Assembly (NCBI RefSeq): GCF_988243305.1
Contig: NZ_OZ547136.1
Length of the DNA stretch: 64,000 bases
Reading direction: 5' to 3' (one strand)
Both the position numbers and the translations under genes were made by a program. This document shows, piece by piece, positions 1-64,000 of the stretch (positions are counted from its first letter, which is position 1; each line of letters begins with the position of its first letter). The notes under the pieces were generated by a model. It did no database searches. It was given only the letters and a program-made list of their open reading frames with translations, and was not told where the DNA came from.

Positions 1-39
1 GATACAGAGCGTGGAGTCAGCAATTACAAAACGATTCAC
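1..39 (-). CDS. hycB: Formate hydrogenlyase subunit HycB, N-terminal 13 codons (partial, runs off window start)
   Basis: Reverse complement of 1-39 reads GTG AAT CGT TTT GTA ATT GCT GAC TCC ACG CTC TGT ATC = (M)NRFVIADSTLCI, matching the HycB N-terminus; lies directly downstream of hycA on the same strand. Confidence 0.55.
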   Translation of the reverse strand, partial: MNRFVIADSTLCI

Positions 40-163
40 CAGGCATTCCTCAGGTGATTGTCATTTTTGACGAAAACATGCCGATGAAATGTCATTTTCG
101 ACACTCATCGACACGCCCATCCCCAAACAGGCGTAACGCCTGCAAAACGGGCAAAGCCTCAGC

Positions 164-625
164 TCATGCTGCCGGGCTTTGTCCCTTTACCAGTTGGCTT
201 AAATTCACCGGCACATTGTTTTCAATGGCGGTGTATAAGCTGTCGTAAACGCCAGCGATTTTTTCGAGATAGTGTTCCAGAACCTGTTCGCGATCGCGGA
301 TGTTGACCTTGCCATCAATCATGCCGTCAATGCTCAGTTGCGCCTGCGCAATCCGCTGTTTGTCTTCACCATCTTTTGTTTCGACGTAATACTCGATGGT
401 GTGGCTGTTAAAGCCATCCGCCAGGGTGACGTAAATGCGAAAATGTTCAAAAAGGACGAAACAGAGTTCTTTGTCCGGCGCGCAGCTCATGGCGTGATGC
501 AGGCGCGCTTTCGATAACGTGATCCCCTGAACCAGCGAATTGCAGTAGATGTGCCACTGGTCCTGTAGGCGACGATGCCGCTGTGCGATGTAATCGGCTT
601 TCTCGCTTATTTCCCAAATAGTCAT
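164..625 (-). CDS. hycA: Formate hydrogenlyase regulatory protein HycA
   Basis: 153-aa ORF MTIWEISEKADYIAQRHRRLQDQWH...; divergent from hypA as in the hyc/hyp locus. Confidence 0.9.
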   Translation of the reverse strand: MTIWEISEKADYIAQRHRRLQDQWHIYCNSLVQGITLSKARLHHAMSCAPDKELCFVLFEHFRIYVTLADGFNSHTIEYYVETKDGEDKQRIAQAQLSIDGMIDGKVNIRDREQVLEHYLEKIAGVYDSLYTAIENNVPVNLSQLVKGQSPAA

Positions 626-662
626 TGTCAGGTTACCCGTTTAACAGAGATGCCAGCTTTAA

Positions 663-678
663 GCATTTTTTGTGCCAA
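663..678 (-). promoter_or_regulatory. Candidate sigma54 (-24/-12) promoter for the hyc operon
   Basis: Reverse complement reads TTGGCACaaaaaaTGC, i.e. GG-N10-GC spacing typical of sigma54 promoters, about 40 bp upstream of the hycA start; hyc is known to be FhlA/sigma54 dependent. Confidence 0.5.
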
Positions 679-790
679 CTTTTAATTTATTGTTATTAAA
701 GCGATTTTTAAGCTAAAGATGAATTTCGTCGCCGTGTCGACGTGTCATTTCGACATCATCGACATTATTCACCGCAGGGATAATCAACAC

Positions 791-806
791 TGGCACAATT
801 ATTGCT
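791..806 (+). promoter_or_regulatory. Candidate sigma54 (-24/-12) promoter for the hyp operon
   Basis: TGGCACaattatTGCT with GG-N10-GC spacing, about 30 bp upstream of the hypA ATG. Confidence 0.5.
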
Positions 807-836
807 TGTAGCTGGCAATAGTTAATGGGAGGCGAT

Positions 837-1187
837 ATGCACGAAATAACCCTCTGCCAACGGGCACTGGAATTGATCGAACAGCAGGCCGCAAAACACG
901 GCGCAAAACGCGTAACTGGGGTCTGGCTCAAAATTGGCGCATTTTCTTGTGTCGAAACCAGCTCTCTTGCCTTTTGTTTTGATCTGGTTTGCCGCGGCAG
1001 CGTGGCGGAAGGTTGTAAACTGCACCTCGAAGAACAAGAGGCCGAATGCTGGTGTGAAACATGCCAACAGTATGTGACGCTACTGACCCAGCGCGTCCGC
1101 CGCTGTCCACAGTGTCATGGTGACATGCTACAGATTGTGGCAGACGACGGTTTACAGATTCGGCGGATAGAAATAGACCAGGAGTGA
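837..1187 (+). CDS. hypA: Hydrogenase maturation nickel-insertion protein HypA
   Basis: ORF reads MHEITLCQRALELIEQQAAKHGAKRV... with C-terminal CxxC...CxxC zinc motif; start placed at the ATG 4 codons inside the track ORF. Confidence 0.92.
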   Translation: MHEITLCQRALELIEQQAAKHGAKRVTGVWLKIGAFSCVETSSLAFCFDLVCRGSVAEGCKLHLEEQEAECWCETCQQYVTLLTQRVRRCPQCHGDMLQIVADDGLQIRRIEIDQE

Positions 1188-1190
1188 GCG

Positions 1191-2063
1191 ATGTGTACAA
1201 CATGCGGTTGCGGTGAAGGCAACCTGTATATCGAGGGTGATGAACATAACCCTCATTCCGCGTTTCGTAGCGCGCCATTTGCCCCGGCGGCACGCCCGAA
1301 GATGAAAATCACCGGCATTAAAACGCCTGAATTTACCCCCAGCCAGACTGAAGAAGGCGACCTGCATTACGGTCATGGCGAAGCGGGCACTCACGCGCCG
1401 GGCATGAGCCAGCGTCGGATGCTGGAAGTCGAAATTGACGTGCTGGACAAAAATAACCGTCTGGCTGAACGCAACCGCGCGCGCTTTGCTGCCCGCAAGC
1501 AACTAGTGCTCAACCTGGTTTCCAGCCCTGGTTCCGGTAAAACCACCCTGCTGACGGAAACCTTAATGCGCCTGAAAGACAGCGTTCCGTGCGCGGTTAT
1601 TGAAGGCGACCAGCAAACCGTGAACGATGCCGCGCGCATTCGCGCTACCGGCACACCAGCGATTCAGGTGAATACCGGTAAAGGCTGCCATCTTGACGCA
1701 CAGATGATTGCCGACGCCGCGCCGCGCCTGCCACTGGACGATAACGGTATTCTGTTTATCGAAAACGTCGGCAACCTCGTGTGCCCGGCCAGCTTCGATC
1801 TCGGTGAAAAACACAAAGTGGCGGTGCTTTCCGTTACCGAAGGTGAAGACAAACCGCTGAAATATCCGCATATGTTTGCCGCAGCTTCGCTGATGCTGCT
1901 CAACAAAGTTGACTTGCTGCCGTATCTCAACTTTGACGTTGAGAAGTGCATCGCCTGCGCCCGCGAAGTCAATCCAGAAATTGAAATCATCCTTATTTCC
2001 GCCACCAGCGGCGAAGGGATGGACCAGTGGCTGAACTGGCTGGAGACACAGCGATGTGCATAG
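1191..2063 (+). CDS. hypB: Hydrogenase maturation GTPase HypB
   Basis: 290-aa [13 protein letters not shown]... with GSGKTT P-loop. Confidence 0.93.
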
Positions 2064-2326
2064 GCGTTCCCGGCCAGATCCGCACCATTGACGGCAACCA
2101 GGCGAAAGTCGACGTCTGCGGCATTCAGCGCGATGTCGATTTAACGTTAGTCGGCAGCTGCGATGAAAACGGTCAGCCACGCGTAGGCCAGTGGGTACTG
2201 GTTCACGTTGGCTTTGCCATGAGCGTAATTAATGAAGCCGAAGCGCGCGACACTCTCGACGCCTTACAAAACATGTTTGACGTTGAGCCGGATGTCGGTG
2301 CGCTGTTGTATGGCGAGGAAAAATAA
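2054..2326 (+). CDS. hypC: Hydrogenase maturation chaperone HypC
   Basis: ORF reads [28 protein letters not shown]...; start taken at the internal ATG encoding the conserved MC(I/L)G N-terminus. Confidence 0.9.
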
Positions 2327-3447
2327 TGCGTTTTGTTGATGAATATCGCGCGCCGGAACAGGTGATGCAGTTAATTGAGCATCTGCGCGAACGTGCTTCA
2401 CATCTCTCTTACACCGCCGAACGCCCTCTGCGGATTATGGAAGTGTGTGGCGGTCATACCCACGCCATTTTTAAATTCGGCCTCGACCAGTTGCTGCCGG
2501 AAAACGTTGAGTTTATCCACGGTCCCGGTTGCCCGGTGTGCGTACTGCCGATGGGCAGAATCGACACCTGCGTGGAGATTGCCAGCCATCCGGAAGTCAT
2601 CTTCTGTACCTTTGGCGACGCCATGCGCGTACCAGGGAAACAGGGTTCGCTGTTACAGGCAAAGGCACGCGGTGCCGATGTGCGCATCGTTTACTCGCCG
2701 ATGGATGCGTTGAAACTGGCGCAGGAGAATCCAACCCGCAAAGTGGTGTTCTTCGGCTTAGGTTTTGAAACTACCATGCCGACCACCGCCATCACGTTGC
2801 AACAGGCAAAAGCCCGCGATGTGCAGAATTTTTACTTCTTCTGCCAGCACATTACGCTTATCCCGACGCTGCGCAGTTTGCTGGAACAGCCAGATAACGG
2901 TATCGACGCGTTCCTCGCGCCGGGCCACGTCAGTATGGTGATCGGCACTGATGCCTATAATTTTATCGCCAGCGATTTTCATCGTCCGCTGGTGGTCGCT
3001 GGTTTCGAACCGCTTGATCTACTGCAAGGCGTGGTCATGCTGGTGGAGCAGAAAATAGCGGCCCACAGCAAGGTAGAGAATCAGTATCGCCGGGTAGTGC
3101 CGGATGCCGGTAACCTGCTGGCGCAACAGGCAATTGCCGATGTGTTCTGTGTCAACGGCGACAGCGAATGGCGCGGCTTAGGCGTGATTGAATCTTCCGG
3201 GGTGCACCTGACGCCGGATTATCAGCGATTCGATGCCGAAGCACATTTCCGCCCGGCACCGCAGCAGGTCTGCGATGACCCGCGTGCGCGTTGTGGCGAA
3301 GTATTAACGGGCAAATGTAAGCCGCATCAATGCCCGCTATTTGGTAACACCTGTAATCCTCAAACCGCGTTTGGTGCGCTGATGGTTTCCTCCGAAGGAG
3401 CGTGCGCCGCGTGGTATCAGTATCGTCAGCAGGAGAGTGAAGCGTGA
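2326..3447 (+). CDS. hypD: Hydrogenase maturation protein HypD
   Basis: 373-aa [23 protein letters not shown]... with CGxH and CPVC motifs; overlaps hypC stop. Confidence 0.93.
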   Translation: MRFVDEYRAPEQVMQLIEHLRERASHLSYTAERPLRIMEVCGGHTHAIFKFGLDQLLPENVEFIHGPGCPVCVLPMGRIDTCVEIASHPEVIFCTFGDAMRVPGKQGSLLQAKARGADVRIVYSPMDALKLAQENPTRKVVFFGLGFETTMPTTAITLQQAKARDVQNFYFFCQHITLIPTLRSLLEQPDNGIDAFLAPGHVSMVIGTDAYNFIASDFHRPLVVAGFEPLDLLQGVVMLVEQKIAAHSKVENQYRRVVPDAGNLLAQQAIADVFCVNGDSEWRGLGVIESSGVHLTPDYQRFDAEAHFRPAPQQVCDDPRARCGEVLTGKCKPHQCPLFGNTCNPQTAFGALMVSSEGACAAWYQYRQQESEA

Positions 3448-4454
3448 ATAATATCCAACTCGCCCACGGCAGCGGCGGCCAGGCGATGCAGCAATTAATC
3501 AACAGCCTGTTTATGGAAGCCTTTGCCAACCCGTGGCTGGCAGAGCAGGAAGATCAGGCCCGTCTTGATCTGGCGCAGCTGGTAGCGGAAGGCGACCGTC
3601 TGGCGTTCTCCACCGACAGTTACGTCATTGACCCGCTGTTCTTTCCTGGCGGTAATATCGGCAAGCTGGCGATTTGCGGCACCGCGAACGACGTTGCGGT
3701 CAGTGGCGCAATTCCGCGCTATCTCTCCTGTGGCTTTATCCTCGAAGAAGGATTGCCGATGGAGACACTGAAAGCCGTAGTGACCAGCATGGCAGAAACC
3801 GCCCGCGCGGCAGGCATTGCCATCGTTACTGGCGACACCAAAGTGGTGCAGCGCGGCGCGGCAGATAAACTGTTTATCAACACCGCTGGCATGGGCGCAA
3901 TTCCGGCGAATATTCACTGGGGCGCACAGACGCTAACCGCAGGCGATGTATTGCTGGTTAGCGGTACACTCGGCGACCACGGGGCGACTATCCTTAACCT
4001 GCGTGAGCAACTGGGGCTGGACGGCGAACTGGTCAGCGACTGCGCGGTACTAACGCCGCTTATTCAGACGCTGCGTGACATTCCCGGCGTGAAAGCGCTG
4101 CGTGATGCCACCCGTGGTGGTGTGAACGCGGTAGTTCATGAGTTCGCGGCAGCCTGCGGTTGCGGTATTGAAATTTCAGAAGCGGCACTGCCGGTTAAAC
4201 CTGCTGTGCGCGGCGTTTGCGAACTGCTGGGACTGGACGCCCTTAACTTTGCCAACGAAGGCAAACTGGTGATCGCCGTTGAACGCAACGCGGCAGAGCA
4301 AGTGCTGGCGGCGTTACATTCCCATCCACTGGGAAAAGACGCGGCGCTGATTGGTGAAGTGGTGGAACGTAAAGGTGTTCGTCTTGCCGGTCTGTATGGC
4401 GTGAAACGAACCCTCGATTTACCACACGCCGAACCGTTACCGCGTATATGCTAA
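3444..4454 (+). CDS. hypE: Hydrogenase maturation protein HypE
   Basis: 336-aa ORF MNNIQLAHGSGGQAMQQLIN... ending ...PRIC; overlaps hypD stop. Confidence 0.93.
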   Translation: MNNIQLAHGSGGQAMQQLINSLFMEAFANPWLAEQEDQARLDLAQLVAEGDRLAFSTDSYVIDPLFFPGGNIGKLAICGTANDVAVSGAIPRYLSCGFILEEGLPMETLKAVVTSMAETARAAGIAIVTGDTKVVQRGAADKLFINTAGMGAIPANIHWGAQTLTAGDVLLVSGTLGDHGATILNLREQLGLDGELVSDCAVLTPLIQTLRDIPGVKALRDATRGGVNAVVHEFAAACGCGIEISEAALPVKPAVRGVCELLGLDALNFANEGKLVIAVERNAAEQVLAALHSHPLGKDAALIGEVVERKGVRLAGLYGVKRTLDLPHAEPLPRIC

Positions 4455-4527
4455 TAAAATTCTAAATCTCCTATAGTTAGTCAATGACCTTTTGCACCGC
4501 TTTGCGGTGCTTTCCTGGAAGAACAAA

Positions 4528-6606
4528 ATGTCATATACACCGATGAGTGATCTCGGACAACAAGGGTTGTTCGACATCACTCGGACACTATTGCAGCAGC
4601 CCGATCTGGCCTCGCTGTGTGAGGCTCTTTCGCAACTGGTAAAGCGTTCTGCGCTCGCCGACAACGCGGCTATTGTGTTGTGGCAAGCGCAGACTCAACG
4701 TGCGTCTTATTACGCATCGCGTGAAAAAGACACCCCCATTAAATATGAAGACGAAACTGTTCTGGCACACGGTCCGGTACGCAGCATTTTGTCGCGCCCT
4801 GATACGCTGCATTGCAGTTACGAAGAATTTTGTGAAACCTGGCCGCAGCTGGCCGCAGGTGGGCTATACCCAAAATTTGGTCACTATTGCCTGATGCCAC
4901 TGGCGGCAGAAGGGCATATTTTTGGTGGCTGTGAATTTATTCGTTATGACGATCGCCCCTGGAGCGAAAAAGAGTTCAATCGTCTGCAAACATTTACGCA
5001 GATCGTTTCTGTCGTCACCGAACAAATCCAGAGTCGAGTCGTTAACAATGTTGACTATGAGTTGTTATGCCGGGAACGCGATAACTTCCGCATCCTGGTC
5101 GCCATCACCAACGCGGTGCTTTCCCGCCTGGATATGGACGAACTGGTCAGCGAAGTCGCCAAAGAAATCCATTACTATTTCGACATTGACGATATCAGCA
5201 TTGTCTTACGCAGCCACCGTAAAAACAAACTCAACATCTACTCCACTCACTATCTTGATAAACAACATCCCGCCCACGAACAGAGCGAAGTCGATGAAGC
5301 CGGAACCCTCACCGAACGCGTGTTCAAAAGCAAAGAGATGCTGCTGATTAATCTCCACGAGCGGGACGATTTAGCCCCCTATGAACGCATGTTGTTCGAC
5401 ACCTGGGGCAACCAGATTCAAACCTTGTGCCTGTTACCGCTGATGTCTGGCGATACCATGCTGGGCGTGCTGAAACTGGCGCAATGCGAAGAGAAAGTGT
5501 TTACCACTACCAATTTGAATTTACTGCGCCAGATTGCCGAACGTGTGGCAATCGCTGTCGATAACGCCCTCGCCTATCAGGAAATCCATCGTCTGAAAGA
5601 ACGGCTGGTTGATGAAAACCTCGCCCTGACCGAGCAGCTCAACAATGTTGATAGTGAATTTGGCGAGATTATTGGCCGCAGCGAAGCCATGTACAGCGTA
5701 CTTAAACAAGTTGAAATGGTGGCGCAAAGTGACAGTACTGTTCTGATCCTCGGTGAAACTGGTACAGGTAAAGAGCTGATTGCCCGCGCGATCCATAATC
5801 TCAGTGGGCGTAATAATCGCCGCATGGTCAAAATGAACTGCGCGGCGATGCCTGCCGGATTGCTGGAGAGCGATCTGTTTGGTCATGAGCGTGGGGCTTT
5901 TACCGGTGCCAGCGCCCAGCGTATCGGTCGTTTTGAACTGGCGGATAAAAGCTCCCTGTTCCTCGACGAAGTGGGCGATATGCCACTGGAGTTACAGCCG
6001 AAGTTGCTGCGTGTATTACAGGAACAGGAGTTTGAACGTCTCGGCAGCAACAAAATCATTCAGACGGACGTGCGTCTAATCGCCGCAACTAACCGCGATC
6101 TGAAAAAAATGGTCGCCGACCGAGAGTTCCGTAGCGATCTCTATTACCGCCTGAACGTATTCCCGATCCACCTGCCGCCACTACGCGAGCGTCCGGAAGA
6201 TATTCCGCTGCTGGCGAAAGCCTTTACCTTCAAAATTGCCCGTCGTCTGGGGCGTAATATCGACAGCATTCCTGCCGAGACGCTGCGCACCTTGAGCAAC
6301 ATGGAGTGGCCGGGTAACGTACGCGAACTGGAAAACGTCATTGAGCGCGCAGTATTGCTGACACGCGGCAACGTGCTGCAGCTGTCATTGCCAGATATTG
6401 TTTTACCGGAACCAGAAACGCCGCCTGCCGCAACAGTTGTCGCTCAGGAGGGCGAAGATGAATATCAGTTGATTGTTCGCGTGCTGAAAGAAACTAACGG
6501 CGTGGTTGCCGGGCCTAAAGGCGCTGCGCAACGTCTGGGGCTGAAACGCACGACCCTGCTGTCACGGATGAAGCGGCTTGGAATTGATAAATCGGCATTG
6601 ATTTAA
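4528..6606 (+). CDS. fhlA: Formate hydrogenlyase transcriptional activator FhlA (sigma54-dependent)
   Basis: ORF contains MSYTPMSDLGQQGLFDITRTLL..., GAF region, sigma54 AAA+ motifs (GETGTGKE, GAFTGA) and C-terminal HTH; start placed at internal ATG giving MSYTP. Confidence 0.92.
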   Translation: MSYTPMSDLGQQGLFDITRTLLQQPDLASLCEALSQLVKRSALADNAAIVLWQAQTQRASYYASREKDTPIKYEDETVLAHGPVRSILSRPDTLHCSYEEFCETWPQLAAGGLYPKFGHYCLMPLAAEGHIFGGCEFIRYDDRPWSEKEFNRLQTFTQIVSVVTEQIQSRVVNNVDYELLCRERDNFRILVAITNAVLSRLDMDELVSEVAKEIHYYFDIDDISIVLRSHRKNKLNIYSTHYLDKQHPAHEQSEVDEAGTLTERVFKSKEMLLINLHERDDLAPYERMLFDTWGNQIQTLCLLPLMSGDTMLGVLKLAQCEEKVFTTTNLNLLRQIAERVAIAVDNALAYQEIHRLKERLVDENLALTEQLNNVDSEFGEIIGRSEAMYSVLKQVEMVAQSDSTVLILGETGTGKELIARAIHNLSGRNNRRMVKMNCAAMPAGLLESDLFGHERGAFTGASAQRIGRFELADKSSLFLDEVGDMPLELQPKLLRVLQEQEFERLGSNKIIQTDVRLIAATNRDLKKMVADREFRSDLYYRLNVFPIHLPPLRERPEDIPLLAKAFTFKIARRLGRNIDSIPAETLRTLSNMEWPGNVRELENVIERAVLLTRGNVLQLSLPDIVLPEPETPPAATVVAQEGEDEYQLIVRVLKETNGVVAGPKGAAQRLGLKRTTLLSRMKRLGIDKSALI

Positions 6607-6650
6607 CAGATGTGGTTATACTCGATCAACATTCAATGAAAGGAGGCAGT

Positions 6651-7079
6651 ATGGCAGTTTCAGCAAGAAATCAATTAACCGGAACGGTTAGCGCAGTAGC
6701 AATGGGCGCTGTGAATGATGAAGTAGAACTGACGCTGGCAGGTGGTGCAAAACTGGTGGCAATTGTGACTCACAGCAGCCAGCAGGCTCTTGGTCTGGCA
6801 AAAGGGAAAGAAGCGATTGCCCTGATTAAAGCCCCGTGGGTCACGCTGGCAACGGAAGACTGTGGACTGAAATTCTCTGCTCGCAACCAATTTGCTGGCA
6901 GCGTGTCGACAATCACCGAAGGCGCAGTGAACGCCACTGTCCATATCAAAACGGATGCGGGTTTTGAAATTGTGGCAGTGGTAACAAATGAAAGTCAGGA
7001 TGAAATGAAACTCACCACTGGCTCGCGCGTTATTGCATTGATCAAAGCATCAGCCATCCTGATTGCCACCAAAGCGTAA
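6651..7079 (+). CDS. Tandem TOBE/Mop-domain (molbindin-like) small cytoplasmic protein, putative molybdate-binding
   Basis: 142 aa from MAVSARNQLTG...; two internally repeated halves (SARNQLTGTVSAV... and SARNQFAGSVSTI...); strong SD AAAGGAGG 6 bp upstream of the ATG. Confidence 0.75.
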   Translation: MAVSARNQLTGTVSAVAMGAVNDEVELTLAGGAKLVAIVTHSSQQALGLAKGKEAIALIKAPWVTLATEDCGLKFSARNQFAGSVSTITEGAVNATVHIKTDAGFEIVAVVTNESQDEMKLTTGSRVIALIKASAILIATKA

Positions 7080-7090
7080 GCGCCTTATTT

Positions 7091-7116
7091 GCCGGAGAGT
7101 ATGGCTCTCCGGCAGA
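7091..7116. terminator. Hairpin between convergent Mop-like gene and ygbA, candidate bidirectional terminator
   Basis: GCCGGAGAG-tatg-GCTCTCCGGC perfect 9-bp stem followed by T-rich tract. Confidence 0.5.
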
Positions 7117-7117
7117 T

Positions 7118-7462
7118 TTATTTCTTTGGACGATATTTTTCTGGCAACTCCGGCACCGGACGCTTGTCATCGATGAGATGACGCACGGTTAAGATCGGAT
7201 GACGCCACAGCATTCGCGGCCCAGCCCAACGCATAATCTGTTTCATCTCTTCACGCTTTGCAGGCTGGTAACAGTGCACCGGACACTGCTTACAGGCTGG
7301 TTTCTCTTCGCCGAACACACATTTATCCAGCCGCTTTTGCGCGTAAGTAAACAACGCCTCATAATGCTCCGGCTCCGCTGACGCCTGCGGGCATTTCGCT
7401 TGATAAAGATCGATCATTTTTTTAATCGTCAGTTTTTCACGAGAGATACGCTTGCCGGACAT
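7118..7462 (-). CDS. ygbA: YgbA, small NsrR-regulon protein of unknown function
   Basis: 114-aa ORF MSGKRISREKLTIKKMIDLYQAKCPQ...; position between fhlA and mutS. Confidence 0.85.
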   Translation of the reverse strand: MSGKRISREKLTIKKMIDLYQAKCPQASAEPEHYEALFTYAQKRLDKCVFGEEKPACKQCPVHCYQPAKREEMKQIMRWAGPRMLWRHPILTVRHLIDDKRPVPELPEKYRPKK

Positions 7463-7480
7463 GCTGCCTCCATACTCTTA

Positions 7481-7503
7481 AGGTGTATTTATATTACAAC
7501 TTA
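7481..7503 (-). promoter_or_regulatory. Candidate NsrR operator upstream of ygbA
   Basis: AAGGTGTATTTATATTACAACTT resembles the 11-1-11 NsrR inverted repeat (AAGATGCATTT-N-AAATGCATCTT), about 17/22 matches, 20 bp upstream of the ygbA start. Confidence 0.4.
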
Positions 7504-7748
7504 ATTTGAAAGGGGACTATGGCTCTGAAGGAGGAGGTTTATTCAACCGACGCAATTTTGCGTACCTGCTTCATAAGCATCACGCAAAAGCTGCAAAACA
7601 GCATCTTTCCCGGAATCACCATCAAGAACTCGCCGTTCGCTTCTTCCCCTGAAATGATTAACTCCGGTATCATGTGCGCCTTATGTGATTACAACGAAAA
7701 TAAAAACCATCACACCCCATTTAATATCAGGGAACCGGACATAACCCC

Positions 7749-10310
7749 ATGAGTGCAATAGAAAATTTCGATGCCCATACGCCCATGATGCAGCAGTATC
7801 TCAAGCTGAAAGCCCAGCATCCCGAGATCCTGCTGTTTTACCGGATGGGTGATTTTTATGAACTGTTTTATGACGACGCAAAACGCGCGTCGCAACTGCT
7901 GGATATTTCACTGACCAAACGCGGTGCTTCGGCGGGAGAGCCGATCCCGATGGCGGGGATCCCCTACCATGCGGTGGAAAACTACCTCGCCAAACTGGTG
8001 AATCAGGGCGAGTCCGTTGCCATCTGCGAACAAATTGGCGATCCGGCGACCAGCAAAGGTCCGGTTGAGCGCAAAGTTGTGCGTATCGTTACGCCGGGCA
8101 CCATCAGCGATGAAGCCCTGTTACAAGAGCGCCAGGACAATCTGCTGGCGGCTATCTGGCAGGACAGCAAAGGTTTCGGCTACGCGACGCTGGATATCAG
8201 TTCCGGTCGTTTTCGCCTGAGCGAACCGGCTGACCGGGAAACGATGGCGGCAGAACTGCAACGCACTAATCCGGCGGAACTGCTATATGCAGAAGATTTT
8301 GCTGAAATGTCGTTAATTGAAGGTCGTCGCGGTCTGCGCCGTCGTCCGCTGTGGGAGTTTGAAATCGACACCGCGCGCCAGCAGTTGAATCTGCAATTTG
8401 GCACCCGCGATCTGGTCGGTTTTGGCGTCGAGAACGCGCCGCGCGGACTTTGTGCTGCCGGTTGTCTGTTGCAGTATGCGAAAGATACTCAACGCACGAC
8501 CCTGCCGCATATTCGTTCTATCACCATGGAACGTGAGCAGGACAGCATCATTATGGATGCCGCGACACGTCGTAACCTGGAAATTACTCAGAACCTGGCG
8601 GGCGGTGCGGAAAACACGCTGGCTTCAGTGCTCGACTGCACTGTAACGCCAATGGGTAGTCGTATGCTGAAACGCTGGCTGCATATGCCAGTGCGCGATA
8701 CCCGCGTGTTGCTTGAGCGCCAGCAAACTATTGGCGCATTGCAGGATTTCACCGCCGAGCTACAGCCGGTGCTGCGTCAGGTCGGCGACCTGGAACGTAT
8801 TCTGGCACGTCTGGCTTTACGAACTGCTCGCCCACGCGATCTGGCCCGTATGCGTCACGCTTTCCAGCAACTGCCGGAGCTGCGTGCGCAGTTAGAAAAT
8901 GTCGATAGCGCTCCGGTACAGGCGCTGCGTGAGAAGATGGGTGAGTTTGCCGAACTGCGCGATCTGCTGGAGCGGGCCATTATCGACACACCGCCGGTAC
9001 TGGTGCGCGACGGTGGTGTTATCGCATCGGGCTATAACGAAGAGCTGGATGAGTGGCGCGCGCTGGCTGACGGCGCGACCGATTATCTGGAGCGTCTGGA
9101 AGTCCGCGAGCGTGAACGTACCGGCCTGGACACGCTGAAAGTTGGCTTTAATGCGGTGCACGGCTACTACATTCAGATCAGCCGTGGACAAAGCCATCTG
9201 GCCCCCATCAATTACATGCGTCGCCAGACGCTGAAAAACGCCGAGCGCTACATTATTCCAGAGCTAAAAGAGTACGAAGACAAAGTTCTCACCTCAAAAG
9301 GCAAAGCACTGGCACTGGAAAAACAACTTTATGAAGAGCTGTTCGACCTGCTGTTGCCGCATCTGGAAGCGTTGCAACAGAGCGCGAGCGCGCTGGCGGA
9401 ACTTGATGTGCTGGTTAACCTGGCGGAACGGGCCTATACCCTGAACTACACCTGCCCGACCTTCATTGATAAACCGGGTATTCGCATCACCGAAGGTCGC
9501 CATCCGGTGGTTGAACAGGTACTGAACGAGCCATTTATCGCCAACCCGCTGAACCTGTCGCCGCAGCGTCGCATGTTGATCATTACCGGTCCGAATATGG
9601 GCGGTAAAAGTACCTATATGCGCCAGACCGCACTGATTGCGCTGATGGCCTACATCGGCAGCTATGTACCGGCACAAAAAGTCGAGATTGGACCTATCGA
9701 CCGTATCTTCACCCGCGTAGGGGCAGCGGATGATCTGGCATCCGGGCGTTCAACCTTTATGGTGGAGATGACCGAAACCGCCAATATTCTGCATAACGCC
9801 ACCGAGTACAGTCTGGTACTGATGGATGAGATTGGGCGCGGGACGTCCACTTACGATGGTCTGTCGCTGGCGTGGGCGTGCGCGGAAAATCTGGCGAATA
9901 AGATTAAAGCGTTGACGTTGTTTGCCACCCACTATTTCGAGCTGACCCAGTTACCGGAGAAAATGGAAGGCGTCGCCAACGTGCATCTCGATGCACTGGA
10001 GCACGGCGACACCATTGCCTTTATGCACAGCGTGCAGGATGGCGCGGCGAGCAAAAGCTACGGCCTGGCGGTTGCAGCTCTGGCGGGCGTGCCAAAAGAG
10101 GTTATTAAGCGCGCACGGCAAAAACTGCGTGAGCTGGAAAGCATTTCGCCGAACGCCGCCGCGACACAGGTCGATGGCACGCAGATGTCGCTGCTTTCAG
10201 TGCCGGAAGAAACCTCGCCCGCGGTGGAAGCGCTGGAAAATCTCGACCCGGATTCACTCACTCCGCGCCAGGCGCTGGAGTGGATTTATCGGTTGAAGAG
10301 TCTGGTATAA
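7749..10310 (+). CDS. mutS: DNA mismatch repair protein MutS
   Basis: 853-aa [43 protein letters not shown]... with Walker [10 protein letters not shown]. Confidence 0.97.
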
Positions 10311-10317
10311 TATTAAT

Positions 10318-10353
10318 GAGCCCCGATTAAACTTCGGGGCTCATATATCTCTT
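10318..10353 (+). terminator. Rho-independent terminator downstream of mutS
   Basis: GAGCCCCG-attaaactt-CGGGGCTC stem-loop followed by a T-rich tract. Confidence 0.6.
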
Positions 10354-10414
10354 ATCCGATAGATAAAAAAGGAGTAAAATAAACACTATTAAGAACAAAA
10401 CATTCAAGAAAAAA

Positions 10415-21755: not shown

Positions 21756-22361
21756 TCAGGATCTGATAATATCGTTCTGTCTCAACAGATCTAATAATTG
21801 CTGTACCAAATTTGTTACTAATTGTTCACCATTGAGATGAATTTCTGCCGATTCAGGCGCTTCGTAAACGGAATCTATTCCCGTAAAGTTGCGCAGTTCA
21901 CCGGCACGCGCTTTCTTATATAAGCCTTTTGGATCGCGGGCTTCGCAAATCGCCAGCGGCGTATCGACAAATACTTCGATAAAGCGCCCTTCTCCTACGC
22001 GTTCACGAACCATCTGGCGTTCGGCGCGGTGTGGCGAGATGAATGCGGTCAGCACCACCAGTCCGGCTTCAACCATCAAATTCGCCACTTCACCGACGCG
22101 ACGGATATTCTCTTTACGATCGGCATCGCTAAAACCGAGATCGCTGCATAATCCGTGGCGAACATTGTCGCCATCCAGCAGATACGTACTGACGCCGAGT
22201 TTATGTAACGCCTCCTCCAGCGCCCCGGCGACCGTTGATTTACCGGACCCGGAGAGGCCGGTAAACCACAGCACTACACCACGATGACCGTGGTGTAGCT
22301 CGCGTTGTTGTACAGTGACTGGATGGCTATGCCAGACGACGTTTTCGTCATGCAGCGCCAT
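21756..22361 (-). CDS. cysC: Adenylylsulfate (APS) kinase
   Basis: 201-aa ORF with P-loop GLSGSGKST. Confidence 0.95.
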
Positions 22362-23788
22362 TATTTATCCCCCAGCAAATCGCGTGCGCCCCAGTGCGGA
22401 AAGTGGCGACGAACCAGGGCATTCAATTCCAGTTCAAATGCACTGAATTCAGATGGCGCAGCAGTTGCCTGGCTAACTGGCTCGTGCACCATACCGGCAC
22501 CCACGGTCACATTGCTCAGGCGATCGATAAAAATCAGCCCACCGGTAACCGGATTTTGCTGATAACGATCTAACACCAGTGGCTCGTCAAAAGTGAGATC
22601 CACCAGGCCGATGCCGTTCAGCGGCAGGTTTTCAACTTCGCGTTGGGTAAGGTTATTAATATCAACCTGATAACGAATACCATCAACACGAGCACGCGTC
22701 TTCTTACCGGCAATTTTGATGTCATAACTCTGGCCCGCGGAAAGCGGCTGTTCCGCCATCCATACCACATCCACCGACGCGCTCTGCACAGCCGGTAACG
22801 CTTCGTCTGCCGCCAGCAGCAGATCGCCACGGCTGATGTCGATCTCATCCGTCAGCACCAGGGTGATCGCTTCTCCGGCAAAGGCTTCTTCGCGATCGCC
22901 ATCAAAAGTCACGATCCGCGCGACGTTTGATTCCACACCAGAGGGCAGCACTTTGACACGTTGCCCGACTTCCACTCGACCGGATGCCAGCGTTCCGGCG
23001 TAGCCACGAAAATCGAGATTCGGGCGATTAACGTACTGCACCGGGAAGCGCATTGGCTGGGCATCCACCACTCGCTGGATCTCCACGGTTTCCAGCACTT
23101 CGAGCAGTGTCGGACCGCTGTACCACGGCATACTTTCACTTTGCGAAGCCACGTTGTCACCTTCCAGTGCGGAGAGCGGCACAAAGCGGATATCCAGATT
23201 ACCCGGCAGCTGCCCGGCAAAGGTCAGATAATCTTCACGAATACGGGTGAACGTCTCTTCACTGTAATCCACCAGATCCATTTTGTTGATCGCCACGACC
23301 AGATGTTTGATCCCCAACAGTGTGGAGATAAAACTGTGACGACGGGTTTGATCGAGCACGCCTTTACGGGCATCGATCAGTAAGATCGCCAGTTCACATG
23401 TCGATGCGCCAGTCGCCATATTGCGAGTGTACTGCTCGTGCCCTGGGGTATCGGCGATAATAAATTTACGCTTCTCGGTAGAGAAATAACGGTAAGCCAC
23501 GTCAATGGTGATGCCCTGTTCGCGCTCAGCTTGCAGGCCGTCCACCAGCAGTGCCAGATCCAGTTTTTCGCCCTGGGTGCCGTGACGTTTACTGTCGTTA
23601 TGCAGCGATGAGAGCTGATCTTCGTAGATTTGGCGGGTATCGTGCAGCAGGCGACCAATCAGGGTACTTTTGCCGTCATCGACGCTACCACAGGTCAGAA
23701 AACGCAGCAGGCTTTTATGTTGTTGCGCAATCATCCAGGCTTCGACGCCGCCTTCATTGGCGATTTGTTGTGCAAGTGCGGTGTTCAT
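22361..23788 (-). CDS. cysN: Sulfate adenylyltransferase subunit 1 (GTPase)
   Basis: 475-aa ORF with GTPase motif [15 protein letters not shown]. Confidence 0.95.
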
Positions 23789-23789
23789 C

Positions 23790-24698
23790 TTAAAAATACC
23801 CCTGACGTTTTTTCAACTCCATGGATCCCGCCTGGTCGCGGTCAATCACGCGACCCTGACGTTCACTGGTGGTGGAAACCAGCATCTCTTCGATGATTTC
23901 CGGCAGTGTTTGTGCATTTGACTCCACCGCACCGGTCAGCGGCCAGCAGCCCAGCGTACGGAAACGCACCATCCGTTTTTTAATCACTTCTCCCGGTTGC
24001 AGGTCGATACGGTTGTCATCAATCATCATCAACATACCGTCGCGTTCCAGAACCGGTCGTTCCGCAGCGAGATACAGTGGAACAATGTCAATATTTTCCA
24101 GCCAGATGTATTGCCAGATATCCTGCTCGGTCCAGTTAGAGAGCGGGAAGACGCGGATGCTTTCGCCTTTGTTAATTTGCCCGTTGTAGTTGTGCCACAG
24201 CTCCGGGCGCTGATTTTTCGGATCCCAGCGATGGAAGCGGTCACGGAAAGAGTAGATTCGCTCTTTAGCGCGGGATTTCTCTTCGTCGCGGCGCGCACCA
24301 CCGAAGGCGGCATCAAAACCGTATTTATTCAGCGCCTGTTTCAGGCCTTCAGTTTTCATAATATCGGTATGTTTCGCGCTGCCATGAACGAATGGATTAA
24401 TCCCCATCGCCACGCCTTCCGGGTTTTTATGCACCAGCAGCTCGCAGCCGTAGGCTTTAGCCGTACGATCGCGGAACTCATACATCTCGCGGAATTTCCA
24501 GCCGGTATCGACATGCAGCAACGGGAAAGGCAGCGTACCTGGATAAAACGCCTTGCGCGCCAGATGCAGCATGACGCTGGAATCTTTACCGATAGAGTAG
24601 AGCATCACCGGATTTGAGAATTCTGCCGCCACCTCGCGAATAATGTGGATGCTTTCCGCCTCCAGTTGCCGCAGGTGAGTAAGTCGTTTTTGATCCAT
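23790..24698 (-). CDS. cysD: Sulfate adenylyltransferase subunit 2
   Basis: 302-aa [30 protein letters not shown]... Confidence 0.95.
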
Positions 24699-24949
24699 AA
24701 CCGTTCCTTTGCAATACCGCTATTTTCTTGCCATCAGATGTTTCGACTATAGGGAGCGTAAGAGAACGAATGAAATTACCAATTAGAATGAGTAGTTCCT
24801 TAACGGAATAACGATTTGGCAAAGCTAATATCAAAAAGTGCTTAAGGCACCGGATTTCGGGCGTTTAGGAAGATTTGAAATTGTTTTAGCGCAGCGGCAG
24901 TTTCATACTATGGCGGTAAAAAAATTTGCATGGTATTTAAGGACTCACT

Positions 24950-25987
24950 ATGTTTTCCGCATTGCGCCACCGTACCGCTGCCCTGGCGCTCGGCGTATGC
25001 TTTATTCTCCCCGTACACGCCTCGTCACCTAAACCTGGCGATTTTGCTAATACCCAGGCACGACATATTGCTACTTTCTTTCCGGGACGCATGACCGGAA
25101 CTCCTGCAGAAATGTTATCTGCCGATTATATTCGCCAGCAGTTTCAGCAAATGGGTTATCGCAGTGATATTCGGACATTTAATAGTCGGTATATTTATAC
25201 CGCCCGCGATAATCGCAAGAGCTGGCATAACGTGACGGGAAGTACGGTGATTGCCGCTCATGAAGGCAAAGCGCCGCAGCAGATCATCATTATGGCGCAT
25301 CTGGATACTTACGCCCCGCTGAGCGATGCTGACGCCGATGCCAATCTCGGCGGGCTGACGTTACAAGGAATGGATGATAACGCCGCAGGTTTAGGTGTCA
25401 TGCTGGAACTGGCAGAACGCCTGAAAAATACGCCTACCGAGTATGGTATTCGATTTGTGGCGACCAGTGGTGAAGAGGAAGGGAAATTAGGTGCTGAGAA
25501 TTTACTCAAGCGGATGAGTGACACCGAAAAGAAAAATACGCTGCTGGTGATTAATCTCGATAACTTAATTGTTGGCGATAAATTGTATTTCAACAGCGGC
25601 GTAAAAACCCCTGAAGCAGTAAGGAAATTAACGCGCGACAGGGCGCTGGCAATTGCGCGTAGTCATGGAATTGCCGCAACGACCAATCCGGGTTTGAATA
25701 AAAATTATCCGAAGGGTACTGGCTGTTGTAATGACGCCGAAGTTTTCGACAAAGCCGGTATTGCCGTACTTTCGGTAGAAGCAACAAATTGGAATCTTGG
25801 GAATAAGGATGGTTATCAGCAACGCGCAAAAACAGCTGCATTCCCTGCGGGAAATAGCTGGCATGACGTAAGACTGGATAATCAACAACATATTGATAAG
25901 GCACTTCCAGGAAGAATAGAACGTCGCTGCCGTGATGTTATGCGGATAATGCTACCGCTGGTGAAGGAGCTGGCGAAGGCGTCTTGA
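24950..25987 (+). CDS. iap: Alkaline phosphatase isozyme conversion aminopeptidase Iap
   Basis: 345-aa ORF with signal peptide and M28 peptidase-like body; sits immediately before the CRISPR array as in the classic iap locus. Confidence 0.9.
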   Translation: MFSALRHRTAALALGVCFILPVHASSPKPGDFANTQARHIATFFPGRMTGTPAEMLSADYIRQQFQQMGYRSDIRTFNSRYIYTARDNRKSWHNVTGSTVIAAHEGKAPQQIIIMAHLDTYAPLSDADADANLGGLTLQGMDDNAAGLGVMLELAERLKNTPTEYGIRFVATSGEEEGKLGAENLLKRMSDTEKKNTLLVINLDNLIVGDKLYFNSGVKTPEAVRKLTRDRALAIARSHGIAATTNPGLNKNYPKGTGCCNDAEVFDKAGIAVLSVEATNWNLGNKDGYQQRAKTAAFPAGNSWHDVRLDNQQHIDKALPGRIERRCRDVMRIMLPLVKELAKAS

Positions 25988-26007
25988 TGGGTTTGAAAAT
26001 AGGAGCT

Positions 26008-28414
26008 GGGAGTTCTACCGCAGGGGCGGGGAACTCCAAGTGATATCCATCATCGCATCCAGTGCGTCCGGTTTATCCCCGCTGACGCGGGGAACTCCGT
26101 GTGGGAACTACGAGTAGGCCGTTTTCTCTCGGTTTATCCCCGCTGGCGCGGGGAACTCCAATATCCGCGCCGTACCCAGCAAATGCTGACGGTTTATCCC
26201 CGCTGGCGCGGGGAACTCTACCGCATATTCACCAAAGTCCTCTATTTTGTCGGTTTATCCCCGCTGACGCGGGGAACTCGAGCGGACGCTCGACGATAAC
26301 ACCGATTTGCAAGGTTTATCCCCGCTGGCGCGGGGAACTCCAATATCCGCGCCGTACCCAGCAAATGCTGACGGTTTATCCCCGCTGGCGCGGGGAACTC
26401 TACCGCATATTCACCAAAGTCCTCTATTTTGTCGGTTTATCCCCGCTGACGCGGGGAACTCGAGCGGACGCTCGACGATAACACCGATTTGCAAGGTTTA
26501 TCCCCGCTGACGCGGGGAACTCCCGTCAGGCCGCGTCAATCGTTTAGCCCACGGCGGTTTATCCCCGCTGACGCGGGGAACTCACATGGAGTACATCATG
26601 AACAGACCACTGACCCGGTTTATCCCCGCTGACGCGGGGAACTCAGATTTTAGATGAGATGAAGTTGAATAGTTTACGGTTTATCCCCGCTGACGCGGGG
26701 AACTCATAAATCATTCTTTTCTTTCATCACCTACGACCGGTTTATCCCCGCTGACGCGGGAAACTCCTGTAGACGTTCTTTGGTAATGGTTTTCATCACG
26801 GTTTATCCCCGCTGACGCGGGGAACTCAATACTACAAACATCAAATGCGTTATTTACTGCGGTTTATCCCCGCTGACGCGGGGAACTCTAAGCCGTGACG
26901 AGGGTCGCCGCTGGCGTCAACGGTTTATCCCCGCTGACGCGGGGAACTCTTACAGATGTAATAAATCACACATGTAATAGCCGGTTTATCCCCGCTGACG
27001 CGGGGAACTCGATCGGGAGGATTTTAAACGCTGGTCAATGGCCGGTTTATCCCCGCTGACGCGGGGAACTCAATTACCGGGTGTCTAGTGCTCATACGCA
27101 GCCCGGTTTATCCCCGCTGACGCGGGGAACTCAATTACTGGGTGTCTCGTGCTCATATGCAGCCCGGTTTATCCCCGCTGACGCGGGGAACTCTTTCCCC
27201 CATGCGGGAAGCGCGTGCGATTTCGCGGTTTATCCCCGCTGACGCGGGGAACTCTTTTAGGTGTGCTGAGATTATTTGTCGCGGCGCGGTTTATCCCCGC
27301 TGACGCGGGGAACTCTTATCAGCAGCCAGACCAGCATTCGGGGAATACGGTTTATCCCCGCTGACGCGGGGAACTCATGATCAAATCAGTGCCGAGCTGG
27401 TGCAGATGCGGTTTATCCCCGCTGACGCGGGGAACTCAAAACAGGTTTGCCTGTCGCCCTCCGGTCCACCGGTTTATCCCCGCTGACGCGGGGAACTCCA
27501 ATCCGTTTATTACTTTATTTCTGCCGCCTTCGGTTTATCCCCGCTGACGCGGGGAACTCCAACGTTTTGGTAATCAACGGAAGGAGCTTCGCGGTTTATC
27601 CCCGCTGACGCGGGGAACTCAATAAATTCAGGAGCGGTAACGATATATTTAACGGTTTATCCCCGCTGACGCGGGGAACTCGTAAAGGCGTTGCCCTGTT
27701 CCGTCGCTGTTGTCGGTTTATCCCCGCTGACGCGGGGAACTCATCCGTTAATTATTGAGAGAGCTATCAGCTATCGGTTTATCCCCGCTGACGCGGGGAA
27801 CTCACCATCAGTCCTTGAGCCGAGAAAATCGCCGCCGGTTTATCCCCGCTGACGCGGGGAACTCAGCTATATACGGGAGCAAGATTATAATATCTGCGGT
27901 TTATCCCCGCTGACGCGGGGAACTCTTTCGCCCAATCTTGCGCGCTCTGACCTATCTGGGTTTATCCCCGCTGACGCGGGGAACTCGTGGGTGGCTGCCG
28001 TCGCGGCTGGTGCTGCGGCGGTTTATCCCCGCTGACGCGGGGAACTCACTGAGTATTTGCCTCAAGTGATGTACTGGTCCGGTTTATCCCCGCTGACGCG
28101 GGGAACTCAATATCGCCGTCAATGCCAATATTTTTCCGCGCGGTTTATCCCCGCTGACGCGGGGAACTCGTGAAAATAGAGGAAGGGCGCATTATTGGCG
28201 GCGGTTTATCCCCGCTGACGCGGGGAACTCGCGTCAGAAGCGATTGAATCAATAGCGGATCACGGTTTATCCCCGCTGACGCGGGGAACTCGTCCATTTT
28301 CCCCCTGGAGGCTGTAATTCACCGCGGTTTATCCCCGCTGACGCGGGGAACTCTTATTCAGCCAACGCGGCGCGGGGCTTGTTTGCGGTTTATCCCCGCT
28401 GACGCGGGGAACTC
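26008..28414 (-). CRISPR. Type I-E CRISPR array: 39 full 29-bp repeats plus one degenerate terminal repeat, 39 spacers (36 unique)
   Basis: Repeat CGGTTTATCCCCGCTG(G/A)CGCGGGGAACTC on the plus strand at about 61-bp period from 26069 to 28386; degenerate repeat 26008-26036 at the iap end; leader at the cas2 end, so the array is transcribed on the minus strand. Confidence 0.97.
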
Positions 28415-28519
28415 TCTAAAAGTATACATTTGTTCTTAAAGCATTTTTTCCCATAAAAACAACCCACCAACCTTAATGTAACATTTCCTTATTATTAAAG
28501 ATCAGCTAATTCTTTGTTT
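28415..28519 (-). promoter_or_regulatory. CRISPR leader
   Basis: AT-rich about 105-bp segment between the last repeat and the cas2 stop. Confidence 0.7.
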
Positions 28520-29723
<1,204 letters not shown>

Positions 29724-29738
29724 TTTATTACACCTAAA

Positions 29739-30338
29739 TCACAGTGGAGCCAAAGATAGCAAGCCACATCCCATCGATTTAGCTGGCCCAATACCTTGCT
29801 GTACAAGATCTATTAACGCTGGCGCGTCGTTGATGGTGATCACCCCTTCAAAGCAAACCGTTTGAATCTTTCCACTTTTACCATCACCAGAAAAATACTG
29901 TGGCCGTTCCGATATGGGATGCACATCTTCAACGCGCGCCGCATTGCCCAATTTACGTTGCAACCACGCGATTTGTTCTGCTTCTTTTATTAACGGAACC
30001 CGACAGCGTTTAATATTCCCTTTACTATCCAGGCGCTTTTGATTGTCGAGAATAGTTTTGATCGGATTTGCCCGAAGCCGAAAATAGAGTGGAACACCAA
30101 CCTGAAGTTGAAATTCAACCTGTTTAGTTTTAATGACTGTCGCAACAGCAGTTGAAACAGGCATTTGCGCTGACTGCAATAAAACATGACAGCCTTCTGG
30201 TGTGTTTCGCTTCTCAACATGAAAAAGAAAATCACGAGCAGCATCCGGTCTGTTTGGAAATAAATGCCATAATCCCTGGTGAAGTTGGTAAAGATCCCTG
30301 CTCCAGGCCCTGGCAATGATGACTTTACTGAGATACAT
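29739..30338 (-). CDS. casE: crRNA endoribonuclease Cas6e (CasE)
   Basis: 199-aa ORF MYLSKVIIARAWSRDLYQLHQGLWHLFPNRPDAARDFLFHVEKR... Confidence 0.95.
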   Translation of the reverse strand: MYLSKVIIARAWSRDLYQLHQGLWHLFPNRPDAARDFLFHVEKRNTPEGCHVLLQSAQMPVSTAVATVIKTKQVEFQLQVGVPLYFRLRANPIKTILDNQKRLDSKGNIKRCRVPLIKEAEQIAWLQRKLGNAARVEDVHPISERPQYFSGDGKSGKIQTVCFEGVITINDAPALIDLVQQGIGPAKSMGCGLLSLAPL

Positions 30339-30999
30339 CCATACCTCCTTTAATCACATACCATTCTCGGGAAGCAAATTGTCGAGGTAAGGTGATCATC
30401 GGTTCGTCGCGCGCCGTAAATTTTAAATGATGCCCTGTAACTGATTCCTCACTATAAATATCGCCGCCAACGGGCTCATAATTTAATAGCGCCTTCTGAG
30501 GATCCGATGCCTGACATGTCCCCAAAAAAAGCGGGTGTGTTAGTGGGCAACTTCTCCGCCCCAGGTAGGGTGTATACCGAGGCTTTAATACTGCTTTTTC
30601 AAGTTCTGAGATAACCATCGTTGCATGGGGTGTTAACCAGAGAGCGACGGTAAAGGAGGCATCACATAAATATTCGCGCCATGTTTGAATCGTTTCATGA
30701 CTTTTCAAACCACGGTAATCTTCTCGCGCTCCAAGGACTGTATGGTAATCACGCAACCCCGTTACAGACACACGACGATCGTCAAGAATGAGTTCATCGC
30801 AGCGCACTGCAAATTGCACACTCTCTGATAACACCTGTAATGAAGAAGTATCATCACGTTGGATCCCAAGACAAGCCCCGAGTAGCCCTAATAACCCGCT
30901 TCGGGTCGGAAAACTTCCGGTAGGTCGCGTTCCTTCAAAGGTCGGCAGCCCCCAGGCTTGCATTGGCCCAGCAAGCCGCAAGATCAAATAAGATCTCAT
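30325..30999 (-). CDS. casD: Cascade subunit Cas5e (CasD)
   Basis: ORF contains MRSYLILRLAGPMQAWGLPTFEGTRPTG...; start placed at the second ATG. Confidence 0.93.
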   Translation of the reverse strand: MRSYLILRLAGPMQAWGLPTFEGTRPTGSFPTRSGLLGLLGACLGIQRDDTSSLQVLSESVQFAVRCDELILDDRRVSVTGLRDYHTVLGAREDYRGLKSHETIQTWREYLCDASFTVALWLTPHATMVISELEKAVLKPRYTPYLGRRSCPLTHPLFLGTCQASDPQKALLNYEPVGGDIYSEESVTGHHLKFTARDEPMITLPRQFASREWYVIKGGMDVSQ

Positions 31000-31001
31000 G
31001 T

Positions 31002-32093
31002 TCATGCCTCGCCATTATTACGAACCCAGGATTTTAACTGTTCTAAAGTAGGCATTTGTTTAACTTGAGCAGTAATTGGGTCTACATCAGATAAGCTGAA
31101 TTGCGCAGCAGCTCCGTTCAGACCATATCCATTGGCAACGCGATCCCAATATTGATTAAACGCCTGTATAGACGGTTGCAAAAAGCCATCTTTCGCTTTA
31201 ACAGCTTTTTCAAAAGCATTTGCCATAGAAAGTGGCATATCGGAGAAATTAACCATTACCATATCCGCAGGGTTAAAAGCGGCATAAGTACGCTGTTTTG
31301 CTCCAGGGACCTCTGTTGCCAGCATATGAACAACATTGGTTGCAATTTCCAGAGCCTGCTCCCTGGAGGCACCACCTAAATTTTCCTGAAGTTGAGCGAG
31401 GTTAATGTTGGCGTAACGATAAAAAACACCCGATGAAAATTCCTGAGTTCCCAGATGTGCAGAACCTTGTTCCTGTAAATCATCTACAGCGGTGAACCAG
31501 TCAATATCTGAATCAACCTGATGAGTAGTGATCGCATGCGCAATGGACATTGCACCATCAACTTTTCCCAACTCACTCATCATGCCGCTGGTTGCCATTC
31601 TTCCGCTAAGCGCAATATCAACACCCTGCTGTAAATTCACACGTATGGCGGCAATATCTTCCTTAAGAACTTTGAGCAGCTTTTTATCATCCAGATTATC
31701 AGCCTCTGCTTTTGCAACCTGCTCACAGAACCAGGCTATTTCTCCCACAACCCAGGGAGTAACCGCATCGGCAGAAATCTTTTCGGCTTCATCAACTAAT
31801 TTACCGGAGAGCAGCGCTAATGTCTTATCGATGATTTTTTGGTCAAAACGTTCACCAAGTTTTTGCCGAAGAACATCACGTAATTGTGCAAGATGAATTG
31901 TTCTGAGACTGGATTCACCAATATTTTGTGCGTAATAATCACTTTTACGCATCGCACGTTTAAGGCTTTGACTTGAAATTCTTACTCGTCTTTTCCCGCC
32001 GAAAATAGCGTCTTTCTGCATGTTCATATCGTCGCGGTTCAGACATGAAGGGCTGTGAGAGATCAGAACATGAATATTGATAAAGTTAGACAT
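31002..32093 (-). CDS. casC: Cascade backbone subunit Cas7e (CasC)
   Basis: 363-aa [52 protein letters not shown]... Confidence 0.95.
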
Positions 32094-32105
32094 AGAAAGG
32101 TTTCC

Positions 32106-32588
32106 TTACGCATTTTTGTTTGTGGTCAATACAAAATCTTCCAGAAGTTGCTGGCGTTCGCGCTTTCCCCACCAGGTCAACATCCTGGCCATTAATGGCC
32201 AGTCAAGTACGGGTTCGGCGTGAGTAAGTAATCGACGTAACTGGACCATATCGGCTGTTCTGTCAGCCCGAATTAATTGAAAGATACGGCGCTCGTTAAT
32301 TCTTCCACTATTGGCTAAAGCTCTTCCCAACGAGATACCTGTTGTTTGCTCCGGTTTTTTGTCCTGATGTCGGATGACATTCTTTCCTGCGCTCAGGCAA
32401 AACACCATGCGCAAAAGAGCCTGCTGGTGACGTGGGTTTTCCCAACCAAAAGGTTGCACCAACCGATAAAACGCAGGGATATCGCGTAATTCATCAGGTT
32501 CTGAAACACGTCTAATTTGCGCACATGCTCCATTATCCAGTTGTTGCCAGGCTCGATATAAAGCCATTGCATCAATTTCATCAGCCAT
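32106..32588 (-). CDS. casB: Cascade small subunit Cse2 (CasB)
   Basis: 160-aa ORF MADEIDAMALYRAWQQLDNGACAQIRRVSEPDELRDIPAFYRLVQPFG... Confidence 0.95.
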   Translation of the reverse strand: MADEIDAMALYRAWQQLDNGACAQIRRVSEPDELRDIPAFYRLVQPFGWENPRHQQALLRMVFCLSAGKNVIRHQDKKPEQTTGISLGRALANSGRINERRIFQLIRADRTADMVQLRRLLTHAEPVLDWPLMARMLTWWGKRERQQLLEDFVLTTNKNA

Positions 32589-34089
32589 TTGATGGCCCTC
32601 CTTGCGGTTTTAACTCCCGTAAATGTTTGTATAGCGTGGCGCGGGCAAGCGCTAATGTGCTTATTAATTTAGGATGATGTGCATAGGGAGCTACAGATTG
32701 ATTAAATAGCATTTCACACAATTGATGAAGTTTGTCTCGTAAATCAGCTATTACCTCATCAGCCTGGGAAAAATTAATTTTCGCCAATACATCTGGAATT
32801 AATAATTCACTCTGTCGATAGAAATGCCTTTCTGCAGTCTCATGAACAGAGACTCCGGCCCCTTTGAAGTCTTTATTTTTAAACCCTTCTGCAAAGGTAT
32901 ATAACGCCTTGCGTAAGGCTGTTTTATACCCCAAACCAACAGTCACTATTTCGTTTATAACATTGCCGTATTGTTGCCACCCCTGATTAAACATCAGCAC
33001 ATCATGACGTCGTTCAAGAATAGATGCTTGATTATTACGATATCCCCCCATAATCAATTCAAGAGGACTTTGCGGCGCAATATTTCTGAATTGATTCACA
33101 ACCGCCGCCACGCGATTTCCATTTTCATTTTGAATAATCTTATCTACCACAACTCGGCTGATTTGCGTCCATGATGGTGCGGAGGTGGTGAAAGCAAGAA
33201 ATTTTTCCTCAACCTTCCCTTTCTTGACTGTTACCAGACAAGGGGAATGCGGATGGGGCCATAGTCCATTAACTGTAAAGGTAAATTTTTCCTTAAGAAA
33301 ACCGGTATAACGCAAATTGCTTTCCTGTCCACAGCAAGAACATTTACCAATCCCAATGGGATCGCATAGTTCAATATGCGCTGGTTGCCAGAATAAACCA
33401 CGGACAAACCCAATTGACGAAGCTGGCACAGATTCATTGGGCTTGATAGGCTTAATCCAGGTAGGTTGGTTTTCCGTATGTAATTCATTGGGAAATTGTT
33501 TTTGAAGACGAGGTATTGTGAGGACATTGAGTAATACCGTCGAGCGAAGATCGATCCCACATACGAAGGTGGTTATAGGTGTTCCTCCACGTAAACCGCT
33601 TTTAAAGCCACCACCAAAACCAGGTGCCTGATTCGCCTGGTTGAATAACGCAATCGCAGTGCATCCACCACATAATGCTTCACCCTGCCCCGGTTGATTG
33701 ACAAATGCACAATTCGTCGCGCCGCTTACCCCAGCCAACAGTTTTTCCATTGGAGTCACATCATTTGCTTTGACACCTTTGGTCTGCATAAAGGGATGTT
33801 CTGCGTGATTAAGGTAGAACATATCTATCCACGGCGCGATGAGTTGTTGAAACTCATCTTCAGTGAGCGGATTCATTATGCGATGTCGAAATTCAACGTC
33901 ATCTTTTGCCGGGGCGATAATTTGTCCAATGCAAACCAGCAGTGCTAAAGCGGCCAGTTCCATATCGTCACGGGGCAAACTTAATCGCCACTGATCTCTA
34001 CTGCAGTATAGCGATTGCAGATTTAGGATTTGGACTTTCCCCCCGTTTCGCGGGCGTACAGGGATCCAGTTATCAATAAGCAAATTCAT
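32581..34089 (-). CDS. casA: Cascade large subunit Cse1 (CasA)
   Basis: 502-aa ORF MNLLIDNWIPVRPRNGGKVQILNLQSLYCSRDQWRLSLPRDDMELAA... Confidence 0.95.
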   Translation of the reverse strand: MNLLIDNWIPVRPRNGGKVQILNLQSLYCSRDQWRLSLPRDDMELAALALLVCIGQIIAPAKDDVEFRHRIMNPLTEDEFQQLIAPWIDMFYLNHAEHPFMQTKGVKANDVTPMEKLLAGVSGATNCAFVNQPGQGEALCGGCTAIALFNQANQAPGFGGGFKSGLRGGTPITTFVCGIDLRSTVLLNVLTIPRLQKQFPNELHTENQPTWIKPIKPNESVPASSIGFVRGLFWQPAHIELCDPIGIGKCSCCGQESNLRYTGFLKEKFTFTVNGLWPHPHSPCLVTVKKGKVEEKFLAFTTSAPSWTQISRVVVDKIIQNENGNRVAAVVNQFRNIAPQSPLELIMGGYRNNQASILERRHDVLMFNQGWQQYGNVINEIVTVGLGYKTALRKALYTFAEGFKNKDFKGAGVSVHETAERHFYRQSELLIPDVLAKINFSQADEVIADLRDKLHQLCEMLFNQSVAPYAHHPKLISTLALARATLYKHLRELKPQGGPSNG

Positions 34090-34504
34090 TTGTTCTCCTT
34101 CATATGCTCCGACATTTCTCCTGCATTTCTATACGTCGGAACACTTCCGTTATCGGTAAAAACAAAGAAAAAATACGGCGTAATTAATTCAATAATCACA
34201 TTCACTGCAAAAATATATTCATTGGTTTAATACAATTAACCTATGCATATATTAAGATGTGTTGAATTGTTTAAAGACAATAATGCATGCATTTCAAATC
34301 TGCAAGTTATTCGTTTTATTATCAAAGAAATTTTTTAGTTATAATAATTACCATAAATTTTATTACATAAAATATTCATACTGTGAATATAAAATCTCAT
34401 ACCGGGAAATTAAAAGAAGATGTACATTGTGCACCTTCCCTACTTAAGTAGGGATAAACCGTTATTGGTCTTGTTATCGTCATTGATACCAATCATTCCC
34501 GAAG
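34090..34504 (-). promoter_or_regulatory. AT-rich casA-cas3 intergenic region; expected site of the Cascade operon promoter and divergent antisense promoter
   Basis: 415-bp strongly AT-rich non-coding segment directly upstream of casA; in E. coli type I-E loci this region carries the H-NS-repressed, LeuO-activated promoter (established knowledge; exact -10/-35 elements not pinned down here). Confidence 0.45.
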
Positions 34505-37171
34505 TTATTTGGGATTTGCAGGGATGACTCTGGTCATCCCTTCATCCCGAGTGTAGGTAATAACAATATTATTACCCTGCCAGATCCATCCATCCTGATT
34601 CTGTTTCCCTTCCAGCCAAAGTAACCCATCTTCATCTACTACTTCAGAAAAACTACGTTTCCAGGTGAAGGGTACATTGACGCGATTAAGTGCTAACGCC
34701 TCATACTGCTGTTCATGACTTAGGTCCTCGTAGACCTGGCCATCGAGCAGTTGTTTACCTGAAGACGTTTGTACATAAGGCAATAATGGCAGGCTCATTT
34801 CCCCATCCCTCGTTACCGCAAGAATGGTTTCATCGTTATCCTGCAAGCTATATTCTTCAGCCCACTGCAGAACCTTACGAGCCTTGAACCTTTTTTCACA
34901 CTCGGCGCTTTCAAACTTATCCATGCCTTTGATGACCCATTCTGGCTCATCCATTTCCGCATCATCGTAAATGCTATCCAGCCATTGCCGGTAGGCATCA
35001 GGGAAAAATAAGGATGCTCCATTAAGTTCCTCAATATGTTGCTGCGTCCGCCACATGACTCTAACGTTGCTATAAATATGCTCATGTCGTCCGTAACCTT
35101 CGCCATCAGGCAGCAAAATGGTGGCAAGAGGAATCTCAAAACCAACGGGGCGATATTTACGATGATGGCGATGTAAACGGCCCAATCGTTGGAAAAGCAA
35201 ATCTGCGGGACAATGCTGAGTAATTAACCAATCAAAATCAACGTCGAGTGATTGTTCCACGACCTGTGTGGCAACAAGTATTCTTCCAACATTTCGCTCC
35301 CCATTTTTCCCAAAATTACTAATAACACGATTCTCTTTTTCACGGCGATCGTTCAGCGTAAAGCGCGCATGAAACAAATCTATATCTACTTGCGTGTTAT
35401 TTAGTTCCTTTAACCGTTGGTGGCATAGTTGTGCAACATCAACCAAATTGCAGATAAGACAGACTTGTGCACCCGCATTTGCCGCTGCGATCATTCGCTC
35501 TAACATCGTAAGGTCAGGTAACATGTCAGCTAAATAAATAGGTTCTGGCTGAATCGAAAAGCGGGGCGGGAGTTGTTCTGGATGAGCTAACAGATCAAAA
35601 CGTTGCGCACCATTCACACCTCGCCAGTTAATGAGTGGATATGCGGAGTTATTTTCCTCTGGATCTGTATGCAGACCATAAGTATCCAGAAGTTTCTGTT
35701 TTTGTTTCATTGGTAGAGTTGCGGAAAGAAGAATAACACTCCCCCCCACATCAGCCTGAGCCTTGAGCACAGCCTCCAGCAAGCCGTTCATATACGTGTC
35801 GTAAGCATGAACTTCATCAACAATTAAAACACTTCGACCAATTCCCAAACCACGGATAAAGCGGTGTTTAACTGGCAATACCGATATCAACACCTGATCA
35901 ATCGTGCAAACGCCTATTTGCCCAAGAAACACTTTCTTATTGCTTTGTGACAACCATTGGCAACACTGAACCCACGCTTCTTCTTGCCCCTGCTCAGTAA
36001 ATGCGCGTGATTTTATTGATTGAAAAAGGTGGTTAAAACGTGAATTACCATGAGCAAGAATAAGATTTGGGGAGGTAAATAAACGGCTCGCGTTCGCTTC
36101 CATTCTGCTGAGCATTGCATTTGCAGTAGCTTGTGTAGGGAGGGCAAAAATAACACTATCCGCAAGTTGTTGGTCAATAAGTTTCCAGGCATAGGCCAGC
36201 GCTGTTTCGGTTTTACCTGATCCCGTAGGTGCCTCAATCACCGTCAGCCCGGGAGCTGTAGGAAGAGCATCAACCAACACCTGTAATTGTCTTGGTTGAT
36301 AGCCATTGTCCAGTAAGGCATGTACGCCGTCATAACTACGCTTATTTGATACAAGGCCACTCAACTCAAGTACCCGACACGCATCCTGTTGTCTATCCTG
36401 AAAATATTTTCTTAGCGCTTGTATGCCTGAAGGTGCATCTTCTTTGAATAGAAAGGTATCCGTTGTGGTCCAGGAACCTAACCAGTCAGCAAGCGAGCAA
36501 AAACCTGCTAACAATGATGAACAATCAGGTGGTATATCGTTTATAGATAACCCGGCTGGTGTTAAAAATAATGCTTCGAGTACAGATATCCACTCCTCAC
36601 GAGCCTGTTTATCTTGCGCAGCATAAGATGCCAGAGAAGCTGGCATTTCCCAACGCGACTTATCTTGATCCTGGGAATGTAATATAAAACCATGATGTCC
36701 TGTAACGGCCTCTACCCAAGGAAACCAGGACTCATAAGGATGAGGAGCGGCATCAAAAAAACTGAAAAAATCCCCGGGAGATTGCTCTGAAAGTGAATCC
36801 TGGTTAAACCAATACAGACCGGCTGCACCATGATTAAATTTACGGCACATTTGTGTTGATGGACCATTAAGTGATGGCGTTGCAGGATTTAATTTCAGCC
36901 AACTTTCTGCTGATTTATATTGGAATCGTATATCAAACTTTCCGATATCATGAAGGGCAATGAAAAATAACAGCCAGGCTTTCACCTTCTGTTTTGATAG
37001 CATTTCATTTCGGCAAAAAGCATTTTGTAGTACGACTGATTGATCCCACCAGCAATCTGCAACAGCTGCAACATCCAGGCAATGATAAATCAACAGATGA
37101 ATATCATTTCCTTTCGTCAGGCTTTTTGAGGATTTCCCCCAGTAATGACATATATATTTAAAAGGTTCCAT
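34505..37171 (-). CDS. cas3: CRISPR-associated nuclease/helicase Cas3 (type I-E)
   Basis: 888-aa ORF MEPFKYICHYWGKSSKSLTKGNDIHLLIYHCLDVAAV... with HD domain followed by DEAD/DEAH helicase motifs (APTGSGKT, DEVH). Confidence 0.95.
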   Translation of the reverse strand: MEPFKYICHYWGKSSKSLTKGNDIHLLIYHCLDVAAVADCWWDQSVVLQNAFCRNEMLSKQKVKAWLLFFIALHDIGKFDIRFQYKSAESWLKLNPATPSLNGPSTQMCRKFNHGAAGLYWFNQDSLSEQSPGDFFSFFDAAPHPYESWFPWVEAVTGHHGFILHSQDQDKSRWEMPASLASYAAQDKQAREEWISVLEALFLTPAGLSINDIPPDCSSLLAGFCSLADWLGSWTTTDTFLFKEDAPSGIQALRKYFQDRQQDACRVLELSGLVSNKRSYDGVHALLDNGYQPRQLQVLVDALPTAPGLTVIEAPTGSGKTETALAYAWKLIDQQLADSVIFALPTQATANAMLSRMEANASRLFTSPNLILAHGNSRFNHLFQSIKSRAFTEQGQEEAWVQCCQWLSQSNKKVFLGQIGVCTIDQVLISVLPVKHRFIRGLGIGRSVLIVDEVHAYDTYMNGLLEAVLKAQADVGGSVILLSATLPMKQKQKLLDTYGLHTDPEENNSAYPLINWRGVNGAQRFDLLAHPEQLPPRFSIQPEPIYLADMLPDLTMLERMIAAANAGAQVCLICNLVDVAQLCHQRLKELNNTQVDIDLFHARFTLNDRREKENRVISNFGKNGERNVGRILVATQVVEQSLDVDFDWLITQHCPADLLFQRLGRLHRHHRKYRPVGFEIPLATILLPDGEGYGRHEHIYSNVRVMWRTQQHIEELNGASLFFPDAYRQWLDSIYDDAEMDEPEWVIKGMDKFESAECEKRFKARKVLQWAEEYSLQDNDETILAVTRDGEMSLPLLPYVQTSSGKQLLDGQVYEDLSHEQQYEALALNRVNVPFTWKRSFSEVVDEDGLLWLEGKQNQDGWIWQGNNIVITYTRDEGMTRVIPANPK

Positions 37172-37477
37172 TAATAGCCTCCCTGTTTTTTTAGTATTAT
37201 CGATGATATCAGTGGACTATTTTTCGATGCTGCTCATAAATATCGAATTACAGTGATATACACATGTCTTGCCTCCCTGCAAAGAAGAGACTAACATTCG
37301 AATTGCTTAGGTTCGAACGCTGGCCTCAGGTTGATAGAAATATCGCCTGGGGCTTTTGTCCATCTGGAACCTCGCGAATGCTTAACGCCAGACAGCCTCA
37401 AGCACCCAACGCCATTCTATACCTGATAATTCTTCCAGCGGCGTTCACGTTTAAAATCAGGAATGCTGCTCGCAAAA

Positions 37478-37512
37478 TAAAAACGCCCCCATCATTTCTG
37501 ACAGAGGCGTTT
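37478..37512 (-). terminator. Candidate terminator downstream of cysH
   Basis: AACGCC...GGCGTT inverted repeat followed on the minus strand by TTTATTTTG; the loop is long so this is weak. Confidence 0.3.
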
Positions 37513-37529
37513 AATTTATCCGGCAATAT

Positions 37530-38264
37530 TTACCCTTCGTGTAACCCACATTCTCTTTTTAAGCCAAAGAAACGCGTTTCTTCTTCCGCCATGCCGGGTT
37601 CCCATTTACGGGTTGTATGGGTATCACCGACCGATAAATATCCTTCATCCCATAATGGGTGATATTTCAGGCCATGTTTTTGCAGGTACTGATAAATAGT
37701 TCGGTTATCCCAGTCGATAATCGGCAGCACTTTAAATACGCCACGCTGAATTGCCAGCACCGGTAAATTGGCGCGGCTGCCGGATTGTTCACGGCGCAGG
37801 CCAGCAAACCAGGTTTGCGCATTCAGTTCTTTCAGCGCCCGGTTCATCGGTTCGACTTTGTTGATGTCATTGTACTTTTCAATGCCTTCAACGCCCTGCT
37901 CCCATAGTTTACCGTAGCGTGCTTCCTGCCAGGCGGCGCTTTCGGTAGCGCGGTACACTTTCAGGTTGAGCTTGAGTTTGTCCGTTAACTCGTCAATAAA
38001 GCGGTAGGTTTCCGGGAACAAGTAACCCGTATCGGTGAGGATCACTGGAATATCCGGGCGAATCTGATTCACCAGATGCAGGCTCACCGCCGCCTGAATG
38101 CCAAAGCTGGAAGAAAGTACATATTCACCGGGCAGATTATCCAGCGCCCAGGCAACGCGGCCTTCAGCGTCCAGTTTTTCCAGTTCGGCGTTAGTTTCCG
38201 CCAGCGCCAGAATGCGATCTACCTTCGGCAGTTCGTTCAGGGCGTTTAGATCGAGTTTGGACAT
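37530..38264 (-). CDS. cysH: Phosphoadenosine phosphosulfate (PAPS) reductase
   Basis: ORF contains [44 protein letters not shown]...; start placed at the ATG giving MSKLD (the track ORF extends upstream through the REP element). Confidence 0.93.
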
Positions 38265-38279
38265 AAGTTCCTCACAGTT

Positions 38280-38330
38280 TGCCTTGCCTGATGCGACGCT
38301 CACGCGTCTTATCAGGCCTACAAGACCGGG
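38280..38330. repeat. REP (repetitive extragenic palindromic) element between cysI and cysH
   Basis: GCCTGATGCGACGCTCACGCGTCTTATCAGGCCTACAAG, the classic E. coli REP signature. Confidence 0.75.
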
Positions 38331-38337
38331 CTGATGG

Positions 38338-40050
38338 TTAATCCCACAAATCGCGCGCCGGATCGAGCACCGGGCGAATGATGCCCGCACGCACCGTAAA
38401 GTCGCCGAAGCCTTCACCCGCTTCGCGCTCTTTCGCCCACCGCCCTATCAGTTCATCAAGCGACGCCAGGATTTCCGACTCGGTGATGTTTTCTTTATAC
38501 ATCCGTGGGATACGTGTCCCAATGCGGTTGCCGCCAAGATGCAGGTTGTAGCGACCCGGCGCTTTACCCACCAGGCCCACTTCCGCCAGCATCGCGCGAC
38601 CACAACCGTTCGGGCAGCCTGTTACACGCATCACGATATGCTCATCGCTGACACTATGTTTCGCCATTAAATTATCGATGTTGTCGATAAAAGACGGCAG
38701 GAAACGCTCCGCTTCCGCCATCGCCAGCGGGCAAGTCGGGAATGACACGCAGGCCATTGAGTTTTCACGCTGTGGCGTGACGGCATTCATTAACCCGCTC
38801 TCTTTGGCGATCTTCTCGATCTTCGCTTTCTCGCTTTCCGGTACACCCGCGATGATAAGATTCTGGTTCGCCGTAATGCGGAAATCACCTTTGTGGATCT
38901 TCGCGATCTCCAGCAGGCCAGTTTTCAGCGGACGCCCCGGATAATCAAGGATGCGTCCATTTTCGATAAACAGCGTCAGGTGCCAGTTATCATCAATACC
39001 TTTAACCCAGCCAATACGATCGCCGCGTCCGGTAAACTCATACGGACGAATCGGTTCAAATTTGATCCCCGCGCGACGCTCCACTTCCGCTTTAAACGTC
39101 TCAACCCCCACGCGCTCCAGCGTGTATTTGGTTTTGGCATTTTTACGATCGGTTCGGTTACCCCAGTCACGCTGAGTTGTCACGACGGCTTCCGCCACCG
39201 CCAGCGTATGCTCCAGCGGCAGATAACCAAACTCACTCGCCGTGCGGGCGTAGGTTTTCTTGTTGCCGTGTTCGATGGAAAGCCCACCGCCCACCAGCAG
39301 GTTAAAGCCAACCAGCTTGCCGTTTTCGGCGATTGCCACGAAGTTCATGTCGTTGGCATGCAGATCGATATCGTTCTGCGGCGGGATCACTACCGTGGTT
39401 TTGAATTTACGCGGCAAATAAGTCTGACCGAGGATCGGTTCTTCATCGGTGGTGGCGACTTTTTCCTGATCGAGCCAGATCTCCGCATACGCGCGGGTAC
39501 GTGGCAGCAGATGTTCAGAGATTTTCTTCGCCCATTCATATGCTTCCGCGTGCAACTGCGACTCGTAAGGGTTCGAGGTGCAGAGTACGTTACGGTTCAT
39601 GTCGTTAGCAGTCGCCAGCGCATCAAGACCGACCGAGTGCAGCATCTGGTGCACCGGTTTGACGTTCTTTTTCAGAATGCCGTGGAACTGGAACGTCTGG
39701 CGGTTGGTCAGGCGAATGCTGCCATAAATGGTGTTTTCACCGGCAAATTTATCGATCGCCTGCCACTGTTTGGTGGTGATCACGCCACCCGGCAGACGGC
39801 AGCGCAACAGCATCGCGTGGCGCGGCTCCAGCTTCTGTTCAGCACGTCCGGCGCGAATGTCGCGGTCATCCTGTTGATACATGCCGTGGAAGCGGATCAG
39901 CAGAAAGTTATCGCCCTTAAAGCCGCCGGTCAGACCGTCGTTTAAATCTTCCGCAATGGTGCCGCGCAGGTAGTTGCTTTCAAGCTTCATGCGCTCGGCG
40001 TCTGTCAGTTTTCCTTCGACCACTAAAGGCCCTGGATGTTTTTCGCTCAT
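38338..40050 (-). CDS. cysI: Sulfite reductase hemoprotein beta subunit
   Basis: 570-aa [47 protein letters not shown]... Confidence 0.95.
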
Positions 40051-41849
40051 TAGTAGACATCTCGCTGATAACGGCGCTCTACGCGCAGCTCACTTAAAAA
40101 TTCATCCGCCGCTTCGGTGTCCATGCCACCAAATTCGGCAATCACTTCCAGAAGTGCCTGCTCAACATCTTTCGCCATGCGATTAGCGTCGCCGCAGACA
40201 TAAATGTGGGCACCGTCATTGATCCAGCGCCACAGCTCCGCGCCCTGTTCGCGCAGTTTGTCTTGTACATAAACTTTTTCTTTTTGGTCGCGCGACCAGG
40301 CAAGATCGATGCGGCTCAATACGCCTTCTTTCACGTAGCGCTGCCACTCCACCTGGTAGAGGAAATCTTCCGTAAAGTGCGGGTTGCCAAAGAACAACCA
40401 GTTTTTACCCGGCGCTTCGTCAGCGGCGCGCTGCTGCATAAAGGCGCGGAACGGCGCGATGCCGGTGCCTGGGCCAATCATAATCACCGGGGTTTCTGGG
40501 TTGGCTGGCAGGCGGAAGTTGTCGTTATGTTCGATAAATACGCGGACTTCGCCCTCTTCTTCCACGCGGTCCGCGAGGAAGCTGGAGGCACCACCGGCAC
40601 GGGCGCGGCCTTCCACGTCGTAACGCACCACACCAACGGTAACGTGCACTTCGTTCTCGACTTCCGCCTGCGAGGAGGCGATGGAATACAGGCGCGGGGT
40701 CAGCGGGCGCAACAGGTTAATCAGCGCTTCGGCATCCAGTTGCGCCGGAGAGAAACGCACCATGTCGACAATCGGCGTGGTCGCGGCGTAATGCTGTAAC
40801 TTCGCTTTATCGCCCACCAGCGGCAGCAGCGTTTCGCTGCGGGTAAGCGTGGCATAGTTCTCAACAATGTTGGCGGTGTTGACGGTCAGTTCGAAGTGCC
40901 ACTGTAGCGCTTCGTTCAGAGGCAACGTTTTGCCCTCGACGGTGACAGGTTCATCACCTTTCAGCCACAGCAGTTCGACAAGTTCTTTCACCAGTGCCGG
41001 ATCGTTCTGATACCAGACGCCCAGCGCGTCACCCGGCTGGTAACGCAGGCCCGAGTCACCTAAGTCAATTTCGATATGGCGAACGTCTTTTTCAGAGTTA
41101 CGCCCGGTAATTTTCTGGTTAACAGAGAGGCTCGCCACCAGCGGCGCGTCTTTGCTGTACGGGCTGGTGTGGATTTCATTTACCGCGCCAGTAGCGACGG
41201 ATTGCGAAGGTGCCGCGACAGGCGCACGCGATTTAAGCGCATCAACCACGCGGGCGCGCCACTCGATGGCAGCAGCCTGGTATTCAACGTCGGCATCGAC
41301 ACGGTCGAGCAGGCGTTCACCGCCCAGTTCCGCCAGCTTGCTGTCAAAATCTTTCCCGGACTGGCAGAAAAATTCATAAGAGCTATCGCCGAGGCTAAAC
41401 ACGGCAAATGCGGTGTTTTCCAGCTTCGGCGCTTTTTTGGAGAACAGGAACTTATGCAGCGCGACGGCTTCTTCCGGCGGTTCCCCTTCTCCTTGCGTTG
41501 ACGTCACCACGATAAGCAGTTTTTCGCTGGCGATTTGTTTGAATTTATAGTCGCCCGCGTTCACCAGCTTAACGTTCAGTTTTGCCGCCAATAAATCATC
41601 GCGTAACGCTTCAGCAACCCGGCGCGCATTGCCGGTTTGTGAAGCGGAGATAATAGTTATACCCGGCATTTCTGCGGCGGGCGCTGGCGTCGCTGCAAGC
41701 GCAGCTGGCTGCTGGTTGAGCACGCCCCAGAAATAGCCAGAAACCCAGGCAAGCTGGGTGGGAGTTAAATCGGTCGTGGCCGCCTGAAGGCGTGCCAGTT
41801 GCTCCGGGTTCAACGGAAGCAACGCGGAAGGTGGGACCTGTGTCGTCAT
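40050..41849 (-). CDS. cysJ: Sulfite reductase flavoprotein alpha subunit
   Basis: 599-aa [45 protein letters not shown]... Confidence 0.95.
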
Positions 41850-42164
41850 GCGTCGTTATGTTCCAGTAAGCAAAGCTGTTTCTGCGCCCTGTCAGCGCCC
41901 ATAAAACAGAAGAGAAGGTAAGGTTAACGGGGTGAACGGTGTGGATTAAAGACGGGATAGCGATAACTAATAACCAAATCGACTAACCTGTTTTAGCAAT
42001 AGTCTTTAACAACAAAATAGATTAACCAACCCAATGAAAAACAAATGAATTTAGCCAATCATTAAGATAAATCAGCGATTTTGCGCAACAAAGTCGTTTT
42101 AGATAATGCGAAAAAACAGCCTTTCCGGTACTCTACGGCGGTTTTATCGTCCTGTAGAGAAATT

Positions 42165-42530
42165 ATGATGTCCACCACGTTATTTAAAGATTTCACCTTC
42201 GAAGCCGCTCACCGCTTACCACACGTCCCGGAAGGACATAAATGTGGTCGCCTGCACGGGCATTCCTTTATGGTGCGACTGGAAATTACCGGGGAAGTCG
42301 ATCCGCATACGGGCTGGATTATCGATTTCGCTGAACTGAAAGCGGCGTTTAAGCCAACTTATGAGCGCCTCGATCACCATTATCTCAATGATATTCCAGG
42401 TCTGGAAAACCCAACCAGCGAAGTTTTAGCAAAATGGATTTGGGATCAGGTTAAACCCGTTGTGCCGCTGTTAAGTGCGGTGATGGTAAAAGAAACCTGT
42501 ACTGCAGGCTGTATCTATCGCGGCGAATGA
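42165..42530 (+). CDS. queD: 6-carboxy-5,6,7,8-tetrahydropterin synthase QueD
   Basis: ORF contains [35 protein letters not shown]...; start placed at the internal ATG. Confidence 0.9.
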
Positions 42531-42607
42531 TAAGAGTGTGTCGGCGGTCAATTTCCCTTAAGTAACGCTATGTTAGGGTGTTGTGTTCTGGATATCTGAG
42601 GCATGAC

Positions 42608-43879
42608 ATGGAAGACGACTGCGACATTATTATTATTGGTGCCGGTATTGCAGGCACCGCTTGCGCGTTACGCTGCGCGCGAGCGGGTTTATCCGTTTTG
42701 TTACTCGAACGCGCTGAAATCCCCGGCAGCAAAAATCTTTCCGGCGGGCGGTTATATACCCATGCACTCGCGGAACTCCTCCCGCAGTTTCACCTGACCG
42801 CGCCTCTTGAACGACGCATCACTCACGAAATCCTTTCCCTGTTAACGCCGGATGGCGCAACGACGTTTTCCAGCTTACAGCCCAGCGGTGAATCCTGGAG
42901 TGTATTACGTGCACGCTTCGATCCGTGGCTGGTTGCCGAAGCTGAAAAAGAAGGTGTCGAATGCATCCCTGGTGCGACGGTGGATGCGCTGTATGAAGAA
43001 AACGGCAGGGTGTGTGGTGTCATTTGTGGTGACGATATTCTCCGCGCCCGTTATGTGGTGCTGGCAGAAGGTGCCAACAGCGTCCTGGCTGAGCGTCACG
43101 GGTTAGTGACTCGTCCTGCTGGCGAAGCGATGGCGTTGGGGATCAAAGAAGTGCTGTCGCTGGAAACATCCGCTATTGAAGAACGTTTTCATCTGGAGAA
43201 TAACGAAGGCGCAGCGTTGCTGTTCAGCGGCGGGATCTGTGATGACTTACCCGGCGGCGCATTTCTTTATACTAATCAACAAACGCTCTCGTTAGGGATT
43301 GTTTGCCCGCTCTCTTCACTTACGCAAAGTCGTGTTCCGGCAAGCGAGCTGCTGGCTCGCTTTAAAACGCATCCGGCAGTGCGCCCGCTTATCAAAAACA
43401 CGGAATCACTGGAGTATGGTGCGCATCTGGTGCCAGAAGGTGGCTTACACAGTATGCCGATGCAATACGCCGGTAACGGCTGGCTGCTGGTGGGCGATGC
43501 GTTGCGCAGTTGCGTCAATACCGGAATTTCCGTGCGCGGCATGGATATGGCGCTAACTGGCGCGCAGGCGGCGGCACAAACGCTGATAAGCGCCTGCCAG
43601 CACCGCGAGCCGCAAAATCTGTTTGCGCTTTATCATCACAACGTCGAGCGCAGCCTGCTATGGGATGTTCTACAACGTTATCAGCATGTTCCGGCGCTTT
43701 TGCAACGCCCTGGATGGTACCGTGCGTGGCCTGCGTTAATGCAGGATATTTCCCGCGATTTATGGGATCAGGGTGATAAACCTGTTCCACCGCTGCGCCA
43801 GTTATTCTGGCGTCATTTACGTCGTCACGGCCTGTGGCATCTGGCGGGCGATGTTATCAGGAGTCTGCGATGTCTGTAG
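42608..43879 (+). CDS. ygcN: FAD-dependent oxidoreductase, FixC/ETF-QO-like
   Basis: ORF contains MEDDCDIIIIGAGIAGTACALRCARAGLSVLLLER (Rossmann GxGxxG); symbol assigned from K-12-like gene order. Confidence 0.8.
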   Translation: MEDDCDIIIIGAGIAGTACALRCARAGLSVLLLERAEIPGSKNLSGGRLYTHALAELLPQFHLTAPLERRITHEILSLLTPDGATTFSSLQPSGESWSVLRARFDPWLVAEAEKEGVECIPGATVDALYEENGRVCGVICGDDILRARYVVLAEGANSVLAERHGLVTRPAGEAMALGIKEVLSLETSAIEERFHLENNEGAALLFSGGICDDLPGGAFLYTNQQTLSLGIVCPLSSLTQSRVPASELLARFKTHPAVRPLIKNTESLEYGAHLVPEGGLHSMPMQYAGNGWLLVGDALRSCVNTGISVRGMDMALTGAQAAAQTLISACQHREPQNLFALYHHNVERSLLWDVLQRYQHVPALLQRPGWYRAWPALMQDISRDLWDQGDKPVPPLRQLFWRHLRRHGLWHLAGDVIRSLRCL

Positions 43880-44130
43880 CCCGTAATCTCTGGCGCGTTG
43901 CCGATGCGCCGCACATTGTTCCGGCTGACTCCGTTGAGCGTCAGACGGTACAACGGTTGATTAACGCTTGTCCGGCTGGTCTTTTTTCGCTCACACCGGA
44001 AGGTGACTTACGCGTTGATTATCGCGGCTGCCTGGAGTGTGGCACCTGCCGTTTGCTGTGCGACGAATCAACACTACAACAGTGGCGCTATCCGCCTTCC
44101 GGATTCGGCATCACCTACCGTTTTGGATAA
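43870..44130 (+). CDS. ygcO: Ferredoxin-like protein, FixX-like
   Basis: Small ORF MSVARNLWRVADAPHIVPADSVERQTVQRLINACPAGLFSL... with Cys cluster CLECGTCRLLC. Confidence 0.75.
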   Translation: MSVARNLWRVADAPHIVPADSVERQTVQRLINACPAGLFSLTPEGDLRVDYRGCLECGTCRLLCDESTLQQWRYPPSGFGITYRFG

Positions 44131-44146
44131 ATAATAAGGATAATTT

Positions 44147-44722
44147 ATGCCCCTCTTACACCTGCTCCGCCAGAATCCGGTGATTGCTGCCGTTAAAGAT
44201 AATGCCAGCCTGCAACTGGCAATCGACTCTGAATGCCAGTTTATTTCCGTGTTGTACGGCAATATCTGCACCATCAGTAATATCGTTAAAAAGATTAAGA
44301 ACGCCGGAAAATATGCTTTTATTCATGTTGATTTGCTGGAAGGCGCGTCAAATAAAGAAGTGGTGATTCAGTTTTTGAAACTGGTGACTGAGGCGGACGG
44401 CATTATCAGTACCAAAGCCTCAATGCTGAAAGCAGCAAGAGCGGAAGGTTTTTTCTGTATTCATCGCCTGTTTATTGTTGATTCAATTTCGTTTCACAAC
44501 ATTGATAAGCAAGTTGCGCAATCGAATCCGGATTGTATTGAGATCCTGCCTGGCTGTATGCCCAAAGTGCTGGGCTGGGTGACGGAGAAAATCCGCCAAC
44601 CGCTGATTGCTGGCGGGCTGGTGTGCGATGAAGAAGATGCGCGTAATGCGATTAACGCAGGTGTCGTGGCGCTTTCCACCACGAATACCGGGGTCTGGAC
44701 GCTAGCGAAAAAATTGCTTTGA
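44147..44722 (+). CDS. ygcP: GlpP-like glycerol-3-phosphate responsive antiterminator family protein
   Basis: 191-aa ORF MPLLHLLRQNPVIAAVKDNASLQLAIDSECQFISVLYGNICT... Confidence 0.75.
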   Translation: MPLLHLLRQNPVIAAVKDNASLQLAIDSECQFISVLYGNICTISNIVKKIKNAGKYAFIHVDLLEGASNKEVVIQFLKLVTEADGIISTKASMLKAARAEGFFCIHRLFIVDSISFHNIDKQVAQSNPDCIEILPGCMPKVLGWVTEKIRQPLIAGGLVCDEEDARNAINAGVVALSTTNTGVWTLAKKLL

Positions 44723-44756
44723 CGGGATAATCGTAACGAATTGAATTTGTGTGATT

Positions 44757-44868
44757 TGTAGGCTGCACGCCACATCCGACATTCAGCGTCTGATGCGACG
44801 CTTGACGCGTCTTATCAGGCCTACAAGTCCCCAGGCCAGAACCGTAGGCAGGATCATCCGGCTGCACG
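44757..44868. repeat. BIME/REP cluster between ygcP and ygcQ
   Basis: GTAGGCTGCACGCC...GCGTCTGATGCGACGCTTGACGCGTCTTATCAGGCCTACAAG...GTAGGCAGGATCATCCGGCTGCACG: several REP-type palindromes in alternating orientation. Confidence 0.7.
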
Positions 44869-45729
44869 TTATTGGCAATCTGCGTGAATGTTTGTCACCA
44901 GTGCCTCCAGCACCACTTTCCAGTCATCAACCACGCCAACATCTGCCTGTGAAAATACCGCTGCACTGGCGTCATGATTAATCGCCACCACAAACTTGCT
45001 ATTGCGTACGCCCGCCATTAACGCTGCTGCGCCGGAAGCGCCAACAACAATACACACCTCAGGTGCCAGCAGATGTCCAGAAATACCAATCACTTTTTCG
45101 GCATCAACGCCACCGTTCATCACTCGTGCCCGACTGTAGCCCACTTCGGCTCCCAGCTTTTCTGCCAGCATAGCGATTTCCTGGTTATCTGCCTCTCCGC
45201 CCTGCCCCACCACCAGCACCCGTCTGGCCTCAGCTAATGGGTCGCGGGTAACATTTTTCAGGTTTTCTATGCTAACCAGCCAGTCGGGAAGCGCACCTGG
45301 GACAATTTTCAGTTGCTGCATACCAGAGGGCAACGTGGCGTTTTTCGCTGCTCCCGCCTGACGCGCCAGGGAAAGGCATAGCGGGCGTTTTTCTGTTTGC
45401 AGCGTCGCCGTTAGCGCATTTCCCCAGTGGGATTTGCGCACGCTTACGGTTGAAATATCTAACGAAGTCACCTGGCAGATGCTTGCACCATGTAAACGCC
45501 AGGCCAGCCGGGTCGACAGTTCATCACCAAACGTTCCCGGCGGAAAGAGAACAACGTCCGCTGGCGTTCGCTGCCACTGTTCCACCAGCGCATCCAGCAC
45601 CTGTTCCGCCACTACGGGCTGAGGTTCAATCTGCCAGTGTGCCAGGGTACAACCGCTGAAATCCTGTTCTGCCAGCCAGCTCGCTATTGCGGCATTCTCC
45701 TGATTTATTGTCACAATTGCGAGATTCAT
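44869..45729 (-). CDS. ygcQ: Electron transfer flavoprotein alpha-subunit-like (FixB-like)
   Basis: ORF contains MNLAIVTINQENAAIASWLAEQDFSGCTLAHWQIEPQ... Confidence 0.8.
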   Translation of the reverse strand: MNLAIVTINQENAAIASWLAEQDFSGCTLAHWQIEPQPVVAEQVLDALVEQWQRTPADVVLFPPGTFGDELSTRLAWRLHGASICQVTSLDISTVSVRKSHWGNALTATLQTEKRPLCLSLARQAGAAKNATLPSGMQQLKIVPGALPDWLVSIENLKNVTRDPLAEARRVLVVGQGGEADNQEIAMLAEKLGAEVGYSRARVMNGGVDAEKVIGISGHLLAPEVCIVVGASGAAALMAGVRNSKFVVAINHDASAAVFSQADVGVVDDWKVVLEALVTNIHADCQ

Positions 45730-46505
45730 GGCTGCATCCTTTGGCGTAAATAGTCCTGCCATAGCTTTTGCGCTTTTTCTGCTACCGTTTGCCCATCAAT
45801 CAGCGTCGCTCCGCGTTGTTGCTCTGCTCTTGCCAGTTGCCGACACTGCATCGCTGGCGATTCGGCAGCAACAGTTTTACGGATAATTTCTGCTTTCCCC
45901 GCCGCCATTCGCTGACGCATTCCCGGTACTGGCAAGGCCACTTCACCGCACTGACGCACGGCAATCACCGCAGGCAAGCGAACCCGGCAACAGCGCAGCC
46001 CGTTTTCAGTACGCTGTTCAAGGGTGATAAACGGCGCGTCGAGAGTAAAACGCTCCACCTGGGTGAAGCAGGGCCAGCCCAGCATTTCCGCCAGCAAAAA
46101 TGGCGTTTGCCCATTCTGCCCTTCGCTGCTTTGGCAGCCGGTAATTATCAGATCCAGCGGATTCTGGTACTGCCATTCGGCAATATGGCGAGCGACAAAT
46201 TCCGGCGCAAAGCGCAGATCTGCCGCCGTCTCCAGCAATACAGCTTCCTCAAACCCATGAGCCATGAGATAGCGCAGCCAGTGCAACGCCCGTTCATCCC
46301 CCATGCTCAACGCGGTTAAAGACATCGACGTACCGTTTTTTCTCTGCGTCAACAGCAGCGCGGCGGCAGCCTGTTCATCAGCACCGAGTAAACTTCGCAG
46401 AAGCGAAACATCCGGTCCGCTATTACCCTGAGCCGCCGCCTGCCACTCTTTTTCCGCCAGCATTCCGGCATCCGGTTCGGCTTTAAACGCTAACAGAATG
46501 TTCAT
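45726..46505 (-). CDS. ygcR: Electron transfer flavoprotein beta-subunit-like (FixA-like)
   Basis: ORF contains MNILLAFKAEPDAGMLAEKEWQAAAQGNSGPDVSLL... Confidence 0.8.
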   Translation of the reverse strand: MNILLAFKAEPDAGMLAEKEWQAAAQGNSGPDVSLLRSLLGADEQAAAALLLTQRKNGTSMSLTALSMGDERALHWLRYLMAHGFEEAVLLETAADLRFAPEFVARHIAEWQYQNPLDLIITGCQSSEGQNGQTPFLLAEMLGWPCFTQVERFTLDAPFITLEQRTENGLRCCRVRLPAVIAVRQCGEVALPVPGMRQRMAAGKAEIIRKTVAAESPAMQCRQLARAEQQRGATLIDGQTVAEKAQKLWQDYLRQRMQP

Positions 46506-47820
46506 TCGCACCTCCAACATTTCCCGCCGCCACCAGCGGGAGTGCTTTGGTTTCTGGTGCCCATAGCCAGGTCACGACAAAACCAACCAACAACACAGCC
46601 GCCAGGAGCAATAAGGTGACTTGCATTCCCCACTGCGCCAGCACCCACGGCAGCAGGCCAGTACTTACTGCCGCGCCCAACCGACTCATGGCGGTGGCAA
46701 AACCGACGCCCAGCGAGCGAATGTCAGTAGGAAAACTTTCCGCAGGCAAAATGCCCACCAGATTACTGACTGCCGAAATGGTGGTGCTGAAGAGAACAAA
46801 AAGCAGCAGCGTTAATGAACTGCCGGAAGGCAAACAAGCCATCACTACCAGCGTTGCCGCCAGCAGCAAAAAACTTCCCAGCAAAAATTTGCGATGTGCC
46901 AGCAGGTGCGTCAGAACTAATCCCAGCAGCGCACCCACAATTAACAACGCATTAAGCATCAGGCTAGCGGTCAACGCATCTTCCAGACCAATAGTCTGGG
47001 CGATAGTTGGCAGCCAGGTATAAATCACAAACCATGGGATTACGAGGCAGACAAAGAAGACGCTGTTAAACGCCGTGCGCCGCCAGTAGCGCGAAGAGAA
47101 CAAGGTTTTGATGTGTTTATGGGTCGCCGTTGCCACTTCATCGCCCAGTAAAACATGGGGACCAAAATAGCGATGCACGATAGCGTGAGCTTCTGCAAAA
47201 CGCCCCTGGCGCAGTAGCCAGCGTGGCGATTCTGGCGTTCCCCAGCGTAATAACGTAATCAACAATGCGGGCAGAGCTGCCGATGCCAGCAGCCAGCGCC
47301 AGGCCTCCGGGCTTTCGCTAATAAAGTGATATCCGGCAATACTTGCCAGCACATAGCCTACGGTCCACACCACGCTGAATGCGCCCAGCAAAATACCGCG
47401 ATGGCGGCGCGGAGAAAATTCAGCCAGCAAGGTGTGGCCTACTGAGTAATCGCCTCCCAGACCAATGCCGATCAAAATGCGCAGTCCAATAAGATGCTCT
47501 GGCGTGGTGGCAAAAAATTGTAAGAACGAAGCGAGCGTAATCAGCAAAAAGCTGAAGGTGAAGATTTTTTGCCGACCAATATGGTCGGAGATCCACCCCA
47601 AAACCAGGCTACCGATAAACAGGCCAAGTAGCGCCGAGCCGCCAATCATTCCCGCCATAAACGGCGTCAGTTGCATGGCGGGTGTAAGCTGAATAATGGC
47701 GTAACCAATGACGCCGAGAACATAACCGTCGGTCAGGTGCGCCCCGAAAGTGAGCGCAGCAATTCGACAGTGAAAACGGTTAAGCGGTAAATCATCCATT
47801 CGCACCGGTGAAGTGTTCAT
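46483..47820 (-). CDS. ygcS: MFS transporter
   Basis: ORF contains MNTSPVRMDDLPLNRFHCRIAALTFGAHLTDGYVLG...; 12-TM hydrophobic pattern. Confidence 0.8.
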   Translation of the reverse strand: MNTSPVRMDDLPLNRFHCRIAALTFGAHLTDGYVLGVIGYAIIQLTPAMQLTPFMAGMIGGSALLGLFIGSLVLGWISDHIGRQKIFTFSFLLITLASFLQFFATTPEHLIGLRILIGIGLGGDYSVGHTLLAEFSPRRHRGILLGAFSVVWTVGYVLASIAGYHFISESPEAWRWLLASAALPALLITLLRWGTPESPRWLLRQGRFAEAHAIVHRYFGPHVLLGDEVATATHKHIKTLFSSRYWRRTAFNSVFFVCLVIPWFVIYTWLPTIAQTIGLEDALTASLMLNALLIVGALLGLVLTHLLAHRKFLLGSFLLLAATLVVMACLPSGSSLTLLLFVLFSTTISAVSNLVGILPAESFPTDIRSLGVGFATAMSRLGAAVSTGLLPWVLAQWGMQVTLLLLAAVLLVGFVVTWLWAPETKALPLVAAGNVGGANEHSVSV

Positions 47821-47913
47821 CTTTACCCCTTCATTGTCCGGTAATAAGAACGGCTTCTCGCCTGAGAAGCCGAAAAGGCAACGCTCCGTCATCGCGGAAC
47901 GCTGCCTGACACA

Positions 47914-49368
47914 TTATTTTTCAATCGGATAGATAGTACCCGTATTCATAATGCCGTTAGGATCGAACTGCTTTTTCAGCCCTTCCAGCAACGCCCACGC
48001 GCTGCCGTGTTCCAGCTTGCTCCAGTGAACGCGATGTTTACCAATACCGTGGTGGTGCACCATCGAACCGCCGAGGCGAATGGTTTCTTCGCAGATGATT
48101 TTGTTGAGCGGATTGTGGTACTTGTCGATTTCCTCTTCCGGCTTACAGTCAACAACGTTGTAGTCGTAAACGAAGTACATGTTGGTGCCGTTCTGGTAGC
48201 TGTGAGAGGAGTGACCGCCCAGCATGGTGATGTCGTCGGCGTGCGGGAACTCGGTACGAATACGGTTAATAACGCTTTCGTAGATTTCGTGAATGCAGCT
48301 CCAGCAGCCGGACACTTCGGTGGTAAAGCCCATGTTGCCGGTTTTGAGGATCTGCACACGTTCGGCAGCTACTTTATCCGGTCCCCAGTTCAGGTTGTTA
48401 AACCAGGTTTCGATCAGCTTGCTGTCCACTCGCTGGCATTGCGGGTAACGTGCCACGATTTCAGCAATCCCTTCGCCCGTCGCCTTCGCAATGCGAGGGT
48501 TACCTTCAGCCATAAAGATCAGCACGCATTTTCCGTCAGCAAAATGGGTGAAGTGTTGGGTGCCATCTTCAGCGTCATACAAACGAGCGATCGACGGACG
48601 ATACCCTTCCACCATGATTTCACGCAGGATGTTGAAGCCGGTTTTCATGTCTTCCAGGATATAGCCGTAGAAGAGGTTGTTTTCCGGGATGAACTTAAAG
48701 ATTTTCACAGTTACTTCAGTGATATAGCACAATGCACCTTCGTTGCCGATGATGATGTGACGAATGTCCGGGCCTGCCGCGCGGCGTGGTACGTTTTTAA
48801 TGCGTGTTACGGTGCCATCAGCCAATACTGCTTCCAGACCAACGACCATATCTTCGATTGCGCCGTAGAGTGTGGAGAACTGCCCGATACTGCGGGTTGC
48901 TACCAGGCCGCCCATCTGCGCCAGCGGCTTTGACTGCGGAGAATGCCCCGTGGTGTAACCTTTTTCACGCAACGCGTTTTCCAGCACTTCCAGCGGAACT
49001 CCGCATTGCGCCGTGGCCTGCATATTCTCAATATCAATATTAATGATTTGATTCATGGCAGAGCCGTCGAGCACCACCGAGTTTTCCACAACGGTTTCCA
49101 GCCCACCTTCGGTAGCGGAAGCACCGGTACGCGGCACACCGTTAATTTTGTGCGCATTCATAAAATTCAGCACACGGGATACTTGTTCTGTGGAACCGAG
49201 TTTTACGACCGCTGCCGGAATCGGCAAAGTATAAATGCCATGAATATCCGGAAATTTGCGAAAACGGTCAATACTGTTCTTCTTTAATACTGTTTCATCG
49301 GTAATTACGCGATCTGCACCAACAATTTCCTTTAGCTGGTCGACAATCGCTGCGCGAGATAAAGACAT
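47914..49368 (-). CDS. ygcU: FAD-linked oxidase (alkyldihydroxyacetonephosphate synthase / D-lactate dehydrogenase-like)
   Basis: 484-aa ORF MSLSRAAIVDQLKEIVGADRVITDETVLKKNSIDRFRKFPDIHG... Confidence 0.8.
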   Translation of the reverse strand: MSLSRAAIVDQLKEIVGADRVITDETVLKKNSIDRFRKFPDIHGIYTLPIPAAVVKLGSTEQVSRVLNFMNAHKINGVPRTGASATEGGLETVVENSVVLDGSAMNQIINIDIENMQATAQCGVPLEVLENALREKGYTTGHSPQSKPLAQMGGLVATRSIGQFSTLYGAIEDMVVGLEAVLADGTVTRIKNVPRRAAGPDIRHIIIGNEGALCYITEVTVKIFKFIPENNLFYGYILEDMKTGFNILREIMVEGYRPSIARLYDAEDGTQHFTHFADGKCVLIFMAEGNPRIAKATGEGIAEIVARYPQCQRVDSKLIETWFNNLNWGPDKVAAERVQILKTGNMGFTTEVSGCWSCIHEIYESVINRIRTEFPHADDITMLGGHSSHSYQNGTNMYFVYDYNVVDCKPEEEIDKYHNPLNKIICEETIRLGGSMVHHHGIGKHRVHWSKLEHGSAWALLEGLKKQFDPNGIMNTGTIYPIEK

Positions 49369-49437
49369 AGTAATTCCTTCCTGATAATAAAAATGGAATA
49401 ATCATTAATAAGAGAAAACAGAAACCACCGTTATGGA

Positions 49438-50223
49438 TTAGCGCACTAAATAACCGCCATCAACCACTAATAAATGTCCGTTGACATAATTCGATGCCGG
49501 ACTTGCGAGGAATACGGCTGCGCCCATTAAATCCTGAGTATCGCCCCAACGGTTTGCCGGAATATGATCAAGAACGCGCTGGTTAGTTTCTGGATTACTA
49601 CGGGTCGCCAGAGTGATATCGGTAGCGTAATATCCCGGAGCAATACCATTTACCTGAATATTATATTGACCTAGTTCATCACAATAAGCTTTGGTGAACC
49701 CGGCAAGAGCATGTTTAGTGGCAGAATATGCAGGTGACCATTGTCCACCTAAGTAAGAGAATAATGAACAGATATTAATGATTTTACCGCTTTTCTGCGG
49801 GATCATAATTTTTGCAGCTTCATAGCTTAACTCGAATGCGGCGGTCAGGTTCACATCAATCATCGGGTCCCAGTCGGCACGACCGAAGTCCAGCACCTTA
49901 TTCAGCTTACAAATACCGGCATTGTTAATCAGAATATCGACGGTACCGAAACGTTCGCAACAGGCGGCGATTATCTTCTGCGGCGCGCCTTCTGCGGTGA
50001 TATCCACCTGCATGAAGTCCACCTCAACACCCTGTTTTTCAATCATTTCCTTTGTTTCGCCGTTATCTTTAACGAAGCTTGGAATAAAGATATTTGCGCC
50101 TGCTTTGGCCAGCGCCATGGCAAATGCCTGGCCTAAACCGCTATTCCCGCCGGTAACAATTGCGGTTTTACCTTTCAGGGAGAAAAAATCCATTGAGAAC
50201 GCATTGAGAGATTCGATTGACAT
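49438..50223 (-). CDS. ygcW: Short-chain dehydrogenase/reductase (SDR)
   Basis: ORF contains MSIESLNAFSMDFFSLKGKTAIVTGGNSGLGQAFA (TGxxxGxG) and a YxxxK active-site pattern. Confidence 0.8.
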   Translation of the reverse strand: MSIESLNAFSMDFFSLKGKTAIVTGGNSGLGQAFAMALAKAGANIFIPSFVKDNGETKEMIEKQGVEVDFMQVDITAEGAPQKIIAACCERFGTVDILINNAGICKLNKVLDFGRADWDPMIDVNLTAAFELSYEAAKIMIPQKSGKIINICSLFSYLGGQWSPAYSATKHALAGFTKAYCDELGQYNIQVNGIAPGYYATDITLATRSNPETNQRVLDHIPANRWGDTQDLMGAAVFLASPASNYVNGHLLVVDGGYLVR

Positions 50224-50541
50224 AGTTAGCTCCAATTTCCGTAAGGCAAAAAAAAAGAAAGGTAACTTCCCCCGCGAGAGGGAAGTTACCTTTCTCATTA
50301 TCTCTGGTAACTGGAGATAATTTTTATCATAAGGGCATAATCGCTAATGTGATCGTAATCACAGTGTGATATTCGAATTGTCAAATAATTTTAAAAAGCA
50401 GAAGCGTGATTACTCTCACACAACACCACTACTTTCCATGTTATTTCTTATTGCAATTACTAGAGACCTGAGAAAAGTAATCCACCTGAAAGGGCGGCTT
50501 ACTTTTCTCTTTTTTTTGTCTATTACAAATGGGAATACGAT

Positions 50542-51819
50542 ATGCAACACAACTCATATCGCCGTTGGATAACCCTCGCGATAATTAGTTTTAGCGGCGG
50601 CGTTAGTTTCGACCTGGCTTATTTACGTTATATTTATCAAATTCCCATGGCGAAATTTATGGGATTCAGCAATACCGAGATAGGTTTAATAATGAGTACC
50701 TTTGGTATTGCGGCTATTATTCTTTATGCCCCCAGCGGCGTTATTGCCGATAAATTTTCACACCGCAAAATGATTACTTCCGCGATGATCATTACCGGAT
50801 TACTGGGTCTGTTAATGGCAACATATCCACCGCTGTGGGTAATGCTCTGTATTCAGGTCGCCTTTGCGATAACGACGATTTTAATGCTGTGGTCGGTGTC
50901 GATTAAAGCCGCCTCGTTGCTGGGCGATCATAGCGAGCAAGGGAAAATTATGGGCTGGATGGAAGGGCTGCGCGGCGTCGGTGTAATGTCGCTGGCGGTG
51001 TTTACCATGTGGGTCTTTTCTCGCTTTGCACCGGATGACAGCGCCAGCCTGAAAACGGTCATTATTATCTATAGTGTGGTTTACATTCTGCTGGGCATTT
51101 TGTGTTGGTTTTTTGTTAGCGATAACAACAACCTGCGCAATACCAATAACGAAGAAAAACAGTCATTCCAGCTTAGCGACATCCTGGCTGTTTTGCGCAT
51201 CAGCACCACCTGGTATTGCAGCATGGTGATTTTTGGTGTCTTCACCATCTACGCCATTCTGAGTTACTCCACCAACTATCTGACCGAAATGTACGGCATG
51301 TCGCTGGTGGCGGCGAGCTACATGGGGATTGTGATCAACAAAATCTTCCGCGCACTGTGCGGCCCACTTGGTGGCATTATCACCACCTACAGCAAAGTGA
51401 AATCCCCTACCCGCGTGATCCAAATCCTTTCCGTACTCGGCTTGCTGGCGTTAACTGCCCTGCTCGTCACGAACTCTAACCCGCAATCGGTCGCGATGGG
51501 GATTGGCCTGATTTTACTGCTGGGATTCACCTGTTACGCCTCACGCGGGCTGTACTGGGCCTGCCCTGGCGAAGCGAGAACACCGTCTTACATTATGGGC
51601 ACCACGGTAGGTATTTGTTCGGTGATTGGATTCCTGCCGGATGTCTTCGTTTACCCGATTATCGGCTACTGGCAAGACACCCTGCCCGCTGCAGAAGCCT
51701 ACCGCAATATGTGGCTGATGGGCATGGCGGCGCTTGCCATGGTGATCGTCTTTACCTTTTTGCTGTTCCAAAAAATTCGTACTGCTGATAGCGCCCCTGC
51801 TATGGCTAGCAGCAAGTAA
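50542..51819 (+). CDS. yqcE: MFS transporter
   Basis: 425-aa hydrophobic ORF MQHNSYRRWITLAIISFSGGVSFDLAYLRYIYQIPMAKFMGF... Confidence 0.8.
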   Translation: MQHNSYRRWITLAIISFSGGVSFDLAYLRYIYQIPMAKFMGFSNTEIGLIMSTFGIAAIILYAPSGVIADKFSHRKMITSAMIITGLLGLLMATYPPLWVMLCIQVAFAITTILMLWSVSIKAASLLGDHSEQGKIMGWMEGLRGVGVMSLAVFTMWVFSRFAPDDSASLKTVIIIYSVVYILLGILCWFFVSDNNNLRNTNNEEKQSFQLSDILAVLRISTTWYCSMVIFGVFTIYAILSYSTNYLTEMYGMSLVAASYMGIVINKIFRALCGPLGGIITTYSKVKSPTRVIQILSVLGLLALTALLVTNSNPQSVAMGIGLILLLGFTCYASRGLYWACPGEARTPSYIMGTTVGICSVIGFLPDVFVYPIIGYWQDTLPAAEAYRNMWLMGMAALAMVIVFTFLLFQKIRTADSAPAMASSK

Positions 51820-51845
51820 GTCCAGAAAATTACAGGAGAAAAATC

Positions 51846-53324
51846 ATGTCGAAAAAATACATCATAGGGATTGATGGCGGAAGTCAGAGCACAAAAGTGG
51901 TGATGTATGATCTGGAAGGTAATGTGGTTTGCGAAGGCAAAGGCTTATTGCAGCCGATGCACACGCCAGATGCCGATACCGCAGAACATCCTGACGACGA
52001 TTTATGGGCATCATTATGTTTTGCCGGTCACGATTTGATGAGTCAGTTTGCCGGGAATAAAGAAGATATTGTCGGTATTGGTCTGGGATCCATCCGTTGC
52101 TGCCGTGCGTTATTGAAAGCCGATGGCACGCCAGCTGCGCCGTTGATTAGCTGGCAGGATGCACGCGTTACACGCCCTTACGAACATACGAATCCTGACG
52201 TGGCATATGTCACCTCTTTTTCAGGTTATCTGACGCATCGCTTAACCGGCGAGTTTAAAGACAATATCGCCAACTATTTTGGTCAGTGGCCGGTGGATTA
52301 TAAGACCTGGGCATGGAGTGAAGATGCCGCAGTCATGGAGAAGTTTAATATCCCCCGTCATATGCTGTTTGATGTGCAAATGCCGGGCACTGTTCTTGGG
52401 CATATCACTCCTCAAGCCGCGCTGGCGACACATTTCCCAGCTGGGCTGCCGGTTGTTTGTACCACCAGTGATAAACCGGTAGAAGCACTGGGAGCCGGGT
52501 TACTGGATGATGAAACTGCGGTAATTTCTCTTGGCACTTACATCGCGTTGATGATGAACGGCAAAGCACTGCCGAAAGATCCGGTGGCGTACTGGCCGAT
52601 TATGTCTTCTATTCCGCAAACATTGCTGTATGAAGGTTACGGTATTCGCAAAGGCATGTGGACGGTGAGCTGGCTACGCGACATGTTAGGCGAGTCGTTA
52701 ATTCAGGATGCCAAAGCACAGGATCTTTCACCGGAAGATTTGCTCAACAAAAAAGCGTCTTGTGTGCCGCCAGGCTGTAATGGTCTGATGACGGTGCTGG
52801 ACTGGCTGACCAATCCGTGGGAACCGTACAAACGCGGGATTATGATTGGCTTTGATTCCAGCATGGATTACGCATGGATATATCGTTCGATACTGGAAAG
52901 CGTGGCGCTGACGCTGAAGAACAATTACGACAATATGTGTAATGAAATGAATCACTTTGCAAAGCATGTGATCATTACTGGCGGCGGTTCGAACAGCGAT
53001 CTGTTTATGCAGATTTTTGCCGACGTGTTCAACCTTCCGGCACGCCGTAACGCCATTAATGGTTGTGCAAGCCTGGGGGCAGCGATTAATACGGCGGTAG
53101 GTCTGGGGCTATACCCGGATTACGCAACGGCTGTCGACAAAATGGTTCGCGTGAAAGATATCTTTATGCCTGTTGAGAACAATGCCAAACGCTACGACGC
53201 GATGAATAAAGGCATTTTCAAGGAGTTAACCAAACATACTGATGTAATCCTGAAAAAATCGTATGAAGTGATGCATGGGGAATTGGGGAATGCGGATTCG
53301 ATCCAGAGCTGGTCGAATGCGTAA
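51846..53324 (+). CDS. ygcE: FGGY-family carbohydrate kinase
   Basis: 492-aa ORF MSKKYIIGIDGGSQSTKVVMYDLEGNVVCEGKG... Confidence 0.85.
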   Translation: MSKKYIIGIDGGSQSTKVVMYDLEGNVVCEGKGLLQPMHTPDADTAEHPDDDLWASLCFAGHDLMSQFAGNKEDIVGIGLGSIRCCRALLKADGTPAAPLISWQDARVTRPYEHTNPDVAYVTSFSGYLTHRLTGEFKDNIANYFGQWPVDYKTWAWSEDAAVMEKFNIPRHMLFDVQMPGTVLGHITPQAALATHFPAGLPVVCTTSDKPVEALGAGLLDDETAVISLGTYIALMMNGKALPKDPVAYWPIMSSIPQTLLYEGYGIRKGMWTVSWLRDMLGESLIQDAKAQDLSPEDLLNKKASCVPPGCNGLMTVLDWLTNPWEPYKRGIMIGFDSSMDYAWIYRSILESVALTLKNNYDNMCNEMNHFAKHVIITGGGSNSDLFMQIFADVFNLPARRNAINGCASLGAAINTAVGLGLYPDYATAVDKMVRVKDIFMPVENNAKRYDAMNKGIFKELTKHTDVILKKSYEVMHGELGNADSIQSWSNA

Positions 53325-53370
53325 GTGAGGAAGGCCGGGCGGGAAACTGCCCGGCCTGAACATACCTGAA

Positions 53371-53508
53371 TGGTTATCCCCGCTGACGTGGGGAACATAA
53401 GTTCGACAACTTAAAAAATGATAACAAGTCCGGTTTATCCCCGCTGATGCAGGGAACATAATAAAAACTTTAACTAGTTCGGTTTATCCCTGTTGTTACA
53501 AGGAATAT
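53371..53508 (-). CRISPR. Degenerate CRISPR remnant (three decayed repeat-like units)
   Basis: TGGTTATCCCCGCTGACGTGGGGAACAT / CGGTTTATCCCCGCTGATGCAGGGAACAT / CGGTTTATCCCTGTTGTTACAAGGAATAT separated by 32-nt and about 20-nt spacers. Confidence 0.7.
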
Positions 53509-53962
53509 TAACTACACTCGATGTCCTTAGAATAAAAGACAACGCAAACCGTACTTTATCAATTTTCATTTAAAGTATGAACTGGATATCTTTATTCATA
53601 AGAACTATTCATCAACAGCCTATAGAGACGGTTATGTAAAACCACTCATTAGCCTCAAAACAAAGACAAATTTCCAGATTTATTACTTAATCAATGAATA
53701 ATAAGCTTAAAAAACAATCTATTATCCTAAAGAAAAAATTAACAAACATCAATTCAATATTAAAAAAATAATATATGATAATTTCTTAATGATTTAAGTA
53801 TCATACAACTAACACTTTAATTAAATTTGATTTTTTGTATCGATAATTGTGAACTTATCATATATGGAGAGCTATTTTGAACATGAGGTGTTACGTGGAT
53901 ATATTGCTTAATACGAGTACTGCTAATATAAAAACTTGAGAAAGAGATAACGGGTTATATGG

Positions 53963-54418
53963 TGGTTTATCCCCGCTGGCGCGGGGAACTCCGTCAGTGT
54001 GCCAGTTGCTACTGTTTCCCATACGGTTTATCCCCGCTGACGCGGGGAACTCATCAGTGATATCCAACATTGCGGAGCTAAACGCGGTTTATCCCCGCTG
54101 GCGCGGGGAACTCTATAAATGTGCCATATACGGCGTTTGTTGCCTCGGTTTATCCCCGCTGGCGCGGGGAACTCCTCCCGGTGATGCGGGTTATGTGGCC
54201 TGCCGCCGGTTTATCCCCGCTGGCGCGGGGAACTCTTCGCCGCGTCAACAATTCGGACCTGTAAATCCGGTTTATCCCCGCTGGCGCGGGGAACTCATCC
54301 GGCGAACGCGCTACAGAGTACAGTTCACCGGTTTATCCCCGCTGGCGCGGGGAACTCGGAAACCGCCCCGGCGGTGGTTAGCTGTTTGCCGGTTTATCCC
54401 CGCTGGCGCGGGGAACTC
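53963..54418 (-). CRISPR. Second type I-E CRISPR array: 8 repeats, 7 spacers
   Basis: Same 29-bp repeat at 61-bp period (53963, 54024, 54085, 54146, 54207, 54268, 54329, 54390); AT-rich leader-like sequence beginning TCTCTAAA at the high-coordinate end, as in array 1. Confidence 0.93.
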
Positions 54419-54750
54419 TCTAAACATAACCTATTATTAATTAATAATTTTTTAAGCCAGTCACAATCTACCAACTTTATAGTATCACACAAACAACACA
54501 TCCATTATGTTAAAGAGCACTTAATCCATTGATTGAAAAGCTAAATATTTAAAGTAATCCTATACCGACTAAAATCTACCAAACTTTACCGCAATAATTT
54601 TCACTCCAGCGAAAAATTAATGCCGCAGAATTTGTAGAGAATGCTAATGATTAGCCCTGGATGGGTAAAATGGAGGAGTTTTCAGAGGCGACAAACAATA
54701 TAAATGAGTAGAAATCTTTACAGGTTCCACCCATTTATAACGCTTATAAA
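54419..54750 (-). promoter_or_regulatory. Leader of the second CRISPR array
   Basis: AT-rich non-coding region adjoining the first repeat on the transcription-proximal side; starts with the same TCTCTAAA junction seen at the array-1 leader. Confidence 0.55.
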
Positions 54751-54757
54751 TGTTTAA

Positions 54758-55429
54758 TCAGGCAATATTTAGATATTTATGTGTTTGCATCGACAAACGC
54801 CAATTACGAGCAATGCAGGTTTCAATGCACAATCGTGTGGCATCATCCTTTTGGCTAATCGGCTGCAGTGCAATGACTCGCGGTTTATCATCGGTCAGCG
54901 TCGCCAAAAGTTCATCCAGTGCTTCAATATCACGTACGCGTCCCACTGGATGCTTGATTTCGTTGGCTCGCTCCAGTGCCTGTGACAACACTTCATAGCC
55001 GCCGCGCATGTTCAGCTTTGGCGATACGGTAACCCAGGTATTCGGTGTGCAGCGTACCTCATGAGTACCACTGGTTTCGATCTGGCAGCTAAAACCGTTC
55101 TTTTCGAGCAGGTCAGTCAGTGGCAGCAAATCATGAATGCAAGGCTCACCACCCGTAATCACCACATGCCGCGCGGTGTATCCCTGGCGACCAATGACAG
55201 CCAGCAAGTCTTCACTGCTCGCCGCCCCCCACTTATCACTCTCTTTGGTCTTCGCCAGAATGCTGAAAAGGGAGACTTCCCGATCCTCAAGCTTTTCCCA
55301 GGTGTGTTTGGTGTCGCACCAGGCACAGCCAACCGGGCATCCCTGTAAACGAATAAAAATGGCGGGGACGCCGGTAAAGTAACCCTCACCTTGCAGGGTC
55401 TGGAACATCTCGTTAATCGGGTACTGCAT
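54758..55429 (-). CDS. queE: 7-carboxy-7-deazaguanine synthase QueE (radical SAM)
   Basis: 223-aa ORF MQYPINEMFQTLQGEGYFTGVPAIFIRLQGCPVGCAWCDTKHTW... Confidence 0.93.
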   Translation of the reverse strand: MQYPINEMFQTLQGEGYFTGVPAIFIRLQGCPVGCAWCDTKHTWEKLEDREVSLFSILAKTKESDKWGAASSEDLLAVIGRQGYTARHVVITGGEPCIHDLLPLTDLLEKNGFSCQIETSGTHEVRCTPNTWVTVSPKLNMRGGYEVLSQALERANEIKHPVGRVRDIEALDELLATLTDDKPRVIALQPISQKDDATRLCIETCIARNWRLSMQTHKYLNIA

Positions 55430-55601
55430 AGCATTCTCTGTGAAGTGGATAATTGTTAATTATTGCAGATCCTGCCACAACAATCATGTCTTATTAACAT
55501 TCTGTTACAGGCAGTTTTAAGGCAAAAAGTGGATTAGATCATAAAGAATAAAATGAAGCAGAGTATTATGTTTTAAGGAATTAATTAAAAGGGATTTAAA
55601 C

Positions 55602-56204
55602 ATGCTCAGAATATTCATCGTAATTATATTTATTTTCAATTTATCAGGCTGTGGATATAACGATATTCAAACCTATGATGAGCAGGTTAACGCCTCCTGG
55701 TCTGAGGTATTGAATCAATATCAACGTCGCGCCGATCTTATTCCTAATCTTGTCGCCAGCATTAAAGGTTATTCCAGCCATGAACGAGATGTACTGGAAG
55801 CCGTAACATTGGCTCGTAGCCAGGCTAATCGCGCCAGTAGCGATCTTCAGCAAACTCCGGGCGATGAACAAAAATTACAAGCCTGGCAACAGGCTCAAGC
55901 GCAGGTGACTCGCACTCTCGGTCAGTTAACGATAATTAGTGAGCGTTACCCTGAGTTAAAATCTCAGGAACTCTATCAAAATTTAATGGTACAGCTTGAA
56001 GGAAGTGAAAATCGGATTGCCGTTGCGCGAGGAAGATATATTAAAGCCATTGAACAATATAATGTCACTATCCGCAAATTCCCCGCTGTGTTAACCGCAA
56101 AGGTCATGGATTACACACCAAAGAAAAATTATTTGCCGGATGATGTCGCCGCAGTAAGTAAAGCCCCAACAATAGATTTTAGCCAGAATGCTAATGCTCA
56201 TTAA
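55602..56204 (+). CDS. LemA-family lipoprotein
   Basis: 200-aa ORF with lipoprotein signal/lipobox (FNLSGCG) and a LemA-like helical body; AT-rich. Confidence 0.8.
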   Translation: MLRIFIVIIFIFNLSGCGYNDIQTYDEQVNASWSEVLNQYQRRADLIPNLVASIKGYSSHERDVLEAVTLARSQANRASSDLQQTPGDEQKLQAWQQAQAQVTRTLGQLTIISERYPELKSQELYQNLMVQLEGSENRIAVARGRYIKAIEQYNVTIRKFPAVLTAKVMDYTPKKNYLPDDVAAVSKAPTIDFSQNANAH

Positions 56205-56217
56205 GCGGGGAAGTTCT

Positions 56218-57111
56218 ATGCGAAATTTTATCTTCCTTATGGCTTTCTTCTGTTCATCTGTGTTTGCCACACAAATTCCAGTACCTGAATCACCCAAGTA
56301 TGTGAATGACTTAACCGGCACATTAACAAACAGCGAAGTAAACACCCTGACCAACCAGATTAAAGCCCTGACGCAAAAAAACTACGCACAGTTGGTCGTG
56401 TTAGTGGTTGAAACAACTGGCGATGAAACCATCGAGCAGTACGCAACGCGGGTATTCGATAGCTGGAAACCGGGTGATAAAGACCACGATGATGGCGTTC
56501 TACTGTTAGTCGCCTGGCAGGATCATACCGTGCGTATTGAAATCGGTTACGGACTGGAAGGTATTATTACGGATGCACAGTCCGGGAAAATTATTCGCAA
56601 CAGTATTATTCCGGCATTTAAAAAAGGGGACCTGGCTGGTGGTTTGCAAAAGGGAATCAGCGATATTGAAAGTCGTCTGACGGGGAATAATTTAGCAACG
56701 ATAACACCGACCGATCACCCTTTGCCTTTTAGCGGTTGGTGGGCTTTGTTAGTCTGGGCGATAGTACTGACGTTTATTTCTGCCAGAGGATATATCAAAA
56801 CGCTGGGAGTAATTTGCTTCGCAGCTATTGTACTGGCCTTTGTTTTACCTATAGCAGGCTTCAGCGGAAGCTGGGGAGTACTCGCAACATTACTCTGCTT
56901 CGCCACACCGTTCCTGGCTGTCGCCATCGCTTTTACCCCCTTCGGCAAAAAGGTTCGGGATTCGATGCGTGATGCCAACCAGCCATCACGCCATACAAGA
57001 AGCAATTCTTCCTCCCACTATTCATCATCGTCATCCTCTTCATTCAACAATGACAATTTCAGCGGTGGTGGCGGTTCATCTGGTGGCGGTGGCGCTTCCG
57101 GGCGCTGGTAA
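56218..57111 (+). CDS. TPM-domain (YgcG-like) membrane protein, paralog 1
   Basis: Signal peptide MRNFIFLMAFFCSSVFA, TPM-like block (VNDLTGTLT...LVVLVVETTGDETIEQYATRVFDSWKPGDKDHDDGVLLLVAWQDHTVRIEIGYGLEG), two or three TM helices, Gly/Ser-rich tail ending GGGGSSGGGGASGRW. Confidence 0.8.
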   Translation: MRNFIFLMAFFCSSVFATQIPVPESPKYVNDLTGTLTNSEVNTLTNQIKALTQKNYAQLVVLVVETTGDETIEQYATRVFDSWKPGDKDHDDGVLLLVAWQDHTVRIEIGYGLEGIITDAQSGKIIRNSIIPAFKKGDLAGGLQKGISDIESRLTGNNLATITPTDHPLPFSGWWALLVWAIVLTFISARGYIKTLGVICFAAIVLAFVLPIAGFSGSWGVLATLLCFATPFLAVAIAFTPFGKKVRDSMRDANQPSRHTRSNSSSHYSSSSSSSFNNDNFSGGGGSSGGGGASGRW

Positions 57112-57125
57112 CAAAAGGAATTGAT

Positions 57126-58274
57126 ATGCGTATTTTTCTCTTACTTCTGATGCTATGCGGTTTTCAGGTATTCGCTGAACAATTGCCTTCAGTAACTGAC
57201 TTAACCGGGACATTAACGACAGAAGAACAAACTGCTTTAACTCAACAATTACAGACTCTCGAGCAGCAAAACCACTTCCAGGTGGCCGTGTTGGTCACGC
57301 CGACCACAGGGGGCAAAAACATTAAACTTGCAGCCTCGCAGAGATACGGGGTATATCACTGGAAACCCGTTGGAGAGAAGCGATATGGCGAAGGTATCTT
57401 AATTCTCGTCGTATGGCCGGAAGGGCTGGCGTCAATGAAGATTGGACATGGACTGGAACAGATGTTGCCGCCGGAACAAGCTTCGCAAATTGTTCGTTAC
57501 CATATGCAGCCAGAATTCGAAAAAAACAATCTCTTTGCTGGATTAACGGGCGGAATTGAAAGCATCGCACAGTTTACCCATATCAAAGCGAACCTTAGCC
57601 CTTTGGATGCTTTAGCCAATCATCTGTTTGCTAATCCGCAACGTTCGCTGCCTTGTCTTGCCTGGACACTGCTGATGATCGTTGCCATCGTTGTCCTCTG
57701 GCGATTTGCCAGCCGCCCAGGGCGTGGCATATGGATGATATCGATGATTACCCCTATGGTCTGGTTTTTCTCCTTTCAGGACGATGTCATCATTCGGCGG
57801 GTATCGGTCGTTTGTTTTAGTTTATTGTTAGCAACAACCTGCAAGCAGCGTCTCGCGGTAGTTTTTAATATGTGCCGCGTATTTCCTATGATGCTGACCC
57901 CAAAAAATAAAAACGCTAAAGTGAAAAAACAAAAGAAGACTCCGCAGGTTCGTGAATCAGGACGAAATTCATTGTTTGTCGTGATGCTGATAATTATTGT
58001 GGGATGGTGCCTGGTGTTCGCCAGTAATAAAGATATTGCATTCATCTCAACAATTATTGGGTTAATTGATCATTTTATCGGCCCAATAACCATTGCTGGC
58101 ATCGTTCTGCTGATCATTGTGGCCAAATTTACTGGCAATCTTAAGCTGGGATCAGGAGAAAAAAGCAACAGGAAAACGGGGAATCGTAATGCTCATTCTC
58201 GCTCTTCGTCGAGAAATTCTTTCCGCGGTGGTGGCGGTTCTTCAGGAGGCGGCGGTTCATCCGGCCGTTGGTGA
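57126..58274 (+). CDS. TPM-domain membrane protein, paralog 2 (diverged, extended membrane region)
   Basis: Signal peptide MRIFLLLLMLCGFQVFA, diverged TPM block, extra TM segments and a lysine-rich loop, tail ending GGGGSSGGGGSSGRW. Confidence 0.75.
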   Translation: MRIFLLLLMLCGFQVFAEQLPSVTDLTGTLTTEEQTALTQQLQTLEQQNHFQVAVLVTPTTGGKNIKLAASQRYGVYHWKPVGEKRYGEGILILVVWPEGLASMKIGHGLEQMLPPEQASQIVRYHMQPEFEKNNLFAGLTGGIESIAQFTHIKANLSPLDALANHLFANPQRSLPCLAWTLLMIVAIVVLWRFASRPGRGIWMISMITPMVWFFSFQDDVIIRRVSVVCFSLLLATTCKQRLAVVFNMCRVFPMMLTPKNKNAKVKKQKKTPQVRESGRNSLFVVMLIIIVGWCLVFASNKDIAFISTIIGLIDHFIGPITIAGIVLLIIVAKFTGNLKLGSGEKSNRKTGNRNAHSRSSSRNSFRGGGGSSGGGGSSGRW

Positions 58275-58279
58275 TCGTA

Positions 58280-59185
58280 ATGCGCTTAATCTTTATTCTA
58301 CTTGCTTTGTGGAGCCTTCCCGGGCTTGCCCAGCAAATTGCTGTGCCGGAGCTGCGCCAACAAGTGACTGATATTACTGGTACGTTAAGCACGTCTGAAC
58401 AGCAATCGCTAACGCAGCAGCTGCAGGATATTACACATAAAACACGGGCGCAGGTCGCTGTATTAGTAGTGCCGTCCACCGGAGACGATTCCATTGAACA
58501 ATATGCAGCACGCGTTTTTGATAGCTGGAAACTGGGAGATAAGCAGAGAAACGATGGTATTTTACTTCTGGTTGCCTGGGAGGAGCATGCTGTTCGTATT
58601 GAGGTTGGCTACGGGCTGGAAGGGGTGGTTACCGACCTGCAAGCGGCGAAGATTATCAGAGATATTTTGATCCCTGCCTTCAAAAGTGATGACCTGATGG
58701 GTGGATTAACACTGGCAAGCGAAAATATCGGCGCGCTTCTGTTGAATGGTGAATTATCGGAAGACAGGGGGGATTATTACAGTATCAATCCCTTTATTCC
58801 ATTATCGCTTGCTGTAATTATATTGCTGGCGGTACTTTCATATTTTATTGTTTTTACCGATCCGTCGAATTTACCCTGGATCACTCTCACTGGCGCCATT
58901 TACGGGATGGTATTCCTCTATGTTGCCGAGCCAGGACCATGGACCAATTTAATCGTTGCCTGCGGTATGCTCACGCCTTTTGCCATCGTACCACTGCTTA
59001 TTTTTTGGCTTATCGTTAATAAAAAGCTACGCGCTAAATACAAGAAGCTCGGTAAAGAAAGAGCTTCAAGAAAAGGTTCTTCTTCATCCTCTTCCGGTGG
59101 CGGCTCAAGTGGCGGAGGCTCAGGCGGTGGCTTTAGCGGCGGGGGCGGTTCTTCTGGCGGTGGCGGCGCGTCCGGTCGCTGGTAA
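58280..59185 (+). CDS. ygcG: TPM-domain membrane protein, paralog 3 (most likely the ygcG ortholog by position next to eno)
   Basis: Signal peptide MRLIFILLALWSLPGLA, TPM block highly similar to paralog 1, TM helices, long Ser/Gly tail ending GGGGSSGGGGASGRW; symbol tentative. Confidence 0.7.
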   Translation: MRLIFILLALWSLPGLAQQIAVPELRQQVTDITGTLSTSEQQSLTQQLQDITHKTRAQVAVLVVPSTGDDSIEQYAARVFDSWKLGDKQRNDGILLLVAWEEHAVRIEVGYGLEGVVTDLQAAKIIRDILIPAFKSDDLMGGLTLASENIGALLLNGELSEDRGDYYSINPFIPLSLAVIILLAVLSYFIVFTDPSNLPWITLTGAIYGMVFLYVAEPGPWTNLIVACGMLTPFAIVPLLIFWLIVNKKLRAKYKKLGKERASRKGSSSSSSGGGSSGGGSGGGFSGGGGSSGGGGASGRW

Positions 59186-59217
59186 CTCAACCATAAAAAA
59201 TGCCAGCCCGAAGGCTG

Positions 59218-60643
59218 TAATGCCGATCAGTTAAGGATCAGTTGACCGATCCAGTGGCTGTGTAAGAATCCGGAAACGCTCACTTGTTTCCGGATTTTTT
59301 TATGCACATTGGACAGGCTCTTGATCTGGTATCCCGTTACGATTCTCTGCGTAACCCACTGACTTCTCTGGGGGATTACCTCGACCCCGAACTCATCTCT
59401 CGTTGCCTTGCCGAATCAGGTACTGTAACGCTACGCAAGCGCCGTCTTCCCCTCGAAATGATGGTCTGGTGTATTGTTGGCATGGCGCTTGAGCGTAAAG
59501 AACCTCTTCACCAGATTGTGAATCGCCTGGACATCATGCTGCCGGGCAATCGCCCCTTCGTTGCCCCCAGTGCCGTTATTCAGGCCCGCCAGCGCCTGGG
59601 AAGTGAGGCTGTCCGCCGCGTGTTCACGAAAACAGCGCAGCTCTGGCATAACGCCACGCCGCATCCGCACTGGTGCGGCCTGACCCTGCTGGCCATCGAT
59701 GGTGTGTTCTGGCGCACACCGGATACACCAGAGAACGATGCAGCCTTCCCCCGCCAGACACATGCCGGGAACCCGGCGCTCTACCCGCAGGTCAAAATGG
59801 TCTGCCAGATGGAACTGACCAGCCATCTGCTGACGGCTGCAGCCTTCGGCACGATGAAGAACAGCGAAAATGAGCTTGCTGAGCAACTTATAGAACAAAC
59901 CGGCGATAACACTCTGACGTTAATGGATAAAGGTTATTACTCACTGGGACTGTTAAATGCCTGGAGCCTGGCGGGAGAACACCGCCACTGGATGATACCT
60001 CTCAGAAAGGGAGCGCAATATGAAGAGATCAGAAAACTGGGTAAAGGCGATCATCTGGTGAAGCTGAAAACCAGCCCGCAGGCACGAAAAAAGTGGCCGG
60101 GACTGGGAAATGAAGTGACAGCCCGCCTGCTGACCGTGACGCGCAAAGGAAAAGTCTGCCATCTGCTGACGTCGATGACGGACGCCATGCGCTTCCCCGG
60201 AGGAGAAATGGCGGATCTGTACAGTCATCGCTGGGAAATCGAACTGGGATACAGGGAGATAAAACAGACGATGCAACTGAGCAGGCTGACGCTGAGAAGT
60301 AAAAAACCGGAGCTTGTGGAGCAAGAGCTGTGGGGTGTCTTACTGGCTTATAATCTGGTGAGATATCAGATGATTAAAATGGCGGAACATCTGAAAGGTT
60401 ACTGGCCGAATCAACTGAGTTTCTCAGAATCATGTGGAATGGTGATGAGAATGCTGATGACATTGCAGGGCGCTTCACCGGGACGTATACCGGAGCTGAT
60501 GCGCGATCTTGCAAGTATGGGACAACTTGTGAAATTACCGACAAGAAGGGAAAGGGCCTTCCCGAGAGTGGTAAAGGAGAGGCCCTGGAAATACCCCACA
60601 GCCCCGAAAAAGAGCCAGTCAGTTGCTTAACTGACTGGCATTA
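59218..60643 (+). mobile_element. IS4 insertion sequence (1426 bp) with imperfect terminal inverted repeats and a flanking direct repeat
   Basis: Left end TAATGCCGATCAGTTAAGGATCAG, right end reverse complement TAATGCCAGTCAGTTAAGCAACTG; CAGCCCGAAGGCTG present immediately outside both ends (59204-59217 and 60644-60657); length equals the canonical IS4 length. Confidence 0.9.
59302..60630 (+). CDS. insG: IS4 transposase
   Basis: 442 aa from [40 protein letters not shown]..., recognised as the IS4 transposase. Confidence 0.9.
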
Positions 60644-60684
60644 CAGCCCGAAGGCTGGCATTTTTAAATCAGATAAAGTCAGAC

Positions 60685-61998
<1,314 letters not shown>

Positions 61999-62069
61999 TC
62001 ACTAGTTAAACTGAAACTCCAGACAAACAACGCGTACCCAGGGTACGCGTTGCCGTTCTAACTTTTTTC

Positions 62070-63722
<1,653 letters not shown>

Positions 63723-63935
63723 TTAGGTTGAAAAGACGATGGAATAACCAGGACGGGAAAGCAGTATACCCGAACATGACCTGTGCCACAAACTTTCATT
63801 ATCCCTCCTCTTCGCCAGCGCACTATTGAAATCAGGAGTGAGAAAATAGCCCCTTTGGGGTAAATGTTTTTGACGCAAATCAAGCGCTTGTCATTTAAAA
63901 AATGACACAAATCGCGCTTGACCACGTAATTCCCT

Positions 63936-64000
63936 TAGAGATCAATTTCCTGCCGTTTTACCTGTTGCCAGACTTCTTCCATTGTTTCGAGGTCAACACC
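63936..64000 (-). CDS. mazG: Nucleoside triphosphate pyrophosphohydrolase MazG, C-terminal 21 codons (partial, runs off window end)
   Basis: Reverse complement reads ...GVDLETMEEVWQQVKRQEIDL-stop; position upstream of pyrG matches the mazG-pyrG-eno order. Confidence 0.55.

What the first reader, a model, noticed from the sequence alone, without database searches (positions are those of the whole stretch)
34440..34470. Sense-orientation CRISPR repeat fragment at the cas3 / casA junction
GGGATAAACCG at 34451-34461 is identical to the last 11 nt of the repeat in its transcribed orientation (including the ATAAACCG crRNA 5'-handle sequence), with 13 of 16 matches when extended. It sits about 45 bp downstream of the cas3 stop, inside the casA promoter region. 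An 11-mer match in a 415-bp region is unlikely by chance but this was found post hoc. It could be a vestigial solitary repeat or coincidence.
Basis: seen in the sequence. Interest (0 to 1): 0.3.

Follow-up and report, generated by a model that had tools for sequence, protein, structure and literature searches.

The report
Regulatory mini-CRISPR between cas3 and casA
The 11-base repeat match is real and is the best-preserved end of a degenerate two-repeat mini-CRISPR, read antisense to the cas genes, that most likely makes a guide RNA steering the cell's own Cascade complex onto the cas promoter to limit its own expression; this kind of element was already described in 2023, including for E. 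coli.

Summary
The window is E. coli with the K-12-type I-E locus on the minus strand. GGGATAAACCG at 34451-34461 is confirmed, but it reads in crRNA sense only on the plus strand, antisense to cas3, casA and the array.

It is neither a lone fragment nor chance. The full 29-nt frame 34433-34461 (PsiR1) matches the repeat 20/29, with all stem changes compensatory and the 8-nt 5' handle intact. A 31-nt pseudo-spacer follows. A second repeat-like hairpin (PsiR2, 34493-34521) comes next, in register, straddling the cas3 stop.

The pseudo-spacer has one AAG-flanked partial target in 64 kb, at 34304-34323. It pairs at positions 1-5, 7-8, 10-11 and 13-17, and overlaps the inferred -35 of the casA promoter.

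The same architecture, with different but matching guide/target pairs, occurs in Marinomonas shanghaiensis and Fibrisoma limi.

This is a CreR / regulatory mini-array (crRNA-like RNA). Shmakov et al. 2023 predicted one for an E. coli I-E locus, and a Salmonella I-E CreR was validated experimentally. It probably corresponds to the "anti-Pcas" transcript of unknown function (2010).

Expression, processing and repression in E. coli are inferred, not shown. Novelty: already known. Interest: modest.

The parts
34433..34461 (+). PsiR1: first degenerate repeat, ACCTT-CCCTAC-TTAA-GTAGGG-ATAAACCG.
   Evidence: 20/29 to the repeat, the best non-array hit on this strand. It folds to the same dot-bracket structure as the true repeat. 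Its stem differs from the repeat by two compensated pairs.
34454..34461 (+). Predicted 8-nt crRNA 5' handle (ATAAACCG). The Cas6e cleavage site is expected between G34453 and A34454.
   Evidence: 8/8 identical to the array repeat handle. The cleavage position is inferred from the established I-E crRNA architecture.
34462..34492 (+). PsiS: 31-nt pseudo-spacer, TTATTGGTCTTGTTATCGTCATTGATACCAA
   Evidence: Lies between the two pseudo-repeats. Among about 18 E. coli copies, only positions 12 and 28 vary.
34493..34521 (+). PsiR2: second, more degenerate repeat, TCATT-CCCGAA-GTTA-TTTGGG-ATTTGCAG. It straddles the cas3 stop codon (34505-34507).
   Evidence: 15/29 to the repeat, with the hairpin in the same register as the repeat. 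It is one of only two such CCC..GGG hairpin loci outside the arrays in the whole window.
34454..34513 (+). Predicted mature 60-nt crRNA-like RNA: 8-nt handle, 31-nt guide, 21-nt 3' hairpin
   Evidence: Inferred from PsiR1 and PsiR2 by analogy with Cas6e processing of I-E repeats. Not demonstrated.
34304..34306 (+). AAG PAM of the predicted target
   Evidence: The only AAG-flanked seed match to PsiS in 64 kb, both strands.
34307..34338 (+). Predicted protospacer; the matched part is 34307-34323 (TTATTcGTtTTaTTATC)
   Evidence: Matches PsiS at positions 1-5, 7-8, 10-11 and 13-17, with mismatches at 6, 9 and 12. Expected chance hits: 4e-6.
34277..34305 (-). Candidate Pcas (casA) core promoter, TTGCAG-17-TATTGT, with TSS about 34272
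   Evidence: TSS triangulated from the LBS I/II positions in PMC12968389 and the palindromes at 34215-34233 and 34372-34390. The hexamers were read from the sequence. Inference.
34316..34345 (+). Candidate anti-Pcas promoter, TTATTA-18-TATAAT, with TSS about 34352. It would drive the mini-array.
   Evidence: Consensus scan. A transcript on this strand of 150-200 nt is reported in the literature (PMC7074321, PMC10011333). The exact TSS was not available to me.
34372..34390 (.). Perfect palindrome ATATTCA-tactg-TGAATAT, the probable LeuO/LrhA site II core
   Evidence: Positions from PMC12968389. A palindromic core is described in PMC6698644.
34520..34539 (+). 8-bp hairpin GGGATGAC-TCTG-GTCATCCC just after PsiR2. 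It is a possible 3' end or structural element of the primary transcript.
   Evidence: Present in the MFE fold of 34352-34560. There is no U-tract, so a terminator role is speculative.
34505..37171 (-). cas3 (888 aa), context
   Evidence: Annotated as cas3 in K-12.
32581..34089 (-). casA/cse1/cas8e (502 aa), context; first gene of the regulated operon
   Evidence: Annotated as casA in K-12.

Best explanation
The 11-mer is the 3' end of PsiR1, the first unit of a degenerate mini-CRISPR (PsiR1, 31-nt PsiS, PsiR2; 34433-34521, + strand). This is a CreR-type crRNA-like regulatory RNA gene.

Proposed mechanism:
1. The divergent anti-Pcas promoter (TSS about 34352) transcribes the mini-array antisense to cas3.
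2. Cas6e (CasE) cuts at the 3' base of each pseudo-repeat hairpin. This releases a ~60-nt RNA with an authentic ATAAACCG 5' handle and a hairpin 3' handle.
3. Cascade loads this RNA.
4. The complex binds the AAG-flanked, partially complementary site at 34304-34323, which overlaps the -35 region of the casA promoter and the -35 of anti-Pcas.
5. Binding lowers Cascade synthesis, which gives negative feedback.
6. Pairing stops after about 17 nt, so the R-loop is incomplete and Cas3 is not licensed. The chromosome is therefore not cut.

Shown here: the sequence anatomy, the hairpin conservation, the unique PAM-flanked target, and the conservation of the architecture with co-varying guide and target in three lineages.

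Inferred: transcription, processing, loading and repression in E. coli.
For: **Anatomy.**
- PsiR1 matches the repeat 20/29 with the handle 8/8.
- PsiR2 lies at crRNA spacing.
- The repeat, PsiR1 and PsiR2 all fold to the identical dot-bracket structure.

**Rarity.** Repeat-type CCC..GGG hairpins outside the arrays occur at only two loci in the window, PsiR1 and PsiR2.

**Stem conservation.** All 54 stem cells pair across 9 repeat and pseudo-repeat units. Four of six pairs show changes on both sides. Slid controls pair at 35-56%.

**Target.**
- There is one AAG-flanked seed match in 128 kb of sequence, and it lies in the same spacer.
- It extends to position 17, and positions 6 and 12, which do not pair in Cascade, are among the mismatches.
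- Expected chance hits are 4e-6.

**Other lineages.**
- Marinomonas shanghaiensis has the same layout on the antisense strand after cas3. Its PsiS is different, and its own AAG target is mismatched only at positions 6 and 12 within positions 1-14. That target's PAM overlaps the -35 of a TTGAAT-16-TATTAT promoter.
- Fibrisoma limi shows the same, with mismatches at 6, 12 and 15.
- The only significant similarity between the E. coli and Marinomonas spacers is GTAGGGATAAACCGT.

**CreR signature.** PsiR1 keeps the 5' handle and PsiR2 keeps the 3'-handle part (18/21 in Marinomonas). This is the signature described for CreR.

**Within E. coli.** There are no polymorphisms in PsiR1, PsiR2, the seed or the PAM, against 18 in the rest of the spacer.

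**Literature.**
- An E. coli I-E mini-array with this geometry is predicted in PMC10120712.
- Salmonella I-E CreR repressed PcasA 8.6-fold through E. coli Cascade.
- AAG plus a seed match suffices for Cascade binding in vivo without interference (PMC5904413).
- A 150-200-nt anti-Pcas RNA exists on this strand.
- The predicted transcript folds with z = -5.6.
Against: - I have no direct evidence for a processed ~60-nt RNA, for Cascade loading, or for repression in E. coli.
- The anti-Pcas TSS I use is a consensus prediction. I could not read Pul et al. 2010.
- The E. coli match has a mismatch at position 9, so uninterrupted pairing after the seed is short.
- Cooper et al. found that partial Cascade sites were mostly transcriptionally inert, and that repression drops with PAM-distal mismatches.
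- PsiS is 31 nt, not 32.
- PsiR2 is only 15/29 to the repeat, and I chose its frame partly by its hairpin.
- Both promoters are H-NS-silenced in laboratory conditions.
- The other E. coli I-E variant (O157:H7 type) and M. rhodophyticola do without such an element.
Confidence: 0.65

Rival explanations
1. It is a decaying, non-functional relic of a former mini-array or array end. It is recognisable as repeat-derived but no longer does anything in E. coli.
For: - PsiR2 is weakly similar to the repeat (15/29).
- The guide/target match has a position-9 mismatch.
- The E. coli I-E system is H-NS-silenced and often decays: casA is a pseudogene in RM9872.
- Related loci lack the element.
- No experiment on the E. 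coli element was found.
Against: - The hairpins are maintained by compensatory changes.
- Polymorphism in PsiR1, PsiR2, the seed and the PAM is zero.
- The architecture and the PAM/target relation are retained with different sequences in Marinomonas and Fibrisoma. Drift would not do that.
Confidence: 0.15
2. The hairpins act mainly in cis on cas3. Either they form the 3'-end or terminator structure of the cas3 mRNA, or the anti-Pcas RNA is an antisense regulator of cas3 termination or translation, as originally suggested for anti-Pcas. On this view the repeat likeness is incidental to that role.
For: - PsiR1 is a perfect palindrome, so it also forms on the cas3 strand 43 nt after the stop. PsiR2 spans the stop codon.
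- The review PMC10011333 reports this suggestion.
- The predicted RNA overlaps the last codons of cas3.
Against: - No U-tract follows either hairpin on the minus strand, and the terminator scan found none.
- An antisense or terminator role explains neither the intact ATAAACCG handle, nor the crRNA-length spacing, nor the AAG-flanked target, nor their co-variation across lineages.
- The two roles are not mutually exclusive.
Confidence: 0.1
3. It is a repeat-mimic decoy (Racr-like) that titrates Cas6e or Cascade without guiding it to any target.
For: Repeat-like hairpins with a correct handle could bind Cas6e. RNA anti-CRISPRs of this type are known in phages (PMC10651486, listed).
Against: - It is chromosomal and sits inside the cas locus, with no phage or plasmid copies.
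- A decoy needs no conserved PAM-flanked target, yet one is present in all three lineages.
Confidence: 0.05
4. It is a chance resemblance.
For: The match was found post hoc in an AT-rich region.
Against: - 20/29 is the best hit in the window.
- The hairpin is in register.
- PsiR2 has a chance probability of about 2e-4.
- The target has a chance expectation of 4e-6.
- The element is conserved in Marinomonas.
Confidence: 0.01

Closest known systems
Regulatory mini-arrays / cr-like RNAs of type I-E loci (Shmakov et al. 2023, PMC10120712, section 22 and Fig. 4B)
   Same: - The location is the same: the long cas3-cas8e spacer.
- It is transcribed opposite to cas3.
- The better-conserved repeat lies next to the seed end, and the distal repeat is degraded.
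- The spacer partially matches the cas8e promoter next to an AAG PAM.
- The paper's E. coli example has its target on the H-NS site just upstream of Pcas and its start region on the LeuO/CRP sites. This fits the coordinates found here.
   Different: - Probably nothing; it is most likely the very same element. I could not see their figure or supplements to compare sequences.
- The preprint text does not mention the anti-Pcas transcript.
- Their I-E example was not tested experimentally; their test was on a type I-F1 system.
CreR (Cas-regulating RNA) of Salmonella enterica I-E (bioRxiv 10.1101/2023.03.10.532045)
   Same: - It has the PsiR1-PsiS-PsiR2 layout.
- PsiR1 keeps the 5' handle and PsiR2 keeps the 3' handle.
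- It has an AAG PAM and a partial match upstream of casA.
- No obvious toxin partner is present.
- It works with E. coli Cascade.
   Different: - The cas gene lineage and the sequence are different.
- The Salmonella guide shares 15 consecutive nt with a site ~140 bp upstream of casA. Here the match is interrupted (1-5, 7-8, 10-11, 13-17) and lies ~215 bp upstream of casA.
- The Salmonella one is validated and this one is not.
CreTA (CreA antitoxin RNA plus CreT toxin) of type I-B/I-F systems
   Same: It is a crRNA-like RNA that directs Cascade to repress a promoter inside the cas locus through partial pairing.
   Different: - No credible toxin gene lies under the targeted promoter in E. coli.
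- The Marinomonas relative has a 38-aa hydrophobic ORF there, which could be such a toxin, but that is untested.
anti-Pcas transcript of E. coli K-12 (Pul et al. 2010, as cited in PMC7074321 and PMC10011333)
   Same: - It is on the same strand and in the same region.
- It is H-NS-repressed.
- It is 150-200 nt long and overlaps the cas3 3' end.
- It is predicted to be highly structured. The 209-nt prediction here folds with z = -5.6.
   Different: It is described as having unknown function. Equating it with the mini-array precursor is my inference. I did not have its mapped start site.

Membership tests
CreR / regulatory mini-array (crRNA-like RNA) | Two repeat-like units flanking a spacer-length sequence in a cas intergenic region | tested here: met
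   PsiR1 34433-34461, PsiS 31 nt, PsiR2 34493-34521.
CreR / regulatory mini-array (crRNA-like RNA) | PsiR1 preserves the 5'-handle nucleotides, and PsiR2 preserves the 3'-handle hairpin | tested here: met
   E. coli: PsiR1 handle 8/8; PsiR2 hairpin in register, 11/21. Marinomonas: handle 7/8 to its own repeat; PsiR2 18/21.
CreR / regulatory mini-array (crRNA-like RNA) | The PsiS seed-proximal part is complementary to a site with the cognate PAM at or next to a cas (or toxin) promoter | tested here: met
   AAG at 34304-34306 followed by a match at positions 1-5, 7-8, 10-11 and 13-17. It is unique in the window, with a chance expectation of 4e-6. It overlaps the inferred -35 of Pcas.
CreR / regulatory mini-array (crRNA-like RNA) | Conservation in related loci, with guide and target changing together | tested here: met
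   Marinomonas shanghaiensis and Fibrisoma limi have different PsiS sequences, each with its own AAG-flanked target.
CreR / regulatory mini-array (crRNA-like RNA) | The mini-array is transcribed | not testable with these tools
   Only indirect evidence: a published anti-Pcas RNA of 150-200 nt on this strand and a TATAAT -10 at 34340-34345.
CreR / regulatory mini-array (crRNA-like RNA) | Cas6-dependent maturation and loading into the effector | not testable with these tools
   Needs small-RNA-seq or RIP with and without casE.
CreR / regulatory mini-array (crRNA-like RNA) | Effector- and guide-dependent repression of the target promoter without cleavage | not testable with these tools
   Needs a reporter with seed mutations and compensatory target mutations. 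Supported by analogy only.
CreTA toxin-antitoxin | A toxin gene or RNA under the promoter repressed by the crRNA-like RNA | tested here: not met
   Only short, unconvincing ORFs lie between Pcas and casA in E. coli. The Marinomonas 38-aa hydrophobic ORF is inconclusive, with no Pfam match.
Solitary repeat unit (SRU) / vestigial single repeat | A single repeat (nearly) identical to the array repeat, with no downstream partner | tested here: not met
   Identity is 20/29, and a second unit is present at crRNA spacing.
Intrinsic terminator of cas3 | A GC-rich hairpin followed by a U-tract on the cas3 strand | tested here: not met
   The terminator scan found none, and no T-run follows either hairpin on the minus strand.
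Rfam RNA families | A match to a curated covariance model | tested here: not met
   Only noise hits with E > 0.8 in 34050-34650.

The most novel reading that the evidence does not exclude
The long-unexplained anti-Pcas RNA of E. coli K-12 (2010) is the precursor of a Cascade-loaded crRNA-like guide. Its single target lies between the two divergent promoters, so one bound Cascade would shut off both the cascade operon and the guide's own promoter, giving an H-NS-gated double negative feedback.

The module may also be an old, co-inherited part of this cas3-cas8e cassette. PsiR1 is more alike between E. coli and Marinomonas (22/29, same stem and handle) than either is to its own array repeat (20/29). 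In Marinomonas the repressed promoter additionally drives a 38-aa hydrophobic peptide, which could make it a type I-E CreTA-like addiction module.
Probability: 0.35. Interest if true: 0.5.

Novelty: already known. Interest (0 to 1): 0.3.

Why it matters
E. coli K-12 is the reference system for type I-E CRISPR. Its cas3-casA spacer has been dissected for H-NS, LeuO, CRP, StpA and LrhA control, yet the antisense anti-Pcas RNA is still listed as having unknown function.

Reading that RNA as a CreR-type guide would add an RNA-based autoregulatory layer to the model system. It would also explain why the locus carries a 415-bp spacer that the other E. coli I-E variant lacks.

It further flags a practical point. 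Commonly used engineered strains replace cas3 and this spacer with a constitutive promoter, which deletes the element.

The idea is not new, because it was predicted in 2023. The value here is confirmation from independent evidence and a sharply defined experiment.

Tried and rejected
- **Rfam scan of 34050-34650:** only noise.
- **Phage, plasmid and IMG/VR searches for copies of the guide** (possible phage 'Cracr' mimics): none found.
- **Metagenome scan with the PsiR1 pattern:** only E. coli alleles, plus one genuine array (L094) with a CCCTAC/GTAGGG repeat. No new lineages.
- **Apparent breakpoint next to PsiR1 in L093:** an Illumina Nextera adapter at a contig end, so an artefact.
- **The other E. 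coli I-E variant (O157:H7):** a 97-bp spacer with no repeat-like unit, so it gives no independent support.
- **Toxin partner in E. coli:** only short, unconvincing ORFs, so a CreTA reading is rejected for E. coli.
- **cas3 terminator reading:** no U-tract, and none called by the scan.
- **Hits L032, L062 and L071 in the hairpin-plus-handle survey:** weak or probably inside coding sequence. I did not pursue them and do not count them as evidence.
- **Papers I could not obtain:** Pul et al. 2010, the published NAR version of Shmakov et al., and their supplements. The anti-Pcas start site, and identity with their Fig. 4B element, therefore rest on text descriptions only.
- **Polymorphism contrast within E. 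coli:** 0 variable sites in the functional parts against 18 elsewhere. This is suggestive, but the sample is too small to be a formal test.

Full report
**Context.** The window is Escherichia coli. The 415-bp region 34090-34504 is 98% identical to K-12 and occurs in 1133 of 5426 complete E. coli genomes. The type I-E locus is on the minus strand:
- cas3 at 34505-37171;
- casA at 32581-34089;
- casB-E, cas1 and cas2 down to about 28520;
- a leader, then a 39-repeat array from 28414 down to 26069.

On the plus strand the array reads CGGTTTATCCCCGCTGACGCGGGGAACTC. The crRNA sense, GAGTTCCCCGCGTCAGCGGGGATAAACCG, is therefore on the minus strand.

**The observation.** GGGATAAACCG is at 34451-34461 on the plus strand. 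The 16-nt extension matches 13/16, and the element lies 43 nt from the cas3 stop. Outside the arrays, the only other repeat 11-mers in the window belong to a degenerate repeat beside CRISPR-II. Two corrections apply:
- The element is in crRNA sense only on the plus strand, so it is inverted relative to the cas genes and the array.
- The similarity does not stop at 11 or 16 nt.

**Anatomy.**
- *PsiR1.* The 29-nt frame 34433-34461, ACCTT-CCCTAC-TTAA-GTAGGG-ATAAACCG, matches the repeat 20/29. This is the best non-array hit on that strand (next best 17). The nine differences are three 5' flank bases, two loop bases and two stem pairs changed on both sides (C-G to U-A, G-C to A-U).
- *PsiS.* A 31-nt sequence follows (34462-34492).
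- *PsiR2.* A second unit lies at 34493-34521, TCATT-CCCGAA-GTTA-TTTGGG-ATTTGCAG. It matches 15/29 and straddles the cas3 stop codon.
- *Folding.* The true repeat, PsiR1 and PsiR2 all fold to the identical structure....(((((((....)))))))........
- *Rarity.* Hairpins of this type (CCC...GGG, 6 bp, 4-nt loop) occur outside the arrays at only two loci in 128 kb of sequence, and those two are PsiR1 and PsiR2. The chance of one falling at crRNA spacing is about 2e-4.
- *Interpretation.* This is a degenerate mini-CRISPR. If processed like a repeat, it would yield a 60-nt RNA (34454-34513) made of an authentic 8-nt 5' handle, a 31-nt guide and a hairpin 3' handle.

**Target.** I scanned both strands of the window for the I-E seed (positions 1-5, 7-8) of PsiS and found 11 non-self hits.
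- Exactly one has the canonical AAG PAM, and it lies in the same intergenic region. The PAM is at 34304-34306 and the protospacer starts at 34307.
- It matches at positions 1-5, 7-8, 10-11 and 13-17.
- Two of its three mismatches are at positions 6 and 12. Every sixth position is flipped out and does not pair in type I effectors, as stated for I-F1 in PMC10120712.
- The expected number of such hits next to an AAG in this spacer is 4e-6, or 7e-5 for the K-12 allele.

**Position relative to promoters.** The LrhA paper gives mutated positions in two near-identical palindromes: LBS II at -116/-114 and -102/-101, and LBS I at +40/+42 and +54/+55 (PMC12968389).
- The spacer holds ATATTCA-N5-TGAATAT at 34372-34390 and ATATTCA-N5-TTAATAC at 34215-34233.
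- Each palindrome independently places the Pcas start at about 34272-34273. This is 5-6 nt downstream of a TATTGT hexamer (34282-34277), which lies 17 nt from TTGCAG (34305-34300).
- On that inference, the PAM is at -32 to -34 and the paired part of the protospacer is at -35 to -51. The target therefore sits on the -35 element.
- On the plus strand, a perfect TATAAT at 34340-34345 predicts a start near 34352, 80 bp from the Pcas start. This is a candidate for the published divergent anti-Pcas promoter.
- Reviews describe anti-Pcas as H-NS-repressed and just downstream of cas3. It gives a 150-200-nt, highly structured RNA that overlaps the cas3 3' end, and its function is unknown (PMC7074321 and PMC10011333).
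- A transcript from 34352 would reach the end of PsiR2 at +170. The 209-nt stretch folds far better than shuffled sequence (z = -5.6), with both pseudo-repeat hairpins intact.
- The predicted protospacer also covers the -35 region of this plus-strand promoter, so one bound Cascade could repress both promoters. This is inference.

**Conservation.**
- *Relatives of K-12-type Cas3.* Close relatives are few among species representatives.
- *Marinomonas shanghaiensis* (Cas3 56% identical):
  - It has, on the antisense strand right after cas3, TTCAT-CCCTAC-CACC-GTAGGG-ATAAACCG, then a 33-nt PsiS (TCTGTTTTTTAATGAAC...), then CTGTT-CCCCAC-ACCC-GTGGGG-GTAATAGC.
  - Its only AAG-flanked seed hit is in the same spacer (AAG TCTGTaTTTTAtTG), with mismatches at 6 and 12.
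  - That target's PAM overlaps the -35 of a TTGAAT-16-TATTAT promoter.
- *Its array repeat* is GCGTTCCCCACAGCCGTGGGGATTAACCG. PsiR2 keeps the 3'-handle part 18/21 but the 5'-handle part only 2/8. PsiR1 keeps the handle. This is the signature reported for CreR.
- *Conserved island.* PsiR1 of E. coli and of Marinomonas share 22/29, with the same stem and handle. The only significant similarity between the two spacers is GTAGGGATAAACCGT.
- *M. rhodophyticola* has no spacer and no element.
- *Fibrisoma limi* (Cas3 29% identical) has PsiR1 with handle ATGAACCG, a 32-33-nt PsiS and PsiR2. Its single AAG-flanked target is mismatched at 6, 12 and 15, and it lies just upstream of a small HTH_11 gene that precedes casA.
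- *Chance.* The expectation is about 2e-5 in each of these two lineages.
- *Stem pairing.* Across nine repeat and pseudo-repeat units, all 54 stem cells pair and four of six pairs change on both sides. Slid controls pair at 35-56%. Some frames were chosen using the hairpin, which is a caveat.
- *Strand bias.* In the 80 Cas3 loci held, a hairpin-plus-handle motif within 700 nt after cas3 was found six times on the antisense strand and never on the sense strand. Three of the six hits are weak.
- *Within E. coli.* In about 18 usable copies there are 21 variable sites in the spacer. None falls in PsiR1, PsiR2, the seed or the PAM. The only variants in the functional parts are PsiS positions 12 and 28 and target position 17.
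- *The O157:H7-type variant* has a 97-bp spacer and no such element.

**What is known.** The kind of element is established.
- Shmakov et al. (PMC10120712) describe I-E mini-arrays in the long cas3-cas8e spacer. They are transcribed opposite to cas3, and their spacer partially matches the cas8e promoter next to AAG.
- Their E. coli example has its target on the H-NS site just upstream of Pcas, and its start region on the LeuO and CRP sites. This fits the coordinates found here, and the other E. coli variant has no room for such an element. I therefore take it to be the same one, although I could not see their figure or supplements.
- The CreR study showed that a Salmonella I-E CreR, with a 15-nt match and an AAG PAM, represses PcasA 8.6-fold through E. 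coli Cascade. It also showed that crRNA overexpression relieves the repression.
- Cooper et al. showed that AAG plus a seed match is enough for Cascade binding in vivo, without interference or priming. They also found that partial sites are often transcriptionally inert.
- No held paper connects anti-Pcas with the mini-array idea.

**Verdict.** 'Vestigial solitary repeat or coincidence' is not supported.

The best explanation is a CreR-type crRNA-like guide, made from the anti-Pcas transcript, that directs Cascade to the -35 region of Pcas for autorepression without cleavage. My confidence is about 0.65 for function in E. coli and higher for identity as a repeat-derived mini-array.

Rivals:
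- a non-functional relic (0.15);
- a cis or antisense role on cas3 (0.10, not exclusive of the main explanation);
- a decoy (0.05);
- chance (0.01 or less).

It is already known as a prediction, so interest is modest.

What this analysis adds:
- independent statistical and comparative support;
- the placement of the target on the -35 element;
- the link to the 2010 anti-Pcas RNA;
- evidence that the module is inherited with this cas3-cas8e cassette.

Noticed in passing
L002 6856-6972 (= L100 7872-7988), Marinomonas shanghaiensis: A 38-aa hydrophobic ORF (MINKVRGLLKTLNEMSVTGVACMAMLVAILALMVVLTN), preceded by GGAGG, lies between the promoter targeted by the Marinomonas mini-array and casA. The record's gene caller also called it. 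It has no Pfam match. It could be a CreT-like toxin, which would make this a type I-E CreTA module.
   Followed up: partly
L023 7031-7375, Fibrisoma limi: A 114-aa HTH_11 protein gene (E = 8.5e-6) lies between the mini-array target and casA. In this lineage the crRNA-like RNA would control a regulator-casA operon. Here the protospacer is on the cas-sense strand, unlike in E. coli and Marinomonas.
   Followed up: partly
window 53370-53459: A two-unit degenerate mini-array in array orientation. The units are ATGGTTATCCCCGCTGACGTGGGGAACAT (23/29) and CGGTTTATCCCCGCTGATGCAGGGAACAT (25/29), separated by a 32-nt spacer. It lies about 500 bp before the CRISPR-II array (53963-54418).
   Followed up: no
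window 37251-37407 (-): An Rfam sok antitoxin RNA match (RF01794, 104 bits, E = 1e-24) lies between cysH and cas3. In O157:H7 the same position carries an annotated Hok/Gef gene (L101 6575-6727). A hok/sok module or remnant therefore abuts the cas3 promoter region.
   Followed up: partly
L094 (metagenome contig Ga0182739_1109428): A genuine I-E array whose repeat, CTGTTCCCTACATGGGTAGGGATAAACCG, has the same CCCTAC/GTAGGG stem as E. coli PsiR1 (23/29). That is closer to PsiR1 than the E. coli repeat is. It hints that PsiR1 descends from an ancestral repeat of the lineage that donated this cas cassette.
   Followed up: no
L093 about 1-230 (in PsiR1-sense orientation): Illumina Nextera/P7 adapter sequence is fused to E. 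coli sequence 14 nt upstream of PsiR1. This is an assembly artefact in a public metagenome contig.
   Followed up: yes
window 34277-34282; L082 and L087: Strain RM9872, in which casA is annotated as a truncated pseudogene, and one metagenome copy carry two adjacent substitutions (34278, 34279) inside the inferred Pcas -10 hexamer (TATTGT to TATCTT).
   Followed up: no
window 26069-28414: The CRISPR-I array has 39 repeats and blocks of repeated period (182-nt TRF rows near 26069-26523), which suggests duplicated spacer-repeat units at the trailer end. Repeat variants GCTGGCGC and GCTGACGC are mixed there.
   Followed up: no

Follow-up and report, generated by a model that had tools for sequence, protein, structure and literature searches.

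The ygc/yqc genes are a real, intact catabolic cluster of E. coli to which the literature assigns no substrate. We suggest, with a probability of about one half, that they specify a CRP- and antitermination-controlled pathway in which a C1-substituted glycerol-like compound is converted to a substituted dihydroxyacetone phosphate (DHAP), the substrate of the flavoenzyme YgcU, whose flavin would be coupled via ETF and FixC/FixX-like proteins to quinone. As part of this explanation, the ten genes would form one catabolic regulon of three transcription units. The evidence consists of the gene families, two leader RNAs with covariation that co-occur with YgcP, a conserved three-enzyme core and the AGPS-type residues of YgcU.

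The ygc/yqc cluster in E. coli

The cluster lies in a 64-kb window, which is the whole stretch of DNA analysed (Table 1). Its ORF coordinates agree with those annotated in RefSeq for near-identical chromosomes of E. coli and for K-12 MG1655, and Pfam and NCBIfam confirmed the family of every cluster protein named in the initial annotation, whose gene inventory and placement of the set in K-12 were correct. The window and K-12 differ by 3.7% at the nucleotide level, yet none of the ten ORFs is disrupted in either; YgcP is 100% identical between the two and YgcU is the same at 482 of 484 residues. The cluster was found in 5061 of 5426 complete E. coli genomes (~93%, at least 80% query coverage) and is missing from ~7%. 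None of the ten proteins reached an NCBIfam equivalog cut-off, the gene names in RefSeq (2026) and K-12 are generic or 'putative' only, and a full-text literature search found no paper giving this cluster a substrate or pathway, in agreement with the earlier statement that none had been assigned.

Table 1. Features of the ygc/yqc cluster, in window coordinates.
Feature	Position	Strand	Description
ygc/yqc cluster	42608-53324		ten genes: ygcNOP (+), ygcWUSRQ (-), yqcE-ygcE (+)
ygcN	42608..43879	+	FixC/ETF-QO-like FAD flavoprotein, 423 aa
ygcO	43870..44130	+	FixX-like ferredoxin, 86 aa
ygcP	44147..44722	+	GlpP-family (PF04309) antiterminator protein, 191 aa
ygcQ	44869..45729	-	divergent ETF alpha subunit, 286 aa; Pfam ETF_alpha and ETF
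ygcR	45726..46505	-	divergent ETF beta subunit, 259 aa; Pfam ETF
ygcS	46483..47892	-	MFS transporter, longest ORF 469 aa; Pfam Sugar_tr and MFS_1
ygcU	47914..49368	-	AGPS-like VAO-family flavoenzyme, 484 aa; Pfam FAD_binding_4 and FAD-oxidase_C
ygcW	49438..50223	-	KduD/gluconate-5-dehydrogenase-like SDR, 261 aa
ygcW leader RNA switch	50242..50320	-	terminator and antiterminator hairpin
ygcW leader terminator hairpin	50296-50255	-	19 bp; U-tract ends ~25 nt before ygcW ATG
ygcW leader up-box	50311-50306	-	GUUACC; purine-rich loop next
predicted CRP site 1	50348..50363		TGTGATCGTAATCACA; ~41.5 bp upstream of inferred ygcW transcription start
predicted CRP site 2	50405..50420		CGTGATTACTCTCACA; ~41.5 bp upstream of inferred yqcE transcription start
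yqcE leader RNA switch	50447..50522	+	second copy; terminator and antiterminator hairpin
yqcE leader up-box	50456-50460	+	AUUAC
yqcE leader terminator hairpin	50470-50509	+	U8 tract next
yqcE	50542..51819	+	MFS transporter, 425 aa; Pfam MFS_1
ygcE	51846..53324	+	FGGY kinase, 492 aa; Pfam FGGY_N and FGGY_C

CRP sites and leader RNA switches

The divergent region between ygcW and yqcE, 318 bp long, contains a pair of CRP sites, and a conserved leader RNA occurs in it twice. Site 1, with its putative spacing to the ygcW transcription start, is the sole perfect TGTGA-N6-TCACA match within the window, and site 2 fits the consensus with one mismatch. A CRP site for ygcW/yqcE was predicted earlier (PMC1794230) and yqcE-ygcE is in a list of Crp-activated genes (PMC8085971), both of which favour the catabolic role initially proposed.

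Terminator scanning and folding identified strong intrinsic terminators in both leaders, and the ygcW leader folds with a dG of -42.4 kcal/mol (z -6.7). A covariance model (R1) has exactly two matches in the window, directly upstream of ygcW (76.3 bits, E 4e-14) and of yqcE (67.5 bits, E 4e-12); in the latter, AUUAC/GUAAU replaces GUUAC/GUAAC as the up-box/arm pair, a compensatory change. In a 24-sequence alignment from three phyla, compensatory changes affect 8 of 15 terminator pairs and 5 of 8 antiterminator pairs, and pairing is 87-89% compared with at most 63% once the partners are shifted against each other, so that covariation supports both predicted helices. The 5' stem-loop, which has a 7-8-bp stem using the terminator 5' arm and a conserved AGAGAY..GAGAAA loop, folds in isolation as predicted in 23 of the 24 leaders. 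It is weak (-1.4 to -8.8 kcal/mol) next to the terminators (-15 to -36), and would therefore need a protein for its stabilisation.

YgcP, a full-length match to Pfam G3P_antiterm (E 1.4e-62), is the candidate that we propose. The leader RNA is present at all 54 loci with a YgcP ORF, whereas YgcP occurs at none of the 20 loci that lack the RNA, and this co-occurrence spans Proteobacteria, Firmicutes and Actinobacteria. In a metagenome motif scan, 71 of 73 matches lay in front of YgcW or YqcE, and 4185 genomes have leaders of at least 99% identity. The ygcW/yqcE leader RNA had no match in Rfam and the switches were previously unannotated. The antiterminator itself had been called correctly; what had been overlooked were the two switches that explain its role in the cluster.

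YgcU resembles alkyl-DHAP synthase

The nearest solved relative of YgcU is alkyl-DHAP synthase (AGPS; E 1.6e-39 with a single sequence, 1.4e-55 with a profile), with glycolate oxidase/GlcD (6e-36) and LctD (1e-25) ranked below it among the profile matches. Residues R419, Y578 and H615-617 of AGPS align with the invariant R262, Y398 and H438-440 of YgcU, and an HHHG[IV]G motif is found in 79 of 81 YgcU sequences, whose identity across phyla is 65-99%. In contrast, FADox2, a GlcD-like paralogue encoded nearby in relatives' loci, has an EHG motif and lacks the AGPS-type Arg, Tyr and His-His-His. Judged from these alignments, YgcU keeps AGPS-type catalytic residues and not the dehydrogenase-type EHG, and the FAD oxidation of a polyol or sugar put forward in the initial annotation is too general a description of such an enzyme. 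The YgcU structure model has a pLDDT of 66, too low for looking into the pocket.

Because of these residues, net oxidation by YgcU is not certain. AGPS chemistry involves zero net redox change, so a simple displacement leaves the tight U-ETFb-ETFa linkage, with the ETF genes directly 3' of ygcU in 59 loci, unexplained. To account for it, either net oxidation or flavin 'maintenance' must be postulated.

A conserved core with variable modules

We compared 80 loci from Enterobacterales, Vibrionaceae, Desulfobacterales, SAR324, Negativicutes, Clostridia, Bacilli and Actinomycetes. YgcW, YgcE and YgcU occur together in nearly all of them (YgcW with YgcU in 76 of 81 loci), and these three enzymes, SDR, FGGY kinase and flavoenzyme, are the conserved core. 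ETF, FixCX and transporters vary from locus to locus and are accessory modules outside the core; the ETF/FixABCX-like set noted initially is thus present, but not central. Halophilic Bacilli have only P and W-E-U-transporter with unrelated flanks, which implies that the three enzymes suffice to reach central metabolism. Outside Enterobacterales the core, often under the same RNA, is accompanied by BCCT or OpuC (betaine-type) transporters and MttB-type methyltransferases. This company makes an ordinary sugar or polyol, the substrate class first suggested, less likely.

Among the core enzymes, YgcW scores 350 bits against NCBIfam NF005390 (cut-off 369) and matches 2-deoxy-D-gluconate 3-dehydrogenases in the PDB (2e-58); KduD-like SDRs oxidise a secondary alcohol adjacent to a CH2OH group. 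YgcE scores 143, 141 and 102 bits against XylB, LsrK and GlpK, reaching no equivalog, and its nearest PDB entry is LsrK, with GlpK second. It keeps GlpK residues D10, R83, W103 and D245, including the catalytic Asp residues, but not E84, Q246 and F270, with smaller residues at the E84 and F270 positions.

As for the transporters, the NCBIfam subfamily matches of YgcS are of aromatic-acid/H+, sugar-porter and organic-cation types, none at cut-off; its start in the K-12 annotation is 47820, 72 nt further in, giving 445 aa. YqcE is weakly similar to the ACS/D-galactonate family (NCBIfam), and its gene adjoins ygcE in every Enterobacterales locus compared and also in Photobacterium.

By NCBIfam, YgcRQNO are paralogues of FixABCX. 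YgcN scores 384 bits against NF007450 and 368 against FixC NF007542, both under cut-off, and passes Pfam ETFQO_UQ-bd, the ETF-QO ubiquinone-binding domain (30.6 bits, cut-off 27.7); among the loci compared, ygcN is restricted to Enterobacterales. YgcO has 84 bits against FixX NF011993 (cut-off 166) and a weak Fer4_9 match. The top PDB matches of YgcR are the ETF beta subunits of Paracoccus and human (1e-10 to 1e-11), while YgcQ matches bifurcating and non-bifurcating ETFs alike (~1e-22). ETF genes are found in anaerobes and facultative anaerobes but not in strict aerobes. Some loci have a second ETF pair whose alpha subunit carries a Fer4 domain, as in LctC, and ygc-type loci of anaerobes encode FADox2, sometimes with the Fer4-ETF alpha. 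In Erwinia, Pantoea and SAR324 loci, Fae (above its NCBIfam cut-off) and an AKR stand in place of ETF, a substitution for which our scheme offers no explanation.

Proposed pathway and alternatives

From these observations we infer a ligand, a substrate, an order of steps and a direction of electron flow. Two back-to-back CRP-dependent promoters would fire into leaders that terminate by default. YgcP, loaded with a phosphorylated pathway intermediate, may bind the 5' stem-loop of each leader and block terminator formation, allowing read-through into ygcWUSRQ and yqcE-ygcE. YgcS and/or YqcE would import a small glycerol-like compound with a C1 substituent, YgcW would oxidise its secondary alcohol and, before or after this step, YgcE would phosphorylate the free primary alcohol to give a 1-substituted dihydroxyacetone phosphate. 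YgcU could then act at the C1 position of this analogue and take off the substituent, by displacement or by oxidation, to leave DHAP or a closely related triose phosphate. Its flavin would pass electrons to ETF (YgcRQ), the FixC/FixX-like YgcN/YgcO and the quinone pool, a route that would take the place probably held by O2 in aerobes without ETF genes.

A possible but doubtful alternative is that a polyol or sugar, such as a tetritol or pentitol, is imported, oxidised by YgcW to a ketose and phosphorylated by YgcE, with YgcU acting like GlpD or EryB and its electrons passing through ETF and YgcN/O to quinone. An SDR, an FGGY kinase and a flavoprotein occurring together recall the routes for erythritol/threitol and glycerol, sugar operons are typically under CRP control, the antiterminator belongs to a glycerol-3-phosphate-sensing family and the ETF genes follow ygcU directly. 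However, the active site of YgcU is of the AGPS type, the BCCT/OpuC and MttB proteins that accompany the core outside Enterobacterales do not handle neutral polyols, the minimal three-enzyme modules contain neither an isomerase nor an aldolase through which a C4-C6 product could enter central metabolism, and neither kinase nor SDR reaches an equivalog. Less probable again is a reductive direction, with ETF/FixCX delivering electrons to YgcU for reductive cleavage of a substituent alpha to a ketone, so that the compound is an electron sink and not only a carbon source. In carnitine respiration, fixABCX has been proposed to run reductively together with CaiA, and the paralogy of YgcRQNO with FixABCX, the absence of ETF from strict aerobes and the nearest E. 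coli analogy, cai-fix, with its quaternary amine and BCCT transporter, are in keeping with it. Against this, aerobic Bacilli and Actinomycetes have W-E-U without any ETF, and an ATP-consuming kinase and CRP activation suit carbon catabolism better.

We give very little credence to YgcU-YgcRQ being an LctBCD-type D-lactate, glycolate or other 2-hydroxyacid dehydrogenase complex with the other genes loosely associated. LctD-LctBC likewise pairs a FAD_binding_4 enzyme with ETF, similarity of YgcU to LctD and glycolate oxidase is detectable and the Fer4-domain alpha subunits are LctC-like, but both of these enzymes score far below AGPS, YgcU has HHHG where the co-encoded FADox2 has EHG, and the grouping of W, E, U and P is maintained from phylum to phylum and so is not loose. 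Equally improbable is a cryptic or decaying remnant without present function in E. coli. The literature's silence on phenotype and substrate and the genomes without the cluster would fit such decay, but ten intact ORFs, near-identical YgcP and YgcU, and the preservation of leaders and CRP sites argue against it.

Relation to known systems

The proposed control resembles that of glpD, glpFK and glpTQ by GlpP in Bacillus subtilis, a glycerol-3-phosphate-dependent antitermination. Both systems have a PF04309 protein, a catabolic operon behind a promoter-proximal intrinsic terminator, an upstream box that can pair with the beginning of the terminator 5' arm, with a GAGA-rich stretch between, and a kinase product as presumed inducer. 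In the B. subtilis glpD leader, we read by eye GGUC...GAGAUGAGGAGA GACC (PMC9604022 Table S4). Our leader sequence profile did not detect this leader, which leaves protein homology and common architecture as the grounds for connecting the system with canonical GlpP action; neither leader type has a family in Rfam. The ygc version differs in occurring in Gram-negative bacteria, in being combined with CRP and in regulating genes other than glp; YgcE is far from GlpK (102 bits, cut-off 590), and plain G3P is unlikely to be the ligand of YgcP.

AGPS (EC 2.5.1.26), which works with acyl/alkyl-DHAP reductase in the ether-lipid pathway, has the VAO fold domains found in YgcU, and the two enzymes share the catalytic Arg, Tyr and His-His-His loop. 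Mammals use an SDR to interconvert alkyl-DHAP and alkyl-G3P and have a kinase that acts on alkylglycerol. YgcU is shorter (484 aa compared with 584-658), lacking the first ~135-180 AGPS residues, and is predicted to be soluble, catabolic, CRP-controlled and operon-linked to ETF, with no lipid genes nearby.

The caiTABCDE-fixABCX genes for carnitine in E. coli likewise dedicate a FixA/B/C/X-type electron-transfer set to one catabolic cluster, and CaiT is a BCCT transporter, a type that also accompanies ygc-like cores in other phyla. Unlike cai-fix, ygc has no CoA-transferase, acyl-CoA dehydrogenase or hydratase, but a kinase, SDR and VAO-type flavoenzyme, and is controlled by RNA antitermination instead of CaiF. 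In Acetobacterium woodii, LctBCD (PDB 7qh2) also places a VAO-family flavoenzyme gene beside ETF beta and alpha, whereas YgcU is much closer to AGPS and without EHG, and in E. coli FixC/FixX replaces the ferredoxin-domain ETF. With the EryA/EryB, EltD/LerK and GlpK/GlpD routes, ygc shares a logic in which an alcohol is oxidised, an FGGY kinase phosphorylates and a flavin dehydrogenase feeds the respiratory chain. It differs from these erythritol, threitol and glycerol routes in having neither a GlpD/EryB-type (DAO family) dehydrogenase nor isomerases, and the transporters of its relatives point to quaternary amines.

Layout of the ygc cluster in E. coli

The ten genes form three groups flanked by cysJ and queD on one side and by queE on the other. 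The ORF map, RefSeq records of near-identical E. coli chromosomes and K-12 MG1655 all place them exactly, to the base, where the initial annotation had put them, and Pfam and NCBIfam searches bore out the family that it gave to each of the ten products. None of the ten proteins reaches an NCBIfam equivalog cut-off. The earlier view that the cluster has no assigned substrate also holds, as the products in current RefSeq and in K-12 carry nothing but generic or 'putative' names, and in the full-text literature, searched for a defined substrate, the ygc genes appear only in CRP or SELEX listings. Within the K-12 'y-ome' it counts as a known unknown, all of its parts coming from known families.

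Features of the ygc cluster and its surroundings (window coordinates)
Feature	Position	Strand	Basis or detail
ygcN-ygcO-ygcP	42608-44722	+	ORF map and RefSeq
ygcW-ygcU-ygcS-ygcR-ygcQ	50223-44869	-	ORF map and RefSeq
yqcE-ygcE	50542-53324	+	ORF map and RefSeq
CRP site 1	50348-50363		sole perfect TGTGA-N6-TCACA match in the 64-kb window
CRP site 2	50405-50420		TGTGA-N6-TCACA copy with one mismatch
ygcW leader terminator	50296-50255	-	19-bp perfect hairpin and U-run, about 25 nt before the ATG
yqcE leader terminator	50470-50509	+	hairpin related to that of the ygcW leader, and U8
Hairpin between the two ygcS starts	47872-47851		9 bp, GC-rich, weak T-run
naRNA4 match between convergent ygcP and ygcQ	44749-44821		26 bits, Rfam gathering score 59.5
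ygcE-queE gap	53374-53510, 53964-54420		type I-E CRISPR array

The start of ygcS varies by record: several RefSeq strains have it at 47892 (469 aa), K-12 at 47820 (445 aa). The hairpin at the ygcU-ygcS junction (47820-47913) could be an internal attenuator or an RNA-stabilising element. The weak, sub-threshold match to naRNA4, a REP-derived RNA, probably marks a REP-type element.

A leader RNA element in the divergent region

The 318-bp region between the divergent genes ygcW and yqcE holds both CRP sites, in agreement with an earlier prediction of a CRP site here (PMC1794230) and with the listing of yqcE-ygcE as Crp-activated (PMC8085971). We infer that each predicted site lies about 41.5 bp upstream of the start needed for a transcript to include the leader. 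An intrinsic terminator lies downstream of each CRP site, promoter-proximal in the leaders of both regulated operons, and the ygcW leader folds with a dG of -42.4 kcal/mol (z -6.7).

The same leader element is found upstream of YgcW homologues in other Enterobacterales, Photobacterium, Halobacillus, Virgibacillus, Thalassobacillus, Geosporobacter, Dethiosulfatibacter, Sporomusa and Saccharopolyspora. Pairing and covariation were counted in an alignment of 24 examples, in which pairing in the terminator helix reaches 89% and 8 of its 15 pairs carry compensatory double changes. A second helix, mutually exclusive with the terminator, pairs an upstream box GUUACY with RGUAAC at the start of the terminator 5' arm; in the ygcW leader the box lies at 50306-50311 and its partner in the 5' arm at 50285-50290. 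This helix is 87.5% paired, against at most 51% out of register, and five of its eight pairs show compensatory changes, examples being AUUAC/GUAAU in the E. coli yqcE leader and Sporomusa and GGUCGC/GCGACC in Saccharopolyspora. An isolated 5' hairpin folds around a conserved AGAGAY-N-GAGAAA loop in 23 of the 24 leaders, with energies of -1.4 to -8.8 kcal/mol compared with -15 to -36 for the terminators. As this hairpin forms alone but is weak relative to the terminator, it bears the signature of a protein-stabilised antiterminator. An Rfam scan of 41000-56000 with an E-value threshold gave only two weak, chance-level matches, neither of them at the leaders. The leader element is a predicted protein-dependent RNA switch, supported by covariation, absent from Rfam and common to Gram-negative and Gram-positive bacteria.

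A covariance model of the leader finds exactly two full copies in the window (76.3 and 67.5 bits) and two in every enterobacterial locus long enough to hold both leaders. Firmicutes have extra copies, which precede genes for BCCT transporters, for an ABC permease and for MttB or lie between the kinase gene and ygcU. In one locus (L073; the prefix L denotes the compared genome loci) the switch stands directly before an MttB operon. The copies inside the operon, between the kinase gene and ygcU, in some Clostridia (L063 9844-9916, L064 9822-9917, L068 8709-8802) would imply a second antitermination checkpoint.

The leader RNA is present in all 54 loci with a YgcP ORF, and none of the 20 loci that lack the RNA has YgcP. 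Nine loci have the RNA only, and these are mostly truncated contigs or high-GC loci where ORF calling failed. The ygcW leader occurs, unannotated, in 5063 E. coli genomes, where the median number of matching places is two; the second is presumably the yqcE leader. Metagenomes were scanned with the exact motif for extra regulon members, and nearly every match was a ygcW or yqcE leader: 71 of 73 usable cases lie before YgcW or YqcE, and the other two are chance matches in GC-rich coding DNA.

Comparison of YgcP with B. subtilis GlpP

Residues 12-184 of YgcP match the full 173-position G3P_antiterm profile (PF04309) with an E value of 1.4e-62. Both the ygc cluster and the GlpP system combine a regulator carrying this domain with a terminator in the leader of the regulated operons. 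GlpP regulates glycerol and G3P genes (glpFK, glpD, glpTQ), whereas the ygc cluster contains no glp genes and its kinase scores only 102 bits against a GlpK cut-off of 590. The B. subtilis glpD 5' UTR has a GGUC, a GAGA-rich stretch and a GACC that opens a long terminator (PMC9604022 Table S4). Judged by eye only, the ygc leaders share this design, but an nhmmer search of that UTR with the profile of the 24 leaders gave no match. For this reason we see analogy of design and homology of the proteins between the two systems, and not a single RNA family. We rate the cluster as a putative catabolic operon under GlpP-type antitermination, in a new variant.

A conserved core with variable modules

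The cluster was compared across 80 genome loci by tblastn and ORF clustering. The invariant set consists of the SDR YgcW (63-97% identity), the FGGY kinase and YgcU, usually with YgcP. Conservation of YgcU is unusually high, with 65-73% identity between E. coli and Firmicutes, Desulfobacterota, SAR324 and Actinomycetes. ETF beta and alpha genes follow ygcU in most Enterobacterales, Desulfobacterales, Sporomusa, Clostridia and Photobacterium, while no ETF lies beside the cluster in Halobacillus, Virgibacillus, Thalassobacillus, Saccharopolyspora, Erwinia, Pantoea, Izhakiella and Serratia proteamaculans. Within this set YgcN and YgcO are restricted to Enterobacterales; in their place anaerobes have another flavoprotein, which is GlcD-like (FADox2), and in some cases also a second pair of ETF genes that encodes a ferredoxin domain in the alpha subunit.

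The transporters differ as well. The MFS proteins YgcS and YqcE of Enterobacterales are replaced by BCCT transporters, often two, in Firmicutes, SAR324 and Photobacterium, and several loci have an OpuC-like ABC system with an OpuAC binding protein. MttB-superfamily methyltransferases, scoring below the cut-off of the pyrrolysine TMA enzyme, adjoin the cluster in six loci. The halophilic Bacilli have only ygcP and, separately, a W-E-U-transporter set (YgcW, kinase, YgcU), and the genes flanking their loci (a DNA glycosylase, methyltransferases and DUFs) are all unrelated. In Alkalihalobacillus a Zn-ADH, an aldehyde dehydrogenase and an aspartase/fumarase-family lyase lie beside the BCCT-W-E-U genes. 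The ETF-less loci of Erwinia, Pantoea and SAR324 encode a homologue of the formaldehyde-activating enzyme (Fae; TIGR03126, above cut-off). They also encode an aldo-keto reductase that is YghZ/YdjG-like and similar to the reductases of L-glyceraldehyde-3-phosphate and methylglyoxal. In L034, L039, L046, L048, L049 and L050, all ETF-less, these two genes are co-oriented with a transporter gene. They fit no current pathway model.

Among the Enterobacterales (L006-L049) the electron-transfer proteins diverge quickly (YgcQ 39-63% identical, YgcR 33-74%, YgcN 49-77%) by comparison with the core (YgcU 77-94%, YgcW 74-97%, YgcP 67-97%), suggesting relaxed or different constraints on the ETF/FixCX module. 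Two loci are most likely contaminant or mis-binned contigs: a Planctomycetota MAG (L005), in which only YgcU was seen, 100% identical to the window protein, and the Chryseobacterium sp. 18061 assembly (L028), with an 88% identical YgcU and enterobacterial-type neighbours and leaders.

YgcU resembles alkyl-DHAP synthases

YgcU has VAO-type FAD_binding_4 and FAD-oxidase_C domains, and among all PDB sequences its best relatives are the alkyl-DHAP synthases (AGPS). Single-sequence E values were 1.6e-39 for AGPS, 7e-26 for glycolate oxidase and 3e-22 for LctD, and profile E values were 1.4e-55, about 6e-36 (5.8e-36) and 1e-25, respectively. In AGPS an Arg, a Tyr and a His-His-His loop act on C1 of the DHAP ester in an overall redox-neutral reaction that passes through a flavin N5 adduct. 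The guinea-pig residues Arg419, Tyr578 (its position fixed by the Y578F mutant entry 4bca) and His615-617 align with YgcU R262, Y398 and H438-440, which are invariant in our YgcU alignment, and an HHHG[IV]G motif is present in 79 of 81 YgcU sequences.

YgcU (484 aa) lacks the first ~135-180 residues of AGPS, the alignment starting at ~137 in the Dictyostelium enzyme or ~180 in that of guinea pig, and the N-terminal extension that helps to form the fatty-chain tunnel is absent. Because of this missing part, and because the transporters near ygcU serve soluble compounds whereas AGPS uses lipid substrates, we consider YgcU to be AGPS-like and not an AGPS orthologue. FADox2 has the motif EHG(V/I)GK; of its 14 sequences, 10 show the central EHG and not one shows HHHG. 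FADox2 has no counterparts of R262 and Y398 and gave no PDB match at 1e-15. An AlphaFold model of YgcU from a 12-sequence alignment had a pLDDT of 66, with active-site segments below 50, and is too poor for the pocket to be read.

The dehydrogenase, kinase and electron-transfer proteins

The closest approach to an equivalog cut-off in the cluster is that of YgcW to the KduD model NF005390 (350 bits, cut-off 369). With TIGR01832 at 275 against 339 as well, YgcW does not reach the level of a KduD, and neither kduI nor kdgK, sought as a pectin/KDG context, lies near the cluster.

The nearest relatives of YgcE are LsrK and then glycerol kinases. No equivalog-level score was obtained for FGGY kinases of known specificity (GlpK, XylB, LsrK, AraB, FucK, RhaB, GntK), the best being XylB (143 against 380) and LsrK (141 against 528). 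YgcE keeps the E. coli GlpK catalytic residues Asp10 and Asp245 and the glycerol-contacting Arg83 and Trp103, but Glu84 is replaced by Cys or Phe, Gln246 by Lys and Phe270 by Ala or Gly, with a deletion around Tyr135. This pattern is the same in all lineages and is suggestive, though not decisive, of a site for a glycerol-like moiety with room for a substituent. The kinases fall into two lineages: E. coli YgcE shares 54-58% identity with the kinases of Firmicutes but only 43-50% with the kinases found in Serratia, Erwinia, Pantoea, Budvicia and Photobacterium (L033-L049 versus L008-L032, for example). In a cluster whose other genes are syntenic, such a split suggests ancient paralogy or replacement of the gene.

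YgcQ (ETF alpha with its FAD domain; PF00766 and PF01012) and YgcR (ETF beta; PF01012) both have ETF matches in the PDB. With regard to electron bifurcation, which uses a second FAD in ETF, YgcQ stands at much the same distance from bifurcating as from non-bifurcating ETFs in PDB comparisons, and YgcR is slightly nearer to the non-bifurcating ones. YgcN, a FixC-like flavoprotein, scores 30.6 against a cut-off of 27.7 for the quinone-binding domain ETFQO_UQ-bd and 368-384 bits, below cut-off, for FixC-type subfamilies; the ferredoxin YgcO scores 84 bits with the FixX model (cut-off 166). These scores place the two in the FixC and FixX families without supporting orthology.

A proposed pathway and its alternatives

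Our best explanation, with a probability of about 0.5 overall, is that a C1-substituted glycerol-like compound is converted to a substituted DHAP on which YgcU acts. CRP and a phosphorylated inducer sensed by YgcP would jointly open the two operons; the SDR and FGGY kinase would turn a 1-substituted glycerol-like diol into 1-substituted DHAP; and YgcU would remove or oxidise the C1 substituent, its flavin being served by ETF, YgcN/YgcO and quinone, or by O2 in aerobes. The scheme fits the AGPS-type active site, the three-enzyme minimal modules and the G3P-sensor ancestry of YgcP. A further fit is that ether, ammonium and sulfonium bonds cannot be hydrolysed, so that unusual chemistry is called for. 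Linkage to BCCT, OpuC and MttB genes suggests a substituent with a quaternary amine in many bacteria.

A more specific version, which we think unlikely but worth stating, is that W-E-U, as a catabolic pathway not described before, runs the logic of ether-lipid biosynthesis backwards. The FGGY kinase would phosphorylate a 1-O- (or 1-onium-) substituted glycerol, oxidation by the SDR would give a substituted DHAP, and the AGPS-like step would free DHAP. The regulon as a whole would be under a new class of GlpP-family RNA element, present across phyla, that senses the substituted glycerol phosphate. The marine, halophilic and anaerobic substrate would then be a quaternary-amine glycerol derivative, for which a deacylated betaine-lipid head group such as glyceryl-trimethylhomoserine is an attractive, if speculative, candidate. 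The freed betaine might pass to MttB-type methyltransferases or to an alcohol dehydrogenase, an aldehyde dehydrogenase and an aspartase-family lyase like those beside the Alkalihalobacillus cluster; as an equally doubtful speculation, the latter set could convert homoserine betaine to fumarate and trimethylamine. Three other substrates were judged less parsimonious: glycerophosphocholine is already handled by phosphodiesterases, DHPS is anionic and a poor fit to BCCT, and carnitine has no primary hydroxyl for the FGGY kinase.

The scheme does not explain why a displacement enzyme would need an ETF; net oxidative cleavage or flavin re-oxidation is possible. Ordinary oxidation of a polyol phosphate is the alternative to which we give some weight, although we doubt it. 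A reductive role like that of Fix-CaiA seems improbable. We find it very hard to see the system as an LctBCD-type hydroxyacid dehydrogenase: the EHG(V/I)G motif of GlcD/LctD-type D-2-hydroxyacid dehydrogenases is absent from YgcU, which has HHHG(I/V)G. Just as improbable is a cryptic remnant. The cluster is carried by 5061 of 5426 complete E. coli genomes and is 96.3% identical between the window and K-12, with all ORFs intact in both, YgcP identical and YgcU the same at 482 of 484 residues.

Under the preferred substituted-DHAP scheme, a vague guess of a 'sugar-like substrate' for ten contiguous K-12 genes without function is narrowed to testable candidates, namely C1-substituted glycerols such as glyceryl ethers, betaine-lipid head groups and related onium or sulfonate diols. 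A ygcW or yqcE leader-reporter fusion should respond only to the true substrate, and the YgcP ligand should be the phosphorylated pathway intermediate. If an AGPS-like step does strip an ether- or onium-linked group from a DHAP skeleton, this would be a new biochemical cleavage of such bonds and a new sink for abundant algal and host-derived compounds. Four results are new: a leader RNA switch that is shared across phyla and tied to YgcP; a conserved W-E-U(-P) core around which the modules for electron transfer and transport can be swapped; the putative AGPS-type identity of YgcU; and the link to genes for quaternary-amine uptake and demethylation.

The adjoining CRISPR array and divergence of the region

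The 1.4-kb gap between ygcE and queE holds eight CRISPR repeats (GGTTTATCCCCGCTGGCGCGGGGAACTC) at 61-bp spacing, with three degenerate repeats upstream, flanked by AT-rich DNA of 22-33% GC. We take this array to be the known ygcE-ygcF CRISPR2 locus. The gap is annotated as CRISPR in other E. coli records, and nothing is listed there in the K-12 RefSeq table. A 147-aa ORF at 53997-54440 has no Pfam match and was rejected as an artefact of the array. Across 42000-55600, identity to K-12 (L085) is 96.3% over the cluster and 90.5% over the CRISPR/queE side, and just 5 of 5431 matching records are at least 99% identical. The few close matches and the low identity to K-12 indicate an uncommon E. coli lineage or a recombinant region.

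Follow-up and report, generated by a model that had tools for sequence, protein, structure and literature searches.

The region between ygcE and queE is the canonical E. coli CRISPR-II locus, composed of CRISPR2.2 and CRISPR2.3, and is already known. It lies within a window of 64,000 nucleotides (contig NZ_OZ547136.1 of assembly GCF_988243305.1), the whole stretch of DNA that was analysed. Taking the observations together, it is very likely that CRISPR2.3 and its leader form a type I-E satellite array of the working type, and that CRISPR2.2 is an old relic that stands outside spacer acquisition. The names are those of the Diez-Villasenor 2010 nomenclature, as relayed in passages of PMC3903273, PMC4489801 and PMC3737337. 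This is one of the best-studied CRISPR loci, re-found here from raw sequence, and as submitted it contains nothing new; the classic assays of spacer acquisition in BL21-AI make use of CRISPR2.3 and its leader (PMC3737337). The coordinates, orientation and leader call are accurate, and the locus is usable as a positive control.

From left to right, the ygcE-queE gap holds a degenerate array, an AT-rich block, an 8-repeat array and an AT-rich leader (Table 1). CRISPR2.3 is situated between ygcE and ygcF (queE), with queE as the gene nearest leader 2.3, and in other E. coli genomes the matching stretch is labelled CRISPR by PGAP and has the same gene neighbours. Because the + strand carries the crRNA sense in reverse complement, the minus strand is the one from which both arrays are read; the degenerate array and CRISPR2.3 have the orientation of array 1, and the leaders of both live arrays are to the right. 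This common orientation had been proposed in the initial annotation and is borne out by the strand of the repeats. The same annotation described a second CRISPR locus with a leader-like sequence of its own, about 16 kb from the cas operon; the locus does have its own leader and no adjoining cas genes, and the annotated coordinates prove correct to within 1 bp. The distance from the cas3 start codon (37171) to R1 (53370) is 16.2 kb, and 25.9 kb separate cas2 (28520) from leader 2.3.

Table 1. Coordinates of CRISPR-associated features and flanking genes in the window (position 1 is the first letter of the 64,000-nt stretch).
Feature	Coordinates	Strand	Remarks
Array 1 (CRISPR2.1) and leader	26069-28519	-	39 repeats at 26069-28414; degenerate terminal repeat at 26008
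Leader of array 1 (leader 2.1)	28415-28519	-	nearly identical to K-12 leader 2.1
Type I-E cas operon	28520-37171	-	cas2, cas1, cas6e, cas5, cas7, casB, casA, cas3
ygcE	51846-53324	+	left flanking gene
Remnant repeat R1	53370-53398	-	ATGGTTATCCCCGCTGACGTGGGGAACAT; 7 mismatches to consensus
Remnant 'spacer' S1	53399-53430	-	32 nt, AAGTTCGACAACTTAAAAAATGATAACAAGTC (GACUUGUUAUCAUUUUUUAAGUUGUCGAACUU)
Remnant repeat R2	53431-53459	-	CGGTTTATCCCCGCTGATGCAGGGAACAT; 5 mismatches to consensus
Remnant 'spacer' S2	53460-53479	-	only 20 nt
Remnant repeat R3	53480-53508	-	CGGTTTATCCCTGTTGTTACAAGGAATAT; 10 substitutions relative to consensus
AT-rich block	53509-53962	.	454 bp, 26.4% GC; separates CRISPR2.2 from CRISPR2.3
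CRISPR2.3 array	53963-54418	-	8 repeats of 29 nt, 7 spacers of 32 nt, exact 61-nt period
Ancestral anchor (spacer 1, A-variant repeat, spacer 2)	53992-54084	-	leader-distal end
Spacer 6	54297-54328	-	known protospacer
Spacer 7	54358-54389	-	leader-proximal, newest position
Leader 2.3 and remainder to queE	54419-54757	-	31% GC; functional core is the first 60-120 nt
queE (ygcF)	54758-55429	-	right flanking gene

A 29-mer that recurs eight times with an exact 61-nt period is impossible as a chance pattern. The repeats are of the CGGTTTATCCCCGCTGGCGCGGGGAACTC type, the consensus used for comparison throughout, with 0-1 mismatches, and together with the 32-nt spacers and the 61-nt period they define a type I-E ('type 2 repeat') array. 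The initial annotation was right in reporting 8 repeats, a leader and a gap of about 450 bp (454 bp as measured), and wrong in calling the repeats perfect, as only 6 of the 8 have the consensus sequence: the distal repeat begins with T rather than C, and repeat 2 (54024-54052) has G17A, which is the dominant variant of array 1. The predicted fold of the repeat, ....(((((((....)))))))......., comprises a 7-bp stem and a 4-nt loop at -15.1 kcal/mol (z = -3.6 relative to shuffled sequences), the Cas6e-type hairpin expected of type I-E repeats. There is no match to the Rfam CRISPR-DR families at the gathering threshold anywhere in the window, nor at E values up to 1 across 53300-54800; array 1, an undoubted CRISPR, is also without an Rfam match, and the miss is thus attributable to the library and its thresholds rather than to the sequence. 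Sub-threshold Rfam matches to mir-279 and sX8 in the region (E ~0.4) were dismissed as noise, and the sole gathering-level match in the window is a sok RNA elsewhere.

Leader 2.3 is identical to its K-12 counterpart at 60/61 positions, and at 329/339 over the whole stretch to queE. Position 28, which is inside the published IHF region, is an A and not a G as in K-12, and the two closest genomes have the same base. Both leaders had been said to start with TCTCTAAA, which takes in the last two bases of the repeat and to that extent does not hold; the common start that remains is TCTAAA (at 28415 and 54419). An alignment of the two leaders, which the initial annotation proposed as a check, shows significant similarity reaching well past the first few bases. 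Without gaps, 38 of the first 61 positions are identical (a value reached in 0/20,000 shuffles), and local alignment over ~105 nt gives z = 4.2 (0/300 dinucleotide shuffles). Three blocks are common to leaders 2.1 and 2.3 in the same ungapped register, namely TCTAAA (1-6), TTTTTT (30-35) and ACCAAC (52-57), and these fall in the regions published for Cas1-Cas2 (-1 to -4), IHF (-9 to -35) and an upstream element (-50 to -55), respectively (positions from PMC10011333). To judge from its composition and motifs, the segment adjoining CRISPR2.3 looks like a genuine leader, with a TCTA junction, an AT-rich interval at -9 to -35, and CTACCA at -50 to -55 conserved with leader 2.1. A scan for the leader 2.3 block with one genome per species returned E. 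albertii, E69 and MOD1-EC7003.

Cognate type I-E cas genes are provided by the operon adjacent to array 1. All eight ORFs are full length (305, 199, 226, 363, 160, 502 and 888 aa, plus cas2), and the operon stretch aligns without a break to an annotated operon at 99.3% identity. This operon would be expected to serve both arrays. That the second array can use only the distant Cas1-Cas2, as had been suggested, is reasonable and agrees with PMC2886076 and PMC3737337, and the statement covers the 64-kb window rather than the whole genome. In K-12 and BL21, CRISPR2.3 is transcribed and processed, and it acquires spacers with Cas1-Cas2 (PMC10011333, PMC3737337). From this published K-12 and BL21 work we infer transcription, processing, IHF dependence and integration in trans for the array described here: a promoter in the leader would drive minus-strand transcription of CRISPR2.3, Cas6e would cleave the transcript at the repeat hairpins, and Cas1-Cas2 from the operon 26 kb away would insert new spacers at the leader-repeat junction, with IHF bending the leader such that the upstream leader element contacts the integrase. 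CRISPR2.3 looks live in its repeats and leader; H-NS normally silences the type I-E system in E. coli (PMC10011333), and 'live-looking' therefore means competent and not necessarily active.

The spacer set of CRISPR2.3 is new in detail, and is ordinary strain-level variation. The ygcE-queE arrays of other E. coli were compared with it, as had been recommended; the layout is the same in K-12 and the spacers differ. Turnover of spacers across strains is clear in CRISPR2.3 from the spacer content of other genomes, and of the seven spacers in the window, just one and zero recur in the two genomes that are closest to it (99.2-99.3% identity across 25 kb). Neither of the two observations that the initial annotation had named as telling against it (leaders without similarity past the first few bases, and spacers without turnover) was thus made. 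Sharing of spacers between strains is mainly at the leader-distal end, where strain 135 also starts its 2.3 array with the anchor block, each of the two spacers differing there by one mismatch. Spacer 2 is present in ~295 genomes, and in strain 64A:C it is the first spacer; among 5426 complete genomes, spacers 1 and 3 occur in one genome each and spacers 4 and 5 are absent.

A target is identified for 1/7 spacers. Spacer 6 matches, at 32/32 positions, part of a gene for a tail protein in a myovirus-type prophage carried by E. coli SE11 (L003, 3005-3036), and the protospacer is followed by CTT on the + strand, corresponding to an AAG PAM in the crRNA sense; the target search that had been proposed thus yielded one protospacer with its PAM. 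No targets of the other six spacers are found in the phage, plasmid or IMG/VR collections, the last of these searched by exact match with spacers 3, 4, 5 and 7. Matches of spacer 2 and of the remnant in the plasmid collection are to chromosomes mislabelled as plasmids. A 32-mer identical to spacer 7 is present in ~100 other genomes, and in 3/3 of those inspected it occupies an internal position among the spacers of the iap-side array, whose repeats are of the AACAC type. We note that the presence of spacer 7 in array 1 of ~100 other genomes is a poor fit to a simple, recent and private acquisition.

CRISPR2.2 consists of three repeats and two invariable spacers on the ygcE side, 454 bp from CRISPR2.3. 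A three-unit degenerate array beside an intact one had been reported, and it is indeed present, its start at 53370 being 1 bp from where it had been placed. The repeats are spaced 61 and then 49 nt from start to start. R1 begins 45 nt past the ygcE stop codon, has the form ATGGTTATCC...AACAT, and is at the identical place in K-12 and in every E. coli locus of the split layout that was fetched. All three repeats have a private variant of the 3' end, terminating in AT (AACAT or AATAT) and not in TC. In the predicted folds, a single A.C mismatch interrupts the R1 stem of this allele when it is read in the crRNA sense (-9.7 kcal/mol) whereas the K-12 allele is intact (-15.1 kcal/mol), R2, at -12.1 kcal/mol, retains the 7-bp hairpin, one pair of which is G.U, as well as the AUAAACCG end, and R3 has the same 7-pair hairpin at -7.9 kcal/mol. 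Compensatory-looking changes in the R3 stem were considered as a sign of selection at the RNA level and rejected, as P is ~0.01 only under an unrealistic uniform model. S2 resembles the last 17 nt of S1 in register (12/17 identical), which suggests that it probably originated by a 49-bp tandem duplication rather than by acquisition. S1 has no phage match, and its sole match in IMG/VR (L025) is a chromosomal ygcE-queE fragment and not a protospacer; an exact search for S1 with one genome per species returned nothing, and the single E. coli representative in that set presumably does not carry the remnant.

The initial annotation took the decayed remnant beside an intact array as a sign of array turnover in this strain, such that CRISPR2.2 would be a recently decayed array next to its replacement, with turnover continuing in the lineage. 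The 5 to 10 substitutions per repeat, the spacer cut to 20 nt and the evident turnover of the neighbouring CRISPR2.3 between strains all accord with this. However, the remnant, including both of its 'spacers', is the same in K-12, O157:H7 and 13 diverse others, and it is present in 4151/5426 complete E. coli genomes, in 3650 of which (88%) it is at least 99% identical to the copy in the window. Among the 15 strains, which were picked by divergence of the AT block and are not phylogenetically independent, 6/139 remnant sites segregate (4%), compared with 13-20% in flanking sequences: 47/249 ygcE third-codon positions (Fisher p = 2.5e-5 relative to the remnant), 9/45 sites between the ygcE stop codon and R1, and 61/453 in the AT block (p = 0.002). 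No segregating sites are found in S1 and S2 together (0/52; S1 alone, 0/32) in these strains. In the divergent Escherichia lineage E69 the order is R1-S1-R3 and then a homologous AT block, R2 and S2 are missing, a difference of 49 bp, and S1 differs at 2/32 positions; divergence from E69 is 4.4% in the remnant, 17.6% at ygcE third-codon positions and 23.5% in the AT block. These sequence comparisons indicate that the remnant is fixed across the species and was present before E. coli and E69 separated. It is less variable than its flanks and is thus not currently decaying. Recent decay is extremely improbable on these grounds, and the proposed link to turnover in this strain does not survive the comparison.

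Of the non-coding segments in the intergenic region, the relic shows the strongest conservation species-wide, and this is the one point perhaps worth attention. Variation in the remnant 'spacers' and in its repeats, which can still form the hairpin, is lower than in the working leader 2.3 and much lower than at the neutral sites to either side, and bands of identity across the species concur with the lower variation of the remnant; this low variability sits badly with a purely functionless relic. One explanation is that the remnant is kept by selection as a functional element, be it a fixed S1 crRNA, a decoy for Cas6e or Cascade, or an element acting in cis on the transcripts that converge from ygcE and CRISPR2.3. 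The segregating-site counts, the small divergence from E69, the concurring identity bands, and the 7-bp hairpin kept by all three repeats, with AUAAACCG kept in R2, are as expected of such an element. Retention of the R3 hairpin is, however, not significant (P = 0.08-0.16 in simulations under a GC-to-AT transition model), the R1 allele of the window has its stem mismatch, and no S1 target is found in the phage, plasmid or IMG/VR collections. Moreover, the remnant is missing from ~23% of genomes, the sampled strains are non-independent and were chosen by AT-block divergence, and nearby variation is patchy and apparently shaped by recombination. We regard selective maintenance as rather unlikely. 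The narrower proposal of a domesticated piece of a former array under purifying selection, which would act through a Cas6e-processed S1 crRNA or as a cis element in a non-immune host function, is more doubtful still. If selection does explain the conservation, then CRISPR2.2 would be a CRISPR fragment co-opted for a host function. The genomes missing the remnant comprise single arrays, IS replacement or other losses.

The AT block (26.4% GC, compared with 50.5% for the whole window) is a single-copy chromosomal sequence in 4164/5426 genomes, with most copies only 90-95% identical to that of the window; the window allele is a minority one, with at least 99% identity in only 23/5426 genomes. It is 91.6% identical to K-12 and 76% to E69, and evolves at about the neutral rate. 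It wholly contains no ORF longer than 31 aa, and has no match in Rfam or in the phage collection. A mobile element was considered and rejected, the block being single copy, never on plasmids, without phage similarity and with no ORF over 31 aa. One way to account for the present arrangement is that a single continuous array was split by insertion of the 454-bp block, and that the three orphaned leader-distal units then decayed. E. albertii and some E. coli do have one array running from R1 to leader 2.3 without the AT block, the distal repeats of arrays are commonly degenerate (PMC2886076), and no leader is detected after R3, even at E values up to 100, by an nhmmer profile built from five leaders that does detect leaders 2.1 (E = 7e-29) and 2.3 (E = 3e-23). 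Set against this are the private AACAT/AATAT ends of all the remnant repeats, where the first repeat of single arrays has AACTC or AACCC, the single-copy nature of the block together with its lack of repeats, transposase, phage similarity or target-site duplication, and the occurrence of the split layout in the divergent E69. Such a splitting is quite improbable.

A second possibility is that CRISPR2.2 was once an independent array with the first ~100 nt of the AT block as its decayed leader, and that the queE-side unit of a tandem pair took over. The private 3' variant is expected if the remnant repeats were copied from their own leader-proximal repeat, and the junction AT|TAACTACAC may be compared with TC|TAAACATAAC in leader 2.3. 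With the 142 nt directly following R3, leader 2.1 gives an alignment above the shuffled level (62/103 columns identical; z = 3.6, score reached in 1/300 shuffles), and the aligned columns include ACAAC..AACC and TTAAAG blocks. Yet the same 142 nt have no similarity to leader 2.3 (z = -0.7), the score is within noise when the whole AT block is used (z = 1.4), 1 in 300 is weak given that several comparisons were made, and the null result of the five-leader profile applies here also. We consider this origin somewhat unlikely. The preferred reading is of CRISPR2.2 as an old relic that would no longer take part in acquisition and has no recognisable leader; single continuous arrays would be secondary products of deletion between R1 and a CRISPR2.3 repeat. 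Strains with a single array appear to derive from the split layout by deletion, in that their first repeat is a hybrid of an R1 5' end and a local CRISPR2.3 3' end, the pattern of a repeat-to-repeat deletion. A hybrid first repeat also fits an ancestral single array with a later change to the R1 3' end in E. coli. H207, which is without the AT block, was considered as a clean single array and rejected, since its locus reflects an IS3/IS1 replacement.

Among known systems, the closest is the CRISPR-II locus of K-12, which has the same flanking genes, order, orientation and spacing as the window, is identical to it at 182/184 positions across the remnant and left flank, and likewise has the first CRISPR2.3 repeat in its T-initial form. 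It differs in that none of its six CRISPR2.3 spacers is common to the seven in the window, and its CRISPR2.3 repeats end in AACAC (the 'A' variant) rather than AACTC (the 'T' variant). Within the window, CRISPR2.1 has the 29-nt repeat family, 32-nt spacers, orientation and cas operon in common with CRISPR2.3; however, it adjoins cas2, is far longer (39 repeats without the degenerate terminal copy) and has G17A repeats, and its leader is only ~60% identical to leader 2.3, the two E. coli leaders having been called 'very different' (PMC2886076). The single 'CRISPR2.2-3' arrays of E. coli 2012C-4221 and E. albertii NBRC 107761 are at the same position past the ygcE terminator hairpin and have the same leader 2.3, but they contain no S1, R2, S2, R3 or AT block, and their hybrid first repeat joins an R1-type 5' end (ATGGTTATCC) to a normal CRISPR2.3-type 3' end. 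Salmonella CRISPR2, near ygcF, is similarly a satellite of the same repeat cluster that is served in trans by the cas genes on the CRISPR1 side (PMC2886076), although the Salmonella CRISPR1 and CRISPR2 leaders, at >65% identity, are closer to each other than the E. coli pair (PMC2886076).

A more complex organization than a single CRISPR array is seen between ygcE and queE, where two sets of the 29-nt E. coli CRISPR repeat lie on the same strand as those of array 1 (CRISPR2.1, beside cas2), in the shared orientation given in the initial annotation. A degenerate remnant (CRISPR2.2, with repeats R1 to R3 and 'spacers' S1 and S2) is followed by an AT-rich block and by an eight-repeat array, CRISPR2.3, with its leader (leader 2.3). 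The + strand is the reverse complement of the crRNA sense at both arrays, which are thus read on the minus strand with their leaders to the right. Six of the eight CRISPR2.3 repeats are perfect, as had been reported for all of them, but the distal repeat has an initial T and repeat 2 is a G17A variant, typical of array 1. The 25 kb spanning array 1 to ygcE, used as a query, align in a single piece with E. coli Z1323HEC0462 at 99.3%, and the gene annotation was transferred from that genome. Every cas gene is a full-length ORF; 16.2 kb separate the start of cas3 from the remnant, and 25.9 kb separate cas2 from leader 2.3. Between cas3 and cysH there is a full-length match to the sok antitoxin RNA (Rfam RF01794; 104 bits, gathering score 59), at the position of the small RNA SokX in the K-12 annotation; presence of hok-sok at this site has been treated as a marker that distinguishes cas-operon variants (PMC3903273).

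Positions in the window of the two CRISPR loci and neighbouring features, with copies of shared spacers in comparison sequences (L handles)
Feature	Position	Strand	Remarks
Array 1 duplication	26130-26522		block of three repeat-spacer units (182-183 bp), duplicated in tandem
Array 1 spacer AATTACCGGGTGTCTAGTGCTCATACGCAGCC	27072-27103
Array 1 spacer AATTACTGGGTGTCTCGTGCTCATATGCAGCC	27133-27164
Array 1 spacer TTTCCCCCATGCGGGAAGCGCGTGCGATTTCG	27194-27225		GN02270 copy, array 2.3: L001 4054-4085
Leader 2.1	28415 onward
cas2	28520-28804	-
cas1, cas6e, cas5, cas7, casB, casA	up to 34089	-
cas3	34505-37171	-
sok RNA	37251-37407	-
cysHIJ, queD, ygcN-W, yqcE	between cas3 and ygcE	mixed
ygcE	51846-53324	+
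Hairpin GGCCGGGCGGGAAACTGCCCGGCC	53334-53357		directly 3' of ygcE stop codon
R1	53370-53398	-	7 mismatches vs CGGTTTATCCCCGCTGGCGCGGGGAACTC
R2	53431-53459	-	5 mismatches vs CGGTTTATCCCCGCTGGCGCGGGGAACTC
R3	53480-53508	-	10 substitutions vs CGGTTTATCCCCGCTGGCGCGGGGAACTC
S1, S2	between R1/R2 and R2/R3		32 nt and only 20 nt; repeat spacing 61, then 49
AT block	53509-53962		454 bp, 26.4% GC
CRISPR2.3	53963-54418	-	8 repeats, 7 spacers of 32 nt; exact 61-nt period
Spacer 6	54297-54328
Spacer 7	54358-54389		copies: L002 1504-1535, L014 1804-1835, L015 1804-1835
Leader 2.3	54419 onward
CRISPR2.3 to queE stop codon	to 54758		AT-rich, 31% GC
queE	54758-55429	-

The CRISPR2.3 repeats have a predicted Cas6e-type hairpin (-15.1 kcal/mol), and the array's leader is related to that of array 1 (leader 2.1). 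The two leaders share 38 identities in their first 61 nt without gaps, a level reached by none of 20,000 shuffles, and a gapped local alignment extends over ~105 nt (z = 4.2; 0/300 dinucleotide shuffles), so that the likeness exceeds the first few bases. The common start proposed for them, 'TCTCTAAA', holds in that both begin TCTAAA, but two of its bases belong to the repeat. The blocks in common, TCTAAA (1-6), TTTTTT (30-35) and ACCAAC (52-57), coincide with the published Cas1-Cas2 contact (-1 to -4), IHF site (-9 to -35) and upstream element (-50 to -55; PMC10011333). Each leader is near-identical to its K-12 counterpart, and the sole private difference in leader 2.3, A for G at position 28, is also found in the two closest relatives.

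Spacers of CRISPR2.3, numbered from the leader-distal end, are shared in a polar manner among 5426 complete genomes. Spacer 1 is found in one other genome (strain 135, with one mismatch, where it is also the first spacer), spacer 2 in ~295 and spacer 3 in Z1323HEC0462 only; spacers 4 and 5 are in no other genome, spacer 6 is in no other arrays and matches prophage protospacers only, and spacer 7 is in ~100 genomes, there in array 1. The whole distal block, from spacer 1 through the A-variant repeat to spacer 2, recurs in strain 135 and therefore represents an ancestral anchor. The two closest genomes show that spacers do turn over across strains: Z1323HEC0462 retains only spacer 3 of this set, and NY1601 has six unrelated spacers. 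A target was found for one of the seven, spacer 6, which matches at 32/32 positions a tail-protein gene of a myovirus-type prophage found in E. coli SE11 and in some ten further genomes. The match is followed on the + strand by CTT, an AAG PAM in the crRNA sense, and together these are the hallmark of genuine type I-E acquisition. The other spacers have no targets in phage or plasmid collections, and exact IMG/VR scans with spacers 3, 4, 5 and 7 gave no match.

The remnant has a different history. It had been read as a sign of array turnover, which is wrong: it is present in 4151 of the 5426 genomes (absent from ~23%), S1-R2-S2-R3 matches the window at 99% identity or more in 3650 of these, and the remnant occurs in E69, a divergent lineage that represents a species of its own in the genome collection. 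The E69 locus has R1-S1-R3 and then a homologous AT block, so the relic is older than the split of E. coli and E69. Exactly R2 and S2 (49 bp) are missing from E69, and S2 matches the tail of S1 in register at 12/17 positions; tandem duplication of 49 bp, or loss of this stretch in E69, would thus account for the third unit better than acquisition of a spacer.

Unexpectedly, the remnant varies little. Across 15 diverse E. coli strains, picked by AT-block divergence and phylogenetically non-independent, 6/139 remnant sites segregate (4%; S1 and S2, 0/52), against 47/249 ygcE third-codon positions (19%; Fisher p = 2.5e-5) and 61/453 AT-block sites (13.5%; p = 0.002). The corresponding counts are 9/45 (20%) from the ygcE stop codon to R1, and 6/61, 11/59 and 46/210 for leader nt 1-61, 62-120 and 121-330. 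Divergence from E69 is 4.4% in the remnant, 17.6% at ygcE third-codon positions and 23.5% in the AT block, which evolves at about the neutral rate. Species-wide, identity reaches 99% or more in 88% of genomes for the remnant, compared to 0.6% for the AT block, for which 95% lie in the 90-95% band. Real functional constraint on the relic is nevertheless rather unlikely: it is absent from many genomes, variation around it is patchy, apparently as a result of recombination tracts, R1 of the window itself carries a mismatch in its stem, and the compensatory-looking changes that preserve the hairpin of R3 lack significance when GC-to-AT transitions are modelled (P = 0.08-0.16).

We note that the hairpin following ygcE has no T-run after it, and ygcE transcripts may therefore enter the remnant, on which CRISPR2.3 transcripts may converge from the opposite side; a terminator scan of 53300-54800 returned no site. 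The private ..AACAT ending of R1 and R2 forms an ATG on the minus strand, from which ORFs of 68 aa (53398 to 53192) and 77 aa (53459 to 53226) run antisense into ygcE; both are probably spurious.

In E. albertii NBRC 107761 and E. coli 2012C-4221, which lack the AT block, a single short array extends from R1 directly to leader 2.3. Its first repeat in both is a hybrid with the R1 5' end (ATGGTTATCC) and the 3' end of that strain's own CRISPR2.3 repeats (AACCC or AACTC), whereas R1, R2 and R3 of split genomes all terminate in AACAT or AATAT. A hybrid of this kind would be expected if R1 had recombined with a CRISPR2.3 repeat and the DNA between them had been lost, and these repeat ends make the split layout the likelier ancestral state; the converse, an original single array into which the AT block was later inserted, has little chance of being correct. 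The AT block is single-copy and chromosomal, with no phage match, no ORF longer than 31 aa and no Rfam match. Its first part is possibly, if doubtfully, a decayed CRISPR2.2 leader, in that its initial 142 nt show similarity to leader 2.1 (z = 3.6; 1/300 shuffles reach the score), but they are unlike leader 2.3 (z = -0.7) and a five-leader profile finds no match in the block at E values as high as 100. The window's version of the block is a minority allele, with at least 99% identity in only 23/5426 genomes and 90-95% in 3965; differences from K-12 are concentrated in two patches, and 53575-53625 and 53925-53962 are among the near-invariant stretches.

Some spacers are common to both loci. Spacer 7 is an internal iap-side spacer in all three examined of the ~100 genomes that have it, in arrays with AACAC-type repeats and the other cas variant, reflecting either independent acquisition of the same protospacer or exchange between arrays. 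In the reverse case, array 1 spacer TTTCCCCCATGCGGGAAGCGCGTGCGATTTCG is spacer 2 of the GN02270 ygcE-queE array. A survey of 51 genomes reported no spacers common to the two loci (PMC2886076). The leader-distal duplication in array 1 (TRF period 182, 2.5 copies, 93% match) includes one 31-nt spacer, and NY1601 has a single copy of the block. Neighbouring spacers AATTACCGGGTGTCTAGTGCTCATACGCAGCC and AATTACTGGGTGTCTCGTGCTCATATGCAGCC, a pair also present in NY1601, differ at 3/32 positions, and it looks as if two variants of one invader each supplied the same protospacer.

Among the comparison sequences, L008 (E. coli NZ_LR536431.1, 340-2485) has IS3-family and IS1 elements in place of the remnant and nearly all of the AT block, with the CRISPR2.3 array and leader left intact. 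A 'viral' IMG/VR contig (L025, IMGVR_UViG_2531839665_000019) carries the ygcE-queE locus at 11477-13757; similarity to the window begins only 236 nt upstream of the ygcE stop codon, and the 11.5 kb before this point is different DNA, possibly a prophage or an island inserted in ygcE. Several ~4.8-4.9 Mb records labelled as E. coli plasmids (e.g. L004, NZ_CP134663.1) also carry the locus and are evidently chromosomes.

The same order of remnant, ~0.5-kb AT block, CRISPR array, leader and queE is present in K-12 MG1655, with 182/184 identities to the window in the remnant and left flank, 416/454 in the AT block and 329/339 from leader to queE. The CRISPR-II locus has been described as 'CRISPR2.2 and CRISPR2.3, separated by 0.5 kb', with leaders adjoining CRISPR2.1 and CRISPR2.3 only (PMC3903273), and CRISPR2.3 with leader 2.3 was the array used in a BL21-AI acquisition assay (PMC3737337). 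The initial annotation, which was right about a second, satellite array, about the related leaders and about spacer turnover, is thus a correct rediscovery of an already described locus.

Follow-up and report, generated by a model that had tools for sequence, protein, structure and literature searches.

Between queE and eno in Escherichia coli: a long-resident lemA–TPM operon and its possible role at the membrane

What do four closely spaced genes between queE and eno do, and how did they come to be there? They are open reading frames (ORFs) on the plus strand at 55602-59185 of the window, the whole 64,000-nucleotide stretch of Escherichia coli DNA analysed here, and correspond to lemA, TPM1, TPM2 and TPM3. 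A first-pass annotation had read them as a module that is probably expanded relative to K-12, consistent with horizontal acquisition, and as the best local candidate for an undescribed system. The best explanation as a whole, which we hold with slightly better than even confidence, is a vertically inherited LemA/TPM operon acting as a non-enzymatic membrane-complex factor.

The module is flanked upstream by queE (54758-55429, minus strand) and downstream by eno (60685-61983, minus strand). The divergent queE–lemA intergenic region (55430..55601) is presumed to hold the promoter and regulatory sites of the operon. lemA (55602..56204) encodes a LemA-family lipoprotein of 200 residues. It is followed by TPM1 (56218..57111; 297 residues from the PGAP start, in an ORF opening at 56188), by TPM2 (57126..58274; a divergent paralog of 382 residues) and by TPM3 (58280..59185; 301 residues from the ATG at 58280, the PGAP start at 58271 overlapping the TPM2 stop). 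The intergenic gaps are 13, 14 and about 5 nt, which bears out the tight same-strand packing described at first pass, and no intrinsic-terminator-like site above shuffle expectation occurs between the four genes. On an identical sequence (strain FDAARGOS_1288) RefSeq lists a 'LemA family protein' and three 'TPM domain-containing protein' entries. It is well supported that the block is a real, intact operon for a LemA lipoprotein and three related inner-membrane TPM proteins. A CRISPR array lies near the module.

The domain assignments proposed for these proteins hold. The TPM family PF04536 matches all five sequences searched (TPM1-3, K-12 YgcG and the allele of strain C2) at E <= 0.001, the best value being that of TPM1 (3.5e-40). 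Each TPM protein has the architecture described earlier, namely a predicted signal peptide, a TPM domain, hydrophobic helices and a Gly/Ser tail. Along their whole length TPM1 and TPM3 share 42% identity, and they have three hydrophobic segments each, whereas TPM2 has five to six and is 36-40% identical to the other paralogs, the alignment being confined to the TPM block and the tail; the early view of paralog 2 as the diverged member with an enlarged membrane region is confirmed. Ten residues are near-invariant in the domain (D31, Q58, D92, A99, R106, E114, D119, P132, F134 and G142, TPM1 numbering). Since essentially all of them are kept in TPM1 and TPM3, these two can be regarded as canonical, whereas TPM2 is degenerate because 9 of the 36 positions conserved at 85% or more in 55 TPM proteins are substituted or deleted in it. 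The changes include D92E, A99V, R106S and D119P, and D92 and D119 are Asp at positions that are 100% invariant.

The AF2 model of TPM1 reaches pLDDT 90-97 over the TPM domain, with strands at 29-31, 58-64, 93-99 and 104-110. The predicted fold of TPM1 is a four-stranded sheet flanked by helices that can be superposed on solved TPM domains. The closest of these are BA41/BA42 of Bizionia argentinensis, PG0361 and Rhom172_1776 (PDB 5ANP, 4OA3, 2KW7, 7TBR). 5ANP and 7TBR are 34% identical to TPM1 with a target-normalised TM of 0.88-0.90 (in Foldseek, 0.89 for BA41 5ANP and 0.88 for 7TBR), but the four structures are of isolated domains, devoid of membrane part, tail and LemA, and the nucleotidase activity that has been reported is disputed. 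Other Foldseek neighbours are Psb32 (8C7I) and a subunit of a mycobacterial supercomplex (6ADQ_J).

This likeness raises the question of whether the TPM domains hydrolyse a phospho-compound in the periplasm as metal-dependent phosphatases or nucleotidases, with LemA as an accessory or regulatory partner. Work cited in PMC11237479 reported ATPase/ADPase activity for BA41 and acid phosphatase activity for TLP18.3. Metal sites are present in three TPM crystal structures, and the acidic residues D31, D92, E114 and D119 vary little or not at all across 55 homologs. Nevertheless, the solved structures have no consensus active site, and two comparative analyses dispute the phosphatase claim and hold catalysis to be unlikely (PMC11237479, PMC12419801). 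In addition, TPM2 lacks D92 and D119 and is still under purifying selection, and its relative in Klebsiella spallanzanii keeps just the membrane part and the tail. ATP is not known as a periplasmic substrate. An enzymatic role is unlikely on this evidence.

The C-terminal end of the TPM proteins is constant. The tails of all three paralogs end in F[SR]GGGGSSGGGG[AS]SGRW, and in 55 homologs ranging from Leptospira to E. coli the C-terminal GGGGxxGGGGASGxW does not vary; 41 of these 55 have three hydrophobic segments. TPM1-3 carry the YgcG-type combination of predicted signal peptide, TPM domain, about three transmembrane helices and this motif. In TPM1 a Ser-rich linker separates the helices from the invariant tail FSGGGGSSGGGGASGRW; TPM2 has a Lys-rich loop and an enlarged membrane region before the same tail, and TPM3 a Lys/Arg-rich segment. 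The hydrophobic segments of TPM1 show a positive-inside charge pattern, from which we infer that the basic Ser/Gly-rich linker and the tail are probably cytoplasmic. In the AF2 model of TPM1, the last nine residues form an ordered strand that probably packs against the periplasmic sheet of the TPM domain; this placement of the tail end conflicts with the cytoplasmic one suggested by charge.

The partner protein is a full-length member of its family: LemA matches Pfam PF04011 with an i-E of 5.6e-48 (residues 32-193, model 1-149 of 149) and the Thermotoga maritima LemA structure PDB 2ETD with a phmmer value of 7.7e-32. A lipobox (LSGC, Cys17) provides the N-terminal membrane anchor, and a predicted all-helical periplasmic domain (AF2 pLDDT 79.6) resembling 2ETD follows it. 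Residues G16, C17, Y19 and N20 are unchanged across 17 proteobacterial orthologs. T. maritima LemA, Listeria LemA and the magnetosome protein MamQ belong to the same Pfam family and share the N-terminal anchor and the helical bundle; the anchor is a transmembrane helix in that comparison group and a lipoprotein signal in the present LemA. By analogy with MamQ, LemA might shape membranes or act as a scaffold, with the TPM proteins as its anchors or regulators; the formation of vesicles and the local remodelling of the membrane under stress would be examples of such a role. LemA scores 89.9 bits against the MamQ equivalog NCBIfam NF040966, below the 250-bit cutoff; as judged from sequence, it is a relative within the family, and equivalog status is excluded by score. 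A membrane-shaping role is unlikely. In streptococci lemA adjoins htpX rather than TPM genes (SPD_1138 and SPD_1139, adjacent and co-regulated).

The reading that we prefer is that of a factor for membrane complexes. TPM domains have been viewed as assembly factors (PMC11237479, PMC12419801). Because a literature search found no experiment on any LemA-TPM pair, nor a paper on the function of the pair, the mechanism proposed here is built from analogy and context. The analogies come from Psb32/TLP18.3 in photosystem II assembly and repair, Campylobacter jejuni CcoZ in the cbb3 oxidase and the TPM subunit of the mycobacterial CIII2CIV2 supercomplex. As in the present proteins, C-terminal transmembrane helices hold the TPM fold of these three on the periplasmic or lumenal side of an energy-transducing membrane. 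However, the identity is only about 14%, and these relatives have a single transmembrane helix and neither the Gly-rich tail with its terminal W nor a LemA partner. Against the Psb32 equivalog NCBIfam NF047379 (cutoff 160 bits), TPM1 scores 33.7 and TPM3 31.2, and TPM2 gives no match.

In the proposed mechanism, the TPM domains would meet the helical LemA domain in the periplasm and form with it a membrane-attached hetero-oligomeric complex. Without acting as an enzyme, the LemA–TPM complex may help to assemble, repair or stabilise either the membrane itself or complexes embedded in it, and the conserved cytoplasmic tail could give an oligomerisation or cytoplasmic-face docking site. A stress-induced, non-enzymatic factor that assembles or maintains membrane complexes is, by this analogy, the most likely role, though at low confidence. 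The neighbourhood points to no client complex, queE and eno being unrelated housekeeping genes.

Transcription of the operon would start in the queE–lemA intergenic region. In K-12 the counterpart of this region is a binding site for the sigma-S form of RNA polymerase, with peaks in both ChIP-seq and SELEX (PMC4447067, PMC5493296), and for PhoP, which in its phosphorylated form binds the 300 bp upstream of queE (PMC4974570). These data are from K-12, whose sequence diverges from that of the present strain beyond about 90 nt; the first ~90 nt beside queE are identical in the four-gene, the lemA plus one TPM and the K-12 haplotypes. A consensus scan of the intergenic region found no strong sigma-70 promoter. 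Stress responses have also been recorded for related genes. A lemA and a TPM gene are co-induced under stress in an sppA mutant of Flavobacterium columnare, ECs_3635 (TPM1) rises about 2.4-fold in strain Sakai under TiO2 stress, and RefSeq names YqcG a 'cell envelope stress response protein'.

The origin of the operon can be followed with more certainty than its function. The queE–eno site holds lemA with one TPM gene in Klebsiella quasipneumoniae, lemA with a TPM gene and a TPM2-like gene in K. spallanzanii, lemA with three TPM genes in E. albertii, and lemA with TPM1 and TPM3 in E. marmotae. In the tree, the TPM paralogs of Enterobacteriaceae all group in a single clade (bootstrap 100). The K. 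spallanzanii TPM falls within the TPM1 clade (99) and that of K. quasipneumoniae within the TPM3 clade (87), a branching that places the TPM1 and TPM3 lineages before the Klebsiella/Escherichia split. Full-length orthologs of TPM2 occur in Escherichia only (77-87% identity in E. albertii), and the K. spallanzanii relative has the membrane region and the tail but no TPM domain. It is well supported that the paralogs are old duplications within Enterobacteriaceae and that the operon was vertically inherited and has long resided at this site.

Beyond the family, 61 usable proteobacterial lemA loci were surveyed. In the usual arrangement a tailed TPM gene follows lemA (48/61), and exactly one tailed TPM gene lies directly after lemA in 45. 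The norm is lemA with one tailed and one short TPM gene (37/61), and eight loci have lemA and one tailed TPM gene. The genes of this cluster (COG1704, COG1512 and COG3762) agree with the present module in the first two genes, their order and their spacing; they likewise encode a LemA lipoprotein and then a protein with signal peptide, TPM domain, three transmembrane helices and a Gly-rich tail ending in GGGGASGxW. Conversely, the present module lacks the short TPM gene (~165 residues) and has three long tailed TPM genes, a number confined to Escherichia in the survey, among them the Escherichia-specific TPM2 with its degenerate domain and enlarged membrane region. It is well supported that the module is an Escherichia/Klebsiella-specific expansion of this widespread cluster. 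The recurrence of LemA-TPM pairs had been rightly noted at first pass, and the term 'undescribed system' was an overstatement: PGAP names all four genes, and the module is a lineage-specific variant of an already known cluster.

Copy number could suggest that the extra paralogs are redundant, have no function of their own and are heading for loss, a single TPM gene being all that counts, as in K-12 and Klebsiella. Indeed, the number of TPM genes varies from one in K. quasipneumoniae through two in E. marmotae to three in E. coli and E. albertii, the TPM domain of TPM2 is degenerate, and in O157:H7 the lemA start is lost (ATG>ACG) and TPM1 is truncated. This view has little probability. Purifying selection acts on all four genes (dN/dS 0.03-0.25), with values of 0.03-0.08 for lemA, 0.11-0.16 for TPM1, 0.25 for TPM2 and 0.14-0.17 for TPM3, those of the TPM genes being measured over an E. 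coli–E. albertii dS of 0.4-0.5. The lineages of TPM1 and TPM3 are both of the age given above, and of six four-gene genomes checked, four have every ORF of the module intact.

Within the species, the interval is polymorphic at a fixed site. Among 5,426 complete E. coli genomes, the comparison called for at first pass finds the four-gene form in 1,101 (about a fifth), lemA with one TPM gene and a 120-residue ORF in 340, and the K-12 form, yqcG and ygcG, in 3,924. The single K-12 gene named earlier, ygcG, is indeed there, together with the 46-codon yqcG. It shares with the present module the chromosomal site, the upstream regulatory DNA, the protein architecture and the tail, but has no LemA beside it. 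YgcG is 37-41% identical to TPM1 and TPM3 (41% to TPM3) and forms a separate deep branch in the tree. A 207-nt local alignment links K-12 and the module from the queE boundary to about lemA codon 12, and a 1-nt indel restores the lemA frame. As read from this alignment, a remnant of lemA, its first ~12 codons, makes up the 5' half of yqcG, and the K-12 state is derived, lemA having been lost and one deeply divergent TPM gene kept. With lemA absent from 72% of E. coli and the O157:H7 lesions, the module is dispensable.

That the module is an accessory island which arrived by horizontal transfer together with IS4, perhaps as a system for defence or conflict, is very improbable: its presence in only about 20% of complete genomes, its GC content (46.6% against 50.5% for the window), the adjacent IS4 and nearby CRISPR array and the deep allelic divergence (two E. 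coli haplotypes differ by a dS of 0.96 in TPM1, compared with 0.05-0.07 in queE and eno) are outweighed by the same locus and gene order in Klebsiella, E. albertii and E. marmotae, the monophyly of the TPM proteins, the lemA relic in K-12, a K-12 allele that is more AT-rich still (38.5% GC), and PADLOC-DB 2.0, in which no family matches any of the four proteins at E <= 0.1. The island is largely refuted. Of the signs first taken for acquisition, the AT-richness is only mild, and the adjacency of IS4 is a fact of position, which is no sign of acquisition.

IS4 itself lies outside the module and is a strain-specific insertion unrelated to it. The copy (59218..60643, plus strand, 1,426 bp) has terminal inverted repeats TAATGCCGATCAGTTAAG / CTTAACTGACTGGCATTA and encodes at 59284-60630 (plus strand) what RefSeq calls an 'IS4-like element IS4 family transposase'. 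The five other four-gene genomes examined (three non-O157, two O157:H7) lack the element at this site, and among the matches listed in the E. coli search the sole plasmid match, H30, extends over no more than the IS4 end of the query. IS4 is flanked by its own 14-bp target-site duplication, the left copy of which, CAGCCCGAAGGCTG, lies at 59204..59217 (direct repeat D1 and inverted repeat I1). The insertion fell inside a terminator hairpin, and the duplicated 14 bp are the stem-loop of a bidirectional terminator common to TPM3/ygcG and eno. The intact hairpin with its T-run is found in the K-12-type locus and at 60641-60665 here.

The module consists of four genes on the + strand, lemA (55602-56204), TPM1 (56188/56218-57111), TPM2 (57126-58274) and TPM3 (58268/58280-59185). 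Successive ORFs are spaced by 13, 14 and ~5 nt, and no terminator-like site above shuffle expectation was found between them. The E. coli strain FDAARGOS_1288 is 100% identical to the window, and its RefSeq gene order is queE (-), LemA family protein, three TPM domain-containing proteins, IS4 transposase and eno (-). LemA covers the entire Pfam model PF04011 (5.6e-48), and each of the three paralogs matches the TPM model PF04536 (best 3.5e-40). The LemA lipobox, LSGC with Cys17, is invariant among 17 proteobacterial orthologs, and the Gly at +2 would place the lipoprotein in the outer membrane according to the +2 rule. TPM1, TPM2 and TPM3 follow a common plan from the N- to the C-terminus: a putative signal peptide (MRxF... 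with an AxA-like site), the TPM domain, hydrophobic helices, a basic Ser/Gly-rich stretch and a tail with the shared ending F[SR]GGGGSSGGGG[AS]SGRW. The overall identity of TPM1 and TPM3 is 42%, whereas TPM2 aligns with its paralogs in the TPM block (36-40%) and the tail only and has 5-6 hydrophobic segments versus 3 in the other two. Since ORFs, Pfam matches, shared plan, identities and segment counts all agree, the description in the first-pass annotation, a LemA lipoprotein followed by three TPM paralogs of which the second is diverged and has an enlarged membrane region, is accurate.

Rather than a new kind of system, the module is the Escherichia-lineage form of a gene cluster that is widespread and already annotated. 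Both families, LemA and TPM, are very widespread in bacteria, and neither has a settled molecular function; at least 8,000 LemA candidates are found at E <= 1e-10, and Foldseek returns more than 2,000 AFDB50 matches for a TPM protein. A pattern scan based on the LemA alignment yielded 80 loci, mainly from beta- and gamma-proteobacteria together with Bradyrhizobium and a Leptospira, 61 of which could be scored by their downstream sequence. In 37 of the 61, lemA is accompanied by one tailed long TPM gene and one short (~165 aa) TPM gene, and in 8 by one tailed TPM gene alone. The usual proteobacterial cluster thus carries one tailed TPM gene, often with a short one, whereas three long TPM genes occur, among the scorable loci, at the Escherichia locus only. 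The module had been regarded as uncharacterised; this holds, as the literature searched contains incidental mentions of the LemA-TPM pair and no functional study.

Within E. coli, the queE-eno interval exists in three forms. Megablast of each form over 5,426 complete genomes, with a query coverage of at least 80%, found the K-12-type yqcG + ygcG block in 3,924, the four-gene block in 1,101 and the C2 type, lemA with one TPM gene and a 120-aa hypothetical membrane protein, in 340; the three types combined account for 5,365 of the 5,426. The proposed expansion of the module relative to K-12 is therefore confirmed, and the four-gene form, present in about one fifth of the genomes, is not that of most strains. 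In the C2 haplotype, the gene for the 120-aa protein (L002:6730-7092, in the C2 locus) occupies the place of TPM2 and TPM3 and has its own terminator ahead of eno; no relation of its product to TPM is detectable.

All ORFs are intact in four of six four-gene genomes inspected (FDAARGOS_1288, PAR, EC42405 and O170:H18). In the two O157:H7 strains, Sakai (L094:5485-6817) and E32511 (L095:455-1763), lemA has ACG in place of its ATG start codon; the gene is annotated as a pseudogene in the Sakai record, and PGAP takes an ATT start. TPM1 of both strains is truncated at residue 234 from the ORF start (~residue 224 of the 297-aa protein), past the second hydrophobic helix, so that the tail is missing; TPM2 and TPM3 are still intact. 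PGAP also labels TPM1 as incomplete, with a missing C-terminus, in C2, EC42405 and O170:H18 (L002:5789-6694, L097:1089-1997 and L098:1089-1982). This reading is rejected because these ORFs are full length with a normal tail end, and the flags are probably annotation artefacts of the low-complexity C-terminal half.

The K-12 allele retains a trace of lemA. The ~90 nt proximal to queE are identical in K-12-type genomes and the window, and homology of ~85% extends over 207 nt, from the queE boundary to about codon 12 of lemA, where it vanishes; the alignment places K-12-type yqcG (L003:5139-5279) against window 55430-55640. In the K-12 type, the lemA signal-peptide codons are read from an upstream ATG owing to a 1-nt deletion, and the window counterpart of this ATG (55568) meets a stop two codons later. 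Because the homology reaches into lemA and the deletion joins the frames, the first half of yqcG (46 codons, 46 aa), which lacks the lipobox Cys, is what is left of the 5′ end of lemA. YqcG, a small protein of K-12, can accordingly be reinterpreted as an ORF built upon a lemA 5′ remnant. A simple internal deletion of the four-gene allele does not explain the K-12 form. The tail-coding sequence and terminator are common to the 3′ ends of all haplotypes. In a test for a deletion junction, only the 5′ homology proved real: local alignment of the lemA-3′/TPM1-5′ junction with the K-12 yqcG-3′/ygcG-5′ junction scores 18, inside the range of shuffles (mean 16.3, maximum 25). In RefSeq, YqcG is named "cell envelope stress response protein", which, given its construction upon the lemA 5′ remnant, suggests that the operon promoter is the stress-responsive element.

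The same site is occupied by related genes in other species: lemA with one 296-aa TPM gene in K. quasipneumoniae, lemA with three TPM genes in E. albertii, lemA with TPM1 and TPM3 in E. marmotae, and lemA with a TPM gene and a TPM2-like gene in K. spallanzanii, where a type I-E-like CRISPR array (L093:6850-8130) is inserted between the TPM2-like gene and eno. In a neighbour-joining tree, the Enterobacteriaceae TPM proteins form a single clade (bootstrap 100), in which TPM2 and K-12 YgcG each have a deep branch of their own. The K. spallanzanii TPM falls within the TPM1 clade (99) and that of K. quasipneumoniae within the TPM3 clade (87), which indicates that the duplications are older than the Klebsiella/Escherichia split and that present diversity reflects differential loss. 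Full-length TPM2 orthologs are restricted to Escherichia; the K. spallanzanii relative (P0031; L093:6001-6858) has a signal peptide, a TPM2-type membrane region and a Gly-rich tail ending in W, without a TPM domain. In comparison with 55 homologs, TPM1 and TPM3 are canonical at conserved TPM positions, and TPM2 deviates at 9 of 36 positions conserved at >=85%, with D92E and D119P affecting aspartates that are 100% invariant.

Where intact, each of the four genes is preserved by selection. Nei-Gojobori dN/dS values against E. albertii, E. marmotae and Klebsiella are 0.03-0.08 for lemA, 0.11-0.16 for TPM1, 0.25 for TPM2 and 0.14-0.25 for TPM3. Between the window and strain C2 (L002), dS is 0.18 in lemA and 0.96 in TPM1, as compared to 0.05-0.07 in the flanking queE and eno; in TPM1 it is even larger than the distance between E. 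coli and E. albertii (0.41). This points to alleles that are very old or were imported via recombination.

The module is not an acquired island. Horizontal acquisition had been proposed on the grounds of AT-richness and the adjoining IS4, and neither sign supports it; lemA-TPM genes are present between queE and eno in Klebsiella, E. albertii and E. marmotae, and yqcG contains the lemA relic. GC content is 46.6% in the module, 42.2% in the C2 allele and 38.5% in the K-12 allele, as compared to 50.5% in the window; being low in every haplotype, it is a property of the locus rather than a mark of the four-gene allele. The IS4 (59218-60643, 1,426 bp) lies inside the stem of the bidirectional TPM3/ygcG-eno terminator, has its own 14-bp target duplication, CAGCCCGAAGGCTG (59204-59217 and 60644-60657), which is the terminator stem, and is absent at this site from the other module carriers examined. 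TPM3 has lost the T-run 3′ of the hairpin that is present in K-12-type loci, and eno retains an intact hairpin and T-run (60641-60665). Among the matches listed for the E. coli collection, the sole plasmid match (H30) covers the IS4 end of the query only.

From Leptospira to E. coli, no part of the TPM proteins is more conserved than the tail, which is also kept by the relative devoid of a TPM domain; its motif, GGGGxxGGGGASGxW-COOH, varies little or not at all in 55 of 55 homologs. Three hydrophobic segments are found in 41 of these 55, and the charge order is acidic linker, TM1, positive loop, TM2, short neutral loop, TM3 and positive tail; by this pattern and the positive-inside rule, the tail is predicted to be cytoplasmic. 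The AF2 model of TPM1 comprises a TPM domain (pLDDT 90-97), 3-4 helices and a disordered linker of 28 residues (256-283), past which GGGGASGRW (residues 288-296, window ~57079-57105) forms an ordered beta-strand (pLDDT ~84). The model implies that this strand may be docked on the TPM sheet; since the TPM strands are its sole possible pairing partners, the prediction conflicts with the cytoplasmic tail expected from the charges. The TPM1 domain superimposes on BA41 (5ANP) with a TM of 0.89 normalised to the target, and remoter Foldseek matches are 7TBR, PG0361, TLP18.3, Psb32 and the TPM subunit of the mycobacterial III2-IV2 supercomplex. Against AFDB50, the TPM1 model matches thousands of full-length members with a TM of ~0.53 normalised to the query and a large rmsd; how domain, helices and tail are arranged relative to one another is irreproducible, and Foldseek cannot settle the tail docking site.

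As regards function, a known defence system is rejected, as a PADLOC scan of the four proteins gave no matches. NCBIfam gave sub-threshold matches to MamQ and Psb32 only. In PHROGs, LemA alone of the four matches, to phrog_1383, "virion structural protein" (E 5.4e-22), which means that some phages encode LemA-like proteins and is silent on function here. Several reports concern stress and membrane complexes. The homologous K-12 intergenic region is bound by sigma-S RNA polymerase in vivo and in vitro (PMC4447067, PMC5493296) and by phospho-PhoP (PMC4974570). It has been reported that lemA and a TPM gene are both upregulated in a Flavobacterium columnare sppA mutant under membrane stress, that ECs_3635 (TPM1) increases ~2.4-fold under TiO2 stress in O157:H7 Sakai, and that in pneumococcus lemA adjoins htpX and the expression of both changes together. 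It is argued in two comparative-genomic papers (PMC11237479, PMC12419801) that TPM domains aid the assembly of membrane-linked complexes rather than acting as phosphatases, and characterised relatives act on photosystem II, cbb3 oxidase and the III-IV supercomplex.

To the anatomy, evolution and selection of the module, which are observed directly, these regulatory, stress-induction and TPM-relative data taken together allow a conditional account to be added. In the model best supported by them, LemA and the TPM proteins are inferred to interact and to be regulated by stress in the window strain, forming a stress-induced complex on the periplasmic face whose activity would be to assemble, repair or stabilise membrane complexes. 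TPM2 would be a specialised membrane-embedded subunit, and the tail may serve as a cytoplasmic docking or oligomerisation element. An extended version, in which the tail is a previously unrecognised functional motif that reports the state of the periplasmic TPM/LemA complex across the inner membrane, and LemA, sitting in the outer membrane, and the TPM protein together form a trans-envelope stress sensor or scaffold, is considered unlikely; it draws on the exceptional conservation of the tail, its survival after loss of the TPM domain and its order in AF2. If true, E. coli with an intact operon would be the first tractable model of such a device.

The practical value of the module is a tractable entry to LemA/TPM function. 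K-12 lacks lemA, so that the standard model organism is uninformative on the pair. An intact lemA-TPM operon under purifying selection occurs at a defined site in about one fifth of E. coli strains, and natural variants with one, two or three TPM genes exist, as well as natural knock-outs such as O157:H7, so that routine genetic methods in E. coli can test directly what the pair does. Two further outcomes of the analysis are that yqcG originated as a lemA relic and that the C-terminal motif is strikingly conserved.

Rfam gave no match on 53000-61000 at the gathering threshold, and Tandem Repeats Finder detected none on 53300-59300. A type I-E-like CRISPR array with at least 8 repeats (GGTTTATCCCCGCTGGCGCGGGGAAC, 61-nt spacing) lies between ygcE and queE at 53964-54431, marked as CRISPR by RefSeq in the identical record, and a degenerate repeat is found at 53432-53472. 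In the strain matching the window, mazG is directly followed by relA (L001:14506-15871), and mazE/mazF are missing between them; mazEF is present at this position in K-12-type (L003:9476-11197) and C2-type genomes, and Klebsiella is without it. This difference is located at or past the right edge of the window.

Follow-up and report, generated by a model that had tools for sequence, protein, structure and literature searches.

The window analysed here, a 64,000-nt stretch of an Escherichia coli chromosome (RefSeq assembly GCF_988243305.1, contig NZ_OZ547136.1), contains queE, lemA, three TPM-domain genes, IS4, and eno, in this order. The lemA gene (55602..56204, plus strand) opens the operon and ends 13 nt upstream of the first TPM paralog, on the same strand. 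It belongs to the LemA family by Pfam (PF04011, 4.6e-48), by homology to PDB 2ETD (7.7e-32), and by the RefSeq annotation of an identical strain. Its N-terminus reads as a lipoprotein signal (MLRIFIVIIFIFNLSG/C) with the lipobox L-S-G-C, and the LemA of the window is predicted to be a periplasmic lipoprotein.

The three TPM paralogs are also on the plus strand. Paralog 1 (56218..57111, 297 aa; Pfam TPM 2.9e-40, 137.6 bits) presents a signal peptide, a periplasmic TPM domain, three membrane helices, a basic juxtamembrane helix, a Ser-rich linker, and the C-terminal tail. Paralog 2 (57126..58274, 382 aa; 1.7e-21, 77.0 bits) is the most diverged of the three copies; it has a longer membrane region in the hydropathy analysis, with about five helices by eye, and a Lys-rich loop that is probably cytoplasmic. 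Paralog 3 (58271..59185; 8.9e-38, 129.6 bits) starts in RefSeq with a GTG at 58271, overlapping the stop codon of paralog 2 by 4 nt, and has an alternative ATG at 58280. All three exceed the gathering score of the Pfam model PF04536 (TPM_phosphatase, 22.1 bits), and their N-termini present a positive n-region, a hydrophobic core, and VFA/TQ, VFA/EQ, or GLA/QQ sites. Hydrophobic helices lie C-terminal to the TPM domain (by hydropathy, and by AlphaFold2 for paralog 1), which gives the three proteins a YgcG-type architecture. We refer to membrane-anchored, tailed TPM proteins of the YgcG type as TPM-A and to soluble, tail-less TPM proteins as TPM-B.

The original prediction described near-identical Gly/Ser tails with a terminal GRW in the three paralogs and gave their C-termini as ...NFSGGGGSSGGGGASGRW (paralog 1), ...SFRGGGGSSGGGGSSGRW (paralog 2), and ...GGGSSGGGSGGGFSGGGGSSGGGGASGRW (paralog 3). 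This description holds, with the pattern F-[S/R]-GGGG-SS-GGGG-[A/S]-SGRW in all of them. The tail of paralog 1 (FSGGGGSSGGGGASGRW) is encoded at 57058..57108, followed by the stop codon at 57109-57111, and that of paralog 2 (FRGGGGSSGGGGSSGRW) at 58221..58271, with its stop codon at 58272-58274. In paralog 3, a Gly/Ser linker extension (59075-59131, start approximate) precedes the tail, which is again FSGGGGSSGGGGASGRW (59132-59182; stop codon 59183-59185). The near-repeats that had been noted at the DNA level were thus located, stop codons counted, at 57058-57111, 58221-58274, and 59132-59185. The tails are kept while the rest of the proteins diverged, as had also been proposed: the last 16 residues are 88-100% identical, the TPM domains 40-60%, and the membrane and linker regions 22-26%. 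All three fit the broader motif GGGG-x-[S/F]-GGGG-[A/S]-S-G-x-W-COOH. In paralog 2, residue -2 is G, V, or D depending on the E. coli strain.

Two causes had been suggested for this likeness, selection on a shared C-terminal element or gene conversion between the copies, together with a nucleotide alignment of the tail segments to separate them. The alignment showed purifying selection at the peptide level and no significant excess of synonymous identity. In pairwise comparisons between the paralogs, the tail presented a pN of 0-0.06 and a pS of 0.55-0.61, against a pN of 0.26-0.39 and a pS of 0.71-0.80 for the TPM domain. Gene conversion, or concerted evolution, would keep the tail-coding segments similar even if the peptide were not selected, and over their last 48 nt the paralogs are indeed 77-83% identical, versus 35-61% in other parts of the genes. 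However, the DNA differences within the tail are almost all synonymous (8-9, versus 0-2 non-synonymous). Tail codons differing synonymously numbered 7/15, 9/17, and 9/15, somewhat under the 10.0, 11.5, and 10.0 predicted by independent codon choice in the first two cases (7 vs. 10.0, 9 vs. 11.5), but this shortfall was not significant (P = 0.07, 0.12, and 0.37). Moreover, the same peptide recurs in hundreds of unrelated genomes, to which conversion between these copies cannot extend. The 94% identity between the tails of paralog 3 and the K-12-type ygcG allele could also suggest conversion, but the two DNA sequences are near-identical from the first tail codon to about 45 nt past the stop codon, with the upstream part diverged; since the likeness runs into the common downstream flank, it represents allelic homology and not conversion between paralogs. 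Thus, strong purifying selection acts on the peptide sequence of the tail, as its retention in homologs of many phyla also indicates, and the tails are not homogenised by gene conversion, an explanation that is largely refuted and hardly credible by now.

The K-12 protein YgcG (b2778; annotated as 'YgcG family protein' or 'TPM domain-containing protein') occupies the chromosomal position of paralog 3, between queE and eno. It resembles the paralogs in its signal peptide, TPM domain, and hydrophobic region and in the identical end GGFSGGGGSSGGGGASGRW, with 45% overall identity to paralog 3. In K-12, the only companion of ygcG is the small gene yqcG, and lemA and the two extra paralogs are absent. 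This K-12-type arrangement is found in approximately 80% of complete E. coli genomes, and the four-gene locus in 1102/5426. The same variant locus is present in a second enterobacterial assembly at a different chromosomal site.

To look beyond E. coli, the TPM domain, without the tail, was used as the query against 1.8 billion proteins. Of the best 150 cluster representatives, 118 presented the tail, as [F/Y/W]-S-GGGG-x-[S/F]-GGGG-A-S-G-x-W. The logo of these 118 sequences has the terminal W in 97%, S at -3 in 97%, A at -4 in 88%, and GGGG at -8 to -5 in 90-100% (G at -5 to -7 in 99-100%). Across phyla, the last 9-17 residues keep a fixed register with near-maximal information content. A DNA-pattern scan of approximately 100,000 genomes used the exact motif –looser tails escape it– and retrieved 122 matches from many phyla, every one at the end of a real ORF. 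It also addressed whether other protein families carry a GRW-type glycine tail, another check that had been proposed: a verdict was possible for 115 ORFs, 113 of which have a TPM domain, and this exact-motif scan found no non-TPM family with the tail. The motif is essentially restricted to TPM proteins. DUF2207 proteins adjoining LemA may be glycine-tailed too, with looser tails that such a scan would miss. The range of the motif includes Gram-negative, Gram-positive, and CPR bacteria, and one archaeal MAG, and mini-proteins exist that consist of one membrane helix and the tail only (L009 and L119). When a 46-aa tail peptide served as the homology query, only E. coli fragments were retrieved; low complexity and database size blunt such searches. 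None of the Pfam and NCBIfam models covers the tail, and literature searches on the TPM, LemA, and YgcG families found no published description of the motif. The tail is therefore a near-invariant C-terminal signature of the LemA-linked, membrane-anchored TPM family and not a local E. coli feature.

The neighbourhood was assessed in the 69 tail-pattern loci with full flanks. The lemA gene was adjacent in 58 of them, upstream and on the same strand in 54, and TPM-B was present in 53/69, so that 16/69 keep the tail without TPM-B. For TPM-B genes the choice of profile mattered: an HMM built from TPM-A found 42 and missed half of them, and a TPM-B HMM added 44. The Pfam survey of 148 flanking ORFs gave no other conserved neighbour; besides TPM genes, only MerR regulators recurred (four ORFs). 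The E. coli locus shares with the canonical lemA/TPM-A/TPM-B module (COG1704 and COG1512) a lemA gene directly upstream on the same strand, followed by a tailed membrane TPM. It differs in that TPM-A is triplicated and in its LemA, a lipoprotein here and anchored by a membrane helix in the canonical module. A soluble, tail-less TPM-B (C-terminal HFP...NELPD) was not found in the window, where the TPM-B HMM matched only the three TPM-A genes, weakly. A TPM-B profile search aimed at a copy elsewhere in E. coli gave only environmental sequences among its best 120 matches, which has no bearing on E. coli. The E. coli locus is thus a variant with three tailed copies and no soluble TPM. The second enterobacterium also has three paralogs, all with the same tip, and the tail is fully conserved in both. 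Since it is conserved in these two loci and in the 16/69 without TPM-B, TPM-B is not the sole reason for its conservation.

A crystallised relative is BA41 of Bizionia argentinensis (PDB 5ANP, 277 aa deposited), which combines a TPM domain with a hydrophobic segment and the tail ...GGGFGGGGFGGGGASGGW. In its crystal only about 140-145 residues, those of the TPM domain, were modelled, and the tail lies outside. Its neighbour BA42 (PDB 4OA3, and 2LT2 by NMR) is a stand-alone TPM domain, like the TPM-B of 53/69 loci. Bacteroidota modules combine one tailed and one tail-less TPM, whereas the E. coli locus has three tailed and none tail-less. Psb32, TLP18.3, and MOLO-1, the source of the TPM name, have the TPM fold in common (Foldseek 3PTJ, 3PVH, and 8C7I; E of 1e-5 to 1e-6) with 14-15% identity; they are not known to carry a glycine tail.

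Regarding topology, 101 of the 118 tailed proteins have a signal-peptide-like N-terminus. In tailed homologs, the net charge is +1.5 past the last membrane helix, compared to -0.7 ahead of the first. Homologs viewed by eye had one or three membrane helices; a simple hydropathy count with non-overlapping windows gave odd and even numbers mixed. From signal peptides, hydrophobic helices, and the charge distribution, we infer a periplasmic location for the TPM domain and LemA and a cytoplasmic one for the tail, because it comes after one to three membrane helices and a basic disordered linker; it would hang from a disordered tether that is rich in Gly/Ser/Phe and at least 25 residues long. This cytoplasmic placement is a prediction based on the charge bias, by-eye inspection, and AlphaFold helices. 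The stretch from the last membrane helix to the tip spans 25-298 residues (median 53), with a variable composition. In homologs from outside the enterobacteria, a (G3-5 F/W/S)n pattern with evenly spaced aromatics is typical of the cytoplasmic region; E. coli linkers are Ser-rich and contain few aromatics.

The AlphaFold2 model of paralog 1 reached a mean pLDDT of 80, with the TPM domain above 90, helices at 174-189, 193-212, and 218-239, and a linker (254-280) below 50. By Foldseek, the model matched PDB 5ANP with a TM-score of 0.89 (E = 1.4e-11), and also 7TBR, 2KW7, and 3PTJ. Within the tail, S288-R296 was modelled as a beta strand and the final seven residues had a pLDDT of 92; the only other strands are those of the TPM sheet. 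When TPM-B was modelled as a fusion to the linker and tail, the tip was again a strand (pLDDT 79). AlphaFold docks the tip of paralog 1 confidently on the sheet of its own periplasmic TPM domain, and the docking on TPM-B in the fusion model was weaker (pLDDT 53-79). The docking on its own domain may be a modelling artefact, because it would be impossible in vivo if the predicted topology is right. No natural protein with a cytoplasmic TPM fused to the tail was found; tandem-TPM proteins have both domains N-terminal to the membrane helices.

Our best guess, and a weak one, is that the tail may be a tethered docking or assembly peptide. The features of such a peptide are present: a linker with pLDDT < 50, a strand-forming tip with pLDDT 92, and a terminal W in 97%. 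PDZ ligands, the C-terminal tip of SSB, and the HbYX motif of proteasome activators offer an analogy, as they also combine a disordered linker with a short invariant tip that is aromatic and has a free carboxylate. The TPM-A tip would resemble them by function only, without sequence relationship, and its binding as an added beta strand is a prediction from the models. The short invariant tip would then serve for docking or assembly, adding a beta strand to its partner. In canonical three-gene modules, TPM-B would be the obvious candidate receptor, being the sole cytoplasmic component. In E. coli, with three tailed copies and no TPM-B at the locus, the partner must differ, and could be the paralogs' own tails or a housekeeping factor. 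Taken as a whole, the explanation in which the three tails represent the C-terminal signature of LemA-linked TPM-A, maintained by selection, cytoplasmic, and with a docking or assembly tip, seems to us evenly poised between right and wrong. A bolder version is rather unlikely: here the GGGGASGxW tip would be a universal beta-strand docking peptide with which the periplasmic LemA/TPM-A pair holds or regulates TPM-B in the cytoplasm or, in enterobacteria, a partner with a housekeeping role. If true, the LemA-TPM module, widespread as it is, would serve trans-membrane signalling or assembly through a defined peptide-receptor interface.

A tail that mediates self-association or binding to the membrane surface, akin to low-complexity, aromatic-rich kinked segments, could bring TPM-A proteins together in clusters, the three E. 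coli paralogs among them. The spaced aromatics typical outside enterobacteria, the beta propensity of the tip in both AlphaFold models, the helix-plus-tail mini-proteins, and the presence of the same tip on all three paralogs in E. coli and in the second enterobacterium, although their loci lack TPM-B, are consistent with it. However, the Ser-rich E. coli linkers have few aromatics, self-association is purely inferential, and monomer models are blind to tail-tail contacts, so we consider this role improbable. Equally doubtful is that the tail governs proteolysis, either setting the lifetime of the protein or protecting it. FtsH engages membrane proteins through free cytoplasmic tails, and AAA+ proteases lose their grip on runs of glycine. 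The predicted architecture would be compatible with this, as a membrane protein would here expose a disordered C-terminal tail of 25 residues or more to the cytoplasm, and Psb32 and TLP18.3, distant TPM relatives by fold similarity, have a role in photosystem II repair, an FtsH-dependent process. But slippage demands glycine content and not an invariant A-S-G-x-W tip, and there was no protease gene as a conserved neighbour among the 148 flanking ORFs.

Less probable still is a tail whose sequence has no specific role, being just a flexible spacer of low complexity or a side effect of repeat slippage. The linker varies in length and composition and has a pLDDT < 50 in the AlphaFold models, and Gly/Ser insertions set paralog 3 and its alleles apart. 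Thus, the 'flexible tether' of the original prediction suits the variable linker. It does not suit the tip, where the last 9-17 residues stay in register and a mere spacer would not need the invariant A-S-G-x-W end. The 'sorting tag' that had also been proposed, in the form of a sorting, secretion, or processing signal for sortase-, exosortase-, or rhombosortase-type enzymes, is very unlikely despite the position of a conserved motif at the extreme C-terminus: LPXTG, PEP-CTERM, GlyGly-CTERM, and PGF-CTERM signals place the motif first, then the membrane helix, and then basic residues, whereas TPM-A has them the other way round, with helix, basic residues, and linker ahead of the motif, which forms the last 17 residues. 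Moreover, no sortase-like gene was a conserved neighbour among the 148 flanking ORFs, and the motif occurs alike in Gram-negative, Gram-positive, and CPR bacteria, and the archaeal MAG.

Few bacterial envelope proteins without a known function are as widespread as LemA and the YgcG-type TPM proteins. With a range that takes in E. coli, CPR bacteria, and an archaeal MAG, this tail is one of the strictest short C-terminal motifs we have met, which makes it a small and precise experimental handle. For annotation, the motif cleanly tells membrane TPM-A from soluble TPM-B. For the window itself, the finding is ordinary, and its genes are typical, already annotated members of the family.

The three TPM-domain genes of the window (paralogs 1, 2 and 3; 56218-57111, 57126-58274, and 58271-59185) encode proteins that end in a Gly/Ser tail of 16-17 residues terminating in GRW, and this tail is a hallmark of the TPM family. 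The C-termini in the original prediction were reproduced exactly, and its coordinates for the tail DNA near-repeats were right within two bases. It had also stated that the tail is kept while the rest diverged: the last 16 residues are indeed 88-100% identical, compared with 40-60% for the TPM domains and 22-26% for the membrane and linker regions.

Two explanations had been proposed for this likeness, selection on a shared C-terminal element and gene conversion between copies, and our data bear out the first. In codon-by-codon comparisons of the three paralogs, tail differences are almost entirely synonymous (pS 0.55-0.61, pN 0-0.06); the TPM domains presented pS 0.71-0.80 and pN 0.26-0.39. 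Independent codon choice was simulated from codon frequencies in 35 long ORFs of the window. Among tail codons for the same amino acid, 7/15, 9/17, and 9/15 differed, against 10.0, 11.5, and 10.0 expected (P = 0.07, 0.12, and 0.37). Since these differences are not significantly fewer than independent choice predicts, amino-acid constraint alone accounts for the DNA similarity. Gene conversion among the three copies left no signal, and as the cause of the likeness it is contradicted by both the simulation and the synonymous pattern.

One highly similar tail pair was found, paralog 3 and the K-12-type ygcG allele (94% identity). The identity begins exactly at the first tail codon (59132-59230 vs. 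2640-2740 of the compared locus, L001) and extends about 45 nt into the common downstream flank, and the sequences are diverged upstream. At this boundary, two alleles meet: lemA with three TPM genes, and yqcG with ygcG. It thus marks the limit of an allelic replacement rather than of a conversion between paralogs. Of 5426 complete genomes, 1102 have the four-gene block, and about 80% of E. coli genomes carry only yqcG and the divergent ygcG allele (45% identical to paralog 3). Within E. coli, the locus is polymorphic and in part decaying: paralog 1 of strain 143 is interrupted by a nonsense mutation (premature stop, LAT*LCF), tail position -2 of paralog 2 is G, V or D (strain 143 reads SSVRW and strain GN03551 SSDRW in place of SSGRW), and the third gene of GN03551 is a mosaic with 78% identity to K-12 YgcG (strain 143/GN03551 variants of paralogs 1 and 2, L124:1119-2030 and L125:2027-3175).

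At the family level, we searched 1.84 billion cluster representatives using only the TPM domain of paralog 1, so that the tail could not bias hit ranking. A Gly-rich tail of the paralog type ends 118 of the best 150 hits, with a terminal W in 115 of the 118; most of the remaining 32 appear to be short or frameshifted. The 118 tails gave the logo [F/Y/W]-S-G-G-G-G-x-[S/F]-G-G-G-G-A-S-G-x-W, with conservation of 97% for the terminal W, 90-100% for the GGGG beside the tip, 88% for A, and 97% for S. K-12-type YgcG ends in GGFSGGGGSSGGGGASGRW. The deposited sequence of the crystallised Bizionia argentinensis protein BA41 (PDB 5ANP) ends similarly to the paralogs, in GGGGFGGGGASGGW, and the TPM domain is the only part modelled in that crystal. 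No Pfam or NCBIfam model covers the motif, and a literature search found no paper describing it.

To assess specificity, about 100,000 species, each represented by a single genome, were scanned with a DNA pattern for GGGG-[A/S]-S-G-x-W-stop. At least 120 loci match, and those listed span Proteobacteria, Bacteroidota, Verrucomicrobiota, Planctomycetota, Firmicutes, Spirochaetes, Nitrospinota, CPR bacteria, and a Nanoarchaeota MAG. All 122 of the 122 listed matches terminate real ORFs; among them, 113 tailed ORFs contain a TPM domain, seven run beyond the locus end, and two are complete without it. Thus, the search of other protein families suggested in the original prediction found the exact form of the tail confined almost wholly to TPM proteins among the matches listed. 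The two exceptions, a 149-aa protein of a Kiritimatiellales MAG (L009:647-1114, minus strand) and a 52-aa protein (L119, ORF end near 1005), consist of a membrane helix and the tail only, and suggest that these form a module able to stand alone. LemA occurs with two tailed TPM copies on contigs assigned to the Nanoarchaeota MAG (L057:2285-7868), and with tailed TPM genes on contigs assigned to Parcubacteria and Nomurabacteria (CPR; L024 and L046).

Regarding genomic context, 69 tailed genes among the matches listed were flanked on either side by 1.2 kb or more. LemA accompanies 58/69, always on the same strand and upstream in 54, and a second, tail-less TPM gene accompanies 53/69. Therefore, the usual module is lemA, a tailed, membrane-anchored TPM protein (TPM-A), and a soluble one (TPM-B). 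TPM-B has about 145-170 residues, neither signal peptide nor membrane helix, and its own C-terminal motif, HFP-x6-N-E-L-P-D-x-P (e.g., L038:1481-1930 and L037:3669-4229); proteobacterial members add a conserved basic N-terminal segment, RHLxxxxWxxRRxFP. The stand-alone B. argentinensis protein BA42 is its counterpart. Among 148 flanking ORFs (L003-L122) surveyed with Pfam, no other conserved neighbours were found, MerR-family regulators being the sole recurring non-TPM family (4/148).

The E. coli locus differs from this module in having three TPM-A genes, each tailed, and in missing TPM-B, which is absent from the entire 64-kb window. lemA (55602-56204), first of the block, and the TPM genes look like a single operon because they are tightly packed (gaps of 13 and 14 nt, and a 4-nt GTGA overlap at the last junction). 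In another enterobacterial assembly (GCA_000302695.1, L126:3310-7118), this variant is found at a different chromosomal site, adjoining pmbA, darP, and cybC; its LemA is a lipoprotein, and its three TPM-A genes encode the tails FRGGGGSSGGGGASGRW, YNGGGGSSGGGGASGRW, and FSGDGGSSGGGGASDRW. Thus, the block seems mobile as a unit.

LemA of the window begins with a lipoprotein signal (MLRIFIVIIFIFNLSG followed by C) and each TPM protein with a classical signal peptide, which would place the TPM domains in the periplasm. Homologs inspected by eye have one or three hydrophobic helices after the TPM domain, automatic counts being too unreliable to establish an odd number; paralog 1 has three in its AlphaFold2 model (174-189, 193-212, and 218-239). 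Mean net charge is +1.5 over the first 15 residues past the last helix vs. -0.7 before the first helix, so by the positive-inside rule linker and tail would be cytoplasmic. The model, built with a 96-sequence alignment, presented a confident TPM domain, a disordered linker (254-280, pLDDT below 50), and a beta strand at S288-R296, with pLDDT 92 for the last seven residues. All remaining strands belong to the TPM sheet, and the model must therefore place the tail on an edge of it; if the predicted topology is right, this intramolecular contact would not be possible in the cell. Because of this conflict, we joined a TPM-B to the cytoplasmic linker and tail from the adjacent TPM-A and modelled this fusion with 33 paired sequences. 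A strand was again predicted for the tip, though less confidently (pLDDT 79 over the last three residues, 53 over the preceding ten). This is no more than a hint that the tip may bind by adding a beta strand, with a TPM fold as a candidate receptor.

The likeliest reading of the tail is a tethered docking or assembly peptide, since its tip is invariant whereas the tether that carries it is variable and disordered. In canonical modules, TPM-B would be its natural candidate partner. However, conservation of the tip is just as strong in the enterobacterial loci and in 16/69 fully flanked listed loci, which lack TPM-B, so another partner, or a role in self-association, must exist. Control of proteolysis by the tail, via FtsH entry or glycine-tract slippage, is a less likely alternative, and so is aromatic/glycine-mediated clustering or membrane-surface binding. 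A plain spacer is contradicted by the near-invariant register and tip across the family, and a sorting signal by our data. The TPM genes of the window are unremarkable, already annotated representatives of a known, functionally uncharacterised family; the tail motif matters mainly because it offers experiments a precise entry point to the LemA-TPM module.

The region is E. coli chromosome, 100% identical to strain FDAARGOS_1288 (Megablast), in the order queE (54758-55429, minus strand), lemA, the three TPM genes, IS4, and eno. The complete IS4 (1426 bp, 59218-60643; transposase 59284-60630) is inserted in the hairpin of the bidirectional terminator common to paralog 3/ygcG and eno, with a 14-nt direct repeat, CAGCCCGAAGGCTG, on either side (59204-59217 and 60644-60657). 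The plus-strand T-run after the hairpin was lost through the insertion; the same locus lacks IS4 in strain 143. In K-12, a sigma-S ChIP-seq study reported a peak in the queE-ygcG intergenic region (PMC4447067). Residues 234-290 of paralog 3 (58280-59182), spanning the last membrane helix and Gly-rich linker, gave a sub-threshold Pfam match to a YxzE-like putative bacteriocin (PF25184; E = 3.8e-4, 21.9 bits vs. a cut-off of 40), as did homologs in L126 and L127, probably a composition effect. Finally, ygcE and queE have between them a CRISPR array (53841-54418) whose repeats are type I-E-like, and the ORF at 53997-54440 is merely its translated repeats (recurring ...VYPRWRGEL...).

Follow-up and report, generated by a model that had tools for sequence, protein, structure and literature searches.

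Recurrent IS4 insertion in the terminator between ygcG and eno of Escherichia coli fits a known target preference and is predicted to be nearly neutral

What becomes of the 3' ends of two convergent genes, one of them the highly expressed eno, when an insertion sequence splits the terminator that lies between them, and why would the element land precisely there? Both questions are raised by the window analysed here, a stretch of 64,000 nucleotides from contig NZ_OZ547136.1 (RefSeq assembly GCF_988243305.1), in which a complete IS4 has inserted itself in the loop region of the terminator between a TPM-domain gene and eno, duplicating 14 bp. The explanation that we consider very probable as a whole is that IS4 inserts recurrently at this and other terminator sites by target preference, and that the insertion is nearly neutral by virtue of hairpins carried in the ends of the element.

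A script check of the window, together with a reading of positions 58900-60900, places an intact IS4 at 59218-60643 (+ strand), exactly 1426 bp long. The element has the features of IS4, namely a length of about 1426 bp and 18-bp imperfect terminal inverted repeats that start with TAATGCC; these repeats, TAATGCCGATCAGTTAAG on the left (59218-59235) and TAATGCCAGTCAGTTAAG on the right (60626-60643), match at 16 of 18 positions according to the same kind of check. Compared with the IS4 of K-12, there are 5 nucleotide differences over 1426 positions. A single ORF (59302-60630, +) encodes an intact DDE transposase of IS4 type (InsG, 442 aa), which scores 304 bits against the NCBIfam model NF033592 (cut-off 115) and which RefSeq labels, at loci with 100% identity, as ‘IS4-like element IS4 family transposase’, adjoining a ‘TPM domain-containing protein’. 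The element is framed by a perfect direct repeat, CAGCCCGAAGGCTG, at 59204-59217 and 60644-60657 (script check), the length of which is exactly 14 bp since the bases adjoining its two copies differ. On its left lies the third and last gene of a tandem TPM-domain (ygcG-like) array (58268-59185, +, stop codon at 59183-59185; ygcG or ‘TPM domain-containing protein’ in RefSeq at identical loci), whose transcripts enter the left junction. On its right, eno (60685-61983, - strand, stop codon at 60685-60687; annotated as eno in matching genomes), beyond which lies pyrG, sends its transcripts into the right junction. The three tandem ORFs (56188-59185) encode proteins of 307, 382, and 305 aa, each with a Gly/Ser-rich tail (...GGGGxSGRW), with a 7-nt overlap between the last two ORFs. 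In K-12 there is one ygcG, with the small gene yqcG upstream of it, strain GN02350 has extra ygcG-like copies, and ygcG is annotated with an internal stop in two IS4-bearing strains. An Rfam scan of positions 55000-64000 returned no match at E ≤ 1.

Deleting IS4 and one copy of the repeat restores the empty site AAAAAATGCCAGCCcgaaGGCTGGCATTTTT, which reads in its flanking context as ...CCATAAAAAATGCCAGCCCGAAGGCTGGCATTTTTAAAT... and CCATAAAAAATGCCAGCCcgaaGGCTGGCATTTTTAAAT. On the + strand this sequence folds into a 13-bp stem closed by a tetraloop (-20.3 kcal/mol, z = -5.4), and the - strand forms the same 13-bp stem, its 64-nt fold reaching -24.6 kcal/mol (z = -5.3) with extra flank pairing included. 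U-runs follow the stem on both strands (U5 and U6), and the structure lies 9 nt past the TPM/ygcG stop and 19 nt past the eno stop, the two genes being convergent. Judging from its sequence and computed fold, the pre-insertion site is a bidirectional terminator of intrinsic type common to both genes. Its parts can be recognized on either side of IS4: the left remnant (59195-59203) consists of an A6 run (59195-59200) and TGC, the outer 5' bases of the 13-bp stem; the first copy of the duplication corresponds to the inner 5-bp stem and loop; and the right remnant (60658-60665) consists of GCA and a T5 run, forming with the second copy a weakened + strand terminator 3' of the transposase gene (scan match at 60644-60657, tail GCATTTTTAA). 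The first-pass annotation had proposed that IS4 split this stem-loop and left each gene with a shortened stem lacking its U-tract, and the coordinates, the 14-bp repeat, and the reconstructed fold bear it out: what each gene retains is a 5-bp stem (CAGCC/GGCTG) followed by TAATGCC. It had also named absence of the hairpin from the uninterrupted locus as grounds for refutation, a test that fails because 4883 of 5426 complete E. coli genomes (100-nt query, ≥80% coverage) carry it, some of them with 100% identity and with annotation as a ygcG-eno junction, and because K-12 has it as well, with the loop cgga where the window reconstruct has cgaa. At the 80% coverage threshold, ~380 of the 5426 genomes are neither clearly empty nor IS4-filled. 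In some of them the alignment is confined to query positions 183-300, starting 32 nt inside the eno-side flank, and such partial matches point to a different sequence downstream of eno. Among the open-access literature on bidirectional terminators, we found no paper naming the eno/ygcG terminator.

The insertion had been presented as a trait of ‘this strain’, with the suggestion to look for the same site in other genomes. The site does recur, and the strain-specific reading has to be abandoned: IS4 occupies the same terminator in 161 of the 5426 complete genomes, 77 of them in the window orientation and 84 in the inverted one. These counts come from 300-nt queries that join 150 nt from an IS4 end to 150 nt of the conserved eno side, which were used because short junction queries over-counted. 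With 80 nt, the queries yielded 160-174 and 739-747 filled sites, inflated by look-alike flanks at other IS4 sites; the larger excess (739-747) is probably owed above all to an IS4 remnant at the tdk/adhE site of ST131. An initial junction query of 401 nt missed filled sites, since ygcG alleles diverge at their 3' ends. Metagenome contigs (L062, L033, and L041) also show IS4 at the eno/ygcG site, in both orientations. In strain O39:NM F8704-2 (L096), an IS3-family element is nested inside the IS4 copy at this site. Four other metagenome contigs (L055, L059, L060, and L035) combine IS4 flanks from two different known sites, such as a left flank from tdk/adhE and a right flank from eno/ygcG; they result either from chimeric assembly over the repeat or from IS4-mediated rearrangements.

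The choice of this site can be compared with what is known of IS4 targets. The classical sites are the chromosomal copy of K-12, galT, and the attenuator terminator of pheS,T. The pheS,T insertion and a target consensus AAA-N20-TTT were reportedly described by Mayaux and colleagues (in Gene, in 1984), and work of Klaer and colleagues from 1981 is said to be the companion source for the classical sites and the target rule. The window target, A6-TGC-(14 bp)-GCA-T5 or, in short, A6-N20-T5, fits this consensus exactly. The insertion at the eno site is, in this respect, a textbook case of the established IS4 target rule, at a site that many annotated public genomes already contain; our additions concern how often the site is filled, the evidence that it was hit independently, the other terminator hotspots, the rule for the duplication offsets, and the substitute terminator of the right end. 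To describe the preference quantitatively, we compared 66 distinct half-site flanks, taken from E. coli genomes and from 80 metagenome contigs found by the IS4 left end (a sample biased to gut Enterobacteriaceae and to contigs assembled across an IS end), with random window positions. An A occupies position -18 from the IS end in 91% of the flanks (25% at random), an A-run (at least 4 A out of 5) spans -21 to -17 in 64% (2.5% at random), and G is found at -1 in 79% (25% at random) and at -4 in 77% (26% at random). Outer palindromes of 4 bp or more are present in the duplication for 47% of the flanks, compared with 3% at random. Likewise, among the 60 half-sites for which the flank reaches 700 nt or more, a long ORF runs toward the IS and stops within 100 nt in 45% (11% at random). 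Terminators are favoured as IS4 targets but not obligatory, since 36% of the 66 half-sites are devoid of a clear A-run and 53% of a palindromic duplication. IS4 prefers targets in which a G+C-rich core, in many cases a palindromic one, lies between an A-run and a T-run that are ~18-20 bp apart.

The IS4 copies at other sites that we retrieved from complete E. coli genomes (loci L001-L010 and L099) include insertions in the terminators of metK/galP (both orientations, 13-bp duplication), pdxK/crr (12 bp), tdk/adhE (both orientations, 11 and 12 bp), bamD/raiA (both orientations, 13 and 14 bp), and glcA (11 bp). The two orientations at metK/galP, tdk/adhE, and bamD/raiA come from different strains, and the terminators hit by IS4 mark the ends of highly expressed genes. 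The copy in the tdk/adhE terminator of the ST131 strain 2017_APHA (L099) is a remnant of 1145 bp, internally deleted and frameshifted, with ~97-98% identity over its two aligned blocks and a 12-bp duplication, CCCCTTCTGGGG; in Z0117EC0005 (L010), an IS200/IS605 element is nested inside IS4 at the bamD/raiA site. Two of the fetched copies are not in terminators: the non-palindromic site of K-12 (L011) and an insertion within the yicI coding sequence of GN05505 (L006), the target of which, AAATCGC-CAGACCTGGCTG-CCATTT, has the A/T-run pattern and no terminator. This last site suggests that IS4 recognizes the A/T pattern rather than termination.

These exceptions bear on whether the element might recognize a hairpin or cruciform, or the very act of termination, rather than the sequence or bend pattern formed by an A-run, ~20 bp, and a T-run. 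Such recognition would account for the excess of palindromic duplications (47% against 3% expected) and for the fact that most annotated sites are functional-looking terminators. We nevertheless consider it doubtful, as the most constant feature of the targets is the A at -18 (91%), which is kept at the hairpin-less sites of K-12 (CAGAACCAAGAT) and yicI, and the point at which IS4 joins its target tracks the edges of the A- and T-runs. We also considered mimicry of the IS ends, as the target half-site has AATGCCAG in common with the IS4 right end, and discarded it because this resemblance is not general at other sites. In the open-access literature searched, we found no paper describing terminator targeting by IS4; two articles mention the element in passing only (PMC1525189, PMC2965389), whereas De Palmenaer et al. 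can be counted as published support for an IS4 target preference.

A preference for the A/T-run pattern also offers an account of the length of the duplication. At 19 sites with both flanks known, 3 nt, or in some cases 4 nt, separate each end of the duplication from the neighbouring run (the A-run at its start, the T-run at its end), with spacers of 18 bp giving duplications of 11-12 bp, spacers of 19 bp giving 12-13 bp, and spacers of 20 bp giving 12-14 bp. The 14 bp of the repeat in the window would follow from its 20-bp spacer and its offsets of 3 nt on both sides. The range usually quoted for IS4 is 11-13 bp, which the window exceeds; the same 14 bp are found at four other loci (L092-L094 and L008) and 11-13 bp elsewhere. 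We take this 14-bp duplication to extend the published range, in connection with the 20-bp spacer, and not to argue against the identity of the element. For the IS4 subgroup, target duplications of 10-13 bp have been listed (PMC2266710). From the sequences flanking these insertions, we infer that each IS4 end would be positioned by its own half-site, the length of the duplication following that of the spacer. The offset rule is a simple and testable account of the variable duplication length of IS4.

Having lost their common hairpin, both genes probably receive substitute terminators from the IS4 ends. The first-pass annotation had noticed a hairpin with a T-run near the left end that could replace the lost terminator on one side; this hairpin is real and placed on the + strand as described, but the restriction to one side does not hold, the right end having an equivalent for eno. 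Read on the eno strand from 60639 to 60606, the right end forms the hairpin GCCAGTCAGTT-aagc-AACTGACTGGC followed by TCTTTTTC, with 11 pairs, 6 of them G-C, and a U-tract (UCUUUUUC). This predicted substitute terminator for eno was the top terminator-like match of our scan, and its stability (-18.7 kcal/mol, z = -6.1) is comparable to that of the native hairpin that was lost. The right terminal inverted repeat makes up one of its arms. The end of the element (60614-60643) is itself palindromic: the terminal repeat has an inverted copy in subterminal position with which it pairs, and the transposase stop codon (60628-60630) falls where the loop meets the 3' arm. At the left end (59264-59301, +), a core stem (59267-59277 with 59286-59296), extended to 59264-59299, and seven Ts (59295-59301) directly precede the transposase ATG at 59302. 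This hairpin (-18.8 kcal/mol, z = -6.2) was not flagged by the consensus terminator scan; it is predicted both to terminate transcripts of the TPM gene and to keep read-through out of the transposase gene. The ST131 remnant keeps it with a single change, located in the loop, so that this diverged copy offers no covariation in the end hairpins.

From these structures, eno transcripts would end at ~60606-60610, with a 3' UTR of ~78 nt instead of ~50 nt; that is, the 3' end is predicted to shift by ~28 nt and not to vanish, because a hairpin and U-tract facing inward are present in the right end. Transcripts of the TPM gene would end at ~59301, with a 3' UTR of ~116 nt instead of ~40 nt, ~76 nt longer, and the transposase gene would be spared their read-through. 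Because both IS4 ends contain strong inward-facing elements of this type, we expect the insertion to be nearly neutral, with little predicted change in the expression of either gene, and the prediction also holds for inverted insertions. Transcripts leaving IS4 may in turn be weakly stopped by the outward-facing half-terminators at both junctions, each made of the 5-bp stem and GCAUUUUU. A candidate transposase promoter (59242-59269, +; TTGACC-16-TG-AAGAAT) resembles the sigma-70 consensus, a weak match considering that 1 such match was found and 1.8 were expected. Transcripts from it would start ~7 nt downstream, at a point within the 5' arm of the left hairpin, and only read-through transcripts would therefore form the left terminator.

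The opposite view, which takes up the suggestion of the first-pass annotation on the eno 3' ends, is that loss of the native terminator alters 3'-end formation, mRNA stability, or expression of eno and the TPM gene, or lets transcription of the transposase strand run antisense into eno; it seems to us unlikely. It draws on the 5-bp stem without U-run left to each gene and on the weakening of the + strand terminator 3' of the transposase gene to the same short stem and its tail. However, strong hairpins with U-tracts are present in IS4, at 5-38 nt from the end that faces eno and at 47-84 nt from the end that faces the TPM gene, the sole promoter-like match within the element is the weak one just mentioned, and the insertion is tolerated in 161 genomes of several lineages and in both orientations.

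Near-neutrality of the insertion would fit its tolerance in the 161 genomes. Inspection of six filled genomes and the window revealed five classes of insertion: the window itself, in its own orientation with a 14-bp duplication and the cgaa-loop allele; L093 and L094, in the same orientation with 14 bp and cgga in both repeat copies; L095, again in the window orientation with a 13-bp duplication (AGCCCGAAGGCTG); L092, in the opposite orientation with 14 bp; and L097, in the opposite orientation with 13 bp and the cgga allele. The five classes are not interconvertible without new transposition, which implies that the eno/ygcG hairpin was hit by at least five independent IS4 insertions. A single ancient insertion spread by descent and recombination, with no hotspot, is extremely improbable, for although the filled genomes include close relatives such as IAI39 and CE10 and part of the 161 certainly reflects vertical inheritance, neither process turns one orientation, duplication length (13 or 14 bp), or loop allele in both copies into another. 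The repeated and independent choice of this terminator is explained by the fit of symmetric terminators to the target preference of IS4; a terminator hit is typical of the element and no coincidence.

Viewed against known systems, the window insertion resembles the classical IS4 cases in the element itself, 5 nt away from the K-12 copy, and in the target, as both its A6-N20-T5 and the K-12 site fit the rule; like the pheS,T insertion, it lies within a terminator stem-loop. It differs from them in its locus, in its 14-bp duplication, and in its recurrence in natural genomes in both orientations. A more distant parallel is IS231A, of the same family, for which Hallet and colleagues are said to have described in 1994 a target with a short palindrome at its core and bent A/T-rich DNA on either side. 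Both elements have symmetric targets with a G+C-rich core and A/T-rich arms, and duplications of about one helical turn, whereas element, host, and consensus differ and no link with terminators is claimed for IS231A. IS1397, IS621, and ISPpu9/10 insert in REP sequences, which are extragenic palindromes (PMC1525189). Like IS4, they favour intergenic palindromes situated downstream of genes, a choice that limits the damage to the host; in contrast with these elements (of the IS3 and IS110 families), which home to families of repeated REP sequences, IS4 targets unrelated single-copy terminators that have only a common pattern, and its transposase belongs to a different family.

A broader reading of these data is that IS4 homes to terminators and itself supplies the replacements for them: symmetric targets with A- and T-runs, fixed joins 3-4 nt from their edges, a duplication of 11-14 bp that reports the spacer, and inward terminators that keep the flanking genes terminated and shield the transposase gene. 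We put this forward tentatively, with a confidence that falls just short of an even chance. If it were true, the ends of the highly expressed genes eno, metK, crr, adhE, and bamD would be safe and reusable landing pads. For the window, the IS4 copy is a common and apparently tolerated IS polymorphism, which should not be taken as a lesion of eno regulation. Insertions of IS4 can be anticipated at the eno/ygcG, metK, crr/pdxK, adhE/tdk, and bamD/raiA terminators, and this knowledge can aid strain typing and the reading of assembly breaks. Should the end hairpins prove to be active terminators, IS4 would show clearly how target choice and end architecture can jointly minimise the cost to the host.
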